From positions 815 through 64,814 of the forward strand of contig JBHADF010000047.1 of NCBI GenBank assembly GCA_041854955.1: a stretch of 64,000 nt of DNA, written 5' to 3'. The position numbers and the translations under genes are program-made. The DNA comes from Anaerovoracaceae bacterium. GTDB taxonomy: Bacteria; Bacillota; Clostridia; Peptostreptococcales; Anaerovoracaceae. Under the pieces are notes generated by a model that worked only from the letters and a program-made list of their open reading frames with translations, had not been told where the DNA came from and ran no database searches. Shown here one piece after another: positions 1 to 64,000 of this stretch (position 1 is its first letter; every line of letters begins with the position of its first letter).

Positions 1-2149
<2,149 letters not shown>

Positions 2150-2160
2150 CTAAAAGCCCC

Positions 2161-3909
2161 CTATTTAACTTCGTAGCTCTCCGCGAATTGCTTTGCAGCC
2201 TCTATGATATCGTTCTTTTCTTCAGGGGAAAGCAGCCCTGTTTCATCGATTTTATCGCAGAGATAGAAATATTCCTTTTCGAACATGTCAACTAAATCCT
2301 TGATAAAGGTTTCCACCTTATCGACAGGAATGTTTTGCATAGTATGTGCCAAGGCAGATACGAGTATAATTACCTGCTCATGTTGCTTTTTAGGCTGATA
2401 CTGAGGCTGACGAAGCATTCTCATGAGACCCTGGCCATAGGTCAGTTGTCTCCTGGTGTTCTCGTCCAAATCGCTGGCGAACTGGGTGAACACTTCCATT
2501 TCTCTGTATTGAGCCAAGTCCAGACGAAGAGCTCCGGAAGCCTTCTTAACAGCCTCTGTCTGGGCGTCTCCTCCTACACGGGATACGGAAAGTCCTACGT
2601 TTACAGCAGGTCTCTGTCCCGAGAAGAACAAATCGCTTTCCAGGAAAATCTGTCCGTCGGTTATGGATATTATGTTTGTAGGAATATATGCGGCTACGTC
2701 TCCTGCCTGAGTTTCGACTATAGGAAGGGCCGTCATGCTGCCTCCTCCCAATTTGTCTGACATTCTGGCAGAACGCTCCAGTAGTCTGGAATGAAGATAG
2801 AATACGTCGCCGGGGTAAGCTTCTCTTCCCGGGGAACGCTCAAGGAGCAAGCTCAAGGCTCTGTATGCCACGGCATGCTTTGAAAGGTCATCGTATACTA
2901 TCAGAACGTCTTTTCCGTGTTTCATAAAGTACTCGCCCAAAGCACAGCCCGCATAAGGGGCTACATACTGCAGGGGCGCCGAATCAGACGCGGAGGCGGT
3001 AACCACTATGGAATAGTCCATAGCACCGTGCTTTTTCAGGGTTTCTACAAACTGTACCACGGAGCTGGTCTTCTGGCCTATGGCAACATAAATGCAGACC
3101 ACATCCTTCCCCTTCTGATTGATGATTGTATCCAGGGCTATAGCCGTCTTTCCTGTCTGTCTGTCTCCTATGATAAGCTCTCTCTGTCCTCTTCCTATGG
3201 GGAACATGGAGTCTATGGAAAGTATGCCTGTCTCCAGGGGAGTATCTACAGGCTGTCTCTCTATGATTCCCGGTGCCGGGTACTCGATAGGATAATATCT
3301 GCTTACGATGATATCCCCCTGGCCGTCGATGGGCACTCCCAAGGCATTTACAACTCTGCCCAGGAAAGCATCTCCTGCAGGGAGTCCTGCCGTCTTACCT
3401 GTTCTGTGTACCGTACTTCCTTCGTTGATTTCGCTGTCGTCATCGAAGAGAATACATCCGATTTCATCTTCTCTTATATCCTGAACCATTCCTCTGGCGC
3501 CGTTGGTAAAGAGTACGATTTCTCCGTAGGTTACGGTGTCCAAGCCGTTTACTGTGGCTATTCCGTCTCCTACGGCAGTGACGATACCAACCTCTTCAGC
3601 CAGCACCTCCGGGGTCCATTTTCTTACTTTTTCCTTTAACAGAGGAATTATATTCCCATTGGATGAGGGCACGTTTACAAGAGTGTCTCTCAGCTGCTGG
3701 AATCGTCCGCCTACAGACCAGTCGTAAAGCTCTGAGCCCACTTCAAGTCTAAAGCCTCCCGGGAAAGCATCGCTTTTCTTCCAGACAAAATCTGTATCTT
3801 CTCCATATTTTTTCCTTAAGAACGCTCTAAACCTTGCCGTCTGCTTCTTATCGGGTTCCGTTTCCGAATAAAGAATAGCCTCCGGGATTTCCTTAATTAA
3901 ATCACTCAT
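2161..3909 (-). CDS. atpA: F0F1 ATP synthase subunit alpha with an N-terminal extension of about 85 aa resembling the C-terminal part of subunit delta (OSCP)
   Basis: Alpha core motifs are present: GDRQTGKT Walker A, and VGIVTAVGDGIATVNGLD near the alpha N-terminus. The likely start is the ATG at 3907-3909 (MSDLIKEIP), overlapping the atpF stop. The extension contains GGFRLEVGSELYDWSVGGRFQQLRDTL, matching the delta C-terminal pattern GG..v.vG....D.S..g.L..L. Confidence 0.85.
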   Translation of the reverse strand: MSDLIKEIPEAILYSETEPDKKQTARFRAFLRKKYGEDTDFVWKKSDAFPGGFRLEVGSELYDWSVGGRFQQLRDTLVNVPSSNGNIIPLLKEKVRKWTPEVLAEEVGIVTAVGDGIATVNGLDTVTYGEIVLFTNGARGMVQDIREDEIGCILFDDDSEINEGSTVHRTGKTAGLPAGDAFLGRVVNALGVPIDGQGDIIVSRYYPIEYPAPGIIERQPVDTPLETGILSIDSMFPIGRGQRELIIGDRQTGKTAIALDTIINQKGKDVVCIYVAIGQKTSSVVQFVETLKKHGAMDYSIVVTASASDSAPLQYVAPYAGCALGEYFMKHGKDVLIVYDDLSKHAVAYRALSLLLERSPGREAYPGDVFYLHSRLLERSARMSDKLGGGSMTALPIVETQAGDVAAYIPTNIISITDGQIFLESDLFFSGQRPAVNVGLSVSRVGGDAQTEAVKKASGALRLDLAQYREMEVFTQFASDLDENTRRQLTYGQGLMRMLRQPQYQPKKQHEQVIILVSALAHTMQNIPVDKVETFIKDLVDMFEKEYFYLCDKIDETGLLSPEEKNDIIEAAKQFAESYEVK

Positions 3910-4399
3910 TGTCTTTTCCTCTTTCGGTAGCGTCCAGGAATTGGTCAAATGCATCCGAAGCCAAGGCTTCAAGAGCTAATTTCTCCATAGATTCAGCTAC
4001 CATGTTTGATATGTCAGCCTGTGCGCTGTTAATTATCTTCTGTCTTTCAATTTCCGCCTCTCTTCTGGCGTTGGTAATTATTCTGCCGGCCTCTTCGGTA
4101 GCATCCTTAAGCTTCTTGGCAGTTGCTTGTTCGAGATCAAGTCTGACCCTTTCCTTTTGCTCCCTTATTTCTTCCTCAACATCCTTCATCTTTTGAAGGT
4201 ATTCCTCTTTCATGGATTCAGCCTCATTCATGGCTTCCTGAGCTTTATCATCCATGTCTCTGTAATATTCTTCTCTTTTGCTTATAAAGCCCTTTACAGG
4301 CTTGTATAGAATAAAATACAGGATGGCAAATAAAATGGTGAAGTTAAAAAAGTGTAGTAAAATCTGCTGCACATCTATATTCAATGGAGCTCCTGTCAT
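3902..4399 (-). CDS. atpF: F0F1 ATP synthase subunit b
   Basis: 165 aa. One N-terminal TM helix followed by a long charged coiled coil. Position is between the c and alpha genes. Confidence 0.88.
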   Translation of the reverse strand: MTGAPLNIDVQQILLHFFNFTILFAILYFILYKPVKGFISKREEYYRDMDDKAQEAMNEAESMKEEYLQKMKDVEEEIREQKERVRLDLEQATAKKLKDATEEAGRIITNARREAEIERQKIINSAQADISNMVAESMEKLALEALASDAFDQFLDATERGKDNE

Positions 4400-4456
4400 T
4401 ACGTTCTCCTTTCTCTCTTTAGATATTTCCGATATTTTTTATCCTTTGTGCTCTCG

Positions 4457-4810
4457 TTACAGTACGAAAAGTATGAGAATAACTACCAATAGAGCATATA
4501 TGATGGCTGTTTCTATAAAAACAAGACCCAACATGGATGTGGCACGTATTTTACTCTCAGCTTCGGGCTGACGGGAAATTCCTTCAGTAGCTTTACCTGC
4601 AACGATACCCATGCCCAGACCGCCGCCGCCGGCTGCCAAACCTATGGCAATACTCATGGCGATAGCCTTCAATCCGATGGATGCATCCTCCTGAGCTGCT
4701 GCTACGTCATTGCCTGTTCCTGCAGCGTATACAGGAATAGCTACCACTAACATTATGATTACTACTGCAAGTATTGCTGCTATTTTGCTCAATTTGCTTC
4801 TCTTTTCCAT
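4457..4810 (-). CDS. atpE: F0F1 ATP synthase subunit c with an N-terminal signal-peptide-like extension
   Basis: The C-terminal 70 aa form a typical c hairpin (GLAAGGGGLGMGIVAGK...SRQPE...FIETAIIYALLV). The N-terminal ~45 aa carry KRSK, a hydrophobic helix and VYA/AG. GGAGGAAG RBS lies upstream of the first ATG. Confidence 0.85.
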   Translation of the reverse strand: MEKRSKLSKIAAILAVVIIMLVVAIPVYAAGTGNDVAAAQEDASIGLKAIAMSIAIGLAAGGGGLGMGIVAGKATEGISRQPEAESKIRATSMLGLVFIETAIIYALLVVILILFVL

Positions 4811-4839
4811 TTTTTTCTTCCTCCGCTTACTGCTTTCTT

Positions 4840-5691
4840 TTATTTTTCTGCGCCTGCAATGGGCTTTTTTTCACCTTTAGGCTTTTTCTTTTTTGGTTTA
4901 TGTTCCACCGCTTCTTCATAGAAGAGCGAGGTCAGCATAGTTAAAACATAGGCCTGCATAACCGCATGAAGCAATGTAAACATTACTCCGACGAAAACAG
5001 GTATTATGAAGCTTAAGGTACTGTAGTAGTACACAAGCTCCGTAACCAGTGCGCCGCTCAGCAAGGCTCCGAAAAGTCGGAAGCTCATAGACAAGGGCAG
5101 CGAATACTCATTTAAGGTTTGAGTTATTCCCCGGGCACCATTGCCCATTATGGCCCCTGACATGATGACAAAATAGGAGAGCACTCCCATCATAATGGCT
5201 CCGTTTATATCCGAGAGAGGTGCCGACAATGTTATAGGGTGACCTGTGGTGGTTATAACCTGGATACCGAACAGCTCAAATAGTGTTCCCGTAAACACAT
5301 AGACCCCCACAGCAAAGATGTACGCTTGCAAAAAGCTGTATTTACGGTCCTTGCTCGACACCATACCGGAAAATAGATTCACCATCTGCTCCAATATGAG
5401 CTGAAACCTGCCGGGAACCATGGTAAACCTGGGGAGCAGGATAAATCTCACAACTAAGGAGAAAATCAGTATTACCCCTGTCACCGTAAAAGCGGAAATC
5501 AATCCCGGATTTACTTCTCTGATGCCAAACAGGTTGACACGATGTAGGTCATGAAGCACCTGGTCCCGCATAACCTCTTTTATGGTAAAGTGGGATTCAT
5601 TGGGCGCTTTAGTCAATACTATACCTACATAGAGCACCGCCAAAATAATTCCGAAGATTATTAAGGCCTTCTTTTTCTTACGAGCATCCAC
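4840..5691 (-). CDS. atpB: F0F1 ATP synthase subunit a
   Basis: 283 aa polytopic membrane protein at the first position of the atp operon. Contains SFRLFGA, the conserved Arg-containing helix motif. Confidence 0.85.
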   Translation of the reverse strand: MDARKKKKALIIFGIILAVLYVGIVLTKAPNESHFTIKEVMRDQVLHDLHRVNLFGIREVNPGLISAFTVTGVILIFSLVVRFILLPRFTMVPGRFQLILEQMVNLFSGMVSSKDRKYSFLQAYIFAVGVYVFTGTLFELFGIQVITTTGHPITLSAPLSDINGAIMMGVLSYFVIMSGAIMGNGARGITQTLNEYSLPLSMSFRLFGALLSGALVTELVYYYSTLSFIIPVFVGVMFTLLHAVMQAYVLTMLTSLFYEEAVEHKPKKKKPKGEKKPIAGAEK

Positions 5692-5824
5692 GTCCCATCA
5701 ACCTCCTCTCTTTTTTCCTAAAATGCAATTGAAGGCAATATTTAAACAATATTACCTTTCTCAACGATATATGATTATAGCACTATAAAATAAAAAGTAA
5801 AGCAAAAGTTTCGCTTGAATTTAA

Positions 5825-6304
5825 CTATTTATGATAGGTTTCCTTCTTGATTATTTTAAAGCTTCTATAGAGTTGTTCCAGAAATATTACCCTCATCATC
5901 TGGTGCGGAAAAGTCATCTTAGAAAAGCTCAGCTTGTAGTCTGCTCGCATGCTCACTTCTCTGCTGAGGCCTAAGCTGCCGCCTATGATAACAGCCACAT
6001 CGCTTTTCCCTTCCAAGGCCAGATTATCAATCTTTTCCGCCAACTCTTCCGAGGAAAGATTCTTCCCCTGAATTTCCAGGGTTATGACATAGGCATCTTC
6101 CTTTACAGCTTTTAAGATGCTCCGGCCCTCTTCCTCCTTGACTGCCTCCTCCTGAGCAGGAGAAGCCTTGTCAGGCAGGCGGCTTTCCTTTAGCTCTGTT
6201 ATTTCCAGTTTACAGTATCTTGAAAGCCGCTTGGCGTATTCCTCCACAGCATCCCGCCAATAGGTTTCCTTAAGCTTTCCTATACATATGAGTTGAATGT
6301 TCAT
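5825..6304 (-). CDS. rlmH: 23S rRNA (pseudouridine1915-N3)-methyltransferase RlmH
   Basis: 159 aa SPOUT protein: MNIQLICIGKLKE...IGGSLGLS...SFSKMTFPHQMMRVIFLEQLYRSF. Confidence 0.9.
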   Translation of the reverse strand: MNIQLICIGKLKETYWRDAVEEYAKRLSRYCKLEITELKESRLPDKASPAQEEAVKEEEGRSILKAVKEDAYVITLEIQGKNLSSEELAEKIDNLALEGKSDVAVIIGGSLGLSREVSMRADYKLSFSKMTFPHQMMRVIFLEQLYRSFKIIKKETYHK

Positions 6305-7114
6305 CTAAATCACCATAAGACTGCTCATAGAGTCTCTCTCCGCCACCTTCAGCTCCAAATCCTTTCCCACGAAGAATCCCGCCTCCTGCAGCATGTTTTC
6401 CACCGTGTGCCGGGCTTGAAGGGGGCTGTTGTTTTCCTTGCTCAAATGGGCCAGAAGCACTGTCGGCACGTTTCCCTTTGGCCTTTCTCTCAAGAATCTT
6501 ATAAGGCTCAAGGCGCAGGCTTCGTTGGACAGGTGGCCGTAATCGCTTAAAATTCTCTGTTTCAAAGTATAGGGATATTTTCCGTAGAGGAGGAGGTTCA
6601 CCTCATGATTGGCTTCCATTACCAAAATATCCGAATCATGGATGTTTTCAAAAATTTCCTCGGATATGCAGCCCGTATCCGTCACTATGGAAATCTTTTT
6701 ATCTCCCTTCTCAAAGGCGTAGCCGACGGCTTCCGTCACGTCATGAGAAACGTTAAAGGGCTTAACCTTTATATCTCCCAAGGAAAAGGCGGTACCTCCT
6801 GTTACAGTCTTATACCTTTGATCTAAGGGAAGTCTGTACCGGCGCATAAGCTCCGATGCAGTTCCTTCCGTAGCATATATGGGCAGCTTCGGCGCCTTCT
6901 TTCCTAATGTCTCTATACCCTTTACGTGGTCCACATGCTCGTGGGTGAGGAGGACCCCCTCCAGCATAGAGGGCATAAGGTTCATTTCTCTTAGACAGCT
7001 TTCGATTCGTCTGTTGCTGATACCCGCATCCACCAAAAGTGATGTGGTTTCGCTTTTTATAAGATAACTGTTGCCCGTGGATCCTGAGGCAAAAGTGCAA
7101 ATTCCTAAATTCAT
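6305..7114 (-). CDS. MBL-fold metallo-hydrolase (YycJ/WalJ-like)
   Basis: 269 aa with the HEHVDH metallo-beta-lactamase motif. Abuts rlmH, as in many Firmicutes. Confidence 0.8.
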   Translation of the reverse strand: MNLGICTFASGSTGNSYLIKSETTSLLVDAGISNRRIESCLREMNLMPSMLEGVLLTHEHVDHVKGIETLGKKAPKLPIYATEGTASELMRRYRLPLDQRYKTVTGGTAFSLGDIKVKPFNVSHDVTEAVGYAFEKGDKKISIVTDTGCISEEIFENIHDSDILVMEANHEVNLLLYGKYPYTLKQRILSDYGHLSNEACALSLIRFLRERPKGNVPTVLLAHLSKENNSPLQARHTVENMLQEAGFFVGKDLELKVAERDSMSSLMVI

Positions 7115-7238
7115 AAACTTCTTTCCTTAATATATATATGTGCTTCGATTATATCATTTTTTAATTGTAAATTCTATAAAATATGAGATAATAAGACAGT
7201 AAGATAACTTAATTTCTATTTAAAGGAGGCTATGGCCT

Positions 7239-7796
7239 ATGGCAAAGCTGAGAATATATACGGACGGAGGTTGTTCCAACAATCAGTCTGATACCAACTT
7301 CGGAGGCTGGGGGGCCATCCTGGAATACGGAGATCATAAAAAGGAATTGTGGGGAGGGGAAAAGGACACCACTAATAACAGAATGGAGCTTACAGCTGTC
7401 ATCGAGGCCTTCAAGGCCCTGAAAAAAGAAGGCCAGCAGGTGGAGGTCTTTACGGACAGCTCCTATGTGGCTCAATGCTTCCGCCAGAAATGGTATGTAA
7501 ACTGGGAGAGGAACGGCTGGAAAAATTCCCAGAAAAAGGCCGTGGAAAATCAAGAGCTTTGGGAAGAGCTCCTTTCTCTTGTAAGAAAGCATCAGGTCAG
7601 CTTTTTCAGAGTTAAGGGCCACGTGAATTTGGAAAGTGAGAAGACGGATTTTAATAGTCTATATGAAAAATTTCAGGAGTGGAATGGTGAAAGTTTCTCC
7701 TTTGAGGATTTTCAATATATAACAGCCATGAACAACAGAGCTGATGAGTTGGCTAATATAGGGATTGACCAATGCCGCGGATTGGAATATAATTAA
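7239..7796 (+). CDS. rnhA: Ribonuclease HI
   Basis: IYTDGGC...NNRMELTAVIEAFKAL...VFTDSSYV...VKGH...NNRADELA. GGAGG RBS upstream. About 40 aa are inserted before the C-terminal helix. Confidence 0.85.
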   Translation: MAKLRIYTDGGCSNNQSDTNFGGWGAILEYGDHKKELWGGEKDTTNNRMELTAVIEAFKALKKEGQQVEVFTDSSYVAQCFRQKWYVNWERNGWKNSQKKAVENQELWEELLSLVRKHQVSFFRVKGHVNLESEKTDFNSLYEKFQEWNGESFSFEDFQYITAMNNRADELANIGIDQCRGLEYN

Positions 7797-7842
7797 TCAA
7801 CAGAAGTTATCGTATAGAAATGATTTATAAAAGGAGGATTTT

Positions 7843-8517
7843 ATGGACTTTAAAATTTTAGACAGTGCCTTTCCCGCAGTTACATGTCAACTGAAAAGCG
7901 GTGAAAAGATGATCACAGAAAAAGGTTCCATGATTTGGATGACACCTAACATGGAAATGGCCACTTCCGGTGGCGGCTTAGGAAAAATGTTTTCAAAGGC
8001 TCTTTCCGGAGAAAGCATGTTCCAAAACATTTATACAGCTAACGGAGACGGAATGATCACCTTCGGCTCCAGCTTCCCCGGCAGAATCTTAGCTCTTGAA
8101 GTTAAGCCCGGCTTGGATATGGTTCTTCAGAAGAGCGCAATTTTGGCCTATGAAGAAGGCGTTAACCTTTCCATCAGCTTCAACAAGAAGCTTGGAGTAG
8201 GCTTCTTCGGTGGAGAAGGCTTCATCATGCAGAAGTTAAGCGGAAGCGGTATGGCCTTTGCAGAAATCGACGGCGAACTGGTAGAATATCAGTTGGCTCC
8301 CGGACAGCAGCTTATCGTTGACACAGGTAACGTGGCAGGCTATGAATCCACAGTTACTATGGACATCAAGCAGGTTGCCGGCTTGAAGAATAAGCTTCTC
8401 GGAGGAGAAGGCTTCTTCAATACCCAGCTTACCGGCCCCGGTAAGGTTTGGCTCCAGACCATGCCTATTTCCAACGTTGCAAGCTCTATAGCACCTTATG
8501 TTGTAACAGCAAAATAA
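7843..8517 (+). CDS. TIGR00266 / AIM24-family protein (DUF124)
   Basis: 224 aa. Remembered family signature (KSGEKMITEKGSMIWM...GESMFQNIYTA...GGEGFIMQKLSG.G.AF). Confidence 0.7.
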   Translation: MDFKILDSAFPAVTCQLKSGEKMITEKGSMIWMTPNMEMATSGGGLGKMFSKALSGESMFQNIYTANGDGMITFGSSFPGRILALEVKPGLDMVLQKSAILAYEEGVNLSISFNKKLGVGFFGGEGFIMQKLSGSGMAFAEIDGELVEYQLAPGQQLIVDTGNVAGYESTVTMDIKQVAGLKNKLLGGEGFFNTQLTGPGKVWLQTMPISNVASSIAPYVVTAK

Positions 8518-8534
8518 GCTAAAAACGAACTTTA

Positions 8535-8566
8535 AAAGAGGTCACAGGTGTGGCCTCTTTTCTTTA
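8535..8566. terminator. Bidirectional rho-independent terminator between convergent genes
   Basis: Hairpin AAAGAGGTCAC-aggt-GTGGCCTCTTT, flanked by an A-run and a T-run. Confidence 0.65.
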
Positions 8567-8980
8567 CTTCTTATATCTTTTACTATCTGTATCAATGCCT
8601 CCCGCAGGGGCAGTCTTTACAAAAAACAGGAAATATATCATGTGGAAAACCCAGATGAGGCAAAGCACCAGACGTCCTGCCAAAACGTTACCCATAGCTG
8701 CAAATCCTATGGACATGACTATGGTTACGGTTACCATAATCTGAACCTTTGTCTTTTTTGTCATGCCTCTGCCGGACACAAAGCTTTCTAAATTGTCCTT
8801 ATAGATTTTCGTTGTTTTAAACCATGCGCTTAGCTTATCCGAGCTTCTTGCAAAGCAATATGTAGCCAACATCATAAAGGGCACCGTAGGTAAAAAAGGC
8901 AACACAGTTCCTACCGCACCCAAACCAAGAGAAATTATCCCTATTATCGTATATATAATTCTTTTAACCTTCATCCGCAA
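8564..8980 (-). CDS. DUF454 (YbaN-family) inner membrane protein
   Basis: 138 aa. LGLGAVGTVLPFLPTVPFMMLATYCFARSS is the family hallmark. Confidence 0.75.
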   Translation of the reverse strand: MRMKVKRIIYTIIGIISLGLGAVGTVLPFLPTVPFMMLATYCFARSSDKLSAWFKTTKIYKDNLESFVSGRGMTKKTKVQIMVTVTIVMSIGFAAMGNVLAGRLVLCLIWVFHMIYFLFFVKTAPAGGIDTDSKRYKK

Positions 8981-8997
8981 GCCTCCCCTATAGTTAA

Positions 8998-10641
8998 TTA
9001 ACTCATTCTGCCGTTTTCAACGGAATATACCACATCTGCCACTCCCATGGTAGATTTTCTATGGGATATTACCACCACTGTCTTTCCCTCTCTTTCTCTG
9101 TGAAGAGATTTTAAGATTACTGCCTCGTTTAGGCTGTCCAGGTTACTGGTCGGTTCATCCAAAAGCATAAAGGGTGCATCCTTTAAGAAGGCTCTGGCCA
9201 TGCCTATCCTCTGCCTCTCCCCTCCGGACAAGGTATCCCCCAGCTCTCCCACAGGCGTATCATATCCTTGAGGCAGTTTGGAAATAAATTGATGAACTGA
9301 AGCTTTTTTGCAAGCCTCCCAAATTTCTTCATCGGTGGCATTAAGCTTAGCAATCCGCACATTATTTTTTATAGAATCGTGGAAAAGATGGGTTTCCTGA
9401 GTGACAAAACTTTCCATCTTCCTTAAGTCAGACGTGTTTATCTCCTCTACATTTCTCTCCGAAAGAGAGATTTTACCCTCCCTGACCCTCCAGAAACGCA
9501 TGAACAGCTTTAGAAGTGTGGATTTTCCGCTACCGCTTTTTCCTACAATCCCCACTATTTTATCCTTGGGAACATCCAGGGAAAAATCAGATAATATAAG
9601 TTCTTCATCATATGCAAAGGTTATATTTTCAGCTTTTGCTCCACGGAAAGGAATGGCCTCTTTTCCTGTAATTTCCTCCGTTAAAGGCTCCTCTTCTAAA
9701 ATGTCCAAAACTCTGTTGCCTGCTGCAAAGGTGTTTTGCAGAGTTGCACCCAGTGCGGCCAATGAAACAAGCGGCCCGAAGGAACTCATAAGCGCCAGTG
9801 TAGCTATGACTGCTGTTTTAAAGCCATAGAGGCCTCCAGCTAAAAGGACCATAGCCACATCAAATAGTAGGAGCAGCATATTAGTCACGGCCATATTCTT
9901 TCCTGCCGTGGCTTTCAACTCCGCCTCATCCTTGGAAAGTTCTTCGGTCATTTGGCTCATCTTCTCTTTTCTTCTGTTACCTTGTCCGTATTGCAATATT
10001 TCTCCCAGTCCCCTTAGATTATCCAAAACAAAGGCGGATAACTCTCCGGACTTTTCTCTGAATTCTCGACCTCTGCTTCCTCCCATCTTTGAAGTGGTGA
10101 TTGGGATTAAAATTCCAACGGTTACATAGGCTATCAATGCCAGCATGGCTAAAATCCAACTATAGTAGCCTATAAATGCCACCATGATCAGAGAAAAAAT
10201 CAATCCTATAAAGGCAGGAGATATGGTATGAGCATAGAAAACCTCTAAAAGCTCTATATCTGCCGTAACCACACTGATGAGGTTTCCCTTTTGCTTTCCG
10301 TCCAATTTGGCCGGAGCCAAGGTTCTCAACGCCGAAAACACTTTATCTCTCAATAAAGCAAGGAGCTTAAAGGCTATAAAATGGTTACAGGTTTGCTCCA
10401 CATATCTCAAGGCTCCTCTAAATAGGGCGAAGGCTCCCAGCAGAGTGAAAATCATAGGTAACCCGAGTCCTACCTCCATACCCAAAGCCTTTAGCAAGGC
10501 AAAACCGCCTAAAACACTTATGAAGGTAGCAAAAAGATGGCCTATGAGGCCCATTAGGATAGCCACTATCATATATCCTAGAAGAGGTTTGACCAAGCCC
10601 ACTAGCTTTAGCATAACTTTAAATCCGCTTCTCTTCATCAT
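8998..10641 (-). CDS. ABC transporter ATP-binding/permease, CydC-like thiol-reductant exporter subunit
   Basis: Six-TM domain plus NBD ([24 protein letters not shown]). The start is uncertain: ATGs at 10665, 10641 and 10638. GGAGGAAT precedes the latter two. Overlaps the upstream partner. Confidence 0.75.
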   Translation of the reverse strand: MMKRSGFKVMLKLVGLVKPLLGYMIVAILMGLIGHLFATFISVLGGFALLKALGMEVGLGLPMIFTLLGAFALFRGALRYVEQTCNHFIAFKLLALLRDKVFSALRTLAPAKLDGKQKGNLISVVTADIELLEVFYAHTISPAFIGLIFSLIMVAFIGYYSWILAMLALIAYVTVGILIPITTSKMGGSRGREFREKSGELSAFVLDNLRGLGEILQYGQGNRRKEKMSQMTEELSKDEAELKATAGKNMAVTNMLLLLFDVAMVLLAGGLYGFKTAVIATLALMSSFGPLVSLAALGATLQNTFAAGNRVLDILEEEPLTEEITGKEAIPFRGAKAENITFAYDEELILSDFSLDVPKDKIVGIVGKSGSGKSTLLKLFMRFWRVREGKISLSERNVEEINTSDLRKMESFVTQETHLFHDSIKNNVRIAKLNATDEEIWEACKKASVHQFISKLPQGYDTPVGELGDTLSGGERQRIGMARAFLKDAPFMLLDEPTSNLDSLNEAVILKSLHREREGKTVVVISHRKSTMGVADVVYSVENGRMS

Positions 10642-12352
10642 ATTCCTCCAAATCCTTCTGTGCATTCCACAGTTTATGGTATGTGCCCTTTAATGCCAGT
10701 AGCTCCTCATGATGTCCCTTTTCGGTCACCATACCCTTGTCCATGACATAAATATTATCGGCACCGGCCACATTGGCCAATCTATGAGAGATGACAATAA
10801 CCGTCTTCTCCTTTGCCAATCTGTTTATTTCCCTCATGATATCGTTTTCGCTCTCCACGTCTATATTAGATGTAGCTTCGTCAAAGATATATAGTTTGCT
10901 ATTATGCAAAATAGCTCTCGCCAAGGCTAATCTCTGGCATTGCCCGCCGGACAAATTGGCTCCCTTTTCCTGAACAGGGGTTTCCAGACCCTTTTCTTCA
11001 CGGAGAAAATCGGCCAAGTTAACCCTTTCCAATGCTTCCCATAGCATTTCGTCAGAAGCGGTATCATCAGCCATCATCAGATTCTCTCTCACCGTTCCCT
11101 TAAAAATATAGCTTTGGTGATTTATATAGGTAAAGCTTTTCAAAAGGCTTTCTTCCTTTATATCAGCCAGTGTAACAGCTCCCACCCTTATGCTTCCGCT
11201 GTAATTCCTGTTTTTGCCCATAATTATTCCTGCCATGGTAGATTTTCCGCAGCCACTTTCACCTACTATCGCCACAAAGCTCCCCACAGGGAATTCCATA
11301 GAAACATCTTTTATAATCTCTCTTTCCTGCTCGTAAGAAAAGCTCACATCTTGACAGCTTATGGAGCAATTCTCGGGAACCTCTGCCGTGCCTTCCATTA
11401 CTTCTTCCACATCCAGCAGGCGAAAAATCTTATCGCTTGCAGCCATTCCGTTCATAGCAACATGGAAAAAGGAACCTAAAAGTCTCATAGGTAGGAAAAA
11501 ATCTGCCGACAAGAGAATTATCAGCAAAGCGCCGGCTACATCCACATTTCCGGCCCTGAATTGGACTATGGCCATGGCTATTCCCAAAGCTGCGCCTCCA
11601 TAGGCCACAAAGTCCATAATTGCTATGGAATTAAGCTGCATGGCTAAAACCTTCATGGTAATCCGGCGAAAGTTTTCTGCCTGCCTGTTCATTTCCTCGT
11701 GCTTAAAACCATCAGACTCATATATTTTCAAGGTTAAGAGACCTTGTAAATTTTCTAAAAAGGTGTCTCCCAAGGCGGTATACTGGCTCCAATATTTGCC
11801 TAAAAGCTTCTTTGCCCAGGTTTGAACCACCGCGATGGATATCGGTATAAGGGGCACACATATAAGCAGAATAACTGCAGACAGCAGACTTACCTGACTT
11901 AAAACTGCAAAGAGGGTCAAGGGAGCTATCATCGCATAAAAAAACTGGGGAAGGTATGCTCCAAAATAGGTTTCCAACTGTTCTACCCCTTCCACAGTCA
12001 GCTGTACTACCTCACCGGTCTGAATCTTTTTCTTATATGAGGCTCCCAGCCTGAGCAGCTTGGAATATATTCTGCTCCTCAGGGTTCTTTTTACTTCCTT
12101 GGAGGCCATATATCCCATGCGACTTGAAAGAATGTTGGAAAAAAACCTAAAGAAAACCACGCCTATTGCCGTTAATGCCGTTCTGACCATATAGGCTTCA
12201 GCAGGTGCTCCTTCGTATAGAAGCTGTAACAGTTCTGCCATAGTCCACATCAATACTATGTTGGCCAAAAGAGATAGCCATTGTAGAAAAACATTCAAGG
12301 CTACATATTTTTTACTATCTTTCACAGTGCCTATCAGGCGCTTATTTATCAT
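10619..12352 (-). CDS. ABC transporter ATP-binding/permease, CydD-like subunit
   Basis: 577 aa. TM domain plus NBD (GESGCGKST, LSGGQCQRLALARA, IFDEATS). Paired with the preceding gene as a heterodimeric exporter. Confidence 0.75.
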   Translation of the reverse strand: MINKRLIGTVKDSKKYVALNVFLQWLSLLANIVLMWTMAELLQLLYEGAPAEAYMVRTALTAIGVVFFRFFSNILSSRMGYMASKEVKRTLRSRIYSKLLRLGASYKKKIQTGEVVQLTVEGVEQLETYFGAYLPQFFYAMIAPLTLFAVLSQVSLLSAVILLICVPLIPISIAVVQTWAKKLLGKYWSQYTALGDTFLENLQGLLTLKIYESDGFKHEEMNRQAENFRRITMKVLAMQLNSIAIMDFVAYGGAALGIAMAIVQFRAGNVDVAGALLIILLSADFFLPMRLLGSFFHVAMNGMAASDKIFRLLDVEEVMEGTAEVPENCSISCQDVSFSYEQEREIIKDVSMEFPVGSFVAIVGESGCGKSTMAGIIMGKNRNYSGSIRVGAVTLADIKEESLLKSFTYINHQSYIFKGTVRENLMMADDTASDEMLWEALERVNLADFLREEKGLETPVQEKGANLSGGQCQRLALARAILHNSKLYIFDEATSNIDVESENDIMREINRLAKEKTVIVISHRLANVAGADNIYVMDKGMVTEKGHHEELLALKGTYHKLWNAQKDLEEYDEEKRI

Positions 12353-12531
12353 AATTTACCTTCTTCTTTCGTAATATTATAGGCTTCTAAAATGCTTTGT
12401 TATACGGAGCTTATCCTATGAGCCTTTCGAGGTTAGTTTTGGCTAACTTCTTGGTAATTCTATCAAAGCCTTTATACCTTGTCAACAATAAAAGCCTCCG
12501 GATTTAAGACTTCTCCGAAGGCCTTTAGCAT

Positions 12532-13770
12532 TTACATATTTTTCTCTCCGCCCAGCTTCACCGTAATTCGTGTGCCGAAGTCAGGGCGGCTGAGCATTTC
12601 AATCTCCCCTTCATGGGCGTCTACTATCCATTTGGCGATGGATAGCCCCAGCCCGGTGCCTCCCGTTCCCTTGTTTCTACCGTCTCCGGCCCTGTAGAAC
12701 CTTTCAAACACATGGACTATTTCCTCAGAATTCATGCCTCTCCCCTCATCCTGAATGGTGAAATATGGCCTTCCTTCCGGTGTTTTACCGGCTCCCAGCA
12801 AAATCTCCGCTCCCTTTTCCGAATACTTGGAGGCATTTTGGATAAAGATTCTCATGGCTTGCTTTATGAGAGCTAAATCGCCTTTAATCATGACCGGCTC
12901 CCCGGCCTGCTCTTTCAAGGAATACCTATGGTCTTCATCTATCATGGAGGATTCTTCCGTAACGGAGCTGACCACCTCTCTAAGGTCGAAGTCGGTCAAA
13001 TCCAAAGTATTTCTGCCACTGTCACCTCTGGCTAAAAACAGCAGCTGCTCAACCAGGGTCTTCATGTGCTCCGACTCATTTTTCAAGGCTTCTATGGATT
13101 CGGTCAGCACCTGGCTATCCTCTTTTCCCCATCTGTCCAGCATATTCACATAGCCTTGGATTACGGCGATAGGTGTCCTTAGCTCATGGGACGCATCGGA
13201 AATGAATCTTTCCTGTTGGCGGCTACTTTCACGCATACCATCCAAAAGGTTGTTGATGGCGTGTTCCAGGTGAAGAAGCTCCTTGTCTCCGGTCTTGACC
13301 TTTGGGTCCGGAGACTGGGGGTCTATTTTTTCTATAGCCTTCTCCATGGTGCGAAGCCTTTCCTTGTCCGGCTTTTCCGCCATGGTAGCCGCTCTTCTCG
13401 CTTGCAAAGTCAGCTCCTCAGCCCTCTGTGCCATATCCTGCAATGGCTTTAAGTGCTTCTTTACCATCCCTGTAGAAAAAAGTCCCTGGACCACAAACAC
13501 CGTCTCCACAACCAGTAAAATGTAGAAGGGCACTCGTCCCGCCTCCCATAAGGCTGCCATACGCATTCCCAGGTGGGGAGCCCTTTCCTTCCAGCTGATT
13601 ATCAATTCCGGCTCTGCAGCAACCAGATAAGCAAGTGTTATGAGAACTATCAAGAGCACATCTATCATAAGGAATTGAAAAAGCTGCCTTGACCAATAGC
13701 TCATGGTGATTTTTCTAGCTATGGAGGTTGTGGCCTCACCCTCTCTTTTTTCTCTATTCTTTGATGACAT
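12532..13770 (-). CDS. Sensor histidine kinase
   Basis: Two TM segments, an H-box (SHELRTPIAVIQGY), an N-box and G-boxes (GTGGTGLGLSIAK). Confidence 0.85.
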   Translation of the reverse strand: MSSKNREKREGEATTSIARKITMSYWSRQLFQFLMIDVLLIVLITLAYLVAAEPELIISWKERAPHLGMRMAALWEAGRVPFYILLVVETVFVVQGLFSTGMVKKHLKPLQDMAQRAEELTLQARRAATMAEKPDKERLRTMEKAIEKIDPQSPDPKVKTGDKELLHLEHAINNLLDGMRESSRQQERFISDASHELRTPIAVIQGYVNMLDRWGKEDSQVLTESIEALKNESEHMKTLVEQLLFLARGDSGRNTLDLTDFDLREVVSSVTEESSMIDEDHRYSLKEQAGEPVMIKGDLALIKQAMRIFIQNASKYSEKGAEILLGAGKTPEGRPYFTIQDEGRGMNSEEIVHVFERFYRAGDGRNKGTGGTGLGLSIAKWIVDAHEGEIEMLSRPDFGTRITVKLGGEKNM

Positions 13771-14443
13771 AGCCTACTCCTCGCACCGTTTGAATGAGAT
13801 TTATTCCGAAGCGGTCATCTATTTTGCTCCTGATATACCTCACATATACATCTATAACATTGGTTTCCCCAACATAGTCGTAGCCACAGACATGATTGAT
13901 CAGCTTTTCTCTGTCCATGACTATGTTCTTGTTTTCCATGAGCACATTGAGAAGCTCGTACTCCCTATTGGTCAAATCGATGACTTCATCCCCCACCGTC
14001 ACCTCGTGGCGGTCCAAGTCCATCTTAACGCCTTTCAGTGACACGGTCTTGGTAACAACACCTTCAGAAACCTTTTTCTTAAAGGCAACCCTGATTCTGG
14101 CCAAAAGCTCTTCGATGGCAAAGGGCTTAGTTATGTAGTCATCGGCACCGGCGTCCAGTCCGGAAACCTTGTCCATAACCGCATCGCGTGCTGTTACCAT
14201 AATCACCGGAACCTGGGATGTTTTCCTCAGGCGGCGCAAAACCTCAAGCCCGTTTATTTCCGGAAGAATAACATCCAAGAGAACAAGATCCCAATTTCCC
14301 GATTCAGCCATTTCCAAGCCTTCTCTGCCGTTTAAGGCCTTTCCCACCTCATAGCCCTCATGAAGGAGCTCCAGCTCTGTAAATCTTGCAATTTTCTCCT
14401 CATCCTCGATGAGCAAAATCCTTTTAGCCATAATTTTCTCCAA
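13754..14443 (-). CDS. OmpR-family response regulator
   Basis: Receiver domain (ILLIEDEE...DLVLLDVILP) plus a winged-helix output (LTNREYELL...VRGVGYVI). Overlaps the kinase gene by 17 nt. Confidence 0.9.
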   Translation of the reverse strand: MEKIMAKRILLIEDEEKIARFTELELLHEGYEVGKALNGREGLEMAESGNWDLVLLDVILPEINGLEVLRRLRKTSQVPVIMVTARDAVMDKVSGLDAGADDYITKPFAIEELLARIRVAFKKKVSEGVVTKTVSLKGVKMDLDRHEVTVGDEVIDLTNREYELLNVLMENKNIVMDREKLINHVCGYDYVGETNVIDVYVRYIRSKIDDRFGINLIQTVRGVGYVIKE

Positions 14444-14511
14444 TGCTAACCTTATTTTAAAAAGCGAAAGAGGGGAAGCCTTTAAAAGACTGCCCTCTTT
14501 GCAGCATTTAT

Positions 14512-15039
14512 TTAATCTTTAAACTCTTTCTTGATAGCCTCAGCCACATCTGAAGCCTTGTCACAGGCTGAATTTATGCCTGATGCCTCTTCGATAGGCC
14601 CTCTAAAGCTGTATCTGTAGTCGAAGAAGAGACCTATTATGAGAAGGGGTACCGTTAACCAGAAGACGAAGAGCAGTAGGAGTATCAATCCCAAGACGGG
14701 CAACTCCAGCCCCTTTCCTCCGGCTTTTCTGATGATGAACTTGCTGTCTATGCTCTTCTTCAGCAGATTGCCCAGCCAGTCGAAAAACTTTCCGGCTGTG
14801 CTCTGGAAGGCTTCTTCGGCAGTCCTTTCATCCTTTTCCTCTTCAGCTCTAAAGCTCTGAGCAGGTTTTTCCTTTGTGGTGAAAACCTTCACTTCAGGTT
14901 CCTTTATCTTCCCCTGATTTTCCAGGTATACGATGGCATCCAGCACATCGCCATCGCAGTCCTCCAAGGCCTTCTTGGCCTCTTCATAGGTTACGCCTGT
15001 CTTTTCTCTGATTTTTTCTACCTTTTCCAATAATTCCAT
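14512..15039 (-). CDS. Membrane protein with an N-terminal UBA/EF-Ts-N-like domain (DUF4342-like)
   Basis: The N-terminus (VEKIREKTGVTYEEAKKALEDCDGDVLDAIVYL) resembles the TS-N/UBA fold. There is a C-terminal TM segment. Family assignment is from memory only. Confidence 0.5.
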   Translation of the reverse strand: MELLEKVEKIREKTGVTYEEAKKALEDCDGDVLDAIVYLENQGKIKEPEVKVFTTKEKPAQSFRAEEEKDERTAEEAFQSTAGKFFDWLGNLLKKSIDSKFIIRKAGGKGLELPVLGLILLLLFVFWLTVPLLIIGLFFDYRYSFRGPIEEASGINSACDKASDVAEAIKKEFKD

Positions 15040-15141
15040 TTTTACATTCCTTTCATTTAACTGTACTGTAGGTTCCCTTTTTGTAATACCTACTATAGAA
15101 CAGTAAGATTAAAGTAAAATGGGAAAAAAATTAAAAACAAA

Positions 15142-15978
15142 TTAAGATTTCATTTCTTTTATAAGTTCTTCGGCCAAAAAGGCAAAATCCTTGCTTACTC
15201 TCTCCGTAGTTTCAAAGACCTCCTCAAGAGACAGCTCCTTTTTGCTGATGCCTGTAGCCATATTTGTGATACAGCTCAGGTTGAAAACCTTCATGCCCAT
15301 GTGTCGGCAGGCTATGGCATCTACTACGCTGCTCATGCCCACACCGTCAGCTCCCAGAGCCTTGAACATTTTTATCTCCGAGGCCGTTTCAAACTGAGGG
15401 CCCGAGGTCTGGATGAGAACTCCCCTGTGAACTCTTACGCCTCTGGATTTGCCCAGCTCTATCACCTTTGATATCAAGGCTTCATCGTATATTTGCGATA
15501 CATCTGTAAATCTTTCTCCCAGAGTTTCTAAGTTGGGTCCTCTGAGTGGTGAGGGCACAAAGGATGAGATGCAGTCCCTTACGGCCATAAAATCTCCTAC
15601 TTCATATTCCTCGTTTATGCCTCCTATGGCGTTGGTGATGAGCACGGATTTTGCTCCTAAAAGGCGGGCCACCCTAAGGGGCAATACTACCTCTTCCATT
15701 TCGTAGCCTTCGTAATAATGCACACGGCCCTTCAGAACTACCACAGGTACTCCATATAAGGTTCCGAATACATATCTGCCCTCATGACCTGGAGCCGTAG
15801 ACCTGGGAAAACCGGGAAGGTCCTCGTAGTCCACTGCCGCTGCCACCTCTATTTTCTCCGCAAAATCTCCCAAGCCGCTACCTAAAACTATTGCCACCTC
15901 CGGCTTAAAGTCGGTAACCTTCCTGATTTGCTCCACATATGTATCTAATCTGTCCAAGTATTTCTTTACATCAAACAT
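15142..15978 (-). CDS. Purine nucleoside phosphorylase (trimeric PNP family)
   Basis: GSGLG...TAPGHEGRYVFG...ITNAIGGIN...GPQFETASEI...GADGVGMS. Start placed at the ATG at 15976-15978 (MFDVKK) with an AAAGGAAAGG RBS. The longer track ORF has no RBS. Confidence 0.85.
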   Translation of the reverse strand: MFDVKKYLDRLDTYVEQIRKVTDFKPEVAIVLGSGLGDFAEKIEVAAAVDYEDLPGFPRSTAPGHEGRYVFGTLYGVPVVVLKGRVHYYEGYEMEEVVLPLRVARLLGAKSVLITNAIGGINEEYEVGDFMAVRDCISSFVPSPLRGPNLETLGERFTDVSQIYDEALISKVIELGKSRGVRVHRGVLIQTSGPQFETASEIKMFKALGADGVGMSSVVDAIACRHMGMKVFNLSCITNMATGISKKELSLEEVFETTERVSKDFAFLAEELIKEMKS

Positions 15979-16139
15979 GGTAATCTGCCTTTCCTTTGCA
16001 AATGTTAAATACAGCCTTATGAGTATTTTAACACAGGGGCTCCTTAGGCACAAATGTTTTAATGCAGGCATACAGAAAAGCCGCAAAAGGTTTTTCTTAA
16101 GTCTCTTGCGGCTTTAGGATGTCTTTTTACCGGTTGGGT

Positions 16140-17495
16140 TTAGAGCAGCTTGCTGGACTTGGTCCAGATTCCCATACGCTCAGCATCCTTTATGAGTTGA
16201 TCTCTGAACTGAGGATGGGCGATGGATATGAGCAGCTCTGCCCTCTGCCAAGTGCTCTTTCCCTTTAAGGAAACGGCTCCGTACTCGGTTACGATATAGT
16301 CCACTGCCATTCTGGGAGTGGTGATTATGGAACCTGGTGCCAAACCCGGCATTATGAGGCTTTCAAGACTTCCGTCGGATTTCTCCCTTACGGAAGGGGT
16401 GCAGAGGAAGCTATGGCCGTTTTGGGATTGGAAGGAGCCCATTACGAAATCCAGCTGTCCGCCGGTACCGGAAATCTGGCGATATCCTGCCGACTCGGAG
16501 CATACCTGGCCGTAAAGGTCTACGGCTATGCAGCTGTTTACGGATACAAAGTTGGGGATTTGTGCAATAGTGGCTATGTTATTTACATAATCTACAGGCG
16601 CTACAAAGCACATAGGGTTATCGTCTATGAAATCGTAGAGCCTTTTGGTGCCACCTGCAAAGGTATATACAGCCTTGCCTTTATCCTTTTCCTTATTGCC
16701 CCAGAGCTTTCCTGCCTCGAAAAGATCCACATAGGCATCTGTGAACATTTCCGTATGAGCTTCAACGTTCTTTATATCCGACCGGGCTATCTTTTGACCT
16801 ATGGAAAGAGGAAGAGCTCCTATTCCCAGCTGGAGAGTGCTGCCTGATTTGATATGCTTTACTACATGGTCTGCTATCTGTTGGTCTATTTCCGAGGCTC
16901 CCTTCACGTTGAGGTCGGGCAAAGGTGTGTTACTTCCTTCTACCACAAAATCCACATCATAAAGATTTATCTCGTTCTGGCGTCCAAGAGCCTTAGGCAT
17001 ATTTTCGTTTACCTCAACGATCTTTATCTTTGCCGCCTTGATGACGCCCCACATGTCGGCTACCTGAGGACCTATGTTAAAATTTCCAAATTTATCCATG
17101 GGTCCAACCTGGAAGCAGGCTATATCCAGACCGTTGTCATTACCTGTCCAAAGGTGGGGAAGCTCGTTGAACATCATAGGCATATACCAACATCTGCCTT
17201 CTTTGTTCATCTTTCTGTCGTGACTGGAGAAATGAGCCGATGTGAACATTACCTGCTCATTGCTCTCTGTAGCTGTAAAGGTTTCAAAGGGCGTTCTTCT
17301 TATGGACACAGTGCTGAGCACGGTCACATCGCTAAGTTCGTCGCCTCTCTTGGCTAAGGCCTTATCTATATCCACTACGGTGCCGCAACCTGTTCCGAAA
17401 TGGACTCTGTCTCCTTTTTTCACCTTATCGGCTGCCGCATCTGCGGTTATGAGTTTTTTCTTATACTCCTGGGCTAAATCTGTTGTTTTATACAT
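16140..17495 (-). CDS. Acetyl-CoA hydrolase/transferase family protein (butyryl-CoA:acetate / 4-hydroxybutyrate CoA-transferase-like)
   Basis: About 451 aa. The N-terminus resembles known butyryl-CoA transferases. Start placed at the ATG at 17493-17495, preceded by AAGAGGTGA. Confidence 0.75.
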   Translation of the reverse strand: MYKTTDLAQEYKKKLITADAAADKVKKGDRVHFGTGCGTVVDIDKALAKRGDELSDVTVLSTVSIRRTPFETFTATESNEQVMFTSAHFSSHDRKMNKEGRCWYMPMMFNELPHLWTGNDNGLDIACFQVGPMDKFGNFNIGPQVADMWGVIKAAKIKIVEVNENMPKALGRQNEINLYDVDFVVEGSNTPLPDLNVKGASEIDQQIADHVVKHIKSGSTLQLGIGALPLSIGQKIARSDIKNVEAHTEMFTDAYVDLFEAGKLWGNKEKDKGKAVYTFAGGTKRLYDFIDDNPMCFVAPVDYVNNIATIAQIPNFVSVNSCIAVDLYGQVCSESAGYRQISGTGGQLDFVMGSFQSQNGHSFLCTPSVREKSDGSLESLIMPGLAPGSIITTPRMAVDYIVTEYGAVSLKGKSTWQRAELLISIAHPQFRDQLIKDAERMGIWTKSSKLL

Positions 17496-17583
17496 TGTTT
17501 TCACCTCTTTTTATTCTTTAATTTTAATTATGATGAGCCCCTTTAGGGGCGCTTTATGCTTTGCTTTTTTCTATGACGAAATT

Positions 17584-17611
17584 ATTATACTACATCGCAG
17601 AGAAAATTCAA
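17584..17611 (-). promoter_or_regulatory. Sigma-A-type promoter for the CoA-transferase gene
   Basis: On the minus strand: TTGAAT, 16 nt spacer, TATAAT. The 5' UTR contains a GCCCCTaaAGGGGC hairpin. Confidence 0.5.
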
Positions 17612-17620
17612 ATAAACATC

Positions 17621-17649
17621 TGTTAAAATAGGGAGTTTTGTGTTATAAT
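17621..17649 (+). promoter_or_regulatory. Extended -10 promoter driving the tRNA-Arg leader
   Basis: TGtTATAAT at 17641-17649, with a weak -35 (TGTTAA) 17 nt upstream. The predicted transcription start falls just before the first repeat copy at 17660. Confidence 0.5.
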
Positions 17650-17659
17650 CTACCTACAA

Positions 17660-17795
17660 TATATGTCTCCTTAGTTAAATGGATATAAGAACCTCCATTT
17701 GCTTCTCAAATGGAGAACCTTGATACTCGTTTCACTCGTATTAACGAGCTCTCTGATTATATGCTTTAGGAGAGCTCCGTTATACTTGATTATAT
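17660..17795 (+). other. Structured leader upstream of tRNA-Arg containing tRNA-derived repeats
   Basis: 17660-17688 is identical to 17791-17819. There is a 9-bp hairpin at 17693-17715 and an 8-bp hairpin at 17746-17777. 17763-17784 is the exact reverse complement of tRNA positions 20-41. Confidence 0.6.
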
Positions 17796-17870
17796 GTCTC
17801 CTTAGTTAAATGGATATAACGGAGCTCTCCTAAAGCTCAGTTGCCGGTTCGATTCCGGCAGGGGATACCA
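17796..17870 (+). tRNA. tRNA-Arg (anticodon CCU), CCA-encoded
   Basis: Hand-folded cloverleaf. Acceptor GTCTCCT/AGGGGAT (with G-U pairs). D arm GTTA-AATGGATA-TAAC. Anticodon arm GAGCT-CTCCTAA-AGCTC. T arm GCCGG-TTCGATT-CCGGC. Discriminator A followed by CCA. Confidence 0.85.
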
Positions 17871-17904
17871 AAAATGCTGCTCATAAAGGGCAGCATTTTT
17901 CTTT
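17871..17904. terminator. Bidirectional rho-independent terminator
   Basis: AAAAATGCTGC-tcataaagg-GCAGCATTTTT between the tRNA and the convergent DUF2148 gene. Confidence 0.75.
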
Positions 17905-17911
17905 ATCATAT

Positions 17912-18466
17912 TTAATCAAGCCTTACAGCCATTCCGGGAGCACGGTCAAAAAAGATATCCTTTGAAGATGCGCTTAAAGGAATACCCCAGCACAGCTTCA
18001 CATCGTCTCCCAAAAAGCCCAGCTTCAGGGCACTTCTGCCCACGGTAAACATAACACGGTTATCAACTCTGTGGTTTGCAGCCACGGAAACTGCCGAGCC
18101 GACAGCAATACCTAAATCCGTAACATTGAAGACACAGTTGGAGCCGGCCTCTTTCATCATGACGCAGTTTTCAAAACCGCACATGCTGCAGTTGGAAAGA
18201 CCGAAGGGTTTTTCTCTGCAACCGATAATAACCACGGCTTCGCTTTTATCAACATTGGACGCATCCCTGACGAATATGGGCTGGCCTGTAGTATCGGCCA
18301 TGGCAATCATCTTATCTCTAAGTCTGTCCTTTTCCTCACCGGTAACTATAACGGCCTCCACCGTATCCTTACCGCTTCCCTTAGGCGCAGTCTTAGCCGC
18401 TACCACCATCAAATCGGCCACCTGAAGGATTCCTTCTCTCTCCGCATTTTCCATAGTCTTTAGCAT
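17912..18466 (-). CDS. DUF2148 (ferredoxin-domain-like) protein
   Basis: About 184 aa from MLKTMENAERE (GGAGG RBS). Cys-rich motif NCSMCGFENC. Family name recalled, not verified. Confidence 0.6.
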   Translation of the reverse strand: MLKTMENAEREGILQVADLMVVAAKTAPKGSGKDTVEAVIVTGEEKDRLRDKMIAMADTTGQPIFVRDASNVDKSEAVVIIGCREKPFGLSNCSMCGFENCVMMKEAGSNCVFNVTDLGIAVGSAVSVAANHRVDNRVMFTVGRSALKLGFLGDDVKLCWGIPLSASSKDIFFDRAPGMAVRLD

Positions 18467-18586
18467 GTCGCCACCTCCCTCAAAATCTGTTGAAAAAGCT
18501 TCTTGGCCCCATTGTAGCACATTTCCTCTTGATATGCTACATCATATCATTTATTATTAAAATATAAATCTTTGGAGGTAAAAAAT

Positions 18587-19510
18587 ATGGTTAATGAACC
18601 CATTTTGATAATAATGGCTGCGGGCATGGGCTCCCGTTTCGGCGGACTTAAGCAGATGACCCCTGTCAGCGGCGATAAGGAATTGATATTGGACTTTTCC
18701 CTTTACGACGCCATGATGGCCGGCTTTAAAAAGGCTGTTCTTGTAATAAAGAGGGAAAACGAAGAGGATTTCAGAAAGCTCTTAGAAGGAAGAAGCGGCA
18801 AATTTATGGAGATAGATTTTGCATATCAGGAGCTTTCCGATTTGCCGGAAGGTGCTAAGGTGCCTGAAGGAAGAGTTAAGCCCTGGGGCACGGGGCATGC
18901 GGTTTTAGCTGCTCGTTCCTTCATAAATGGTCCCTTTGCCGTTATCAATGCAGATGATTACTACGGTCCCACGGCTTTCCAAATGATATATGACTTCCTT
19001 TCCGCTGCCGAGGACAAGAAAAAATACAGCTATGCCATGGTAGGCTTCCGCATTGAAAACACCCTTACGGAAAACGGCTTCGTGTCGAGAGGCGTATGCC
19101 GCTCATCCGACTCAGGCCTTTTAGAGGAAATCACAGAAAGAACTAAAATATCATGGCACGGTGAGGAGATAGGATTTTCCGAAGAGGATGAAGCTGCTTG
19201 GACCACTATTCCCCGTGGAACTCCCGTATCTATGAATTTTTGGGGCTTTACAAAATCCCTCATAGACGAGGCTTGGAGCGGTTTCGGTGAGTTTTTAACC
19301 TCCGCACTCAAGGAAAATCCCCTTAAGGGTGAATACTACCTGCCTGCCATAGTGGACAGGCTCATAAAAGAAGGAAAAGCCCAGGTGAAGCTCTTAAACT
19401 CCCCCGACAGATGGTACGGGGTAACCTATAAGGAGGATACGGAAGGTGTAGTATCCGCTCTTCAGTCTATGAAGGACAAAGGCATGTATCCCGAAGCCCT
19501 TTGGAAATAG
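18587..19510 (+). CDS. Sugar-phosphate nucleotidyltransferase family protein
   Basis: N-terminal NTP-transferase signature (IIMAAGMGSRFGGLKQ). GGAGG lies 8 nt upstream of the ATG at 18587. Confidence 0.7.
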   Translation: MVNEPILIIMAAGMGSRFGGLKQMTPVSGDKELILDFSLYDAMMAGFKKAVLVIKRENEEDFRKLLEGRSGKFMEIDFAYQELSDLPEGAKVPEGRVKPWGTGHAVLAARSFINGPFAVINADDYYGPTAFQMIYDFLSAAEDKKKYSYAMVGFRIENTLTENGFVSRGVCRSSDSGLLEEITERTKISWHGEEIGFSEEDEAAWTTIPRGTPVSMNFWGFTKSLIDEAWSGFGEFLTSALKENPLKGEYYLPAIVDRLIKEGKAQVKLLNSPDRWYGVTYKEDTEGVVSALQSMKDKGMYPEALWK

Positions 19511-19531
19511 CCTTATAGAAAGGAAAATATA

Positions 19532-20212
19532 ATGGAAATCATAGGTCATGTCCGCACGGATTTTCACGAAAAATTCGGTATTCCACGACAGGGTGGTTTG
19601 GTAGAAAACATCGGCTACATAGAGTTTCTGCCTCCCTTTGATGTGCCTGTCGCCTTTGAGGGAATAGAAGAATACTCCCATATCTGGATTCTCTGGCAGT
19701 TTTCCGAAAATGTGGGGGAGGGTTGGTCCCCCATGGTGAGACCGCCCCGTTTAGGTGGAAATGTAAAGGTAGGCGTCTTTGCCAGCCGAAGTCCTTTTCG
19801 CCCCAATCCCATAGGGCTTTCCCTAGTGAGGCTGCTGTCTGTGGAAAAAAGCCCTACAGGCGGTGTACTTCTTAAAATCTCCGGAGCTGACATTTTAGAC
19901 GGGTCTCCCGTTTACGACATAAAGCCCTATCTGCCTCATATAGAGGCTATCCCCGGAGGGGATGGCGGCTTTGCCCATCGTGTAAAAGATGACAGCCTGT
20001 CTGTAATTTGCAGTGATACGGTTAAAAAAGAAATTATAAAGGATTTTTCCCTTTCGGACTTTGAGCTCCTCAGGGAAATTCTCTCCCAAGACCCTCGTCC
20101 TCACTACCACGCCGACCCGGAGCGAGTTTACGGTATGGCCTACAAGGGGCAAAACATAAGGTTCAGGGTTGTTGGCAAAGAGCTGGAAATCCTGTCTTTA
20201 GAAAAGCTTTGA
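19532..20212 (+). CDS. trmO: tRNA (t6A37-N6)-methyltransferase TrmO (TsaA/YaeB family)
   Basis: IGHVRTDF..KFGIPRQ...SRSPFRPNPIGLSLVRL...DGSPVYDIKPY. Confidence 0.8.
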   Translation: MEIIGHVRTDFHEKFGIPRQGGLVENIGYIEFLPPFDVPVAFEGIEEYSHIWILWQFSENVGEGWSPMVRPPRLGGNVKVGVFASRSPFRPNPIGLSLVRLLSVEKSPTGGVLLKISGADILDGSPVYDIKPYLPHIEAIPGGDGGFAHRVKDDSLSVICSDTVKKEIIKDFSLSDFELLREILSQDPRPHYHADPERVYGMAYKGQNIRFRVVGKELEILSLEKL

Positions 20213-20267
20213 AAGATAGTGGTTAGTAGGTAGCGAGACTATATATGAATCATATTTTGGAGGAATT

Positions 20268-20732
20268 ATGGCATTTGAAATAGCAAAGGAACATTTGGTG
20301 AAAAAGGGATACGAGGATAAGATACAGACCTTTCAGGTGTCCAGCGCCACAGTGGAGCTGGCGGCAACAGCAGTCGGCACAGAGCCGGCAAAAATCGCAA
20401 AATCCTTGACCTTTAAAGTGGAGGACATGCCTGTAATGGTAGTATGTGCCGGTGATGCCAAGGTAGCCAACAGCAAGTTTAAGGCAGTTTTCAAGACAAA
20501 GGCAAAAATGCTGACAAGAGATGAAGTCAGTCAGCTCATAGGTCACGATGTGGGCGGAGTTTGCCCCTTCGGAGTAAAGGAGGGGGTAAAGGTCTATCTG
20601 GATGAGTCTCTGAAAAGATTTGATGTGGTCTATCCCGCTTGCGGCAGCGATAACAGTGCCGTTAGACTTACGCTTCCCCAGTTGGAAGAAGCCTCTGATT
20701 TTATAGAGTGGATTGATGTATGTAATGTTTAA
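20268..20732 (+). CDS. YbaK/EbsC-family aminoacyl-tRNA deacylase
   Basis: 154 aa. The central KSL.FK motif and GGVCPFG are typical of the YbaK/ProX editing domain. Confidence 0.75.
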   Translation: MAFEIAKEHLVKKGYEDKIQTFQVSSATVELAATAVGTEPAKIAKSLTFKVEDMPVMVVCAGDAKVANSKFKAVFKTKAKMLTRDEVSQLIGHDVGGVCPFGVKEGVKVYLDESLKRFDVVYPACGSDNSAVRLTLPQLEEASDFIEWIDVCNV

Positions 20733-20752
20733 GATGTCTTGCGGGTGTCTGC

Positions 20753-21031
20753 TGTTGACACTTTCTCAGCTTTTGCCGGATTGTGTCAATCTTTTCGGCT
20801 GCGGAAGGGCTGCGGCAGATGTTTTCCCGGAGGAAACAGGTGTGCTGTTGACACTTTTTTGGATTTCGCCGGATTGTGTCAACAATTTTAGGCGAATTTG
20901 TTGACAGTTTCTTCTAAATCAACAAAACCTGTCAACAATCACCACTTATTAGCAGTGGTGTTTACCATAATTCAGCTATTATGTAAACCATTTGTTGACA
21001 CTTTTCCCCGAAATCATAATTTCTGTCAACA
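20753..21031. repeat. Array of four TGTTGACA-N23-TGTCAACA inverted-repeat units
   Basis: Left arms are at 20753-60, 20846-53, 20899-906 and 20993-21000. Right arms are at 20784-89 (degenerate), 20877-84, 20930-37 and 21024-31. Every spacer is exactly 23 nt. Units 1 and 2 also share 18/23 spacer bases. Confidence 0.9.
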
Positions 21032-21144
21032 TATTGGAAATTATGGCGCTCTAAATTATGACTACCAACCTTATAGATTCAGCAGCATCAAAGCTATAAA
21101 TTATAAATAGCAAAGCAAATGGAGAAAGATGTAATTGAACGATT

Positions 21145-21206
21145 AAAAAAGGACTGTCTCTTTGAGGTGACATGAGGTGACCTCAAAAAGAGAATTCAGT
21201 CCTTTT
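21145..21206 (-). terminator. Rho-independent terminator of the MacAB-like operon
   Basis: Long nested hairpin (GGACTG...CTCTTTGAGGT/ACCTCAAAAAGAG...CAGTCC) followed on the minus strand by a T6 run. Confidence 0.7.
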
Positions 21207-21216
21207 ACTTTATCTG

Positions 21217-22485
21217 TTATTCGTACCTGAGTGCTTCGATAGGATCCAGGTTTGCCGCTTTGTTTGAAGGATAGTATCCAAAGAAGACACCTATAAACAT
21301 GGAGAAGCCTACTGCGATAATCACTGATGATATGGCCGGAAGGGTGGGAGACTTTAGGAAAATGCTCCCCAGATATCCCAGGCCTGAGCCTAATACTACA
21401 CCTATAGCGCCGCCGATTACACATATGATTATGCTCTCGATTATAAACTGGCTTCGTATATCCTTGCTTGTGGCTCCAAGAGCCTTTCTTATACCGATTT
21501 CTCTCGTACGCTCCGTTACGGAAACCAGCAGAATGTTCATAACACCTATACCGCCTACCAAGAGGGATATGGCAGCTATGGCACCTATGGCCAGCTTTAC
21601 GGAGCTCATGACATTGGTAACCTGAGAAATGGATGATTCAAGAGTTTCTGCCTTCACAAATGCCCTCTCGTTTTCTTTATAGTAATTATCATTGAAGAAT
21701 TTTGCGATTTCGTCAGCAGTACTCTTTAGCTCTTCTCTGTCATTTGTTATAACTATAAAGTTATATGTACCTTCATCCTCAGCTTTGCCTGTGGCATACT
21801 GTCGATTGCCCACGCTGAGAGGTATATATCCCGGGGTGGCTGCGTCTGCCGATTCACCACCGAAAATTCCGAAGCTCTTAAGTTCATGTTTGTATATGCC
21901 CACTATCATGTAGGTTCTTATGCCGCCTCCGGAATCCAGCTTTACCTCCAGCTCGTGGCCCAAGGCCTTTTCCGGTTTTCCATCGAAGGCCTTGTTTACC
22001 AGCTTATCGGAAATTACGATTATTTCCTTGTTCTGCATAATGTCATCCTCTGTTATGAACCTGCCGGAAATCATCTTGATGCTGTTGGCATCCTTATAGC
22101 CCTCCGATACGGAGTTGATTTTTATACCGTGGTTTTCTCTGCCGGATCTGATTTTTCCGCTGCCTCCCGCTCCGGAAAGGGCGATGGATTTAATCTTGTC
22201 GGCAAATTTGGCTTGCATTCTCTCTATCTGGAAGCTCTGCATAGCATCTTTGCTTACCAGCTCGCTTACTTCATGACCCTTTTGGGGTTCTATATAAACA
22301 CTTATGGAGTTGCTGCTGAAGGAGTCAAACCCTTGTGATACGGATTCAGACAGTGCTTTTCCTATGGTAGCTATGCTGATTACGGATGCTATTCCTATAA
22401 TTATGCCCAGCATGGTCAGGAAGCTTCTCATCTTATTCAGCTTTAATCCTACGACCGCAACCTTGATGCTTTCTATAATGCTCAT
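21217..22485 (-). CDS. ABC transporter permease, MacB/FtsX family
   Basis: 422 aa. N-terminal TM, a large extracytoplasmic domain, and a C-terminal FtsX 3-TM bundle ([14 protein letters not shown]). Confidence 0.85.
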
Positions 22486-23165
22486 TTAGTCACCTCGATT
22501 CTGCCGTCGGACATGGTGAGAATCCTGCTTGTCTCCAAGGCCAGCTCTTTGTTGTGGGTTATAAGTATTATGGTCTTTTTCTGCTCCGCATTCAGCTTAT
22601 GGAATAAATCCATTACTATACGGCCGGTTTTGGAGTCCAGAGCACCTGTAGGCTCATCGGCCAATATGATTTCCGGATCGTTTGCCATGGCGCGGGCTAT
22701 GGCCACACGCTGCTTTTGGCCTCCGGAAAGCTCGTTGGGATTATGCTTTGCCCTTTCCGCCATTTCCACGATTTCCAAAAGCTCCATGGCCCGTCTCGTT
22801 CTTTCATCGGCAGGAATCTTATTATACATCATAGGAAGCTCCACATTTTTCAGGGCGCTGAGCCTGGGTATAAGGTTGAAGTTCTGAAAAACAAAGCCTA
22901 TTTTTTTATTTCTTATGGCGGAAAGCTCATGGTCCTTCGCCTGTGATATATCCAGTTCCCCCAGTCGATAGGAGCCCTCTGTAGGTCTGTCGAGCAGTCC
23001 TATTATATTCATCAGGGTGGACTTTCCTGAGCCTGAGGCTCCTACTACGGAGACGAAATCTCCGTCATATACATCTATATCGATACCGTGAAGAATTTCA
23101 AGTTCATTAGGCTTGCCGATGTAGTATCTCTTCACGATCCCCTTCATCTCAATAGTTTTCTGCAT
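22482..23165 (-). CDS. ABC transporter ATP-binding protein (MacB/LolD-type)
   Basis: [34 protein letters not shown]. Confidence 0.9.
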
Positions 23166-23166
23166 G

Positions 23167-24909
23167 CTACTCTCCTATGGGTGCGTTAACCATCATCACC
23201 TGCATACCGCCACTATATGCATCAGGTGAGTTCACTACCCTAAGCTTCTTGGTCAGTTCCTTGGATGTGATTACAGTCTCGAAATCATTTTCGGAAGAAA
23301 CCTCAACTTCTATTTCCCTTATAGTCTGCACCCCTGAATCTCCGTCAACTACAAGGACAAAAGACTTGCCCTTCTTTTCATATATGGCTGTAGATGGCAC
23401 AGTATATACGTTCTCTTTTTTCTCGATTATGTACTTGACCCTAACGCTCATGCCCGGCTTGATTTCCTTAATAGACTTATCTGCAAAGGCTATCTTAGTG
23501 CCGTAAAGGACCTCTGAGGATGTTGTGGCTCCGACAGTAGGTGCCAGCGGTGTAGGATTTACAGAGCTGAGTTTTCCTTTAAAGATTCTGCCGCTGCCCA
23601 AGGCATCGCTGGTGATTTCAACCTTCATACCGTTATGCAAATCGTTTAGATCGAACTCTTTAACGCTGGAATCTACGATTATTCTCTTTACCGTTTCAAT
23701 CTTAGCCACATAATTTTGAGGCGTTTGACCTTTTATCATGTTCATCTCTGTGATGGTTCCTGATATGGGTGCTTTTATTACCGTTTTAGCAAGATCTGCT
23801 TTCAGGTACTTTAAGTCAACGGAATGTATAAGGTTGTCAGCACCTTTCTTGGCACTGCTCAAGCTGTTCTTTAAGGATGCGATCTCATCATCGGCTGCTA
23901 TCTTTGCGATTTTCAGGTTCTTAACCGCAGCATCGTAGCTTCGCTTCATGGAATCAGCATTGTTTTTATATGTTGAAAGCACATCGGCTCTGCTTCTTTC
24001 AGCCAGCTTCTGCTGCTTTTCTGCTTCCTTTACATTCTTATTGGCGATATAGAGGGCAGAGTCCTGCTGGTCCACTTCCTGCTTTGCCATGGCGGCAGTT
24101 GTCTGCGCCTGCTGTACTTCTGCTTCCCACTTCTTTACCTCTGCATCTGCCGCAGCTATTTCAGCATCTGAAACAGCTTCCCCTTTATTTTTTCTTTCCA
24201 ACAGCTGATTGTAGGCGGCTGTTTTTACCGTCACCTGAAATCTGGCGTCAAGGAGGGCGTTGGTAGCCTTATCCAGCTTCTGCTTGGCTTGAGTGTAGGC
24301 CATGGATGCAGTGTCTTGAGAGCCTTTGAGCCCCTCTTTCGATGAGTTGGCCGCAAGAATCTGGTCATTATAGCCCTGCTCTATGGAATTCTTATAGTCT
24401 TCATAGGTTTTATTAGCAGCCTGCCAAGCATCGTACGCGCTGGTAACTGCATTTTCGGCAGCCACTACCTGAGCGTTGGTTCCGTCTTCCTTGTTTCTGA
24501 GAGCTCTGTTAAGCTGATCGGTAGCATTTTTTATCTGCACTTCCGCATTCTTGTCCGAAGTGGTTATGGATGCATTCTTCATGGCAATTTGCTGCTCTAT
24601 GGAAGAGGCATCCAAGACGGCAATAATCTGGCCTTCCTTAACTACATCGCCCACTTTAATATTTATGGTCTTAACAGGAAGCAATTTTTCCGCATAGACC
24701 AGGCTGTCCTTTTCACTCTTTACCTTTCCGGCCTCAGTTACCGAATTTACGAAATCCTTTTGTGTTATTTCCGTAGTTTCGGATAAGGCCAAGGTCTCAT
24801 AATCACTGCCGGGTTTCCTCAAAGCAAAAAATCCGACAATGCCGACAATCAAAACTAAAGCTATAGCTTTCTTCTTATGATTCTTTACAATCTCTAAATA
24901 CTTTTTCAT
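23167..24909 (-). CDS. Efflux periplasmic-adaptor (HlyD/MacA-family) protein with a long coiled coil
   Basis: 580 aa. N-terminal TM anchor, a biotinyl-lipoyl-like segment (GDVVKEGQIIAVLD), about 250 aa of Ala/Lys/Gln-rich coiled coil, then a beta-barrel C-terminus. Confidence 0.75.
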   Translation of the reverse strand: MKKYLEIVKNHKKKAIALVLIVGIVGFFALRKPGSDYETLALSETTEITQKDFVNSVTEAGKVKSEKDSLVYAEKLLPVKTINIKVGDVVKEGQIIAVLDASSIEQQIAMKNASITTSDKNAEVQIKNATDQLNRALRNKEDGTNAQVVAAENAVTSAYDAWQAANKTYEDYKNSIEQGYNDQILAANSSKEGLKGSQDTASMAYTQAKQKLDKATNALLDARFQVTVKTAAYNQLLERKNKGEAVSDAEIAAADAEVKKWEAEVQQAQTTAAMAKQEVDQQDSALYIANKNVKEAEKQQKLAERSRADVLSTYKNNADSMKRSYDAAVKNLKIAKIAADDEIASLKNSLSSAKKGADNLIHSVDLKYLKADLAKTVIKAPISGTITEMNMIKGQTPQNYVAKIETVKRIIVDSSVKEFDLNDLHNGMKVEITSDALGSGRIFKGKLSSVNPTPLAPTVGATTSSEVLYGTKIAFADKSIKEIKPGMSVRVKYIIEKKENVYTVPSTAIYEKKGKSFVLVVDGDSGVQTIREIEVEVSSENDFETVITSKELTKKLRVVNSPDAYSGGMQVMMVNAPIGE

Positions 24910-24988
24910 CTCAACTCCATGATAATTTAATATTGTCTTAAGTGCTTAATATAATGGTAATATATCACAGGAAAGATGACTTGTCAAT

Positions 24989-25615
24989 TTATAAAAATAA
25001 TTTTTTTTCCTCTGATCTATCCAAAACACCTATGGCGATAGTGAGAACCGCCAAACCTATAAACCAGCCTGTAACCACATCTGTAGGCCAATGGACTCCC
25101 ACATAAATTCGGGAAGGCCCGATAGCTACCGCCAGAAAAAAACATATCCCCTGCAAGGCTCGCCTCAGCCTCTTGTCTTCACAGTGCTTTTCCAGCAGAT
25201 ATATGAGAAGACCGTATACGATTACCGATGTTACGGAATGACCGCTGGGAAATGAATATCCTCCCTGCTCTACCAAATGAAACATTTTTTCCGGCCTTAG
25301 CCTTGCGAAAATATGCTTCATAGGCTTGTATATAACTACTCCCCCTAAAGCCACACCGGTAACGGGAATTCCATATTTCCCCCGATTAGGCATAAGCACC
25401 AACACTGCACAAAAGCCTATGATAAACCAAGTGTCCGCCAGGTGTGTTATGAAGATCATAAGGGCATTTAAGCCTTCACTTCTCCATGAAAATACGGCTT
25501 CCTGCACCTTTAGATCAAGGGGTGTGGGAGACAAGTCATAAACCCCTGCCACCATATAGACCATAAGTGCTGCCGCCGCGAGAAAAACCCCTCCTAAGGC
25601 AAAGTTTTTTTTCAA
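24989..25615 (-). CDS. PAP2-family phosphatase (undecaprenyl-diphosphatase-like)
   Basis: KxxxxxxRP...PSGH...SRIYVGVHWPTD motifs in a polytopic membrane protein. Confidence 0.8.
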   Translation of the reverse strand: MKKNFALGGVFLAAAALMVYMVAGVYDLSPTPLDLKVQEAVFSWRSEGLNALMIFITHLADTWFIIGFCAVLVLMPNRGKYGIPVTGVALGGVVIYKPMKHIFARLRPEKMFHLVEQGGYSFPSGHSVTSVIVYGLLIYLLEKHCEDKRLRRALQGICFFLAVAIGPSRIYVGVHWPTDVVTGWFIGLAVLTIAIGVLDRSEEKKLFL

Positions 25616-25749
25616 ATTATTACCCCCTTATAAATAATCTACGCTATTATAAACGATTTATATGGAAATTAAAAGGACTTTTGTGGTAAAATGATGTTGT
25701 ATTAGCCTTCGGGCGTATATTTTTTATCTGAATTCCGAAAGGAGCTTTT

Positions 25750-26481
25750 ATGAAATTACTCAACAATCTTGCCGGACTTAGAATAATATCCGGTGCCATT
25801 TTTTCAGTAAGGAAATATATAAATCCCATTTCCGAAGCCAAGTATAACGGCGATGTGGCAGGGGAAAAGGAACTTATAGTTACTGCCGCTAAGGCTTGGT
25901 CCAACAAGGTTTTAAAGGCTTTGGATATAGAAATTAACGTAATAAATCCGGAAAACTTCCCCCAGGACGGTCCTGTAGTCTATGTAGCCAATCATCAGTC
26001 CTATGCAGACATATTCACATTCCTCCATGCCGTTCCCCATCAGGTAGGCTTTATAGCAAAATCAGAGCTTAATAAAATCCCCGGATTTAATCAGTGGATA
26101 GAAAGAATCCGCAGCGTCTTTATAAAGCGTGACGATGTTCGCTCTTCTCTCAATACTATAAACGAAGGTGCAGAGCTGGTAAAGAAGGGCTTTTCTCTCG
26201 TAATTTTTCCGGAAGGGACGAGAAGCGGCCACCACGAAATGGCTCATTTCAAGCCAGGAGCCTTAAAGCTGGCCACCAAGGCACAGGCTGTCGTAATACC
26301 CGTAACCCTGGAAGGTGGTTATAGAACCTTTGAGGAAAAGGGCGAGATAGTAAAAGGTGCTCATATAGATATGGTTGTTCACGAGCCTATAGACACCTCC
26401 ATTCTTTCCAGACAGGAATTGGCAGAGCTTTCCAACCGTGTGGAAAATACTATCCGTGAAGGCTTAAAGATGTTTGAATAA
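25750..26481 (+). CDS. plsC: 1-acyl-sn-glycerol-3-phosphate acyltransferase
   Basis: NHQSYADI (HX4D) and FPEGTRS motifs. Confidence 0.85.
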   Translation: MKLLNNLAGLRIISGAIFSVRKYINPISEAKYNGDVAGEKELIVTAAKAWSNKVLKALDIEINVINPENFPQDGPVVYVANHQSYADIFTFLHAVPHQVGFIAKSELNKIPGFNQWIERIRSVFIKRDDVRSSLNTINEGAELVKKGFSLVIFPEGTRSGHHEMAHFKPGALKLATKAQAVVIPVTLEGGYRTFEEKGEIVKGAHIDMVVHEPIDTSILSRQELAELSNRVENTIREGLKMFE

Positions 26482-26510
26482 TAGCAGTTAAATATATAGT
26501 AAGAAACGTC

Positions 26511-26542
26511 AAAAGAGGACTCCCGAAGGAATCCTCTTTTTT
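26511..26542. terminator. Bidirectional terminator between plsC and nhaC
   Basis: AAAAGAGGACTCC-cgaa-GGAATCCTCTTTTTT. Confidence 0.7.
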
Positions 26543-26565
26543 ATTTCCATTGGTTTTTACAAAGC

Positions 26566-28014
26566 TTAGTCTCTCTTAAGTCTTACATCAGGTTCTGAAG
26601 GAAGCTTGAACAGAGGTACGAGTCTGTCTAATCCTGTGAATGTCAGGAATACCAGAGATACTACTGCGATCATAGCCATGAAGTTGAACTTGATAAGGTC
26701 GATAGGCTTGTACTGAAGAAGCGGATATACTCCTGCTGCGATACCTACATAGAATGCAAGGTATACGTGGTGAGGAATGAGCTGTGAACCGAATACTCCC
26801 ATAGCATCACTGAAGGTAGCATTTCTGAGTCTCAGCTTGTACATAGCTTCTTCGCTTGCTTCAACATTTTCGTCGGTGAGCTGCTTGATAACAGGTCCGA
26901 TTGTTACGATCTGAGCCATTTCGTCAGCTAAAGCGATATTTCCTAAGAGGGATAAGATAGCATTCCATCCTAACAGGTGTCTTACCTTTCTGGATAACAT
27001 GATAACCAGTTTTCCTAAAGGTGCGAAAGCTTCCATCTTCTGCATTACACCACCGAAGGCTGCAACCCACATCATCATTACTACTACCCAGCTACCTGCA
27101 TCGGAGAAACCTGCAACACACTCTTCAAGGAATTCCATAAGTGTGCCGGATGTTCCTGCGAACAGTCCTAAGATGTATGCGGATACAAGTCCGGAACCGA
27201 TACAGAAGAATGTGTTAAGTCCAAGGATAGCTAAGAGTACTACTAAGATCAGAGGAATTATCATGTAAAGAGCTACACCTTCCTGTACCTGATTGAGTAA
27301 ATCTATAGCGGCAGGTCTTTCCTGTTCCAGGAATGTAAATACATCTGCGGGAATCTGGGAAACGACTTCTGAACCGTTTACAGCATTTCCGGGAAGACCG
27401 AGGGAGGCTACGAAGAAAGCTATTCCTGCAAGTACGAGGCAGCTTACGGACCAAACACCCTGGTGTCTGATTCTGTCGATGATCTGAACGCCCTGAATAC
27501 CGGAAGATACGATGGTAGTATCGGAAATAAGGCCGATGTTGTCTCCGAAGCAAGCTCCGCCTGCGATAGCGCAAACTGTCAGATACATGTTTCCATCAAC
27601 TATATGGGAAAGCCATAAGAAAATGGGAGCACATGCTGCGAAGGTTCCCCAAGAGGTTCCTGTTGCAACGGACAGAATTGCTGTGGAGAATAAACCTACT
27701 ACAGCAACAGTCTTAGCTGTGATACCTAAGGTAAGTGCTAAGTTTACTACGGATGCTCCTACGCCGTGGCTCATGAATACGGAAGCCATAGCATAAGCGA
27801 TCATGAGGATAAATAATGCCACCAAGATATTCTTTGTGGAATCCATGGATGCGTCGATCGCTTCCTGGAACTTAACATTCTCTGTTATTTTGGCTATGAT
27901 GATCGCAAAAATCCATGCGATAGGAGCAGCCATGAGAGCGTCAAATCCAGCGATCATGAGTCCCATCAGTAAAAATACCGGACAGAACTTCAAAATGCCT
28001 TTGATAATTGTCAT
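26566..28014 (-). CDS. Na+/H+ antiporter, NhaC family
   Basis: 482 aa with about 12 TM segments. Overall similarity to NhaC-type carriers is recalled; no diagnostic motif was checked. Confidence 0.65.
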   Translation of the reverse strand: MTIIKGILKFCPVFLLMGLMIAGFDALMAAPIAWIFAIIIAKITENVKFQEAIDASMDSTKNILVALFILMIAYAMASVFMSHGVGASVVNLALTLGITAKTVAVVGLFSTAILSVATGTSWGTFAACAPIFLWLSHIVDGNMYLTVCAIAGGACFGDNIGLISDTTIVSSGIQGVQIIDRIRHQGVWSVSCLVLAGIAFFVASLGLPGNAVNGSEVVSQIPADVFTFLEQERPAAIDLLNQVQEGVALYMIIPLILVVLLAILGLNTFFCIGSGLVSAYILGLFAGTSGTLMEFLEECVAGFSDAGSWVVVMMMWVAAFGGVMQKMEAFAPLGKLVIMLSRKVRHLLGWNAILSLLGNIALADEMAQIVTIGPVIKQLTDENVEASEEAMYKLRLRNATFSDAMGVFGSQLIPHHVYLAFYVGIAAGVYPLLQYKPIDLIKFNFMAMIAVVSLVFLTFTGLDRLVPLFKLPSEPDVRLKRD

Positions 28015-28237
28015 TTCTTTTCTCCTTTGTGAAAATAATATAAATACAGGTAAACAAGAAGCAAGATTCGTGCCATCTTTGACAATTTCTTGATAATATC
28101 ATCACTGAATCGCCACAAACATTGCCAATGCAACACAAAAGGGTTACTCTATGCTTCCATTTTCCTCCCTTTAGGGCAGTTTTTGAACCTTATTCGGTTC
28201 TTTCGGTGTTTTTGTAGAACCGATATAGGTTCGATTT

Positions 28238-29236
<999 letters not shown>

Positions 29237-29245
29237 TCACTCTTA

Positions 29246-31753
29246 TTAAAAGGTCATCTGTTCCTGAGATGAACCGGAACCGGAGGCTTCATCGGAGCCT
29301 TCCTCCTCATTCTCGTCCATGTCCTCATCTCTGATTACCTTTGCCAAGGCGATAATATTGGCATCTTCAGCCACATTCATGATTTTAACACCCTGTGTAG
29401 CTCTTCCCAGCTTTGAAATCTGTGAAGCAGGTACGCGTATTATGATACCGTCGGAATTTATGAGAAGAACATCGTCCTCTTCATCCACAACCATGGCACC
29501 TACCAGCTCTCCGGTCTTACCGAACTTAGCCTTATCGTAGGTCAAAAGGCCTTTTCCGCCTCTTACCTGTATCTTGTAGTCCTTGGCTCTCGTTCTCTTT
29601 CCGTAGCCCTTTTGAGTTACTACGAGAAGCTCCTGCTCAGGTTCAACAAGCTCCATGGAAACTACTTCGTCTCCCGGCTCCAGCTTTATGGCACGGACGC
29701 CGGCAGCGATTCTGCCCATAGGACGAACATCATCCTCGCTGAAGCAGATGCATTTACCGTTCTTTGTAACGATGATTACATTGTTCTTTCCGTTGGTCTG
29801 CTGGATTCCGATAAGCTCGTCATCATCCTGCAAATTCATGGCTATGAGGCCCGTCTTCCTGTTGGTGTCGAAGTTGGAAAGGGAAGTCTTCTTGATAGTT
29901 CCCTGCTTTGTAACGGCTATGAGGTATTTGTCCTCGGCAAAATCCGATACAGGCAACACTGCACTGACTCTTTCCTTTGCTATGAGGCTGAGGAAGTTGA
30001 CTACAGGTATTCCCTTAGCCTGTCTTGAGCCTTCGGGTATCTCGTAGGCCTTTATCTTGTAGGCCTTTCCAAAGTTGGTAAAGAACATGAGATAATCATG
30101 GGTAGATGTCATAATCAGATTCTTCACGAAGTCATTTTCTCTGGTGGTAAGGCCGGTAATTCCCTTGCCGCCTCGTCTCTGAGACTTATAGGTATCTACG
30201 GGAACTCTCTTTATGTATCCCAAATGGGTGAGTGTTATGCAGACCGTTTCCTCGGCGATGAGATCCTCTTCGTCGATTTCCTCTTCGGAAGCCTGAATAG
30301 CAGTCTTTCTCTTATCTCCCCATTTTCCTTTAACTTCAAGGAGCTCGTCCTTAACTACACCCATGAGCTTGTGCTCGTCAGCCAAAAGGCTTTCGTAGTA
30401 AGCAATCTTTTCCATGAGCTCTGCATACTCGGTCTGAATCTTTTCTCTTTCCAAACCTTGTAAACGTCTCAGCTGCATTTCCAAGATGGCCTTGGCCTGA
30501 ATTTCCGTAAGGCCGAAGCGTTCTATGAGCTTTTCCTGAGCATCGTTATAGCTGGAACGAATTATCTTAATGATTTCGTCTATGTTATCTAAGGCTATGA
30601 GATATCCCTCTAAGATGTGGGCTCTTGCCTCCGCCTTTTTCTTGTCGTAGATGGTTCTCCTGGTCACCACTTCCTTCTGGTGCTTAAGATAAACATCCAA
30701 GATTTCTCTGATGTTGAGAATTTTAGGTCTTCCCTCTACTATGGCCAGCATTATCATGGAAATGTTGGTCTGAAGCTGAGTGTGCTTGTAGAGTCTGTTG
30801 AGTATAATCTGAGGATTTGCATCCTTCTTAAGCTCAATTACGATTCTGGTTCCTTCTCTGGATGTCTCGTCTCTTATATCGGAAATTCCGTCAAGCTTCT
30901 TGTCCTTCACCATTTCGGCGATTTTTTCCACCAATGAAGACTTGTTTACCTGATAGGGTATCTCGGAGACGATGATCTGCTGCTTGCCCCTGCTGCCTTC
31001 TTCGATTTGGCAAACGGAACGAACCACAACCTTTCCCTGGCCGGTTCTGTAGGCATCCTTTGCTCCGCCTCTTCCTAAGATTACTCCTCCCGTGGGAAAA
31101 TCCGGTGCCTTGATTATCTTTATAAGGTCGTCTATGGAGCAATCCGGATCATCTATAACCTTTACACAGGCATCTATGGTATCGCTTAAATTGTGGGGAG
31201 GTATGGAGGTGGCCATACCTACGGCTATACCGTTGGAGCCGTTTATGAGCAGGTTGGGAACTCTGGAGGGGAGAACCACAGGCTCTTCCTCTTCACCGTC
31301 ATAGTTAGGCACGAAATCTACCGTGTCCTTATCTATGTCCCTGAGCATTTCCAGGGCGAAGGGAGTCATCCTTGCCTCTGTATAACGGCTGGCGGCAGCT
31401 CCGTCTCCGTCTACGGAACCGAAGTTTCCGTGGCCGTCAACCAGGGTATATCTCATATTCCAGCTCTGAGCCATTCTAACCATGGCATCGTAAATGGAGC
31501 TGTCACCGTGAGGATGATATTTACCCATTACTTCACCGACGATACGGGCACTCTTTTTATGAGGCTTGTCGGGGGAAATTCCCAAAGCGTCCATTCCGTA
31601 AAGTATACGGCGGTGAACCGGCTTCAAGCCGTCACGAGCATCGGGGAGAGCACGGCTTACTATAACTGACATAGCATAGTCTATGTAGCTTTTCTTCATC
31701 TCCTCATGAATCTCATGCTGGAGCATCTTTGTATCTTCTAAAAATGTTGCCAT
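29246..31753 (-). CDS. gyrA: DNA gyrase subunit A
   Basis: 835 aa. SVIVSRALPDARDGLKPVHRR, the catalytic AASRYTE region, C-terminal beta-pinwheel repeats and an acidic tail. Confidence 0.97.
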   Translation of the reverse strand: MATFLEDTKMLQHEIHEEMKKSYIDYAMSVIVSRALPDARDGLKPVHRRILYGMDALGISPDKPHKKSARIVGEVMGKYHPHGDSSIYDAMVRMAQSWNMRYTLVDGHGNFGSVDGDGAAASRYTEARMTPFALEMLRDIDKDTVDFVPNYDGEEEEPVVLPSRVPNLLINGSNGIAVGMATSIPPHNLSDTIDACVKVIDDPDCSIDDLIKIIKAPDFPTGGVILGRGGAKDAYRTGQGKVVVRSVCQIEEGSRGKQQIIVSEIPYQVNKSSLVEKIAEMVKDKKLDGISDIRDETSREGTRIVIELKKDANPQIILNRLYKHTQLQTNISMIMLAIVEGRPKILNIREILDVYLKHQKEVVTRRTIYDKKKAEARAHILEGYLIALDNIDEIIKIIRSSYNDAQEKLIERFGLTEIQAKAILEMQLRRLQGLEREKIQTEYAELMEKIAYYESLLADEHKLMGVVKDELLEVKGKWGDKRKTAIQASEEEIDEEDLIAEETVCITLTHLGYIKRVPVDTYKSQRRGGKGITGLTTRENDFVKNLIMTSTHDYLMFFTNFGKAYKIKAYEIPEGSRQAKGIPVVNFLSLIAKERVSAVLPVSDFAEDKYLIAVTKQGTIKKTSLSNFDTNRKTGLIAMNLQDDDELIGIQQTNGKNNVIIVTKNGKCICFSEDDVRPMGRIAAGVRAIKLEPGDEVVSMELVEPEQELLVVTQKGYGKRTRAKDYKIQVRGGKGLLTYDKAKFGKTGELVGAMVVDEEDDVLLINSDGIIIRVPASQISKLGRATQGVKIMNVAEDANIIALAKVIRDEDMDENEEEGSDEASGSGSSQEQMTF

Positions 31754-31768
31754 ATTCCTTCCCCCTTT

Positions 31769-34812
<3,044 letters not shown>

Positions 34813-34816
34813 AAAT

Positions 34817-35932
34817 CTAATTGTTTGTAATCCTTACGGGAAGCACCAGATATTCATAGTGATTTCCGTTTATAGGCCTTATAAGGCAAGGGCTTACACT
34901 GTTGTTGAATAACAGACTTATTTCTTCATCATCTATAGCCTTAAGGGCATCTATTATATATTTTGAGTTAAAGCCTATTACGAGATCATCTCCGAATTTT
35001 GAAATTATAACATTTTCCTTAACATTTCCTTCTTCGGATTTGGATGTTATCTCTATGTTATTTTCTACTATATCGAATTTTACAAGGTTATTCTTTCCAA
35101 CCTTTGCTAAAAGAGAAGCTCTCTCTATAGATTCCAAAAGATCTGATTTATTCACTATAACCTTTATCTTGCTTTCGGAAGGAAGAATTTCATTATATTT
35201 TATAAATTCCCCGTCCAAAAGTCTGAGTACAACCTTTATATCTTCTATTACAAAGGTTACTCTCTTATCGTTTATATACATATCCACAGTCTTTTCTTCT
35301 GTTTCCGACTCGGATATTATCTTTCCTATTTCAGAGATAATTTTAGCCGGTATGATAACCTTTTTTTCTGTGGAATTCTTTATGCCTTCACGGGCTATGG
35401 CCATTCTAAAGCCGTCCAGAGAAACCATATTGAGAGATTCTTCCGTCATTTCCAGGAGAACACCTGTAATAACACCCCTCGATTCATCTATGGAAGCTGC
35501 AAAGGATGTCTTCTTAATCATATCCTTAAGGATTTCCTTATCGAATACTACCTTTTCCCTTTCTTCTTCACTTAAGGAAAGCTTTGGAAATTCATCGGAG
35601 GATGAGCCTACGATGTTGAATTGAGAATTTGAGCAGCTTATCATAACATTATTGTCCTGATTTTCTACCAAAATATTTTCATTGGGAAGCTTTCTTATTA
35701 TGTCGCCGAAAAGCTTGGCTTGAACCACTATTTCTCCCGGTTGAAAATCTTCTACCTGGAAAGTTTTCTCTATGGTTAAATCTAAATCTGAAGCGGACAT
35801 GGTAAGTAGACCATTTTCATCAACCTTTAATAAAATTCCTTTAAGTATGGGAATTGTAGTTCTGGATGTAACCGCTTTTGATACTATATTAAGGGCCTTT
35901 GATAATATCTGCTGCTTGCAAGAAAATTTCAT
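34817..35932 (-). CDS. dnaN: DNA polymerase III subunit beta (sliding clamp)
   Basis: 371 aa. MKF.C....L.KAL..VSKAV..RTTIPIL.GILL start. Lies directly downstream of dnaA/oriC. Confidence 0.95.
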   Translation of the reverse strand: MKFSCKQQILSKALNIVSKAVTSRTTIPILKGILLKVDENGLLTMSASDLDLTIEKTFQVEDFQPGEIVVQAKLFGDIIRKLPNENILVENQDNNVMISCSNSQFNIVGSSSDEFPKLSLSEEEREKVVFDKEILKDMIKKTSFAASIDESRGVITGVLLEMTEESLNMVSLDGFRMAIAREGIKNSTEKKVIIPAKIISEIGKIISESETEEKTVDMYINDKRVTFVIEDIKVVLRLLDGEFIKYNEILPSESKIKVIVNKSDLLESIERASLLAKVGKNNLVKFDIVENNIEITSKSEEGNVKENVIISKFGDDLVIGFNSKYIIDALKAIDDEEISLLFNNSVSPCLIRPINGNHYEYLVLPVRITNN

Positions 35933-36110
35933 TTTTTAACCTCCGCTTTTTATCAATCTTTTATTTTTTTTGTAGTAATAGTAGTAGTAGGGGCTGTGGA
36001 ATCTGTGGATAACTTTTAGGAGTATTATAATTACTCAAAAATTTATTCTTTTTAACCTGTGGATAAGTCTGAAAATTTATCCTAACAGCTTATAGTAAAA
36101 ATTTAATAAG
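35933..36110. other. oriC, dnaA-dnaN intergenic part (unwinding element)
   Basis: AT-rich tract at 35951-35972. Six TAG/TAA trinucleotide repeats at 35973-35990. GGGC cluster. Degenerate box TGTGGAATC at 35995-36003. Perfect DnaA boxes (TGTGGATAA) at 36004-36012 and 36058-36066. Imperfect box TTATCCTAA at 36077-36085. Confidence 0.85.
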
Positions 36111-37493
36111 CTACTCCTTTATTTCTCTTTTAAGATTTTCTATAACCTCACTTAAGCCCTCTTCGTTTTTTATGTCCTCTTCTATTTTTTCACAGGCATA
36201 TTTAACGGTGGTATGGTGTTTGCCTCCGAAATATTTTCCTATCTGAGGTAGTGAGCTGTCTGTCATTTCCCTTATGAGATACATGGCTATTTGCCTTGGA
36301 AATGCTATATTATTAGTCTTTTTATTAGATTCAAGTTCCGATAGTTTAATTCCGTATTTTTGGCACACGGCCTTTTTTATTCTTTCCGGAGTGACGGATA
36401 ATTCGCCACTGTTCGATATTATATTTTTTAAAACACGCTTTGCCATAGCCTTATCCGGCTTATCACCTACCAGGACGGACAGAGAAACGGTACTGTTAAA
36501 GGCACCCTCCATTTCCCTCACATTATCCTTTATCTTTTCGGCTATGGTTACGATTACCTCTTCCAGATCCTTATCCATATTTATTTTCATATTTTTAGCC
36601 ATCCGCTCTAAAATAGCTACTCTCGTTTCATAGTCCGGCGGCTGAATATCGGCTATAAGGTTCCAGTTAAATCGAGATCTAAGCCTTTCATTGAGATTTA
36701 CCAATTTATTGGGAGCTCTGTCGCTGGAAATTATGATCTGCTTGTTTTCACCGTAAAGGGTGTTAAAGGTGTGGAAAAATTCTTCCTGTGTACTTTCTTT
36801 ATTCTCTATAAATTGAATATCATCTATTATGAGTACGTCAACTTTTCTGTATTTTGACTTAAACTCATTTATCTTTCTTTCTCCTAAGGCTCTTATAAGC
36901 TCCGTGGTAAAGGTTTCGCTGTCGGTATAAAGCACATTGAGCTTAGGATTGTTTTTTAGAATATGTATTCCTATAGCCTGTATTAAATGAGTTTTTCCCA
37001 AGCCGGAGCCTCCGTATATAAAAAGAGGATTATATGCATCCGAAGGAGATTCGGCTACGGCCAAAGCAGCTGCATGGGCATATTTATTGCTGTTTCCGAC
37101 TACGAAGTTTTCGAAGGAATGCTTGGGATTAAGCATATTTTCCTTATCCAGCTTCTTTTCCACATGCTTCTTTTTGGAATTTAAAATCTCAGGCTCAGAA
37201 GCTTCCCCTGAATTTGAAAGTTCTTCAGCCTCCTTTATGACAACACGAAAATCACCTTCCAAAACTATTTTGAAGGCTTCCTCCAAGGAAGGGATATATC
37301 TGTTTTTTAAAACATTGATGATAATATCTTGGGAAACGCTGTTTTCAGGACGAACCTGAATATATGCTATATTCAGCTCCGTGTCGATTTTGGATATTTG
37401 AAGGGGGAGAAACCAGGTCTGAAAGCAGGTTTGAGTATTATTTTCCATCAAAATTTCCAAAACGGAATTCCAAATTCTTTCATAAGTGTTCAT
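36111..37493 (-). CDS. dnaA: Chromosomal replication initiator protein DnaA
   Basis: 460 aa from MNTYERIWNSVLEIL. AAA+ Walker A (GGSGLGKTHL), Walker B (LIIDDIQF) and a domain IV motif (HTTVKYACEKI). The 43 upstream codons in the track ORF are rejected as non-DnaA-like. Confidence 0.95.
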   Translation of the reverse strand: MNTYERIWNSVLEILMENNTQTCFQTWFLPLQISKIDTELNIAYIQVRPENSVSQDIIINVLKNRYIPSLEEAFKIVLEGDFRVVIKEAEELSNSGEASEPEILNSKKKHVEKKLDKENMLNPKHSFENFVVGNSNKYAHAAALAVAESPSDAYNPLFIYGGSGLGKTHLIQAIGIHILKNNPKLNVLYTDSETFTTELIRALGERKINEFKSKYRKVDVLIIDDIQFIENKESTQEEFFHTFNTLYGENKQIIISSDRAPNKLVNLNERLRSRFNWNLIADIQPPDYETRVAILERMAKNMKINMDKDLEEVIVTIAEKIKDNVREMEGAFNSTVSLSVLVGDKPDKAMAKRVLKNIISNSGELSVTPERIKKAVCQKYGIKLSELESNKKTNNIAFPRQIAMYLIREMTDSSLPQIGKYFGGKHHTTVKYACEKIEEDIKNEEGLSEVIENLKREIKE

Positions 37494-37583
37494 ACAACCA
37501 CATACCTTTTCTGTTTTATTAGCACATTTCATTGTATAACAAAAACGAAATGAAAACAAGTGAAAAAGCTGACAATGAAAATA

Positions 37584-37688
37584 TGGGGATAAATATAGGT
37601 TTTTTAACCTGTCAAGGAGCATATAAACAACTAAATATAGTCAAAAAATCAAAAGTTTTCCTCAATTTTATCCACAAGTTGTGGATAA
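37584..37688. other. oriC, dnaA-upstream DnaA-box cluster
   Basis: Convergent perfect boxes: TTATCCACA at 37668-37676 and TGTGGATAA at 37680-37688. A one-mismatch box (TGGGGATAA) is at 37584-37592. Confidence 0.8.
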
Positions 37689-37718
37689 GTCTTTTTAATC
37701 AGCAGCTATACTAAAATA

Positions 37719-37747
37719 TCGACACAGTCTTAACCAAGTGGTACAAT
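37719..37747 (+). promoter_or_regulatory. Promoter of the SWIM/large-protein operon
   Basis: TCGACA, 17 nt spacer, TACAAT (preceded by TGG). Lies 30 bp downstream of the DnaA-box pair and 36 nt upstream of the ATG. Confidence 0.55.
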
Positions 37748-37783
37748 GAACCTATATATAATTCTTTGTAATTAGGGGGAAAT

Positions 37784-39133
37784 ATGAGAGAATTTAGGGA
37801 CGAGTCAAAACTCTACAATGGAAATTTGGCACTGGCATTGGCACCTGCCTTAACACCTAAGGGAATAGAAAAGGATCCGATTTTCTTTAAGGGCGATATT
37901 GTAAATCCTCTGATTTTTTCAAGAGGCTTAATTGTATTGTCGGATATAGTTTCCACAAGGTATTTCAATTATGTGCCTGTAGCCCTTAGAGATCCGGTTT
38001 TGTCGGCCCAAGGAAACATGCTTAGAGCCGAGTGCTTTTCCGCCTGTAATGGAGTTTATGCCAGACTGGATTTGTTTCAGGAGGGTTTATACGGAGATAT
38101 TTCCTACGGTACTACCAATGTGGATATAGGTACAGAGCTTCGCAAGGCTCTCATAGATGTGAAACAGGGAGACAAGCTTAGGCTTAATATAGGAAATGAG
38201 GGTTTAGGTGCATTTCACAGCATCAAAGAAGAGGAAGGCTACTCTTCCGGCATAAAGTTTATCAGGCAGAGACCTGTGGAGATGCCGGACAGATGGATAA
38301 GAGCCCTGGGAAACTGTGCGGAAATTCATCGTGATATGGAGCTGATTTTCACCATAGAGGGCATGGGAGCGAAAAACTTTATAGCCACCCTGCCTCCCGT
38401 TACTGGGAAGGAACAGGCCGGCTGGCTCACCTATACTAAGAACGGTCTAAAGCTCATGCCGAGAGAATCAAAGGATAGCGTGTACATCAGCGGAATACAC
38501 AGGCTAAGCAGCTTAAAAAGACTTATGAGCGATGTCCGCTCCATAGCCTTCTACGGACCTAAAGCAGGGGAAAAGGGTCCTGTTATGGTAGAAGTCAGAA
38601 TGGACAATACTAATCTTACTCTGAGCTTAACGGCTAAAAGCTATCAGGGCTATTCGGGGGAAGGAGCTTTGCTGGAGTCCCTGTCAACCCTTGAAGCTGT
38701 GGAAAACTCCGACAGAATAAGTGAGCTCCTCTGCTTTGAATCTAAAATAGACAAGGAAGATATAAGCAAAAAATTAAGTCTTACAAAAGCTGAGACGGAT
38801 TACGCCCTGGGATTGTTGGCGGTTTCCGGCAAATTAGGCTACGATGGGAATAAACAGGCATATTTTCACAGAGAGCTGCCCGATGAACCTGAAAGAGTTT
38901 TAAAGGATAATCCCAGATTGAAGGCGGCGAGAAATCTTTTGGAAAATACCGAATACATGGGAGAAAATCGCTGGTCTGTCAGGTCAAAGGACTCGGAATA
39001 CAGAGTTTTCTACGACGGAAATGAAACCATAGAAAAGGCCAAGTGCACCTGCACCTGGTATCTGAAATACCAAAACAGCAGAGGCCCCTGTAAACATATT
39101 TTGGCGGCAAAGCTGAAATCGGAAGAAAAGTAG
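37784..39133 (+). CDS. SWIM zinc-finger family protein, function unknown
   Basis: 449 aa. The C-terminal CTCTWYLKYQNSRGPCKH fits the SWIM CxCxnCxH signature. GGGGGA RBS. No other recognisable motif. Confidence 0.8.
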   Translation: MREFRDESKLYNGNLALALAPALTPKGIEKDPIFFKGDIVNPLIFSRGLIVLSDIVSTRYFNYVPVALRDPVLSAQGNMLRAECFSACNGVYARLDLFQEGLYGDISYGTTNVDIGTELRKALIDVKQGDKLRLNIGNEGLGAFHSIKEEEGYSSGIKFIRQRPVEMPDRWIRALGNCAEIHRDMELIFTIEGMGAKNFIATLPPVTGKEQAGWLTYTKNGLKLMPRESKDSVYISGIHRLSSLKRLMSDVRSIAFYGPKAGEKGPVMVEVRMDNTNLTLSLTAKSYQGYSGEGALLESLSTLEAVENSDRISELLCFESKIDKEDISKKLSLTKAETDYALGLLAVSGKLGYDGNKQAYFHRELPDEPERVLKDNPRLKAARNLLENTEYMGENRWSVRSKDSEYRVFYDGNETIEKAKCTCTWYLKYQNSRGPCKHILAAKLKSEEK

Positions 39134-39179
39134 AGTTTTCTAAAAGAGTCGGATAAGGAGCCGGATTAAAGGAGGAAAA

Positions 39180-42100
39180 ATGGCAAGTAAATTGGAAAAG
39201 GCCGTAGAAATATATAAGTCCTTAGGTTATGAGGAAAAGGATTTTGACCATATATTGGAATTGGGAATAGGCACCAAAGAAGAGCAGAAAATAGCCAAGG
39301 AAGGCTTAAAATCGGGGGAATGGACCGAGTTTAAGCAGCTTTCTCCCAACTCCTACGGCATTGTAAAGGTCATAGATGTGGATTTATCCAAGCTGGCCAT
39401 CTTCGCCATAAGGGTGGGCGTGGATGCGGCAAGGGCTGCCAACATTTTGGGAAAAAGCGGCAAGGTTGCACTGGACGCCATTTCTCAGCGAGGAGAAAAA
39501 TATGCCCTGGATTTCATAAGCAAGGCCTCCTCATCCCGCAGGCGTGCCTGGGAGCATTCATCCAGCGTCTACGGCATGCTTTGCGTAAACCTTGTTCACA
39601 ATATGAATTTGGAAATCCCCCAATCCGTTGAATATATTAAGGATTGGGCGGTTCATGCCGGCGTCTCTATGGGGGTTTTAAAGGCAGACAGAGGCTATGA
39701 TGAGGACTTTGCACCTTCAAGGGATGAGATAAAGAGAAGGTTTGGGGAGCACATCGAAGTGGGCATTTCTAACAATGCTCCCGCCACAGGCCCCTTTAGC
39801 GATGTATTTTTGGCAGGCCTTAAGGAAGGCCTCATAACGAAAAAGAAAGCTAAGGAATCAGCCTTTTTCGCCTTGGATATGGCCCTCAGACCGGGAGACA
39901 GAAAGGCGTGGATGGGCATCTTAAAGGAAATAGGCATAGATGAAGGAGATATTCTCTCTAAAGGCGAGGCCCTTATTCCACTCATAGCCTTAGGAGAGAC
40001 TGCCGTAACGGAGACCTTTGCACCTGTGCTCATCGAAAAGGGAAGAGAAGATATTTTGCCGGATATTTTAATAGCTTCTACAGCGGGAAGTGCAAAGAAA
40101 ATAAAGGAGCTGGTACTTAGGTCGGCCCTTAAGAGGGAAAGGCCTGAGTCCTGCCAAGCTTTAAGGGAATGGTTTTCTATGCTCAAAACTGATAAGGATA
40201 AAAACATAATAAAGCTGGCAGAAAAGGTAGAAAAAGCTTGGAATATAGAGACGGAGGAGGATGAAAATTCTCAGAAAAATGTTCATATTCAGGGTCTTTG
40301 GCAGGAAAGACCTCAGCTTAAAGGGGTTCCGAAATTTTCTTTAGAAGAGATTTCCTTTGAAGCCTTGACGGAGCTTGCAGCGGAGATTTCCAACAGGCAG
40401 GCGGAGGTTTCCGATTTGCTCTTTGAAAAGTTCCTGGCTTCCGTCAACAGGATGGCCTATGAAAATCCGGAGGAAACCAAGCTGAGCCTCATGGGGATAA
40501 AAATTGATGACCGAGATTTCTCCATATTGGGAAATTGGGCCAGAAACAAGGATATAGTCAACACTTTGGACGGATACAGCAGTTTTTGGGTTGAAGGCAG
40601 CGATGAAGTCAGAAGGAGAAATATAAGCGAACTGATGCACGCCCGTAATTTTAATATATGCAGCCATATTCAGGAAATCCCCTGTATCCTTTCTACACCC
40701 AGCTTTGAGGACCTGTCCATCACATTAAAGGATTTGACAGACAGGCTGTTAAAATACAAGGAAGAGAAGAAAACAAGTGTATTGGAGCCGGATCTGCAGC
40801 TGGCCCTTACAAGGCTGGATGTAAGCTCTGCCAATGAAGAGGACATCAGAAGGCTGAAGGATATTAAGCTGAGAGTGAAGATGCCCGACGGAGAAAGCCT
40901 ACGTAAGGAGGATAACAGCCCCGTAGCTCTTGGGGATGTGGTGGCGGATTACTTGAAAGACCCCTATGTGGAGCCTGATTTTGACCCTGAAAGGAATTCC
41001 CTTTGGAGCGTGGATATAGAAATGCCCAAAAGCCTCCGCCATTTCCCTAACAGATTTTCATATAACAGAGATGCCTTGTTTTCCGTATTTCCTTTATGGG
41101 GAGATTTTGCCCTTACCTGTGTAAGGAGAGATACGGAGGTATATCACGGCCAGGGGCTCATATTGAAGCAGGTGGCAAAGAGGAGGGAACCCTTCCCCAA
41201 AGGGGCTCTCATGAACCTTTTGGCCATACATAGCTATTGGAGCGACGAAAACAGCGCTGACCTGATAGAAGCCACAAAGGAAGCTTGGGACAGAGGTTTG
41301 CTCGTAGAAGGAAGGGCCGATGCCAGATACTTGTCTTGGAGATGGAAGGAGTTTTCCAATTTAGCAAGGCTGGCAGATTCCATGGATCAGATAGCACGAG
41401 ACGGAATGCTTTCTCTCCCCTGGCAGGCGGCTGACGACATAATCAGTGAATCTTTAAAAGCACCTCGAATGTTTTCCGGCACGGCGGAGTTGGCAAAATT
41501 CATAGAGAAATATCTGGATGAGGTTATCTTCGCTGTTGAAAAGGGCATAGCAAAACCGGAGGTTCTGGAGCTTAAGGGTATAAGGGGGCTGGCACAGAAA
41601 AAGGGAACTTCGGCTGCCGTGGAGACGGCAAAGGAGATTGTGGCTAAAACAGACAGCTCCGGCCTATTTAAAAAGTCTGTGGAGACAGGAAAAGCTAAAG
41701 GGAAAAAGGAGGAAAGAGAGCAGGCTATACCTGTTCCTGAAATCCCCTTTGATGATGTTTGGAAGAAACCTAAAGAAGCAAGGCCTATAATAGATGACGG
41801 CGTATCCCTTAGGGTTGAACCCTTCGAAAAGCAGGGAAGAAAGCTTCTCCTCTTTACATTGATGCTGCCTGATAAAAAGGACAGGGAATACAAGGTGCTT
41901 ATCAACGGCTGGATATACGGTCTCGATAACGAAGGCCAGACCAGGGCTACGGAGGTGGCTATAGGTGAGGAGTTCCCCAAGGACGATCAAAAGGAGGTTT
42001 GGATTCACTGGAATACTGATGAAAAACGGATGGAGGTTTCCGATTTCCGAGATTGGAGAAACAATTCCAATGGCCCCCTCAAAGGAGAAGAAGCGCCTTT

Positions 42101-42572
42101 GTCCTCCTCTTTGCTGACTGTTATCATAGGCATGTTGGCTCAGGACGGCGATGCGATTTATTACGCATCCGGCACGGTGAAACGGAAGATAGGAACGGGC
42201 GAGATAGGGGCAGATATGATGAGGATGGCGGTAAAACAGCTGCTTTTCCATGAAGCTGTCAGCCCGGCCAAGCTGGTTCGCTTCCTTGAAAAAGAACCCG
42301 AGCTTTTACCTGTATGCTATGTAATGCTTACGGAATGTGTCCGCAAAGCCGGAGAACACACGGCTAAAGAGGGCCGACCGCCCCTATGGGTCAACAGAGT
42401 TCTGGATATCTGCATTTACCACGGATGTTACCTAAAGGAGGCTGCCGAAAGAGGCTTGATTTCCGGTGAAGAGGGGAAATGGCAAGGCCTTGAGGAAATC
42501 GCCGCCTGCAAAGCAAAATCCACAGCAGTGGAAAAGGCGAAAATATTTTCGGAGTTTATAAAAGAAAGCTGA
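39180..42572 (+). CDS. Large (1130 aa) soluble, apparently alpha-helical protein of unknown function, operonic with the SWIM protein
   Basis: AAAGGAGG RBS, 46 nt after the SWIM stop. I could find no signal peptide, TM segment, Walker A or catalytic motif. Confidence 0.75.
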   Translation: MASKLEKAVEIYKSLGYEEKDFDHILELGIGTKEEQKIAKEGLKSGEWTEFKQLSPNSYGIVKVIDVDLSKLAIFAIRVGVDAARAANILGKSGKVALDAISQRGEKYALDFISKASSSRRRAWEHSSSVYGMLCVNLVHNMNLEIPQSVEYIKDWAVHAGVSMGVLKADRGYDEDFAPSRDEIKRRFGEHIEVGISNNAPATGPFSDVFLAGLKEGLITKKKAKESAFFALDMALRPGDRKAWMGILKEIGIDEGDILSKGEALIPLIALGETAVTETFAPVLIEKGREDILPDILIASTAGSAKKIKELVLRSALKRERPESCQALREWFSMLKTDKDKNIIKLAEKVEKAWNIETEEDENSQKNVHIQGLWQERPQLKGVPKFSLEEISFEALTELAAEISNRQAEVSDLLFEKFLASVNRMAYENPEETKLSLMGIKIDDRDFSILGNWARNKDIVNTLDGYSSFWVEGSDEVRRRNISELMHARNFNICSHIQEIPCILSTPSFEDLSITLKDLTDRLLKYKEEKKTSVLEPDLQLALTRLDVSSANEEDIRRLKDIKLRVKMPDGESLRKEDNSPVALGDVVADYLKDPYVEPDFDPERNSLWSVDIEMPKSLRHFPNRFSYNRDALFSVFPLWGDFALTCVRRDTEVYHGQGLILKQVAKRREPFPKGALMNLLAIHSYWSDENSADLIEATKEAWDRGLLVEGRADARYLSWRWKEFSNLARLADSMDQIARDGMLSLPWQAADDIISESLKAPRMFSGTAELAKFIEKYLDEVIFAVEKGIAKPEVLELKGIRGLAQKKGTSAAVETAKEIVAKTDSSGLFKKSVETGKAKGKKEEREQAIPVPEIPFDDVWKKPKEARPIIDDGVSLRVEPFEKQGRKLLLFTLMLPDKKDREYKVLINGWIYGLDNEGQTRATEVAIGEEFPKDDQKEVWIHWNTDEKRMEVSDFRDWRNNSNGPLKGEEAPLSSSLLTVIIGMLAQDGDAIYYASGTVKRKIGTGEIGADMMRMAVKQLLFHEAVSPAKLVRFLEKEPELLPVCYVMLTECVRKAGEHTAKEGRPPLWVNRVLDICIYHGCYLKEAAERGLISGEEGKWQGLEEIAACKAKSTAVEKAKIFSEFIKES

Positions 42573-42701
42573 GAAATAGTTTTTAGGAAAACAAATTATT
42601 GAGGAGGGATAATGGGATGATTAAAAAAGCATATTAGCGGCCCTGCTTCTTTGCACTTTATTGATATTTTGCGGACTAAGCAACCTGTCATGATATTTTC
42701 A

Positions 42702-42730
42702 TTGACAAGGGCAGGGTATTAGCATATAAT
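42702..42730 (+). promoter_or_regulatory. Consensus sigma-A promoter of rpmH-rnpA
   Basis: TTGACA (42702-42707), 17 nt spacer, TATAAT (42725-42730). Confidence 0.75.
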
Positions 42731-42795
42731 ATTCAAGCGTATGTGCTTAGTGTAATTTAGATTAGCACAATAAATATTTGGAAAGGAGTCTTACT

Positions 42796-42930
42796 ATGAA
42801 ACAGACATATCAGCCTAAGAAAAGACAGAGAATGAAGGAACACGGCTTCAGAAAGAGAATGGCTACTAAGAACGGTAGAAATGTTTTGAAGAGAAGAAGA
42901 GCAAGAGGCAGAAAGCAGCTTACTGTTTAA
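42796..42930 (+). CDS. rpmH: 50S ribosomal protein L34
   Basis: Below the ORF-track size cutoff. Hand translation gives [51 protein letters not shown]. Confidence 0.95.
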
Positions 42931-42961
42931 TTTCCTGTCGGTTTTAAGAAAGAAGCTAAAA

Positions 42962-43303
42962 ATGCTTAAAGAGAATGTTTTAAGACGAAAAGAAGATTTT
43001 TCCTCCATTTATAATCGAGGAAAATCTGTTGGAGACAGATATGTGGTCCTGTTTTACAGGGAAAACGGTCTCGCCTATAACAGGACAGGATTTTTAGCGA
43101 GTAAAAAAGTCGGAAACAGTGTGAAGAGAAACAGAGCCCGCCGGCTTATGAAAGAGAGCTATCGCCATTTGGAGGGAACCCTCCCTTTGGGGTACGATTT
43201 TATCATAATCGCCAGAAACACTATTTCAGACAGAAAATGCGCAGAGGTTGAAAGATCTCTAAGATCTGCATTTAAGAGAACCGGGGTAGTAGAAAAACGA
43301 TGA
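42962..43303 (+). CDS. rnpA: Ribonuclease P protein component
   Basis: 113 aa, basic. [18 protein letters not shown] is the RNR motif. Follows rpmH. Confidence 0.93.
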
Positions 43304-43509
43304 AAAGATTAATGATTTTGATGATAAGATTCTATCAGAGGTTTATTTCACCTTTATTTCCGCCAACCTGCCGGTTTTACCCTACCTGCTCCACTTATTT
43401 CATACAGGCTCTTGAAAAATACGGAGTTATAAAGGGTAGTTATTTAGGAATAAAACGAATTTCAAAGTGTCACCCCTGGCATAAGGGCGGTTATGACCCT
43501 TTGAAATAA
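43300..43509 (+). CDS. yidD: Membrane protein insertion efficiency factor YidD
   Basis: 69 aa. [22 protein letters not shown]...[11 protein letters not shown]. Confidence 0.93.
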
Positions 43510-43522
43510 TGGAGGAAATTTA

Positions 43523-44221
43523 ATGGGAATATTAGCAACGCCATTAGGATATTTGCTGACTATGCTTTACGGTGTTACAGCCAATTACGGTTTGGCAATC
43601 CTTTTCCTGACTTTAATCGTTATGCTTTGCCTGTATCCTTTTTATGCAAAGCAGATAAAGTCAACCCTTAAAATGGCGGAATTTCAGCCCAAGCAACAGG
43701 AAATTCAGCAAAAATACAAGGACGACCGTGCTTTGATGAATGAGAAGCTCATGGAGCTTTACCAAAAAGAAGGCGTTTCCATGTACGGCGGCTGCCTTCC
43801 TGCCATAGTCCAGATGATAGTGGTTATGGGACTGTTCTCCCTTTTGAGAAACCCTATGGCGCACATGACTTCGGACGGAATGCTCTATGCTATCCATGAA
43901 TCCTTTCTTTGGATACCGGATTTAGCACAGCCCGATAAGTGGATTCTTCCTATTTTGGCAGCAGTGGCCACCTTCTTTTCATTCAGTAATTCACAGGCGA
44001 CCCAGTCACCTATGAGCGGCCAGCAGGGAAAGATGATGACGGGAGCGATGAAGTTTTTCTTCCCTGTTATGATTCTTTGGATGGCCAGAAGCTATCCTGC
44101 AGGACTTGCCATATATTGGTTCGGCAGCCAGGTTATGAGAATTGTCTATAACGCAATATTTGCTCGCTGGAGAAAAAAGGCCGAAGCCGAAAAGGAAAAA
44201 GGAAAGAGAAAAAGAAAATAG
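43523..44221 (+). CDS. yidC: Membrane insertase YidC/Oxa1 (short Gram-positive type)
   Basis: 232 aa, 5 TM segments, a basic C-terminal tail. Conserved position after yidD. Confidence 0.9.
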   Translation: MGILATPLGYLLTMLYGVTANYGLAILFLTLIVMLCLYPFYAKQIKSTLKMAEFQPKQQEIQQKYKDDRALMNEKLMELYQKEGVSMYGGCLPAIVQMIVVMGLFSLLRNPMAHMTSDGMLYAIHESFLWIPDLAQPDKWILPILAAVATFFSFSNSQATQSPMSGQQGKMMTGAMKFFFPVMILWMARSYPAGLAIYWFGSQVMRIVYNAIFARWRKKAEAEKEKGKRKRK

Positions 44222-44257
44222 TACCGTACAGTTAGTACATTGGAGGAAAAAATAAAC

Positions 44258-45112
44258 ATGGATTTTTCTGAGAAATGGGGAACGGATGTAGACACGGCTG
44301 TTAAATTAGCCCTGGAAGATCTGAAACTCTCCATAGATGAAGTAGATGTTGAAGTTCTCGAAGAACCTTCCCGCGGTTTTTTCGGAATAGGCTCTAAGCT
44401 GGCTTTAGTAAGAGTTTCCAAGAAAAAAGCGCCTAAAAAGGAAGAGAAGGTTTTCGAAAAGCCTCAGCAAAAAGCGGAAGCACCGGTCAAGGCGGAGGTT
44501 AAGACCGAGTCTGCACCTGCCTTTGAAAGAGGAGAGAGAACAGAGTCAACGAAAAGACCTAAAGAGAAAAAAGAAAGACCCGAAAGAAAGCCTAAGAGAG
44601 AGAGATTTTCTTTCGAAGATAATATGGAACCGGTCATAGAAAGAGTTCCCGAAGAACAGCTTACGCCCTGTGAAGACCATGTGGCCCTTCGCTTCTTGGA
44701 GGAAGTTACAAAGGAAATGGGATTGGAGCTGGATATCACCGCAAAGGCCGGTGGGGAAACCATCTATGTGGACATTCAGGGAAAAGACTCGGGAACCATA
44801 ATAGGTAAGAGAGGACAGACCTTAGATGCTATCCAGTACCTTACCAGCTTGGTTGTAAACAAGGAAGAGGAAGGCTATACCAGAGTAGTGGTAGATGCCG
44901 AAAACTACAGACTTAAGAGAGAGAAAACTCTCGAAAGCCTGGCTCTCAGACTGGCCGGCAAGGTTGCCAGATCCAAGAGAAGCGTCAAGCTTGAGCCCAT
45001 GAATCCCTATGAGAGAAAGGTGATTCATGCAACTCTTCAAAAGCACCCTCAGGTAGTTACCAGAAGTGAGGGTCAAGATCCATACAGAAGGGTCATAATA
45101 GAATTAAAGTAG
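44258..45112 (+). CDS. khpB: Jag/KhpB RNA-binding protein (Jag_N, KH, R3H)
   Basis: Start at the ATG at 44258 after GGAGG. The C-terminal R3H motif (ERKVIHATLQ) and a KH-like GKRGQTLDAIQYL are present. Confidence 0.88.
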   Translation: MDFSEKWGTDVDTAVKLALEDLKLSIDEVDVEVLEEPSRGFFGIGSKLALVRVSKKKAPKKEEKVFEKPQQKAEAPVKAEVKTESAPAFERGERTESTKRPKEKKERPERKPKRERFSFEDNMEPVIERVPEEQLTPCEDHVALRFLEEVTKEMGLELDITAKAGGETIYVDIQGKDSGTIIGKRGQTLDAIQYLTSLVVNKEEEGYTRVVVDAENYRLKREKTLESLALRLAGKVARSKRSVKLEPMNPYERKVIHATLQKHPQVVTRSEGQDPYRRVIIELK

Positions 45113-45125
45113 TTTAATATTGATG

Positions 45126-45149
45126 GCCCGCTTTTTAGCGGGCTGTTTT
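45126..45149 (+). terminator. Rho-independent terminator after jag
   Basis: GCCCGC-ttttta-GCGGGC followed by TGTTTT. Confidence 0.6.
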
Positions 45150-45164
45150 GCTAAAGGAAGAATC

Positions 45165-46532
45165 ATGAGAGAAGAAACCATAGCTGCCATAGCCACTCCT
45201 CCGGGAGAGGGAGGCATAGGTATAGTGAGAATAAGCGGAGACAGGGCCAAGGAGATTTTGGATAAAATTTTTGACGGAAAAGACAGGCTGGCTGTCAACA
45301 GACTGACCTACGGACATATCACAGATAATTTTACCGGAAAGCTCATCGACGAGGTCATGGCCGTATATATGAAAGCTCCTCACTCCTATACGGCAGAGGA
45401 TGTGGCGGAAATACAGTGTCACGGCGGTATGATGTCCCTCAGAGAGATTTTGAACCTTACCTACAAAAACGGAGCAGTCCCCGCAGAACCGGGAGAGTTT
45501 ACTAAGAGAGCCTTTTTAAACGGCCGTCTCGACCTTTCCCAGGCGGAAGCTGTCATAGACTTGATACGTGCAAAATCCCCCAAGAGCTTTAATGTGGCCT
45601 TAGACCAGCTGGAAGGTAAGTTTTCCCTGAAAATCAAAGAGCTGCGGGGAGAACTGGTGGAAAATCTGGTAAATCTGGCAGTGAATATCGACTATCCCGA
45701 CGAGGATATAGAGGTAATGACCTATGAAAAGCTCATAGAGGGGCTGTCTCATGTAAGGGAAGGCATCAGCCAAATGTTGAAAACCGCCCATACAGGAAGG
45801 ATTTTGCAGGAGGGCCTTAAGGTGTCCATCATAGGAAAGCCCAATGTGGGAAAATCCTCTCTTATGAACGCATTGCTTAAGGATACAAGAGCTATAGTCA
45901 CGGAAATCCCCGGCACCACCAGAGATACTATCGAAGAGGCAATGACCATAAGAGGTATTCCCGTCAGGCTCATAGATACGGCTGGCATACGGGAGACCGA
46001 AGATATAATCGAGAAAATCGGTATAGAAAGGAGCAAAGAGGCTTTCAACAAGGCCGACATCGTAATTTTTATGGTGGACAACAACAGGGCCTTGGACGGA
46101 GAGGACTTTGAAATCCTTGAAAAGGTGGAAGATAGAACGGTTATAGCCATTATAAACAAGACAGATTTGGAAAGCAGGCTGGACAGACAGGCTTTGGAAA
46201 AGGCCATGGGAGGCGGTGTCATTTTAGAAATGTCCCTCTCCGAGGATAAGGGCGTTGAGCTTCTGGAGGAAGAAGTGGAAAAGCTGGTCTACGGAGGCAA
46301 GGTCAGAAGCGACGACAGTCTTATGGTGACAAACCTGAGACACGAAAGGCTTTTAATCGAAGCGGAGCATGCTCTGGAGGATGCCCTTGAAATGGCCAAG
46401 GCCTCAGAACCATTGGAACTGGTGGAGATAGATGTAAACAGAGCCTATGAGCTCTTAGGCTCCATCATCGGCGAGACAGTGGAGGAAAATATAATAGATG
46501 AGATTTTCGCCAGATTTTGTCTGGGAAAATAA
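45165..46532 (+). CDS. mnmE: tRNA modification GTPase MnmE
   Basis: TIAAIATPPGEGGIGIVRISG, G1 motif (GKPNVGKSS), and the C-terminal FCLGK. Confidence 0.95.
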   Translation: MREETIAAIATPPGEGGIGIVRISGDRAKEILDKIFDGKDRLAVNRLTYGHITDNFTGKLIDEVMAVYMKAPHSYTAEDVAEIQCHGGMMSLREILNLTYKNGAVPAEPGEFTKRAFLNGRLDLSQAEAVIDLIRAKSPKSFNVALDQLEGKFSLKIKELRGELVENLVNLAVNIDYPDEDIEVMTYEKLIEGLSHVREGISQMLKTAHTGRILQEGLKVSIIGKPNVGKSSLMNALLKDTRAIVTEIPGTTRDTIEEAMTIRGIPVRLIDTAGIRETEDIIEKIGIERSKEAFNKADIVIFMVDNNRALDGEDFEILEKVEDRTVIAIINKTDLESRLDRQALEKAMGGGVILEMSLSEDKGVELLEEEVEKLVYGGKVRSDDSLMVTNLRHERLLIEAEHALEDALEMAKASEPLELVEIDVNRAYELLGSIIGETVEENIIDEIFARFCLGK

Positions 46533-46559
46533 GAGACTTTAAGAACATCGAGGTTTAGA

Positions 46560-48461
46560 ATGAAGCATATATTCATGGACGAATACGATATAATCGTGGT
46601 AGGAGCAGGTCATGCAGGCTGTGAAGCCGCATTGGCCGCAGCGCGTATGGGGAAGAAGACCCTCATGTTTTCCATGAACCTGGAGGCTATCGCCATGATG
46701 GCCTGCAACCCATCCATAGGAGGCACCGGAAAGGGTCATCTGGTCAGAGAAATCGATGCCTTAGGCGGAGAGATGGGAAAGAACATAGATAAGACCTTCA
46801 TACAGATGAAGATGCTGAACACGGCCAAAGGGCCGGCAGTTCATTCCCTGCGAGCACAGGCGGACAAGGAAAAGTACCACAGGGAGATGAAAAGGACCAT
46901 TGAGGAGCAGGAAAATTTGGACATGCTCCAAGGTGAGGTGGTGGACCTTATGGTGGAGGAGGGAAAGGTATGCGGAGTCATAACCAAGACCCACACCGCC
47001 TACGGAGCAAAGGCTGTCATCTTGGCTACGGGAACCTTTTTAAGAGGAAAGATTTTCATAGGGGACAGCGCCTACTTTAGCGGCCCCAACGGTTTGGCAC
47101 CCTCCATGGAGCTGGCGGAAAACCTGAAGGAAAAGGGAATGAAGATGCGCAGGTTCAAGACGGGAACTCCTGCTCGCTGCTTGGCGTCTACCCTCGACTA
47201 TTCCAGAATGGAGCCCCAGGAGGGAGATAAAGAAGTGGTTCCCTTCTCCTTTTTAAATGACGAGATAGGAGAGAATAAGGCTCTCTGCTGGCTGACCTAT
47301 ACTAATGAGAGAACCCATGATGTCATAAGAAGGAACTTTCACCGGTCCGCCCTCTTCGGCGGACAAATTGAGGGTATCGGGCCCCGCTACTGCCCTTCCA
47401 TAGAGGACAAGGTGAACAGATTTGCCGATAAGGAAAGACATCAGCTATTCATAGAGCCGGAGGGCTTGGATACGGAAGAAATGTATATACAGGGCATGTC
47501 CTCCAGCCTCCCTGAGGATGTGCAGAGAGATTTCTATAAGACTATTCCCGGACTTGAAAATCTTAAGATAGTCAGACCTGCCTATGCCATCGAGTATGAC
47601 TGCATCGATCCTCAGGATTTAAAGCTGAGTTTGGAATACAGGCATATAGAAAACCTTTTCTGTGCCGGACAGTTTAACGGAAGCTCCGGCTATGAGGAGG
47701 CCGCTGCTCAGGGACTTATGGCGGGAATTAACGCCGTTCTCAAGATTTCCGGCAAAAATCCATTTGTTTTGGGAAGAGACGAGGCTTATATTGGCGTTCT
47801 GCTGGACGATTTAGTGACTAAAGGTACTAATGAACCTTACAGAATAATGACGTCCAGAGCGGAATATAGGCTCCTTCTCCGTCAGGACAACGCAGATTTG
47901 CGCCTTACCGAGAAGGCTTATGTACTGGGACTGGCCACGGAAGACAGATATAAAATATATACGGCGAAAAAAGAGGCTGTGGAAAAGGAAATCACGAGAC
48001 TGAAAGAAAAGAGCTTTTCACCTAAGGAGATAAACGAGTTCCTTCTCAGCCATGGAACCTCCCCGGTGGAAGGGCGGATTACTATGGCCGAGCTTTTAAA
48101 GAGGCCCCAAATAAGCTATAAAGATACATCGGTAATAGACGATGAAATGAGACCTGCACTGGGATATCACGAGATAACTCAGCTGGAGGTTCAGATAAAA
48201 TACGAGGGCTATATACAGAAGCAGCTCCAGCAGATAGCAAAATATAAGAAGCTGGAGGACAAGGCTTTACCACAGGATTTAGACTATGCTCAGGTTACGG
48301 GACTTAGAATCGAGGCCATGCAAAAGCTGAACAGGATAAAGCCGGAGTCCATGGGACAGGCATCCAGAATTTCAGGTGTCTCCCCTGCCGATATCAATGT
48401 GCTCACCGTCTATATGGAGAAAAAGAGAAGAGAAAAGCGAGATGGAAAAGATAGATCCTAA
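46560..48461 (+). CDS. mnmG: tRNA uridine 5-carboxymethylaminomethyl modification enzyme MnmG
   Basis: [26 protein letters not shown] motif. 633 aa. Confidence 0.95.
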
Positions 48462-49104
48462 ATTTGAAAAATATATGGAAGGTATATTGAGCTATAACGA
48501 GCACATAAACCTTACAGCCATAACCGACAGGGAAGAATTCATAGTGAAGCATTATCTGGACTCCCTTCTCTGTACCGACTTTCCCGAGTACGAGCAAGCA
48601 GAGAAAATTATAGATGTAGGCACGGGAGCGGGCTTTCCGGGAGTGCCTCTTGCCATCCGGTCTCCGGAGAAAAGCTTTGTTCTCATGGATTCCCTGAAAA
48701 AGAGGCTTAAGATAGTAGATGAGCTTTGCGGTGAGGCGGGTATTACTAATGTTACCACTCTCCACGGCAGGGCAGAGGACTTATCCCATGGTAAGGCTCA
48801 CAGAGAAAAATACGATCTCTCCGTGTCCAGGGCTGTGGCCAGACTCTCCGTTTTAGCAGAGTACTGCCTACCCTTTATAAAAGTAGGAGGCTACCTGCTG
48901 GCCTACAAAGGTCCTGAGGCGGAGAAAGAGCTTAAGGAAGCCGAGAAGGCCATTGCCTTACTGGGAGGGAAAGGCGTTGCCATCCGAAAAGGAAAGCTGG
49001 AGGAATACGGCATAGATCACAATATAATAGTTATAGAGAAAATTTCTCCCACCCCTGCCAAGTATCCAAGAAAGGCGGGAACCCCTGCAAAAGAGCCACT
49101 TTAG
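48442..49104 (+). CDS. rsmG: 16S rRNA (guanine527-N7)-methyltransferase RsmG
   Basis: Start at the ATG at 48442, overlapping the mnmG end. SAM motif ([16 protein letters not shown]). Confidence 0.9.
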
Positions 49105-49128
49105 CAAAATCTAAAAATCAAATTATCG

Positions 49129-49157
49129 AAGATGTTTCACGTGAAACATCTTTTTTT
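49129..49157. promoter_or_regulatory. parS centromere site (perfect consensus) embedded in a 24-nt palindrome with a T-run
   Basis: TGTTTCACGTGAAACA at 49133-49148. The palindrome AAGATGTTTCAC/GTGAAACATCTT is followed by T7, so it also looks like the rsmG terminator. Confidence 0.85.
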
Positions 49158-49227
49158 GTAAAGAAGTATAGAAAAAAAATCTATAATGATATATAATGTA
49201 TCTATGTAAAGAACAGGAGGGAATATT

Positions 49228-49998
49228 GTGGGAAAAGCAATAGCAATTTTCAATCAAAAAGGTGGAGTAGGAAAGACCACAACTAACATAAATCTGGCAG
49301 CTTGTTTGGCTCTCAGGGGAAAGCGAGTACTCATACTGGACATAGACCCTCAGGGCAACACTACCAGCGGTATCGGAGTTTCCAAGAGGACCTTGAAGAA
49401 CACCATATACAACATTCTCATAGACAAGGAATACGATCCGAGAAAGGCCATAACAAAGACTAAAATACCAAACTTGGATCTTATACCGGCCAGCGTAGAC
49501 CTGGCAGGAGCCGAGGTGGAGCTGGTAGCCATAGAAGGCAGGGAAAGAGCCTTAAAGAAGGGCTTGGATAAGATAAAGGGTGATTATGACTACATCTTTA
49601 TAGACTGTCCACCCTCACTGGGCCTTTTAACCATCAACTCGCTGACGGCTGTTGACAGTGTTTTAATACCCATACAATGCGAGTTCTATGCTTTGGAGGG
49701 AGTGAGCCAGCTGGTGAGCACCATCGAGCTGGTAAAGAAGAGCTTAAATCCAAATCTTGAAATACAGGGCGTAATTCTTAGCATGTTTGACGGCAGGACA
49801 AACCTGTCAGCTCAGGTAGTGCAAGAGGTTAAGAGATATTTCGGAGGCAAGGTATATGCTACCGTAATCCCCAGAAATGTGCGACTGGCAGAGGCTCCCA
49901 GCTATGGAATGCCTATTACGGAGTATGACCCTAAATCCAGAGGTGCGGAGGCATATATGGATTTTGCGGAAGAATTCTTGGATTTGGAGGAGAACTGA
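49228..49998 (+). CDS. soj: Chromosome partitioning ATPase ParA/Soj
   Basis: GTG start after GGAGGG. Deviant Walker A (NQKGGVGKTTT). Confidence 0.93.
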   Translation: MGKAIAIFNQKGGVGKTTTNINLAACLALRGKRVLILDIDPQGNTTSGIGVSKRTLKNTIYNILIDKEYDPRKAITKTKIPNLDLIPASVDLAGAEVELVAIEGRERALKKGLDKIKGDYDYIFIDCPPSLGLLTINSLTAVDSVLIPIQCEFYALEGVSQLVSTIELVKKSLNPNLEIQGVILSMFDGRTNLSAQVVQEVKRYFGGKVYATVIPRNVRLAEAPSYGMPITEYDPKSRGAEAYMDFAEEFLDLEEN

Positions 49999-49999
49999 T

Positions 50000-50908
50000 A
50001 TGGCAGCAGTTAAAAAAGGAGGTCTGGGCAGGGGCTTGGATGCCCTCTTTGCTGACGGGGTGCTGTCCCAAGAAGTAAAGGCTGTTGAAAAAGCAGAAAA
50101 GAGCTTGCCCATACCGGAAGCGACGGACTCGGCAGAGCAGGTAAGGTATTTAGACATACACAGAATCCTACCCAACGCCAATCAACCCAGAAAAATCTTT
50201 GATGAGGCAAAAATTGAGGAGCTTTCCAACTCTATAATGGAGAACGGAATCATACAGCCAATCCTGGTGAGAAGAAAAGGCGAAAACTTTGAAATCGTTG
50301 CAGGAGAACGGAGATGGAGGGCAGCCATGAAGGCGGAGCTTTCCAAAGTGCCCTGCCTCATAAGAGAGCTGGACGATGAGCAGAACATGCTTGTGGCCAT
50401 TATAGAGAACATGCAGAGGGAGGATTTAAACCCCTTGGAAGAAGCTGAAGGTCTAAACCAGATGCTTATAAACTTCGGTATGACCCAGGAGCAGATTTCA
50501 AAGAGTCTGGGAAAGAGCAGACCGTATATTACCAATGCTTTGAGACTTTTAAAGCTACCTGAATACATAAAGGAAGCCCTGGCTTCGGGACAGATTACCG
50601 CAGGCCATGGCAGGACATTGCTTTCTCTGGAGAATGAAGAGCTTAGGAAACAGCTCCTGCACAAGATTATAAAGGAAGGCCTTTCTGTTCGGGAAACGGA
50701 AAAACAGGTTGACTCTCTAGGGAAATCCAAGAAAAGACCGGCAAAGAGATCTAAAAACCCTGATTTGGCCAGAGTGGAGGGAGATCTTAAGGACGCCTTA
50801 GGAACTCGAGTAAACATAGTGCAGACGGGAAAGAAGGGTAAGATAGAAATCGAATTTTTCAGCAGAGATGAACTGGAAAGACTGGTAGAGATATTGAAAT
50901 CCCTGTAA
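50000..50908 (+). CDS. spo0J: Chromosome partitioning protein ParB/Spo0J
   Basis: Start at the ATG at 50000 (MAAVKKGGLGRGLDALF). GERRWRAA box and an HTH. The longer track ORF overlaps soj and is rejected. Confidence 0.93.
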   Translation: MAAVKKGGLGRGLDALFADGVLSQEVKAVEKAEKSLPIPEATDSAEQVRYLDIHRILPNANQPRKIFDEAKIEELSNSIMENGIIQPILVRRKGENFEIVAGERRWRAAMKAELSKVPCLIRELDDEQNMLVAIIENMQREDLNPLEEAEGLNQMLINFGMTQEQISKSLGKSRPYITNALRLLKLPEYIKEALASGQITAGHGRTLLSLENEELRKQLLHKIIKEGLSVRETEKQVDSLGKSKKRPAKRSKNPDLARVEGDLKDALGTRVNIVQTGKKGKIEIEFFSRDELERLVEILKSL

Positions 50909-50917
50909 TAAAAAGGG

Positions 50918-50933
50918 TGTTTCACGTGGAACG
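50918..50933. promoter_or_regulatory. Second parS-like site (14/16 match)
   Basis: TGTTTCACGTGGAACG immediately after the spo0J stop. Confidence 0.6.
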
Positions 50934-50959
50934 GAAGACAAGCAAACATATATAAGCAA

Positions 50960-50993
50960 AGAGAAAGTCACAGAAAAGATTTTCTCTTTTTTA
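50960..50993 (+). terminator. Terminator of soj-spo0J
   Basis: AGAGAAA...TTTCTCT hairpin followed by a T-run. Confidence 0.55.
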
Positions 50994-51031
50994 TTGCTTG
51001 AAAAACCTAATATTTCTCGTGAAATGGAAGC

Positions 51032-51059
51032 TTGAAAAATTTTCAGAATATTATATAAT
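51032..51059 (+). promoter_or_regulatory. Candidate promoter of the adhesin gene
   Basis: TTGAAA, 16 nt spacer, TATAAT. Confidence 0.4.
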
Positions 51060-51146
51060 ATAATTGGTTAAATATACAATCCTGCATTAACGCAGTAAAG
51101 CGAGAAAGTAAAAGAGAAAGAAAGCAATAAAGCAAGGAGGGAAAAT

Positions 51147-54100
51147 ATGAAAAGCAAGCAGAATAGAAGAAGGCTAAGCGTATTTATAATGGCGTTCTTC
51201 GTATTATTTTCTGTTTTCGGGCAGAGTGTAAATGTGTCCTTTGCCGGTGAAGGAGATTATACCTTCAACATTTCCGGCACAGGGGATTTAACCATAAGAC
51301 CTGGGGCGGCCTTCAATTTTATCGGAGACGCCGGAGTGAGCTTCACCCCTGACAGCAGCCAATGGCAGGCTGGGGATGAGTTTCGTCTGGAGGTTACAGG
51401 TGTAGATAAGCCTATAGGAGGCACATACACCTATGCTGCGGGAGACACTTCCTTTACTCCCCAAGCAGCAGATAACGGGAAGACCTATACCGTCCATTAT
51501 GAAATTAAGAAAAAGGTGGGAGGAGCTTGGGTTCCTTTAGATACACCGAAGACGGCGACAAAGGCCTTGAGGGTGTTTGCCACATCACAGATTTTGCCCA
51601 TGCTTACAAGCGATGACGCTGAGGTTACCAATCTTGTCGTTGCTAAGATTGTTGACGGAGTCGGACCCTTTGATTCGGACAGCGCGGCAGGTAACGACAG
51701 CAGCTCCGACAACAGAATAGTGAGAACCTTTGATTCTGTTACCTACCAGGTAGGATACAACACAAAGGGCAAAACTGCCGGGGTTTCCTACAAGCAGGGA
51801 TATATTAAATTTGAGTTCACTCTGCCCTTTCCCAAGGATGTAGCCACCTTTGATACTGCTTCCATGGGATGGATGACCGGAGATGCCGGGTACAAATGGA
51901 CCTTGACGGAATCGGGAGGAGTTCAGACCTTGAAGGCCGCAAAGAAGCTGGAGTCTGAGGGTGAAAATGCCACGGCAATACCCGGCTCCGGAGATATACC
52001 CGTTCATATCAATGTATATTCGGCTAAGAACGGAGATAAGATCCAGCCTACCTTTAAAAGCTGGATGGACTACAGTTCTCAGGTTAAAACTGTTGTACCT
52101 GATGGGGTTACGGTTTCCGCAGCCCCCAGATACAATATAGAAATAAACAAGACAAATGATGTTTACATCGGTTCCATCAGTACTTTTGACTTTTCTACGG
52201 GAAATGAAAAGGCTATGGATAAGGATGCAGGAACCATATACGGAAAATTACAGGGCTATGGTATATCTCTGCAGCTCTATAACACTACAAAGGACAAAAA
52301 GCTGAAGGGTATAGAGCTTCCTCAGGGAGACATAACCTTTAAGCTTGATATGACATCCGTATATGAGCCGGCAGCAGGGGGAAGCCATGCTGTGGCCAAT
52401 CCTAAGGTATGGTCCTTTGTCCCTGCCGTGGATGGAGTAAATCCGGGCCAAGACGGCAGAGATATATCTACCTACAGCAACTATACTTATGCCACTGTAG
52501 CGAGTGCTTTAAACAAATACAGCGGAGTTACTCCTACGACACCTTTTGCAGCTTCTCCCAAGACAGGAACCAATGCCAACTGGTATGGTGGAGGCTGGTC
52601 CATAAAGAAGCTTGCCGACGGTCGGTATGAGGTTACTGTAAAAGACTATAAGATAAACCCTAAATGGTTTCCTAATACATGGGGAGGAGTAGTTCCTCTT
52701 TCAGACCCGAGGTGGTTTGATCCGGCTTTAGGCGTTGCTAATATAGGGTCTTTCTCTGCAGGTTCACTTCTTATGGTAGTGCCCTTCGGAGGCTCAACAG
52801 GCCAGGAAGATCCCAACTATTACACCGCATTGTACGGCAATGGAAACATTAATACAAATGTGAAGGTTAGCGACATGACTGCCAAGAGCGTAAGCGGTCA
52901 GCCTTTGGTGGCTCAGACTGTAGCTACTGATGATGCCATAGGCCATAAGGTAGAGCTTACCATGAAGGGTGATTTTGGAAACAGAATTATGTATAACAGC
53001 CCGACTACAACTAATCTGGCCGGACTGGACAATCTGTATTCCGCAGGAAATATCCGCGACGGAGCTGATGCAGCTTCCATAAACTCCAAGCTTAGAATAA
53101 GATGGGGAGGCTTAAATGACCCTAAAGGAGACAGCAGCCAAGCCACCTTTGCAGCCAACTATCTTATGAAATTTGACGATGAAGCCTTGGACTTCGATCC
53201 TACGGAGCCTCCATTCGTACTTTCGGGAAATCACAGTGCCGGATACTCTCAGAAATTCCTTTATGCTGCTAAGCCTGACGGAAAGGGATGGACCGGTGAT
53301 GACGAGATGAATGCTGCCAACGAAGAGAATTTAGTGTACTATCCTTCTCTGGCCAGCCTGAAGGCAGCTAATAAAGTGTGCGTAGGTGTTTTGGCAGAGG
53401 TAAGGAAAACCGATAATAAGCCGAAGTTTTCCCAGCAGCAAGACTACCGGCGCATGGTGGGAATGATAGTTAAAAATGACCCTTCCCTTGTTGGAAAAGT
53501 ATATATGATTACAGAGGTTACAAACCTTTGGAGAGAGGCTGAGTACAAGGCGGTTTTAGCAGCCAACGGGGGAACCTTCCCCACAAGAGAAAACATGGCA
53601 GTAGGACAAACCGTAAATACTACCAATGCCACCAAGCCTTCAGTTTTCAACCATAGAGACTTAGGCTACTACAAGAAATATTCATATAATGCAAACGGGC
53701 CTGTGGAAGGCAGCAGAGGAGAGCCTCGTAGAGGAGACTCTCTATATATAGTAGGCTATCGTTCTGAAATTTCAAAGAAAGTGGTCCAGAAGGACGCTGA
53801 CGGAAACGACAAGATAACCTTTGATTTAGACTTAAACCAATATGTGGTGGATTATCAGCTGGCCCTTTCCATGAAAATCGAAAAAGATGTAGTGATAACC
53901 AATCCCACTACAATATATGTTAAGGACACTCTTCCTAAGGGCTTGACCTATATTCCCGGATCGTCATATTACGATGGGACCTATACTCCCTCTACCAAGC
54001 CGGGACAGAGCGGTACGGTGACCGGTGGAACTGCTATAGCTCCAACGGTAACGGAGCAAAGTAACGGAACCACAGTTCTTACTTGGGAGATACCTAATGT

Positions 54101-57098
54101 TAGGGTGGAAGCAAATATACCTGATATATATTTTAAGGCACGTTTGAGTTCTACCGTAGCAACCAACGTAATACTTAAGAACACGGCTTCTATTGCTACG
54201 ACAGAAGACAAGAGAGAGCAGAAGCCTGAAAACGGCAATATGAGCGAGGTTTCCATAAAGACCTCCAAGACAAGTGATATATCCCTTGTTAAAAAGGGAG
54301 AACAGGTTGTTTATGACTTGTCCGGCCCTATATCATATAACCTGGAATTCTATAACAACGGCGGCTCCGGAAAGACCAAGCAAGTGTTTATGGACACTAT
54401 GCCGGCCAACGGACAGGGGGCTACCAACTATAGCGGTACTATCACCTTAGGTGCTTTACGCTTGACCGCGCCGGACGGAAAGACTCCGGCAGACTATGAA
54501 GCCTGGTACACTTTAGATGAAGGGGTTAAGGCCCTCAATTCATTCGACTTTACCTATGACGGTATCAGAAGCGGTTCGGAAAAGGGCATTACATGGACAA
54601 AGGCTACAATAGACGCTTCCGGAAATATTACCGGAATGACAGGAGCAAAGGTAACAGCCTTTGTAGTTTTGGGAGACCTTCCTGCTAAAAAGGTTTTGAA
54701 GCTGAAGGTAACCATCAATGCTGCGGGAAATAAGATCGGGGACATCTACGAAAACAGCATGTCCCTGGGAGCAGGCGTTACCTCAGGTATAGTGTTTGTT
54801 GTTGAAAGAAAGCTGACAGGAACACTTTGGGAAGATGAAAACTTTGACGGCAAGAAGGACAGCACTGAAAGAAAATTGGCAGGAGCTACGGTTACTCTCT
54901 ACGACGGTGCAGGAAATGTAGTAAGTAATCTTAACGGAAATCCTTGCGTAACCACTACGGATACCACCGGGTCCTATGAATTTACAGCCTTGCCTGCGGG
55001 CACCTTCAAGGTAGTATTTACCGGCGGTGCAAGTATGGATTTAGGAGAATATATTCTGACGGAGAAGGATAATCCTGTGGCAGGAGATAGCCTGGATTCA
55101 GATGCAACTGCTGCAGGTTCCACTGCTGACGGAGCCTTTGTAAGCGGTGTTATCATGCCGGCTGCGGCCACTATCAAATCCAACCCCTACGTGCTGAGAA
55201 ATGTAGATGCGGGCCTTGTAAGAAACAAAACCGTTAAAGAGTATGCCGATGACTCGGCTGCGGGAAAAGGCGGAAGTGCTGTTAAGGTCCATGACGAAAT
55301 CACATATACCGTTGAATTCCTGAATGGGGACGGTACGCTTAAGGATGTCGTAATAGAAGATATGATGAGCAAGGGTCTCACATATAAGAACGGCAGCGCT
55401 AAGCTTTTCAAGGGAACGGAAGATGTAACCGCCACATATCTGGACGAACCTACGGATTCGGACCCGGATGCAGTAGCAAGCCATACCTTGAAATGGCAAT
55501 TCAAAGAAAAAATAGGTAAAGGTAAATACTATCTAACCTACAAGGCAATGGTAATAGGAAAGGCCATGGAGGATATGGAAGTAACTAACACAGCTGTAGT
55601 CAAGATCCAAGGCCAGGCTGATGTTACTACAGATACCTTAAAGAATCCGGTTTCTCAGAAGGCATATCAGGATAATTCATGGGTTTCGAAAAAAGTCGGT
55701 AACGGAATGAAGATTCCTTATCAGGTAAGCTTTAACAATGTTAAGGCTGCTCCTCAGGCCGTAATCATTAAGGACACCATGTCCAAGGGTTTGGTATATC
55801 AGGGAGATGCAGCAGTTGTAAACTTAGACGGTACTGCTTTGGCAGCAACCTTGACTCACAGCGAAGTAAACAATTTGGACGGTTCCGTGACCCATACTTG
55901 GCAGATCGACAATGTTCCCCCAAATACCAAGGGAAAGATCGTATACAGCGGGGAAGTAACCTCTCCTGCCTATGGACCGGGGAAGGTAGAAAACAAGGCC
56001 ACGGTAAAATACGGCAATGACAGCGAGGCTGCCTTGGAAAGCCTGATGAATCCGCTTGTTCCTGTTAAAAAGACTGTAACAGGAGCAGCCGGCGATCTGG
56101 ACGGAAAGCTGGTCAGCCCCGATGAAGTATTGGAATACACCGTAACCTACGAAAAAGCTTCAACAGTTGAGGAAACCGTTACTATTAAAGATACTCTGCC
56201 TGAACATACGACCTATGTGGATGGTTCGGCAGACAATGGGGGCGTATATGATCCCGTTACAAGGACTGTAGAGTGGACACTGACCCTTCCGGCTGCTGCA
56301 GGAAGCCATCCTGTAAGCTTTAAGGTGAAGGTTGACCAGATAACTCAAGGAGCTGCCTTGGAAAATACCGCAACCATTACTGAGGGAGCCAATGTATATA
56401 TTACCAATACCACTAAGAACCCTACACCTACAGGTGCTACAAAGGAAGTAAGAAGCGAAGGCGGCACAGCGAATATAGACGGTCAAACTGTCAGTGTAAA
56501 TGATACCTTAACATATTTGATTACCTATCAGAATACACTGGGTCACGATACTACTGCCAAGATTTCAGACCTTATTCCCGAACATACCACCTATGTAGAC
56601 GGATCGGCAGATATCAGCGGTGGAGTATACGATCCTGCAACCAAGACTGTAAAATGGGATTTGAATGTGAGTGACGGACAAAGCGTAACCGTAAGCTTCA
56701 AGGTGAAAATTGACGGAGGAGCCTACTATGCTAGGATAGAAAATCAAGGTATTGTGGACAACGGAGCTTCTACCGTTTATACAAACAAAACAGACAACCC
56801 TGTAGGAGGCCCACCATTACCGCCTACACCACCGGTACCGCCTACGCCACCCACACCACCTGTGCCACCGGTACCGCCCACACCGCCCACACCACCGGAA
56901 CCTCAGAACCCCCCTGTAGACAAGCCGGAGGTACCTAAGCCGGAAAAACCTGAGCCACCTAAGACGGATAAGCCGGGAAGCCACGGAAAGGACACTCCTA
57001 AAACGGGAGATTCCAGCCAAATGCTCCTTTGGGCCGCCCTCATGGCAGGCTCTATGTTAGAGGCAGGAAGAAGAATGGCGAAAAAAGGCAAGAAATAA
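51147..57098 (+). CDS. Very large (1983 aa) cell-wall-anchored surface protein/adhesin with SdrD-B/Cna-B-like and repeated DUF11/TIGR01451-type Ig-like domains
   Basis: Signal peptide MKSKQNRRRLSVFIMAFFVLFSVFGQSVNVSFA. An SdrD-B-like module (LTGTLWEDENFDGKKD...TTDTTGSYEFTALPAGTFKV). At least four ~125-aa repeats of the form ..V.pGD.ltYtv.y.N....tv.I.D.lp.gttYVdGSA.. Pro-rich stalk. TPKTG motif, hydrophobic helix and an RRMAKKGKK tail. Confidence 0.85.
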   Translation: MKSKQNRRRLSVFIMAFFVLFSVFGQSVNVSFAGEGDYTFNISGTGDLTIRPGAAFNFIGDAGVSFTPDSSQWQAGDEFRLEVTGVDKPIGGTYTYAAGDTSFTPQAADNGKTYTVHYEIKKKVGGAWVPLDTPKTATKALRVFATSQILPMLTSDDAEVTNLVVAKIVDGVGPFDSDSAAGNDSSSDNRIVRTFDSVTYQVGYNTKGKTAGVSYKQGYIKFEFTLPFPKDVATFDTASMGWMTGDAGYKWTLTESGGVQTLKAAKKLESEGENATAIPGSGDIPVHINVYSAKNGDKIQPTFKSWMDYSSQVKTVVPDGVTVSAAPRYNIEINKTNDVYIGSISTFDFSTGNEKAMDKDAGTIYGKLQGYGISLQLYNTTKDKKLKGIELPQGDITFKLDMTSVYEPAAGGSHAVANPKVWSFVPAVDGVNPGQDGRDISTYSNYTYATVASALNKYSGVTPTTPFAASPKTGTNANWYGGGWSIKKLADGRYEVTVKDYKINPKWFPNTWGGVVPLSDPRWFDPALGVANIGSFSAGSLLMVVPFGGSTGQEDPNYYTALYGNGNINTNVKVSDMTAKSVSGQPLVAQTVATDDAIGHKVELTMKGDFGNRIMYNSPTTTNLAGLDNLYSAGNIRDGADAASINSKLRIRWGGLNDPKGDSSQATFAANYLMKFDDEALDFDPTEPPFVLSGNHSAGYSQKFLYAAKPDGKGWTGDDEMNAANEENLVYYPSLASLKAANKVCVGVLAEVRKTDNKPKFSQQQDYRRMVGMIVKNDPSLVGKVYMITEVTNLWREAEYKAVLAANGGTFPTRENMAVGQTVNTTNATKPSVFNHRDLGYYKKYSYNANGPVEGSRGEPRRGDSLYIVGYRSEISKKVVQKDADGNDKITFDLDLNQYVVDYQLALSMKIEKDVVITNPTTIYVKDTLPKGLTYIPGSSYYDGTYTPSTKPGQSGTVTGGTAIAPTVTEQSNGTTVLTWEIPNVRVEANIPDIYFKARLSSTVATNVILKNTASIATTEDKREQKPENGNMSEVSIKTSKTSDISLVKKGEQVVYDLSGPISYNLEFYNNGGSGKTKQVFMDTMPANGQGATNYSGTITLGALRLTAPDGKTPADYEAWYTLDEGVKALNSFDFTYDGIRSGSEKGITWTKATIDASGNITGMTGAKVTAFVVLGDLPAKKVLKLKVTINAAGNKIGDIYENSMSLGAGVTSGIVFVVERKLTGTLWEDENFDGKKDSTERKLAGATVTLYDGAGNVVSNLNGNPCVTTTDTTGSYEFTALPAGTFKVVFTGGASMDLGEYILTEKDNPVAGDSLDSDATAAGSTADGAFVSGVIMPAAATIKSNPYVLRNVDAGLVRNKTVKEYADDSAAGKGGSAVKVHDEITYTVEFLNGDGTLKDVVIEDMMSKGLTYKNGSAKLFKGTEDVTATYLDEPTDSDPDAVASHTLKWQFKEKIGKGKYYLTYKAMVIGKAMEDMEVTNTAVVKIQGQADVTTDTLKNPVSQKAYQDNSWVSKKVGNGMKIPYQVSFNNVKAAPQAVIIKDTMSKGLVYQGDAAVVNLDGTALAATLTHSEVNNLDGSVTHTWQIDNVPPNTKGKIVYSGEVTSPAYGPGKVENKATVKYGNDSEAALESLMNPLVPVKKTVTGAAGDLDGKLVSPDEVLEYTVTYEKASTVEETVTIKDTLPEHTTYVDGSADNGGVYDPVTRTVEWTLTLPAAAGSHPVSFKVKVDQITQGAALENTATITEGANVYITNTTKNPTPTGATKEVRSEGGTANIDGQTVSVNDTLTYLITYQNTLGHDTTAKISDLIPEHTTYVDGSADISGGVYDPATKTVKWDLNVSDGQSVTVSFKVKIDGGAYYARIENQGIVDNGASTVYTNKTDNPVGGPPLPPTPPVPPTPPTPPVPPVPPTPPTPPEPQNPPVDKPEVPKPEKPEPPKTDKPGSHGKDTPKTGDSSQMLLWAALMAGSMLEAGRRMAKKGKK
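56811..56975 (+). repeat. Low-complexity Pro-codon repeat (PPxPPT / KPE units) encoding the wall-spanning stalk
   Basis: Reiterated ccaccggtaccgcc(y)ac(r)cc units. Translation: PPLPPTPPVPPTPPTPPVPPVPPTPPTPPEPQNPPVDKPEVPKPEKPEPPKTDKPG. Confidence 0.8.
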
Positions 57099-57134
57099 AA
57101 ACACTCTTAGAGAAAGAGATATGAAAGATTAGAG

Positions 57135-57182
57135 GAAGGACACCTACAGAGGAAGCTTTGCAGGTGTCTTCTCTCTTTTTCT
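57135..57182 (+). terminator. Terminator of the adhesin gene
   Basis: GAAGGACACCT...AGGTGTCTTC hairpin followed by TCTCTTTTT. Confidence 0.6.
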
Positions 57183-57321
57183 CGGGAAGATTTTTGGTCA
57201 TTAAAGGCCAAACCACTACATCTTGTAGATGAAAAAGTATTGAAAGTATGATATAATTATCTGATTAAAATATTTTGAGTGACTGATCAAAGACTAAAAA
57301 AGACTAAAGACGGAGGAAAAG

Positions 57322-59052
57322 ATGTCATTTAATATACCTATGCCGGCATGCATCATTAACAATCAGGGAAAGGTAATAAACGCCAACGAATACATCGGAG
57401 AGGTGTTCCTTTACGATGGGATTTTGGATGCAGATATTTTCACCCTGACGGGAGTGAAGTGCTCTGAGCTTTACGAGGCAGCAGAACAAGGGATAAGCAC
57501 ATTCCTCAAAAGGCCGGACAAAACCTTTAAGATGATTCCCTACAAGGAAAATCCGGAGGAAGATGCCGACCTGACTATTCTCTTTTCCGACATAACCTCC
57601 TTTGAAGACTTAAAACAGAGATATAACAGCGAAAAGCCCTGCATCGCCAAAATTCTATTGGATAATTATGACCAGCTTTTCGAGGCGGAAAGCACAGGAT
57701 ACAAGATGGGCCTTTCCTCTGACATAGATCAGATTATAAGGAGATGGGCTGCCAAGATAGACGGCTCCGTATCCATGCTGAAAAGCAGCAAATATATGGT
57801 TTGGTTTGAGCAGCAGTACCTGGAGAAGCTCAGCGAGGATAAATTTGAACTTTTAGATGAAGTGAGAAATCTGGAGACGGGAGCTGATTTCCCCGCCAGC
57901 CTCAGCATAGGCATAGGCGTAGGCGGCTCCACCATGGCTGAGACAGAGGAGTTTGCCGATGCTGCCATGGACTTGGCTTTGGGCCGAGGGGGAGACCAGG
58001 TTGTCATAAAGAAAAAGGCCAAGATAGAATACTACGGAGGTACTCTTCCCACACCGGAAAAGAGCAACAAAGGAAAGTCCAGAATAGTAGGGCACGCTCT
58101 TAAGCAGCTAATAGAACAATCAGGAAAGATTTTCGTAATGGGTCACAGATATGCGGATATGGACAGCTTCGGCGCAGCCCTTGGGGTTACCCGCCTCTGC
58201 ATGATGTCGGAACGAGAGCCCTATATAGTTTTAGAGGATTATAACGAAACCCTCCATGCCATATATAAACAAGCAAGAACTTCAGAGGAGTACAATTTTA
58301 TCTCCTGCGAAAAGGCCATCAGCCTGGTGGACGGAGACAGCCTCATAGTGGTGGTGGATACTCATCGCCCTAGCATGGTTCAATGCCCTCAGCTTTTGGA
58401 GAAAAGCGACAAGGTAGTCGTAATCGACCATCACAGAAAGGTGGAGGAATTCATCGAAAATCCAATGCTGGCTTATATGGAAAGCTACGCTTCCTCAGCA
58501 TCGGAACTGGTTTCAGAGATTTTGGAATACATGGGCAGCAAGAAGCCTTTGGCAAAGATAGAGGCGGAGGCACTTTTGGCGGGAATAACGGTAGATACCA
58601 ACGGCTTCGGAGTGAAGACGGGAGTAAGAACCTTTGAAGCGGCCGCTTGGCTCAGAAGACAGGGTGCAGACCCTACAGAGGTTAAGAGATTCTTCCAGGA
58701 AGACTTTGAAAATATAAAGGTTAGAGCCAAGGCCATAGCCGGAGCCCGGCTTTATGAAGAGTCAGGGGTGGTCATAGCCACCTGCCCTACTCTCAAAAAA
58801 GATGCTCAGCTCATCTGTGCGCAGGTAGCAGACAGACTTCTGACCATAAGAGGGGCAAAGGCCACCTTCGCCATAGGAAGAAACGGTGCCGAGGAGACGG
58901 TAATAAGTGCCAGATCCTTGGGAGATGTAAATGTACAGCTAATCATGGAAAAATTCGGAGGCGGAGGCCATCTCACCACTGCTGCGGCACAGGTAAAGAT
59001 GTCCGTTGAGGACACCGTTGACGAAATTAAGAGAATATTGGAGGTTAAATGA
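57322..59052 (+). CDS. gdpP: GdpP-like DHH/DHHA1 phosphodiesterase (PAS-like, degenerate GGDEF, DHH, DHHA1) lacking the N-terminal TM helices
   Basis: DHH motifs: [27 protein letters not shown]1 motif: GGGGH. Conserved position upstream of rplI-dnaB, as for B. subtilis yybT. No hydrophobic N-terminus. Confidence 0.8.
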
Positions 59053-59053
59053 T

Positions 59054-59500
59054 ATGAAAGTCATTTTATTACAGGACGTTAAAGGAACAGGAAAGGCAGG
59101 TCAGGTTGCCAATGTCAGCGACGGCTATGCCAGAAATATGCTCATTCCCAAAGGAATGGCCATGGAAGCTACAGACAAAAATGTAAAGGCCCTTGAAAAG
59201 AAAAAGGCCTTGGAGGAACAGAAAAGAGCAGAAGAAAAGGCTGAGGCTGTTGCTCTCAAGGAAAATCTGGAAAAGCTGAAGGTGGACATTAAGACCAAGG
59301 CAGGAGAAGGTGGCCGTGTATTCGGCTCCATCACTTCAAAGGACATAGCCGAAGCTTTGGAAGCACAGCATAAGATTGCTGTCGATAAGAAGAAAATCCA
59401 GCTGAACTCACCTATCAAGCAGACGGGAGAGTTTCAGGTGGAGATAAAGCTTTACACAGAGGTTGCGGCAAAATTAACCGTAGCGGTGGAAGCTGAGTAG
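59054..59500 (+). CDS. rplI: 50S ribosomal protein L9
   Basis: [34 protein letters not shown]. Start at the ATG at 59054. Confidence 0.95.
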
Positions 59501-59530
59501 GGAATAGATTGGAAAAGCGAGGAGCAGATT

Positions 59531-60847
59531 ATGTTGGAAAGGATCCCCCCCCATAATTTAGAGGCGGAACGCTCTGTTTTAGGTGCAGCTATGCTGGACC
59601 GCAATACCCTCTTCGATATCTTGGAAGAGGTAAGGGCCGAAGATTTTTACAATGAAAGTCATAAGGAAATATTCACCGCTATATGGGAACTGTATAGGTC
59701 CAATACGGCAGTGGATATGCTCACCGTGTGCGAGGAGCTGAAAAAGCGGAAATCCTTGGAGATGGTGGGAGGCAGAGGCTATATTGCCGAGCTGACGGCT
59801 TTGGTGCCATCCTTGGCCAATGCGGTAGCCTATGCAAAGATAGTTTCGGAAAAAGCTATTTTGCGCCAAATGATAAGGACCTCCGAAGACATAACGGAGA
59901 AGGGCTACGCTGCCAAGATGGATGCCAGAGAAATTCTGGACTATGCGGAGAGCGGCATATTTAAGATTGCCGAAAAAAGGCAGAAAAATGACTATGCAAA
60001 AATACAAGATGTTCTCCTAACCAACATAAAAATCATAGATGAAGCTACACAAAACAAGGATAGAATAGTCGGGATACCCACAGGATTTAAGGAGCTGGAC
60101 TTAAAAACCAGCGGCCTCCAAAGATCGGACCTGATAATAATAGCCGCAAGACCGGCTATGGGAAAGACTGCGCTGGCTCTGAATATCGCCCAGCAGACCG
60201 CCGTAAAGGCCGGCTCTTCCGTTATTATCTTCAGCTTGGAGATGGCAAAGGAGCAGCTGGGCCAGAGACTTTTATCCATGCAGGCTCGAGTTGAAATGCA
60301 AAAATTAAAGACCGGAGATGTGGACAGAAAGGACTGGGAACGAATCACATTGGCATTAGACGATTTGAACTCAACCAAGATTGTCATAGATGATACTCCG
60401 GGTATTTCCATTATGGAAATGAGAAATAAATGCCGCCGTCTGAAAGCAGAGCAGGGATTGGACTTAATCCTCATAGACTATCTTCAGCTTATGACCATGG
60501 AAGGCAAGACGGAAAGCAGACAGCAGGAAATCAGTGCCCTTTCCAGAAACCTTAAGCTGCTGGCCAGAGAGATGGACTGCCCTGTGGTGGTTCTGTCCCA
60601 GTTGTCCCGTGCCGTAGAGGCCCGCGGCGACCACAGACCTGTGCTTTCGGATTTAAGAGAGTCGGGCTCCATCGAGCAGGATGCTGATATTGTACTTTTC
60701 TTATATAGAGATGACTACTACAATCCCAACACGGAAAGGCCGGGAATTTGCGAAGTAAATATTGCAAAGCACCGAAGCGGCCCCACAGGAACCATAGAGC
60801 TGACATGGGTGTCCAGATACACCAAATTCAGCGATAAGGCCTTTTAA
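59531..60847 (+). CDS. dnaB: Replicative DNA helicase (DnaB family; DnaC in B. subtilis nomenclature)
   Basis: PPHNLEAERSVLGA N-terminus, Walker A (ARPAMGKTA), and QLSRAVE...DLRESGSIEQDAD. Confidence 0.95.
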   Translation: MLERIPPHNLEAERSVLGAAMLDRNTLFDILEEVRAEDFYNESHKEIFTAIWELYRSNTAVDMLTVCEELKKRKSLEMVGGRGYIAELTALVPSLANAVAYAKIVSEKAILRQMIRTSEDITEKGYAAKMDAREILDYAESGIFKIAEKRQKNDYAKIQDVLLTNIKIIDEATQNKDRIVGIPTGFKELDLKTSGLQRSDLIIIAARPAMGKTALALNIAQQTAVKAGSSVIIFSLEMAKEQLGQRLLSMQARVEMQKLKTGDVDRKDWERITLALDDLNSTKIVIDDTPGISIMEMRNKCRRLKAEQGLDLILIDYLQLMTMEGKTESRQQEISALSRNLKLLAREMDCPVVVLSQLSRAVEARGDHRPVLSDLRESGSIEQDADIVLFLYRDDYYNPNTERPGICEVNIAKHRSGPTGTIELTWVSRYTKFSDKAF

Positions 60848-60891
60848 GGCTTTTAAAGACTGAAAGGCTTCTGAAAATCTACGGAGGGAAC

Positions 60892-62112
60892 ATGAATTTT
60901 ACCCAGGAAAAGGTGAATCCGGAGCTTCTGACTACAGAAGTGGAAAATAAATTCATAAAGGAATACATGGCCATGGCTTCGGGAAACTGTGTCAAGGTGT
61001 ATTTCTATTGCCTTTTTTTGGCCCAAAGCGGATTGAACCTGACTCTTGGGGAAGTGGCGGAAGCCCTAAGCCTGACCTTGGAAGAGGTTGAAGAGGCTCT
61101 TTTGTACTGGGAAGACAGAAAGCTGCTTAATCGAGGACCCGGCGGGGCTGAATTTGCCAGCCTGAGAAAGGGCGTAAGAGAAGAAGAAAAGAATTCTCAT
61201 CTTTTAGAAGAAGATAATTTCCAAGGGGATAGGGATTTAAAAGAGCTTTTCTCCAAATTGGAAAACCTTTTGGGAAGGCTTTTGTCCGTCAAGGAGCTAC
61301 AGGAAATAAATGAGTGGGTTTCAGACCTGAGAATCAAGCCTGAGCTCATAGAGGCCTGCTACGGATATTGCTATGATATGTGCAAGACCAATGTGGCCTA
61401 TATTAAAAAAGTGCTTTTCCAATGGCATAAAGACGGCATTGAGACCGGCGAGCAGCTGAAACAGTACCTTCAGGATAAGGAAGACCGCCAGGGCTTATAC
61501 AAGGAAATCCTCCGTGCTTTGGGCATGAACAGAGGTGCCACCCAGGTGGAGAAAGATATGATAGAAGGCTGGCTGGAGGTGGGCTTCAGCAGGGAGAGAA
61601 TTTTGGAGGCCTGCGGTAAGGCGGGATTTAATACTGCCCCTAATCTGCGCTATGTAAACAAGGTGTTGGAAAACTGGCGCGAAGAGGCTAAGACCCAGGG
61701 CCGTGATATAAATCAAAGGGTTACGGTGACTCAGGCCATATTAAACAGATATTATGAGCACTTGGAAAAGGAAGCTATTTCCCAAGCTGAGGAGAGAAGG
61801 AAGCAGGTATACGGGCTTATACCCGGCATAAAGAAAATAGATGAAGATTTGAAGACTCTGGGCAGTAAAATATCGCGAGGTATCATAGGCGGTATGAGCC
61901 GAGAAGAGCTGGAAAAAGCTAAGAGAACCGTATTGGAGCTGGAGTCTGAAAGGGCTTTGCTTCTAACGGACCATGACTTCAGTATGGATTATACCGATAT
62001 AGTTTATCGTTGCCAAAAGTGCAGGGATACAGGTGTCGATGAAGACGGACAAAGGTGCAGCTGTGCCGCAGAAAGGATAGGAGAAGCTGAAATATGGCAA
62101 AGGACAACATAA
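60892..62112 (+). CDS. DnaD/DnaB(Bsu)-type replication initiation protein (winged helix plus two DnaD-like C-domains) with an appended coiled coil and Cys4 module
   Basis: Two repeats of the DnaB_2/DnaD C-domain pattern (..E.I..A......K.N..Y..K.L..W...G..T). The C-terminal CQKCRDTGVDEDGQRCSC resembles the zinc-binding N-domain of DnaI-type loaders. Confidence 0.7.
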   Translation: MNFTQEKVNPELLTTEVENKFIKEYMAMASGNCVKVYFYCLFLAQSGLNLTLGEVAEALSLTLEEVEEALLYWEDRKLLNRGPGGAEFASLRKGVREEEKNSHLLEEDNFQGDRDLKELFSKLENLLGRLLSVKELQEINEWVSDLRIKPELIEACYGYCYDMCKTNVAYIKKVLFQWHKDGIETGEQLKQYLQDKEDRQGLYKEILRALGMNRGATQVEKDMIEGWLEVGFSRERILEACGKAGFNTAPNLRYVNKVLENWREEAKTQGRDINQRVTVTQAILNRYYEHLEKEAISQAEERRKQVYGLIPGIKKIDEDLKTLGSKISRGIIGGMSREELEKAKRTVLELESERALLLTDHDFSMDYTDIVYRCQKCRDTGVDEDGQRCSCAAERIGEAEIWQRTT

Positions 62113-63734
62113 TATTTAAAATACTGGCTATCCTTTGGGAAGTAGGCGCCAAGATCATATTTGCCGCGGATAGCTTTTTGGATAAAACAGAAGATTTCTT
62201 AAGAGATAAGGTAAAGCCGGTTCTCAAAGAGATCTGGAAGGAAATAGCCGAATTGGCTGATGCGGGCCTCATATTCATGCTGGACATAGGTGCAGCCATT
62301 GTAACTTGGTGGGACATTACGGCAGATATAATCGAGTGGTTTTTCATCAAGCTCTATGTCATGGCGGCCCGAGAGCTTCACGATATTTTCCTGCTCCTTG
62401 TAAAGTACAGGAAAAGCATTGTCAAGCATAGCATAATAGCTTTCGTAGTGGCCATGGCCTGTATAGGACTGTTCTCATCGGTAATAAACTATGAATACTC
62501 CTATAACGGTCGCCGCCTGGGAATTGTTGCAGAACAGCGAGATGTTTTGGAGATATTGGATCTTGTAAGCGAAGAATTATCTCAGGAATACGGCTCCAAT
62601 ATAACCATTGACCCTGAGACGGATATAACCTTCAGACCTGTTTTCTCCTATGGAAAGGATATAGATGATGCGGATACCGTACTTAAAAGGTTTACCTACA
62701 TGGGTGATATACAGGTACAATCCACAGCCATCGTTGCCGACGGTGAAACCTTGGCCATAGTAGACAGCGAAAAGACAGCTAATGAAGTTCTCGATGAAAT
62801 AAAGAAGATGTTCATCAAGAAGGATAAGACTAAATATGAATATGTAGGCTTTGTGGAGGATGTAAAGCTAAAACCTAAGAGCACCATATTGGCCAGAGTA
62901 AACAGTAAGGCCGCTGCCGTAAAAAAGATAAAGAGCGGTGGACAGAAAGAGCTGACCTATACCGTAAAGGGCGGAGATACCCTATACGGAATTTGCGAAA
63001 AGCTGGGAGTAAGCCTAGCTGAGCTGAAGGAAATGAATCCTCAAATAGACGACAATATCGTTTTACACGCAGGAGATAAGTTTGTAACTCAGAAGGAGGT
63101 GCCCCTCCTCAATGTAAAGACCATTGAAGTTTCCAGCTTTGCCGAAAGCGTGGACTACGAGGTTGTATACAAGGAATCCTCTAAATACTATAAGAACGAT
63201 GAAGTAGTAAGTGTGGAAGGCTCCAAAGGAAAGGCTAAGGTTACTGCAAGGATAACCAAGGAAAACGGCAAAACCGTTAAAAAGGTAGTCCTTGAAAAGG
63301 AAATCATTCAGGAACCTGTGGATAAGGTTATCATCAAGGGAACGAGAAAGGCTCCTCCTAAACAGGGAACAGGTGCTTTCCAGCGCCCTGTAAATGTGGC
63401 CGTATACAGAGGCTACGGAATGAGATGGGGTCGTATGCATTACGGCTTGGATTATGCTGCACCTATAGGAACCCCTATCCATGCCGCAGACGGAGGAACC
63501 GTAGCAAAGGTAGGCTGGTCCGGTGCCTATGGAAATATCGTTAAGATAGACCATGGCGGCGGCTTTGTAACCTTGTACGCTCACTGCAGCAGAATGTATG
63601 TTTCTCCGGGAGATAAGGTCTTCAAAGGCCAGATCATCGGAGCTGTAGGAAATACGGGACGAAGCACGGGTCCTCACTGCCACTTCGAGATATTCAAAAA
63701 CGGCAGCAACGTTAACCCGGCAGGCTATGTATAG
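62094..63734 (+). CDS. M23-family metallopeptidase with TM anchor, LysM and G5-like domains
   Basis: LysM (YTVKGGDTLYGICEKLGVSLAELKEMNP). M23 motifs (HYGLDYAAP, HCHFEI). Overlaps the previous gene by 19 nt. Confidence 0.88.
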   Translation: MAKDNIIFKILAILWEVGAKIIFAADSFLDKTEDFLRDKVKPVLKEIWKEIAELADAGLIFMLDIGAAIVTWWDITADIIEWFFIKLYVMAARELHDIFLLLVKYRKSIVKHSIIAFVVAMACIGLFSSVINYEYSYNGRRLGIVAEQRDVLEILDLVSEELSQEYGSNITIDPETDITFRPVFSYGKDIDDADTVLKRFTYMGDIQVQSTAIVADGETLAIVDSEKTANEVLDEIKKMFIKKDKTKYEYVGFVEDVKLKPKSTILARVNSKAAAVKKIKSGGQKELTYTVKGGDTLYGICEKLGVSLAELKEMNPQIDDNIVLHAGDKFVTQKEVPLLNVKTIEVSSFAESVDYEVVYKESSKYYKNDEVVSVEGSKGKAKVTARITKENGKTVKKVVLEKEIIQEPVDKVIIKGTRKAPPKQGTGAFQRPVNVAVYRGYGMRWGRMHYGLDYAAPIGTPIHAADGGTVAKVGWSGAYGNIVKIDHGGGFVTLYAHCSRMYVSPGDKVFKGQIIGAVGNTGRSTGPHCHFEIFKNGSNVNPAGYV

Positions 63735-63830
63735 AATTAAAAAAGGAAGATCCTCTTTTCGTAAAATATGGATAGGAGTATTTTCCGGTATATTCAGGAT
63801 AGGATTTTGAGGGAAGGTCGGTGAATAGCT

Positions 63831-64000
63831 ATGACAAAGAAAAAGAGGAATTATACCACGATTGCGGCTTTGGCGGTTATTTTGGCTGTGGTTCTCTACC
63901 TGATCTTTTCCGGGCTTAGAATAGTAAAGCTAAGTGCGGAAAAAAATGATGTGGCCGAAAAGAACCAATCTCTTTTGAGAGAAAAGGAAAATCTCACCAC
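63831..64000 (+). CDS. FtsL/DivIC-like septum-formation protein, 5' partial (continues past the window)
   Basis: Hand translation gives MTKKKRNYTTIAALAVILAVVLYLIFSGLRIVKLSAEKNDVAEKNQSLLREKENLT: basic N-terminus, one TM, then the start of a coiled coil. Confidence 0.5.
   Translation, partial: MTKKKRNYTTIAALAVILAVVLYLIFSGLRIVKLSAEKNDVAEKNQSLLREKENLT

Follow-up and report, generated by a model that had tools for sequence, protein, structure and literature searches.

A two-gene SWIM-finger and DUF6493-family cassette at the dnaA/rpmH junction of an Anaerovoracaceae-like Firmicute, with a SWIM protein related to the type XIII retron accessory protein

The window analysed here is a stretch of 64,000 nucleotides from an Anaerovoracaceae bacterium (contig JBHADF010000047.1). 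Two intact co-oriented open reading frames, 4.8 kb in all, part dnaA from rpmH in this DNA and encode proteins of 449 and 1130 aa. The initial annotation considered this cassette as a candidate origin-coupled system with a role in replication, chromosome organisation or nucleic-acid surveillance. The question raised by the locus is whether the gene pair belongs to the origin or came to lie beside it, and which function such a pair may have.

The junction and its ancestral state

The gene dnaA (minus strand) is placed to the left of the cassette, and rpmH, rnpA, yidD, yidC, jag and mnmE (plus strand) are placed to its right. As a mark of the origin, the GC skew flips sign at approximately 37500. 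An independent Logan assembly contig (run SRR28642690) contains the same dnaN-dnaA-SWIM-large gene-rpmH junction. The features of the region are the following:

37584..37592, minus strand: one-mismatch DnaA box TTATCCCCA upstream of dnaA, in the ancestral dnaA/oriC spacer and outside the cassette
37668..37688, both strands: convergent pair of perfect DnaA boxes TTATCCACA-agt-TGTGGATAA (37668-37676, plus; 37680-37688, minus)
37719..37747, plus strand: candidate sigma-70 promoter of the cassette, TCGACA-17-TACAAT (10/12 matches, TG extension)
37774..37780, plus strand: ribosome binding site of the SWIM gene, AGGGGGA
37784..39133, plus strand: gene of the SWIM-finger protein, 449 aa
37991..38125, plus strand: acidic motif D70-x7-N78-x4-E83-x30-D114
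38690..38869, plus strand: predicted winged helix-turn-helix, residues ~303-362 (weak fold matches)
39044..39097, plus strand: SWIM zinc finger C421-x-C423-x12-C436-x-H438 (Pfam SWIM, E = 1.4e-7)
39170..39175, plus strand: Shine-Dalgarno sequence AGGAGG of the large gene, in the 46-bp gap after the SWIM stop codon
39180..42572, plus strand: gene of the large partner (1130 aa), which belongs to the DUF6493/DUF7824 family as a long form
39387..41669, plus strand: HEAT/ARM-like alpha-solenoid, residues ~70-830, homologous to a Streptomyces 'DUF6493 family protein'
41727..42569, plus strand: C-terminal domain, residues ~850-1130, made of a beta-rich module and, after it, a helical bundle
42702..42730, plus strand: rpmH promoter, perfect TTGACA-17-TATAAT, on the right side of the insertion
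42797..42931, plus strand: rpmH, ribosomal protein L34, 44 aa
42962-43303: rnpA, after rpmH

All that the initial annotation had described at this junction at the level of sequence is confirmed. The ORF coordinates and the gene order agree with a two-gene operon wedged between dnaA and rpmH, the smaller protein ends in a CxCxnCxH finger that Pfam recognizes as SWIM, and the promoter-like sequence lies 30 bp from the convergent perfect DnaA boxes. This candidate promoter is no copy of the rpmH promoter. A CAGGGGGA context similar to that of the SWIM-gene ribosome binding site is found in the Lachnospiraceae homologues. The composition of the cassette is also host-like as described (45-47% GC, with a window mean of 44.7%), whereas the recF-dnaN-dnaA block has 34-38%. 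The low-GC dnaA block is present in two relatives too and is thus a lineage trait rather than an indication of foreign DNA.

The ancestral state of the junction can be read from the closest relatives of the host (DnaA 67-77% identical), in which rpmH is directly divergent from dnaA and the cassette is missing from this site. The rpmH-dnaA distance is 270-350 bp in the relatives with DnaA 77% and 67-68% identical. The cassette-less relatives keep the same TTATCCACA-N3-TGTGGATAA pair, which forms the left side of the insertion, and the rpmH promoter together with its downstream leader is conserved between the host and these relatives. The comparison indicates that the cassette was inserted once, in one lineage, with the ancestral DnaA boxes on one side and an intact rpmH promoter on the other; the initial reading of the cassette as an insertion is supported by these relatives. 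The host lineage is an Anaerovoracaceae-like Firmicute. Since the same boxes occur where the cassette is missing, they are the ancestral dnaA/oriC boxes, and the cassette landed beside them by chance.

Conservation of the pair and its relation to the origin

The SWIM gene is located directly upstream of the large gene in all genome loci with upstream DNA, with the sole exception of a divergent spirochaete locus, and in 62/62 metagenome and nearest-homologue loci with enough DNA. The identity matrices of the two proteins are correlated with r = 0.978, a value that none of 999 Mantel permutations reaches. The co-occurrence of the two genes is therefore one of strict adjacency and co-orientation, and the SWIM ORFs paired with large DUF-type proteins of no established function, as mentioned in the initial annotation, correspond to a conserved pair. 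In close homologues the SWIM stop and the large-gene start overlap by 11 nt. The pair has no third conserved gene: no neighbour cluster is common to the 45 genome loci, and the flanks vary by genus.

The family counts more than 1000 sequenced relatives and is abundant among Firmicutes of the mouth and the gut. The pair was found in oral Lachnospiraceae, Filifactor, Gilliamella, beta- and delta-proteobacteria, a spirochaete and a Mycoplasmatales MAG. The distribution is patchy across phyla and the identities of 40-56% are incongruent with taxonomy. Lateral spread of the pair is indicated by this distribution. The pair is absent from the phages and IMG/VR contigs searched, and the large gene from the plasmids searched. 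In most loci the two proteins are intact and highly conserved; the large gene is fragmented in several of them (L026, L032, L034 and L038).

The neighbours of the pair differ between lineages. Each locus has one copy. In Lachnoanaerobaculum the synteny is stable in at least six genomes, with RecQ directly downstream, and the region is not a hypervariable island. One close homologue has a UvrD/PcrA helicase nearby. Conflict-type neighbours are found in some lineages (a TIR-WD40 protein; a sacsin-like gene with an SF1 helicase; an HTH+ImmA/IrrE gene; GmrSD matches), and the Diaphorobacter pair adjoins an integrase and VapC/Phd. These defence-gene neighbours are few and not independent, and most flanks consist of housekeeping genes.

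The link to the origin was examined with nine genes of the origin region, namely dnaA, dnaN, recF, gyrB, rnpA, yidC, jag, mnmE and mnmG. None of them occurs in the fetched flanks (up to 8-10 kb) of the 129 homologous loci, which comprise 45 genome loci, 81 metagenome or nearest-homologue loci and 3 plasmid loci (the plasmid ones by annotation); the count is thus 0/126 for the chromosomal or metagenomic loci. The three nearest homologues (53-57% identity) are placed in unrelated metabolic contexts. No homologous pair of this set is linked to oriC, and the origin-coupled replication or chromosome-organisation system put forward in the initial annotation is not borne out. A DnaA-regulated system that acts at oriC in replication control, chromosome organisation or surveillance would agree with the promoter-like site close to two perfect DnaA boxes where the GC skew switches, with the predicted DNA binding of the SWIM protein, with a weak fold match of the solenoid to the condensin HEAT subunit Ycg1 and with one 74-kb Chondrinema plasmid on which a homologous pair is flanked by rep genes and parA. 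However, the Ycg1 match is generic (TM-score 0.14-0.18), the nearest homologues and the other loci lie away from origin genes, and the closest relatives of the host retain the DnaA boxes without the cassette, so that such a system is very improbable. As judged from the compared loci, the oriC position of the pair is incidental, with no conserved tie to replication, and nothing in them argues for a DnaA sensitivity of the candidate promoter as part of the function of the module.

The two proteins and their kinship

The 449-aa protein is homologous over its full length to the PADLOC model SWIM_XIII (E = 1.9e-44). Position 78 of its acidic motif is mostly D in homologues (D-x7-[D/N]-x4-E-x30-D), and D70, E83, D96 and D114 are invariant across phyla. 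This motif corresponds to the start of the 'DEDE' motif of the retron XIII cluster 114_1 (PMC7736814), with the last E not placed. The N-terminal 183 residues, which contain the motif, are modelled at pLDDT ~30 and give no significant Foldseek match; a nuclease fold is consequently not confirmed. The predicted winged helix has weak IclR/MarR/ArsR/GntR fold matches, and the Streptomyces SWIM homologue has weak Pfam matches to DprA_WH/GntR/HTH_24.

The 1130-aa protein contains, as the initial annotation had it, no TM, Walker or catalytic signature: no TM segment was detected (max KD19 = 1.5), no catalytic Pfam domain was found, and the only Walker-A-like string, 86-AANILGKS, is unconserved in the family. 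Its AF2 model (pLDDT 77.7) is an alpha-solenoid that matches generic HEAT/ARM folds (TSC, mTOR, importins, condensin Ycg1 and PP2A-A). By hhalign the protein aligns with the Streptomyces DUF6493 family protein over 735 columns with a probability of 98% and E = 2.5e-13. In Pfam, DUF7824 (PF25148) scores just under its cutoff (27.4 versus 27.5 bits) and DUF6493 (PF20103) and DUF7825 (PF25149) give no direct match, which places the protein in a divergent long-form branch. DUF7824 is matched by 32/42 divergent relatives at E <= 0.001, and a 49%-identical homologue (P0037) is named 'DUF6493 family protein' by NCBI. The C-terminal domain is missing from short forms of ~800-850 aa and matches no sequence in Pfam or PDB. 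The PADLOC models, including any retron XIII partner, do not match the large protein.

On these homologies, the pair is assigned to the widespread 'SWIM zinc finger + DUF6493 family' module, as one of its long forms. The pairs of this module (PF04434 with PF20103/PF25148/PF25149) have the same order, with the SWIM gene first and the large gene right after, and bear RefSeq/PGAP names, for example on plasmids of Streptomyces sp. NBC_01205, Diaphorobacter sp. HDW4B and Chondrinema litorale. In these three, the SWIM proteins paired with canonical DUF6493 proteins are 30-35% identical to that of the cassette over 94% of the length (tblastn) and match SWIM_XIII at 1e-49 to 1e-58. No function is assigned to these pairs nor to the cassette. 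On the other hand, the large protein of the cassette differs from theirs by the extra C-terminal domain of ~280 aa, and its gene is separated from the SWIM gene, whereas the genes overlap in the other pairs.

Type XIII retrons consist of an RT, an msr/msd, a WH-SWIM protein (cluster 114_1) and a HEAT/ARM-repeat protein (Mestre et al. 2020, PMC7736814). Their accessory protein shares with the SWIM protein of the cassette the acidic motif, the winged helix and the CxCx12CxH finger, and the large partner in the cassette resembles their HEAT/ARM-repeat protein in fold class, with no sequence match to any PADLOC model. The gene order is opposite, the HEAT gene of the retrons being usually before the SWIM gene. 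The cassette is flanked by dnaA and rpmH, with no retron-type RT beside it, and neither RT nor ncRNA was found as a conserved neighbour among the 126 loci; a single tRNA is the only match in an Rfam gathering scan of the window. The SWIM homology and the HEAT/ARM-like fold class of the partner lead to the reading of the module as a retron-less relative of the type XIII accessory pair. The searchable literature contains no experiment on the SWIM-DUF6493 family nor on the type XIII accessory proteins.

Two other systems were compared. The E. coli cluster yehH/yehI-yehLMPQ encodes a DUF4132/WGR protein, a MoxR ATPase, a VWA protein and the SWIM protein YehQ, and resembles the cassette in joining a SWIM-finger protein to a very large uncharacterised helical protein. 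Kinship is not supported by the hhalign probabilities (1.5% for the SWIM protein with YehQ; 0.4% and 0.1% for the large protein with YehI and YehM); no MoxR or VWA genes are among the neighbours of the pair, and no homology was detected outside the SWIM motif. The HEAT-repeat sensor domains of defence proteins such as DSR2 (PMC11263360) offer an analogy only, in that a foreign protein could be recognised by such a large surface of helical repeats. The large protein has neither Sir2 nor another known effector domain, and no match of sequence or specific fold to these proteins was obtained.

Possible roles of the module

The cassette is probably a self-contained, laterally acquired and retron-less SWIM + DUF6493 DNA-binding and scaffold module, most plausibly for genetic conflict or anti-phage defence, whose place at oriC would be incidental; this reading is held with moderate confidence. 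The 449-aa protein would supply nucleic-acid binding via the winged helix and the SWIM finger, and its acidic D/E motif may be catalytic, of nuclease or transposase derivation. The protein would act in complex with the solenoid, a putative scaffold or sensor, whose additional domain at the C-terminus may bind a ligand or serve as effector. The whole would then be a relative of the type XIII accessory pair that operates with neither RT nor msDNA. The mostly housekeeping flanks, the stable Lachnoanaerobaculum synteny, the large protein without PADLOC match, the poorly modelled N-terminus of the SWIM protein and the absence of the pair from phages, IMG/VR contigs and, for the large gene, plasmids speak against this reading.

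A possible, more tentative version is that the pair is a stand-alone RT-less immune or conflict system, an ancestral effector module later recruited by type XIII retrons. The HEAT solenoid and the C-terminal domain would sense the invader, and the SWIM protein would cut or block DNA via the acidic motif. In that case the oriC placement would give the pair the highest gene dosage and replication-coupled expression. The stable synteny, the RecQ gene, the UvrD/PcrA helicase and the conservation of both mostly intact proteins could rather suggest a vertically retained, host-beneficial complex associated with DNA repair, recombination or transcription, acquired neutrally to oriC. Type XIII retron components are indeed reported to track the 16S phylogeny (PMC7736814). 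Such a non-conflict module is nevertheless unlikely, given the patchy distribution and incongruent identities, the fragmented large genes, the absence of the pair from the dnaA/rpmH site of the closest relatives and the restriction of the RecQ and UvrD adjacency to particular lineages.

The patchy distribution, the insertion sites that vary by genus and the lineage-specific insertion at the dnaA/rpmH site of the host would also fit a transposed element whose SWIM gene encodes a MULE/IS256-like DDE transposase that is active or was domesticated recently. The DEDE motif has been likened to that of IS256/Mutator transposases, which also have C-terminal SWIM fingers (PMC7736814). However, the borders of the cassette show neither terminal inverted repeats nor target duplications that would be convincing, only short AT-rich matches among 50 chance-level pairs. 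Moreover, no conserved ends, upstream or downstream, are shared by loci of different contexts, the loci hold single copies, the synteny is stable in Lachnoanaerobaculum, no RNase-H-like fold was recovered from the poorly modelled N-terminus, and a HEAT partner of 1100 aa is no known transposon component. A transposase is thus an improbable explanation, and the retron-less conflict module stays the preferred one.

The locus shows that the part of the rpmH-dnaA spacer from the DnaA boxes to the rpmH promoter can take an insertion of 4.8 kb. The interest of the cassette rests on the module rather than on replication, namely on a strictly conserved and horizontally spread two-gene unit. A phenotype for the pair would bear on the action of type XIII retrons and would add a retron-independent branch to the family.

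Organization of the dnaA/rpmH junction

Two co-oriented genes, encoding a SWIM-finger protein and a large protein, form a cassette that separates dnaA from rpmH. This arrangement was found in the ORF listing and the same junction is present in an independent Logan assembly contig. The features of the region are listed below.

Features of the dnaA/rpmH junction (positions in the window)
Left of the cassette, beside dnaA: dnaN, recF and gyrB
Between dnaA and dnaN: two further perfect DnaA boxes
36111-37490 (to 37622 in the longest ORF), minus strand: dnaA, left of the cassette
37668-37676 and 37680-37688: perfect DnaA boxes
37719-37747: cassette promoter candidate, TCGACA-17-TACAAT with a TG extension
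37784-39133, co-oriented with the large gene: SWIM gene, 449 aa
39180-42572, co-oriented with the SWIM gene: large gene, 1130 aa
42702-42730: rpmH promoter, intact as is its leader, right of the cassette
42797-42931: rpmH, right of the cassette, as are rnpA, yidD, yidC, jag and mnmE

The sequence description in the initial annotation is accurate in every detail, including the two intervening ORFs, the promoter-like site (37719-37747) near the perfect DnaA boxes (37668-37688) and the host-like GC content of the cassette (45-47%, the genome average, with lower values in recF-dnaN-dnaA). The sign of the GC skew switches at ~37500. The gene caller, like all homologues, has DnaA as the 460-aa form that starts at 37490; by this comparison the longest ORF (503 aa, extension 37491-37622) is probably over-extended. 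With the start at 37490, the spacer between dnaA and the cassette measures ~290 bp, not 160 bp. Downstream of the large gene (42573-42700), the plus strand shows no terminator-like structure, so transcription may continue into the rpmH-rnpA operon. An SD-like GAGGAGGG lies in the same spacer, as does a 6-codon mini-ORF.

The recF-dnaN-dnaA block (33706-37490) has a GC content of 34-38% and a GC3 of 0.33-0.39, with flanks at 44-49%. Its interpretation as foreign DNA or a chimeric assembly was rejected, since the Logan contig spans the junction and the same dip occurs in L048 and L049, two host relatives without the cassette (0.32-0.35 versus 0.40-0.45). The composition of the block thus says nothing about foreignness, and its low GC looks like a lineage-wide trait.

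The nearest DnaA proteins belong to Anaerovoracaceae-type MAGs (77% and 67-68% identical). On the contigs of these relatives, rpmH-rnpA-yidC-jag-mnmE-mnmG-rsmG-parAB is directly divergent from dnaA-dnaN-recF, across a spacer of 270-350 bp. This spacer holds the same TTATCCACA-N3-TGTGGATAA pair and 1-3 more boxes; the rpmH promoter, TTGACA-17-TATAAT, comes next, with a leader that is also conserved. Since boxes and promoter are kept where the cassette is missing, the cassette has the ancestral DnaA boxes on one side and the rpmH promoter on the other and, by this comparison, is a lineage-specific, one-off insertion of a two-gene module. The window has two perfect boxes and one with a single mismatch upstream of dnaA (37584-37688), and the relatives' spacer has three boxes in L047 (9880-9920), also without the cassette, and five in L048 (1290-1580). 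The insertion may have displaced or removed boxes of the upstream oriC cluster. An origin of the cassette promoter and leader as a copy of those of rpmH was rejected (local alignment score of 14 versus a shuffle mean of 15.2). The origin-proximal block, conserved in other respects, carries a second lineage-specific insertion, a 1983-aa DUF11/SdrD_B/SpaA-type surface protein (51147-57098) flanked by parB (49877-50908) and gdpP (57322-59052). In L047 and L049 parB adjoins gdpP, the two being separated in L049 by no more than a small DUF1294 gene.

The two proteins and their family

The C-terminus of the SWIM protein contains C421-x-C423-x12-C436-x-H438 and matches Pfam SWIM (E = 1.4e-7). The PADLOC model of the type XIII retron accessory protein, SWIM_XIII, also matches it (E = 1.9e-44). 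Mestre et al. (PMC7736814) describe the SWIM protein of type XIII retrons as combining a DprA-like winged helix and a CxCx12CxH finger with the acidic motif Dx7[D]x4Ex30-32Dx37E, and report HEAT/ARM-repeat proteins as its usual companions. The window protein resembles it in the finger and in the start of the acidic motif (D70-x7-N78-x4-E83-x30-D114). Residues D70, E83, D96 and D114 do not vary from Firmicutes to Streptomyces and Bacteroidota. In the AF2 model, quality is low for residues 1-183 (pLDDT ~30) and moderate for 184-449. Foldseek returned only weak matches, to wHTH (winged-helix regulator, residues ~303-362) and PCNA-like folds, because the N-terminal half is poorly modelled. That half has no Pfam match even at E ≤ 10, and the profile of the SWIM protein found nothing in PDB sequences below E = 0.1.

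The large protein, originally described as soluble, has no TM segment or conserved Walker motif; a Walker-A-like string at residues 86-93 was rejected as unconserved in the family. Its only Pfam match, DUF7824, is borderline (27.4 bits versus a cutoff of 27.5). The AF2 model (pLDDT 77.7) places an alpha-solenoid at residues ~70-830; after it come a K/E-rich linker and, at ~850-1130, the beta-plus-helical domain that forms the C-terminus. Foldseek found only generic HEAT/ARM solenoids with low TM-score, and the PDB sequence search with the family profile gave nothing below E = 0.1. The C-terminal domain is missing from the ~800-850-aa forms of the family and has neither a Pfam match, even at E ≤ 10, nor a PDB sequence match below E = 0.1.

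A tblastn search of plasmids with the SWIM protein retrieved full-length homologues, 30-35% identical across 94% of the length, from Streptomyces, Diaphorobacter, Nonomuraea, Asticcacaulis and Chondrinema; the large gene had no matches among the plasmids searched. In the three plasmid loci inspected, the next gene is annotated as a 'DUF6493 family protein', with the Pfam domains DUF6493, DUF7824 and DUF7825. The PADLOC scan gave SWIM_XIII matches at 1e-49 to 1e-58 for the SWIM partners and no match of any kind for the DUF6493 proteins themselves. The window-family profile aligns with the Streptomyces DUF6493 protein over 735 columns (98% probability, E = 2.5e-13). From this alignment and the SWIM_XIII matches, the window pair is assigned as a divergent member of the SWIM + DUF6493 module, its large protein being the long form, with the extra C-terminal domain. 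The module itself is a probable RT-less relative of the accessory pair found in type XIII retrons. Another candidate relative, the E. coli yeh cluster, in which the SWIM protein YehQ is combined with the DUF4132 protein YehI and MoxR/VWA, was rejected, as there is no homology past the SWIM motif.

Distribution, pairing and linkage to the origin

The large protein has >1100 database relatives at ~50% identity, and an exhaustive profile search gave 468 cluster representatives. The large gene was located at 45 genome loci, in Johnsonella, Catonella, Lachnoanaerobaculum, Oribacterium, Shuttleworthella, Filifactor, Gilliamella, beta- and delta-proteobacterial MAGs, one spirochaete and one Mycoplasmatales MAG. 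Wherever upstream DNA exists at these loci, the SWIM gene lies directly upstream, with the spirochaete as sole exception; it is upstream in 62/62 cases among 81 more loci (77 metagenome and four nearest-homologue). Pairwise identity matrices for the SWIM and the large protein are strongly correlated (r = 0.978, reached by 0/999 Mantel permutations). This matched divergence indicates that the pair is inherited and transferred as one unit: it is real and mobile. Clustering of all flanking ORFs gave no third gene common across genera. Variants of the arrangement were seen at L002 (~6700-9990), where two SWIM paralogues (428 and 447 aa) precede the large gene, and at L010 (8444-9896) and L044 (6740-7501), where an alpha/beta-hydrolase and a methyltransferase gene, respectively, lie between the two. 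At L026, L032, L034 and L038 two to four ORFs stand in place of a single large gene; these may be pseudogenes or assembly errors.

The co-occurrence that the initial annotation had asked about therefore holds, and the adjacency to dnaA/oriC is not seen at the other loci, an outcome that the annotation itself had named as refuting its reading. No dnaA, dnaN, recF, gyrB, rnpA, yidC, jag or mnmE was found at any of the 45 genome loci, with flanks up to 8-10 kb, and no origin genes at the other 81. Of the three nearest homologues (53-57% identity), one lies beside genes of amino-acid biosynthesis and phosphate transport, another beside a UvrD helicase and a tRNA methyltransferase, and the third beside a T2SSE ATPase and a peptidase. 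The origin-linked replication system proposed for the pair was thus not borne out, and an origin-coupled role is very improbable. On the Chondrinema litorale plasmid (L054, NZ_CP111067.1, 3411-13499), the pair has two replication-initiation genes on one side and parA on the other. This is the only homologous pair seen near replication genes and, on a 74-kb plasmid with 47 annotated features, could easily be chance. That the mobile cassette is an active transposon is also unlikely: there are no convincing terminal inverted repeats at its ends and no conserved flanks or ends across loci, and transposon ends were rejected on these grounds. The pair had no matches in phage records or IMG/VR contigs.

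Possible function

No functional study was found in the literature on DUF6493, DUF7824 or the type XIII retron accessory proteins. In the mechanism preferred here, the SWIM protein would bind DNA through its winged helix and SWIM finger, with possible catalysis via the invariant acidic motif, and the HEAT solenoid would serve as scaffold or sensor. As a whole, the pair may act as a conflict or defence module. Conflict-type genes are found near some loci. In Catonella morbi (L017:16857-19991) a TIR-WD40 protein is encoded two genes downstream of the pair, and in L. saburreum (L006:761-8344) genes for a sacsin-like 1288-aa and an SF1-helicase 1238-aa protein lie upstream. In Lachnoanaerobaculum (L007:7384-8469) an HTH_3+ImmA/IrrE gene immediately precedes the pair and RecQ immediately follows it, Diaphorobacter has an integrase and a VapC/Phd pair upstream, and a few GmrSD matches occur among the neighbours. 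In the defence-island scan such genes were few, sparse and lineage-restricted; the neighbours are mostly housekeeping genes, and the Lachnoanaerobaculum loci keep a stable synteny. Their support for a defence role is modest, and a non-conflict role in DNA metabolism is the less probable reading, at roughly one chance in five.

The pair is a two-gene module known by annotation and functionally uncharacterised, and some interest remains in its link to the accessory proteins of type XIII retrons and in the unmatched C-terminal domain. With the replication-linked reading unsupported, the finding comes down to a single insertion of this module into the stretch that separates the DnaA boxes from the rpmH promoter.
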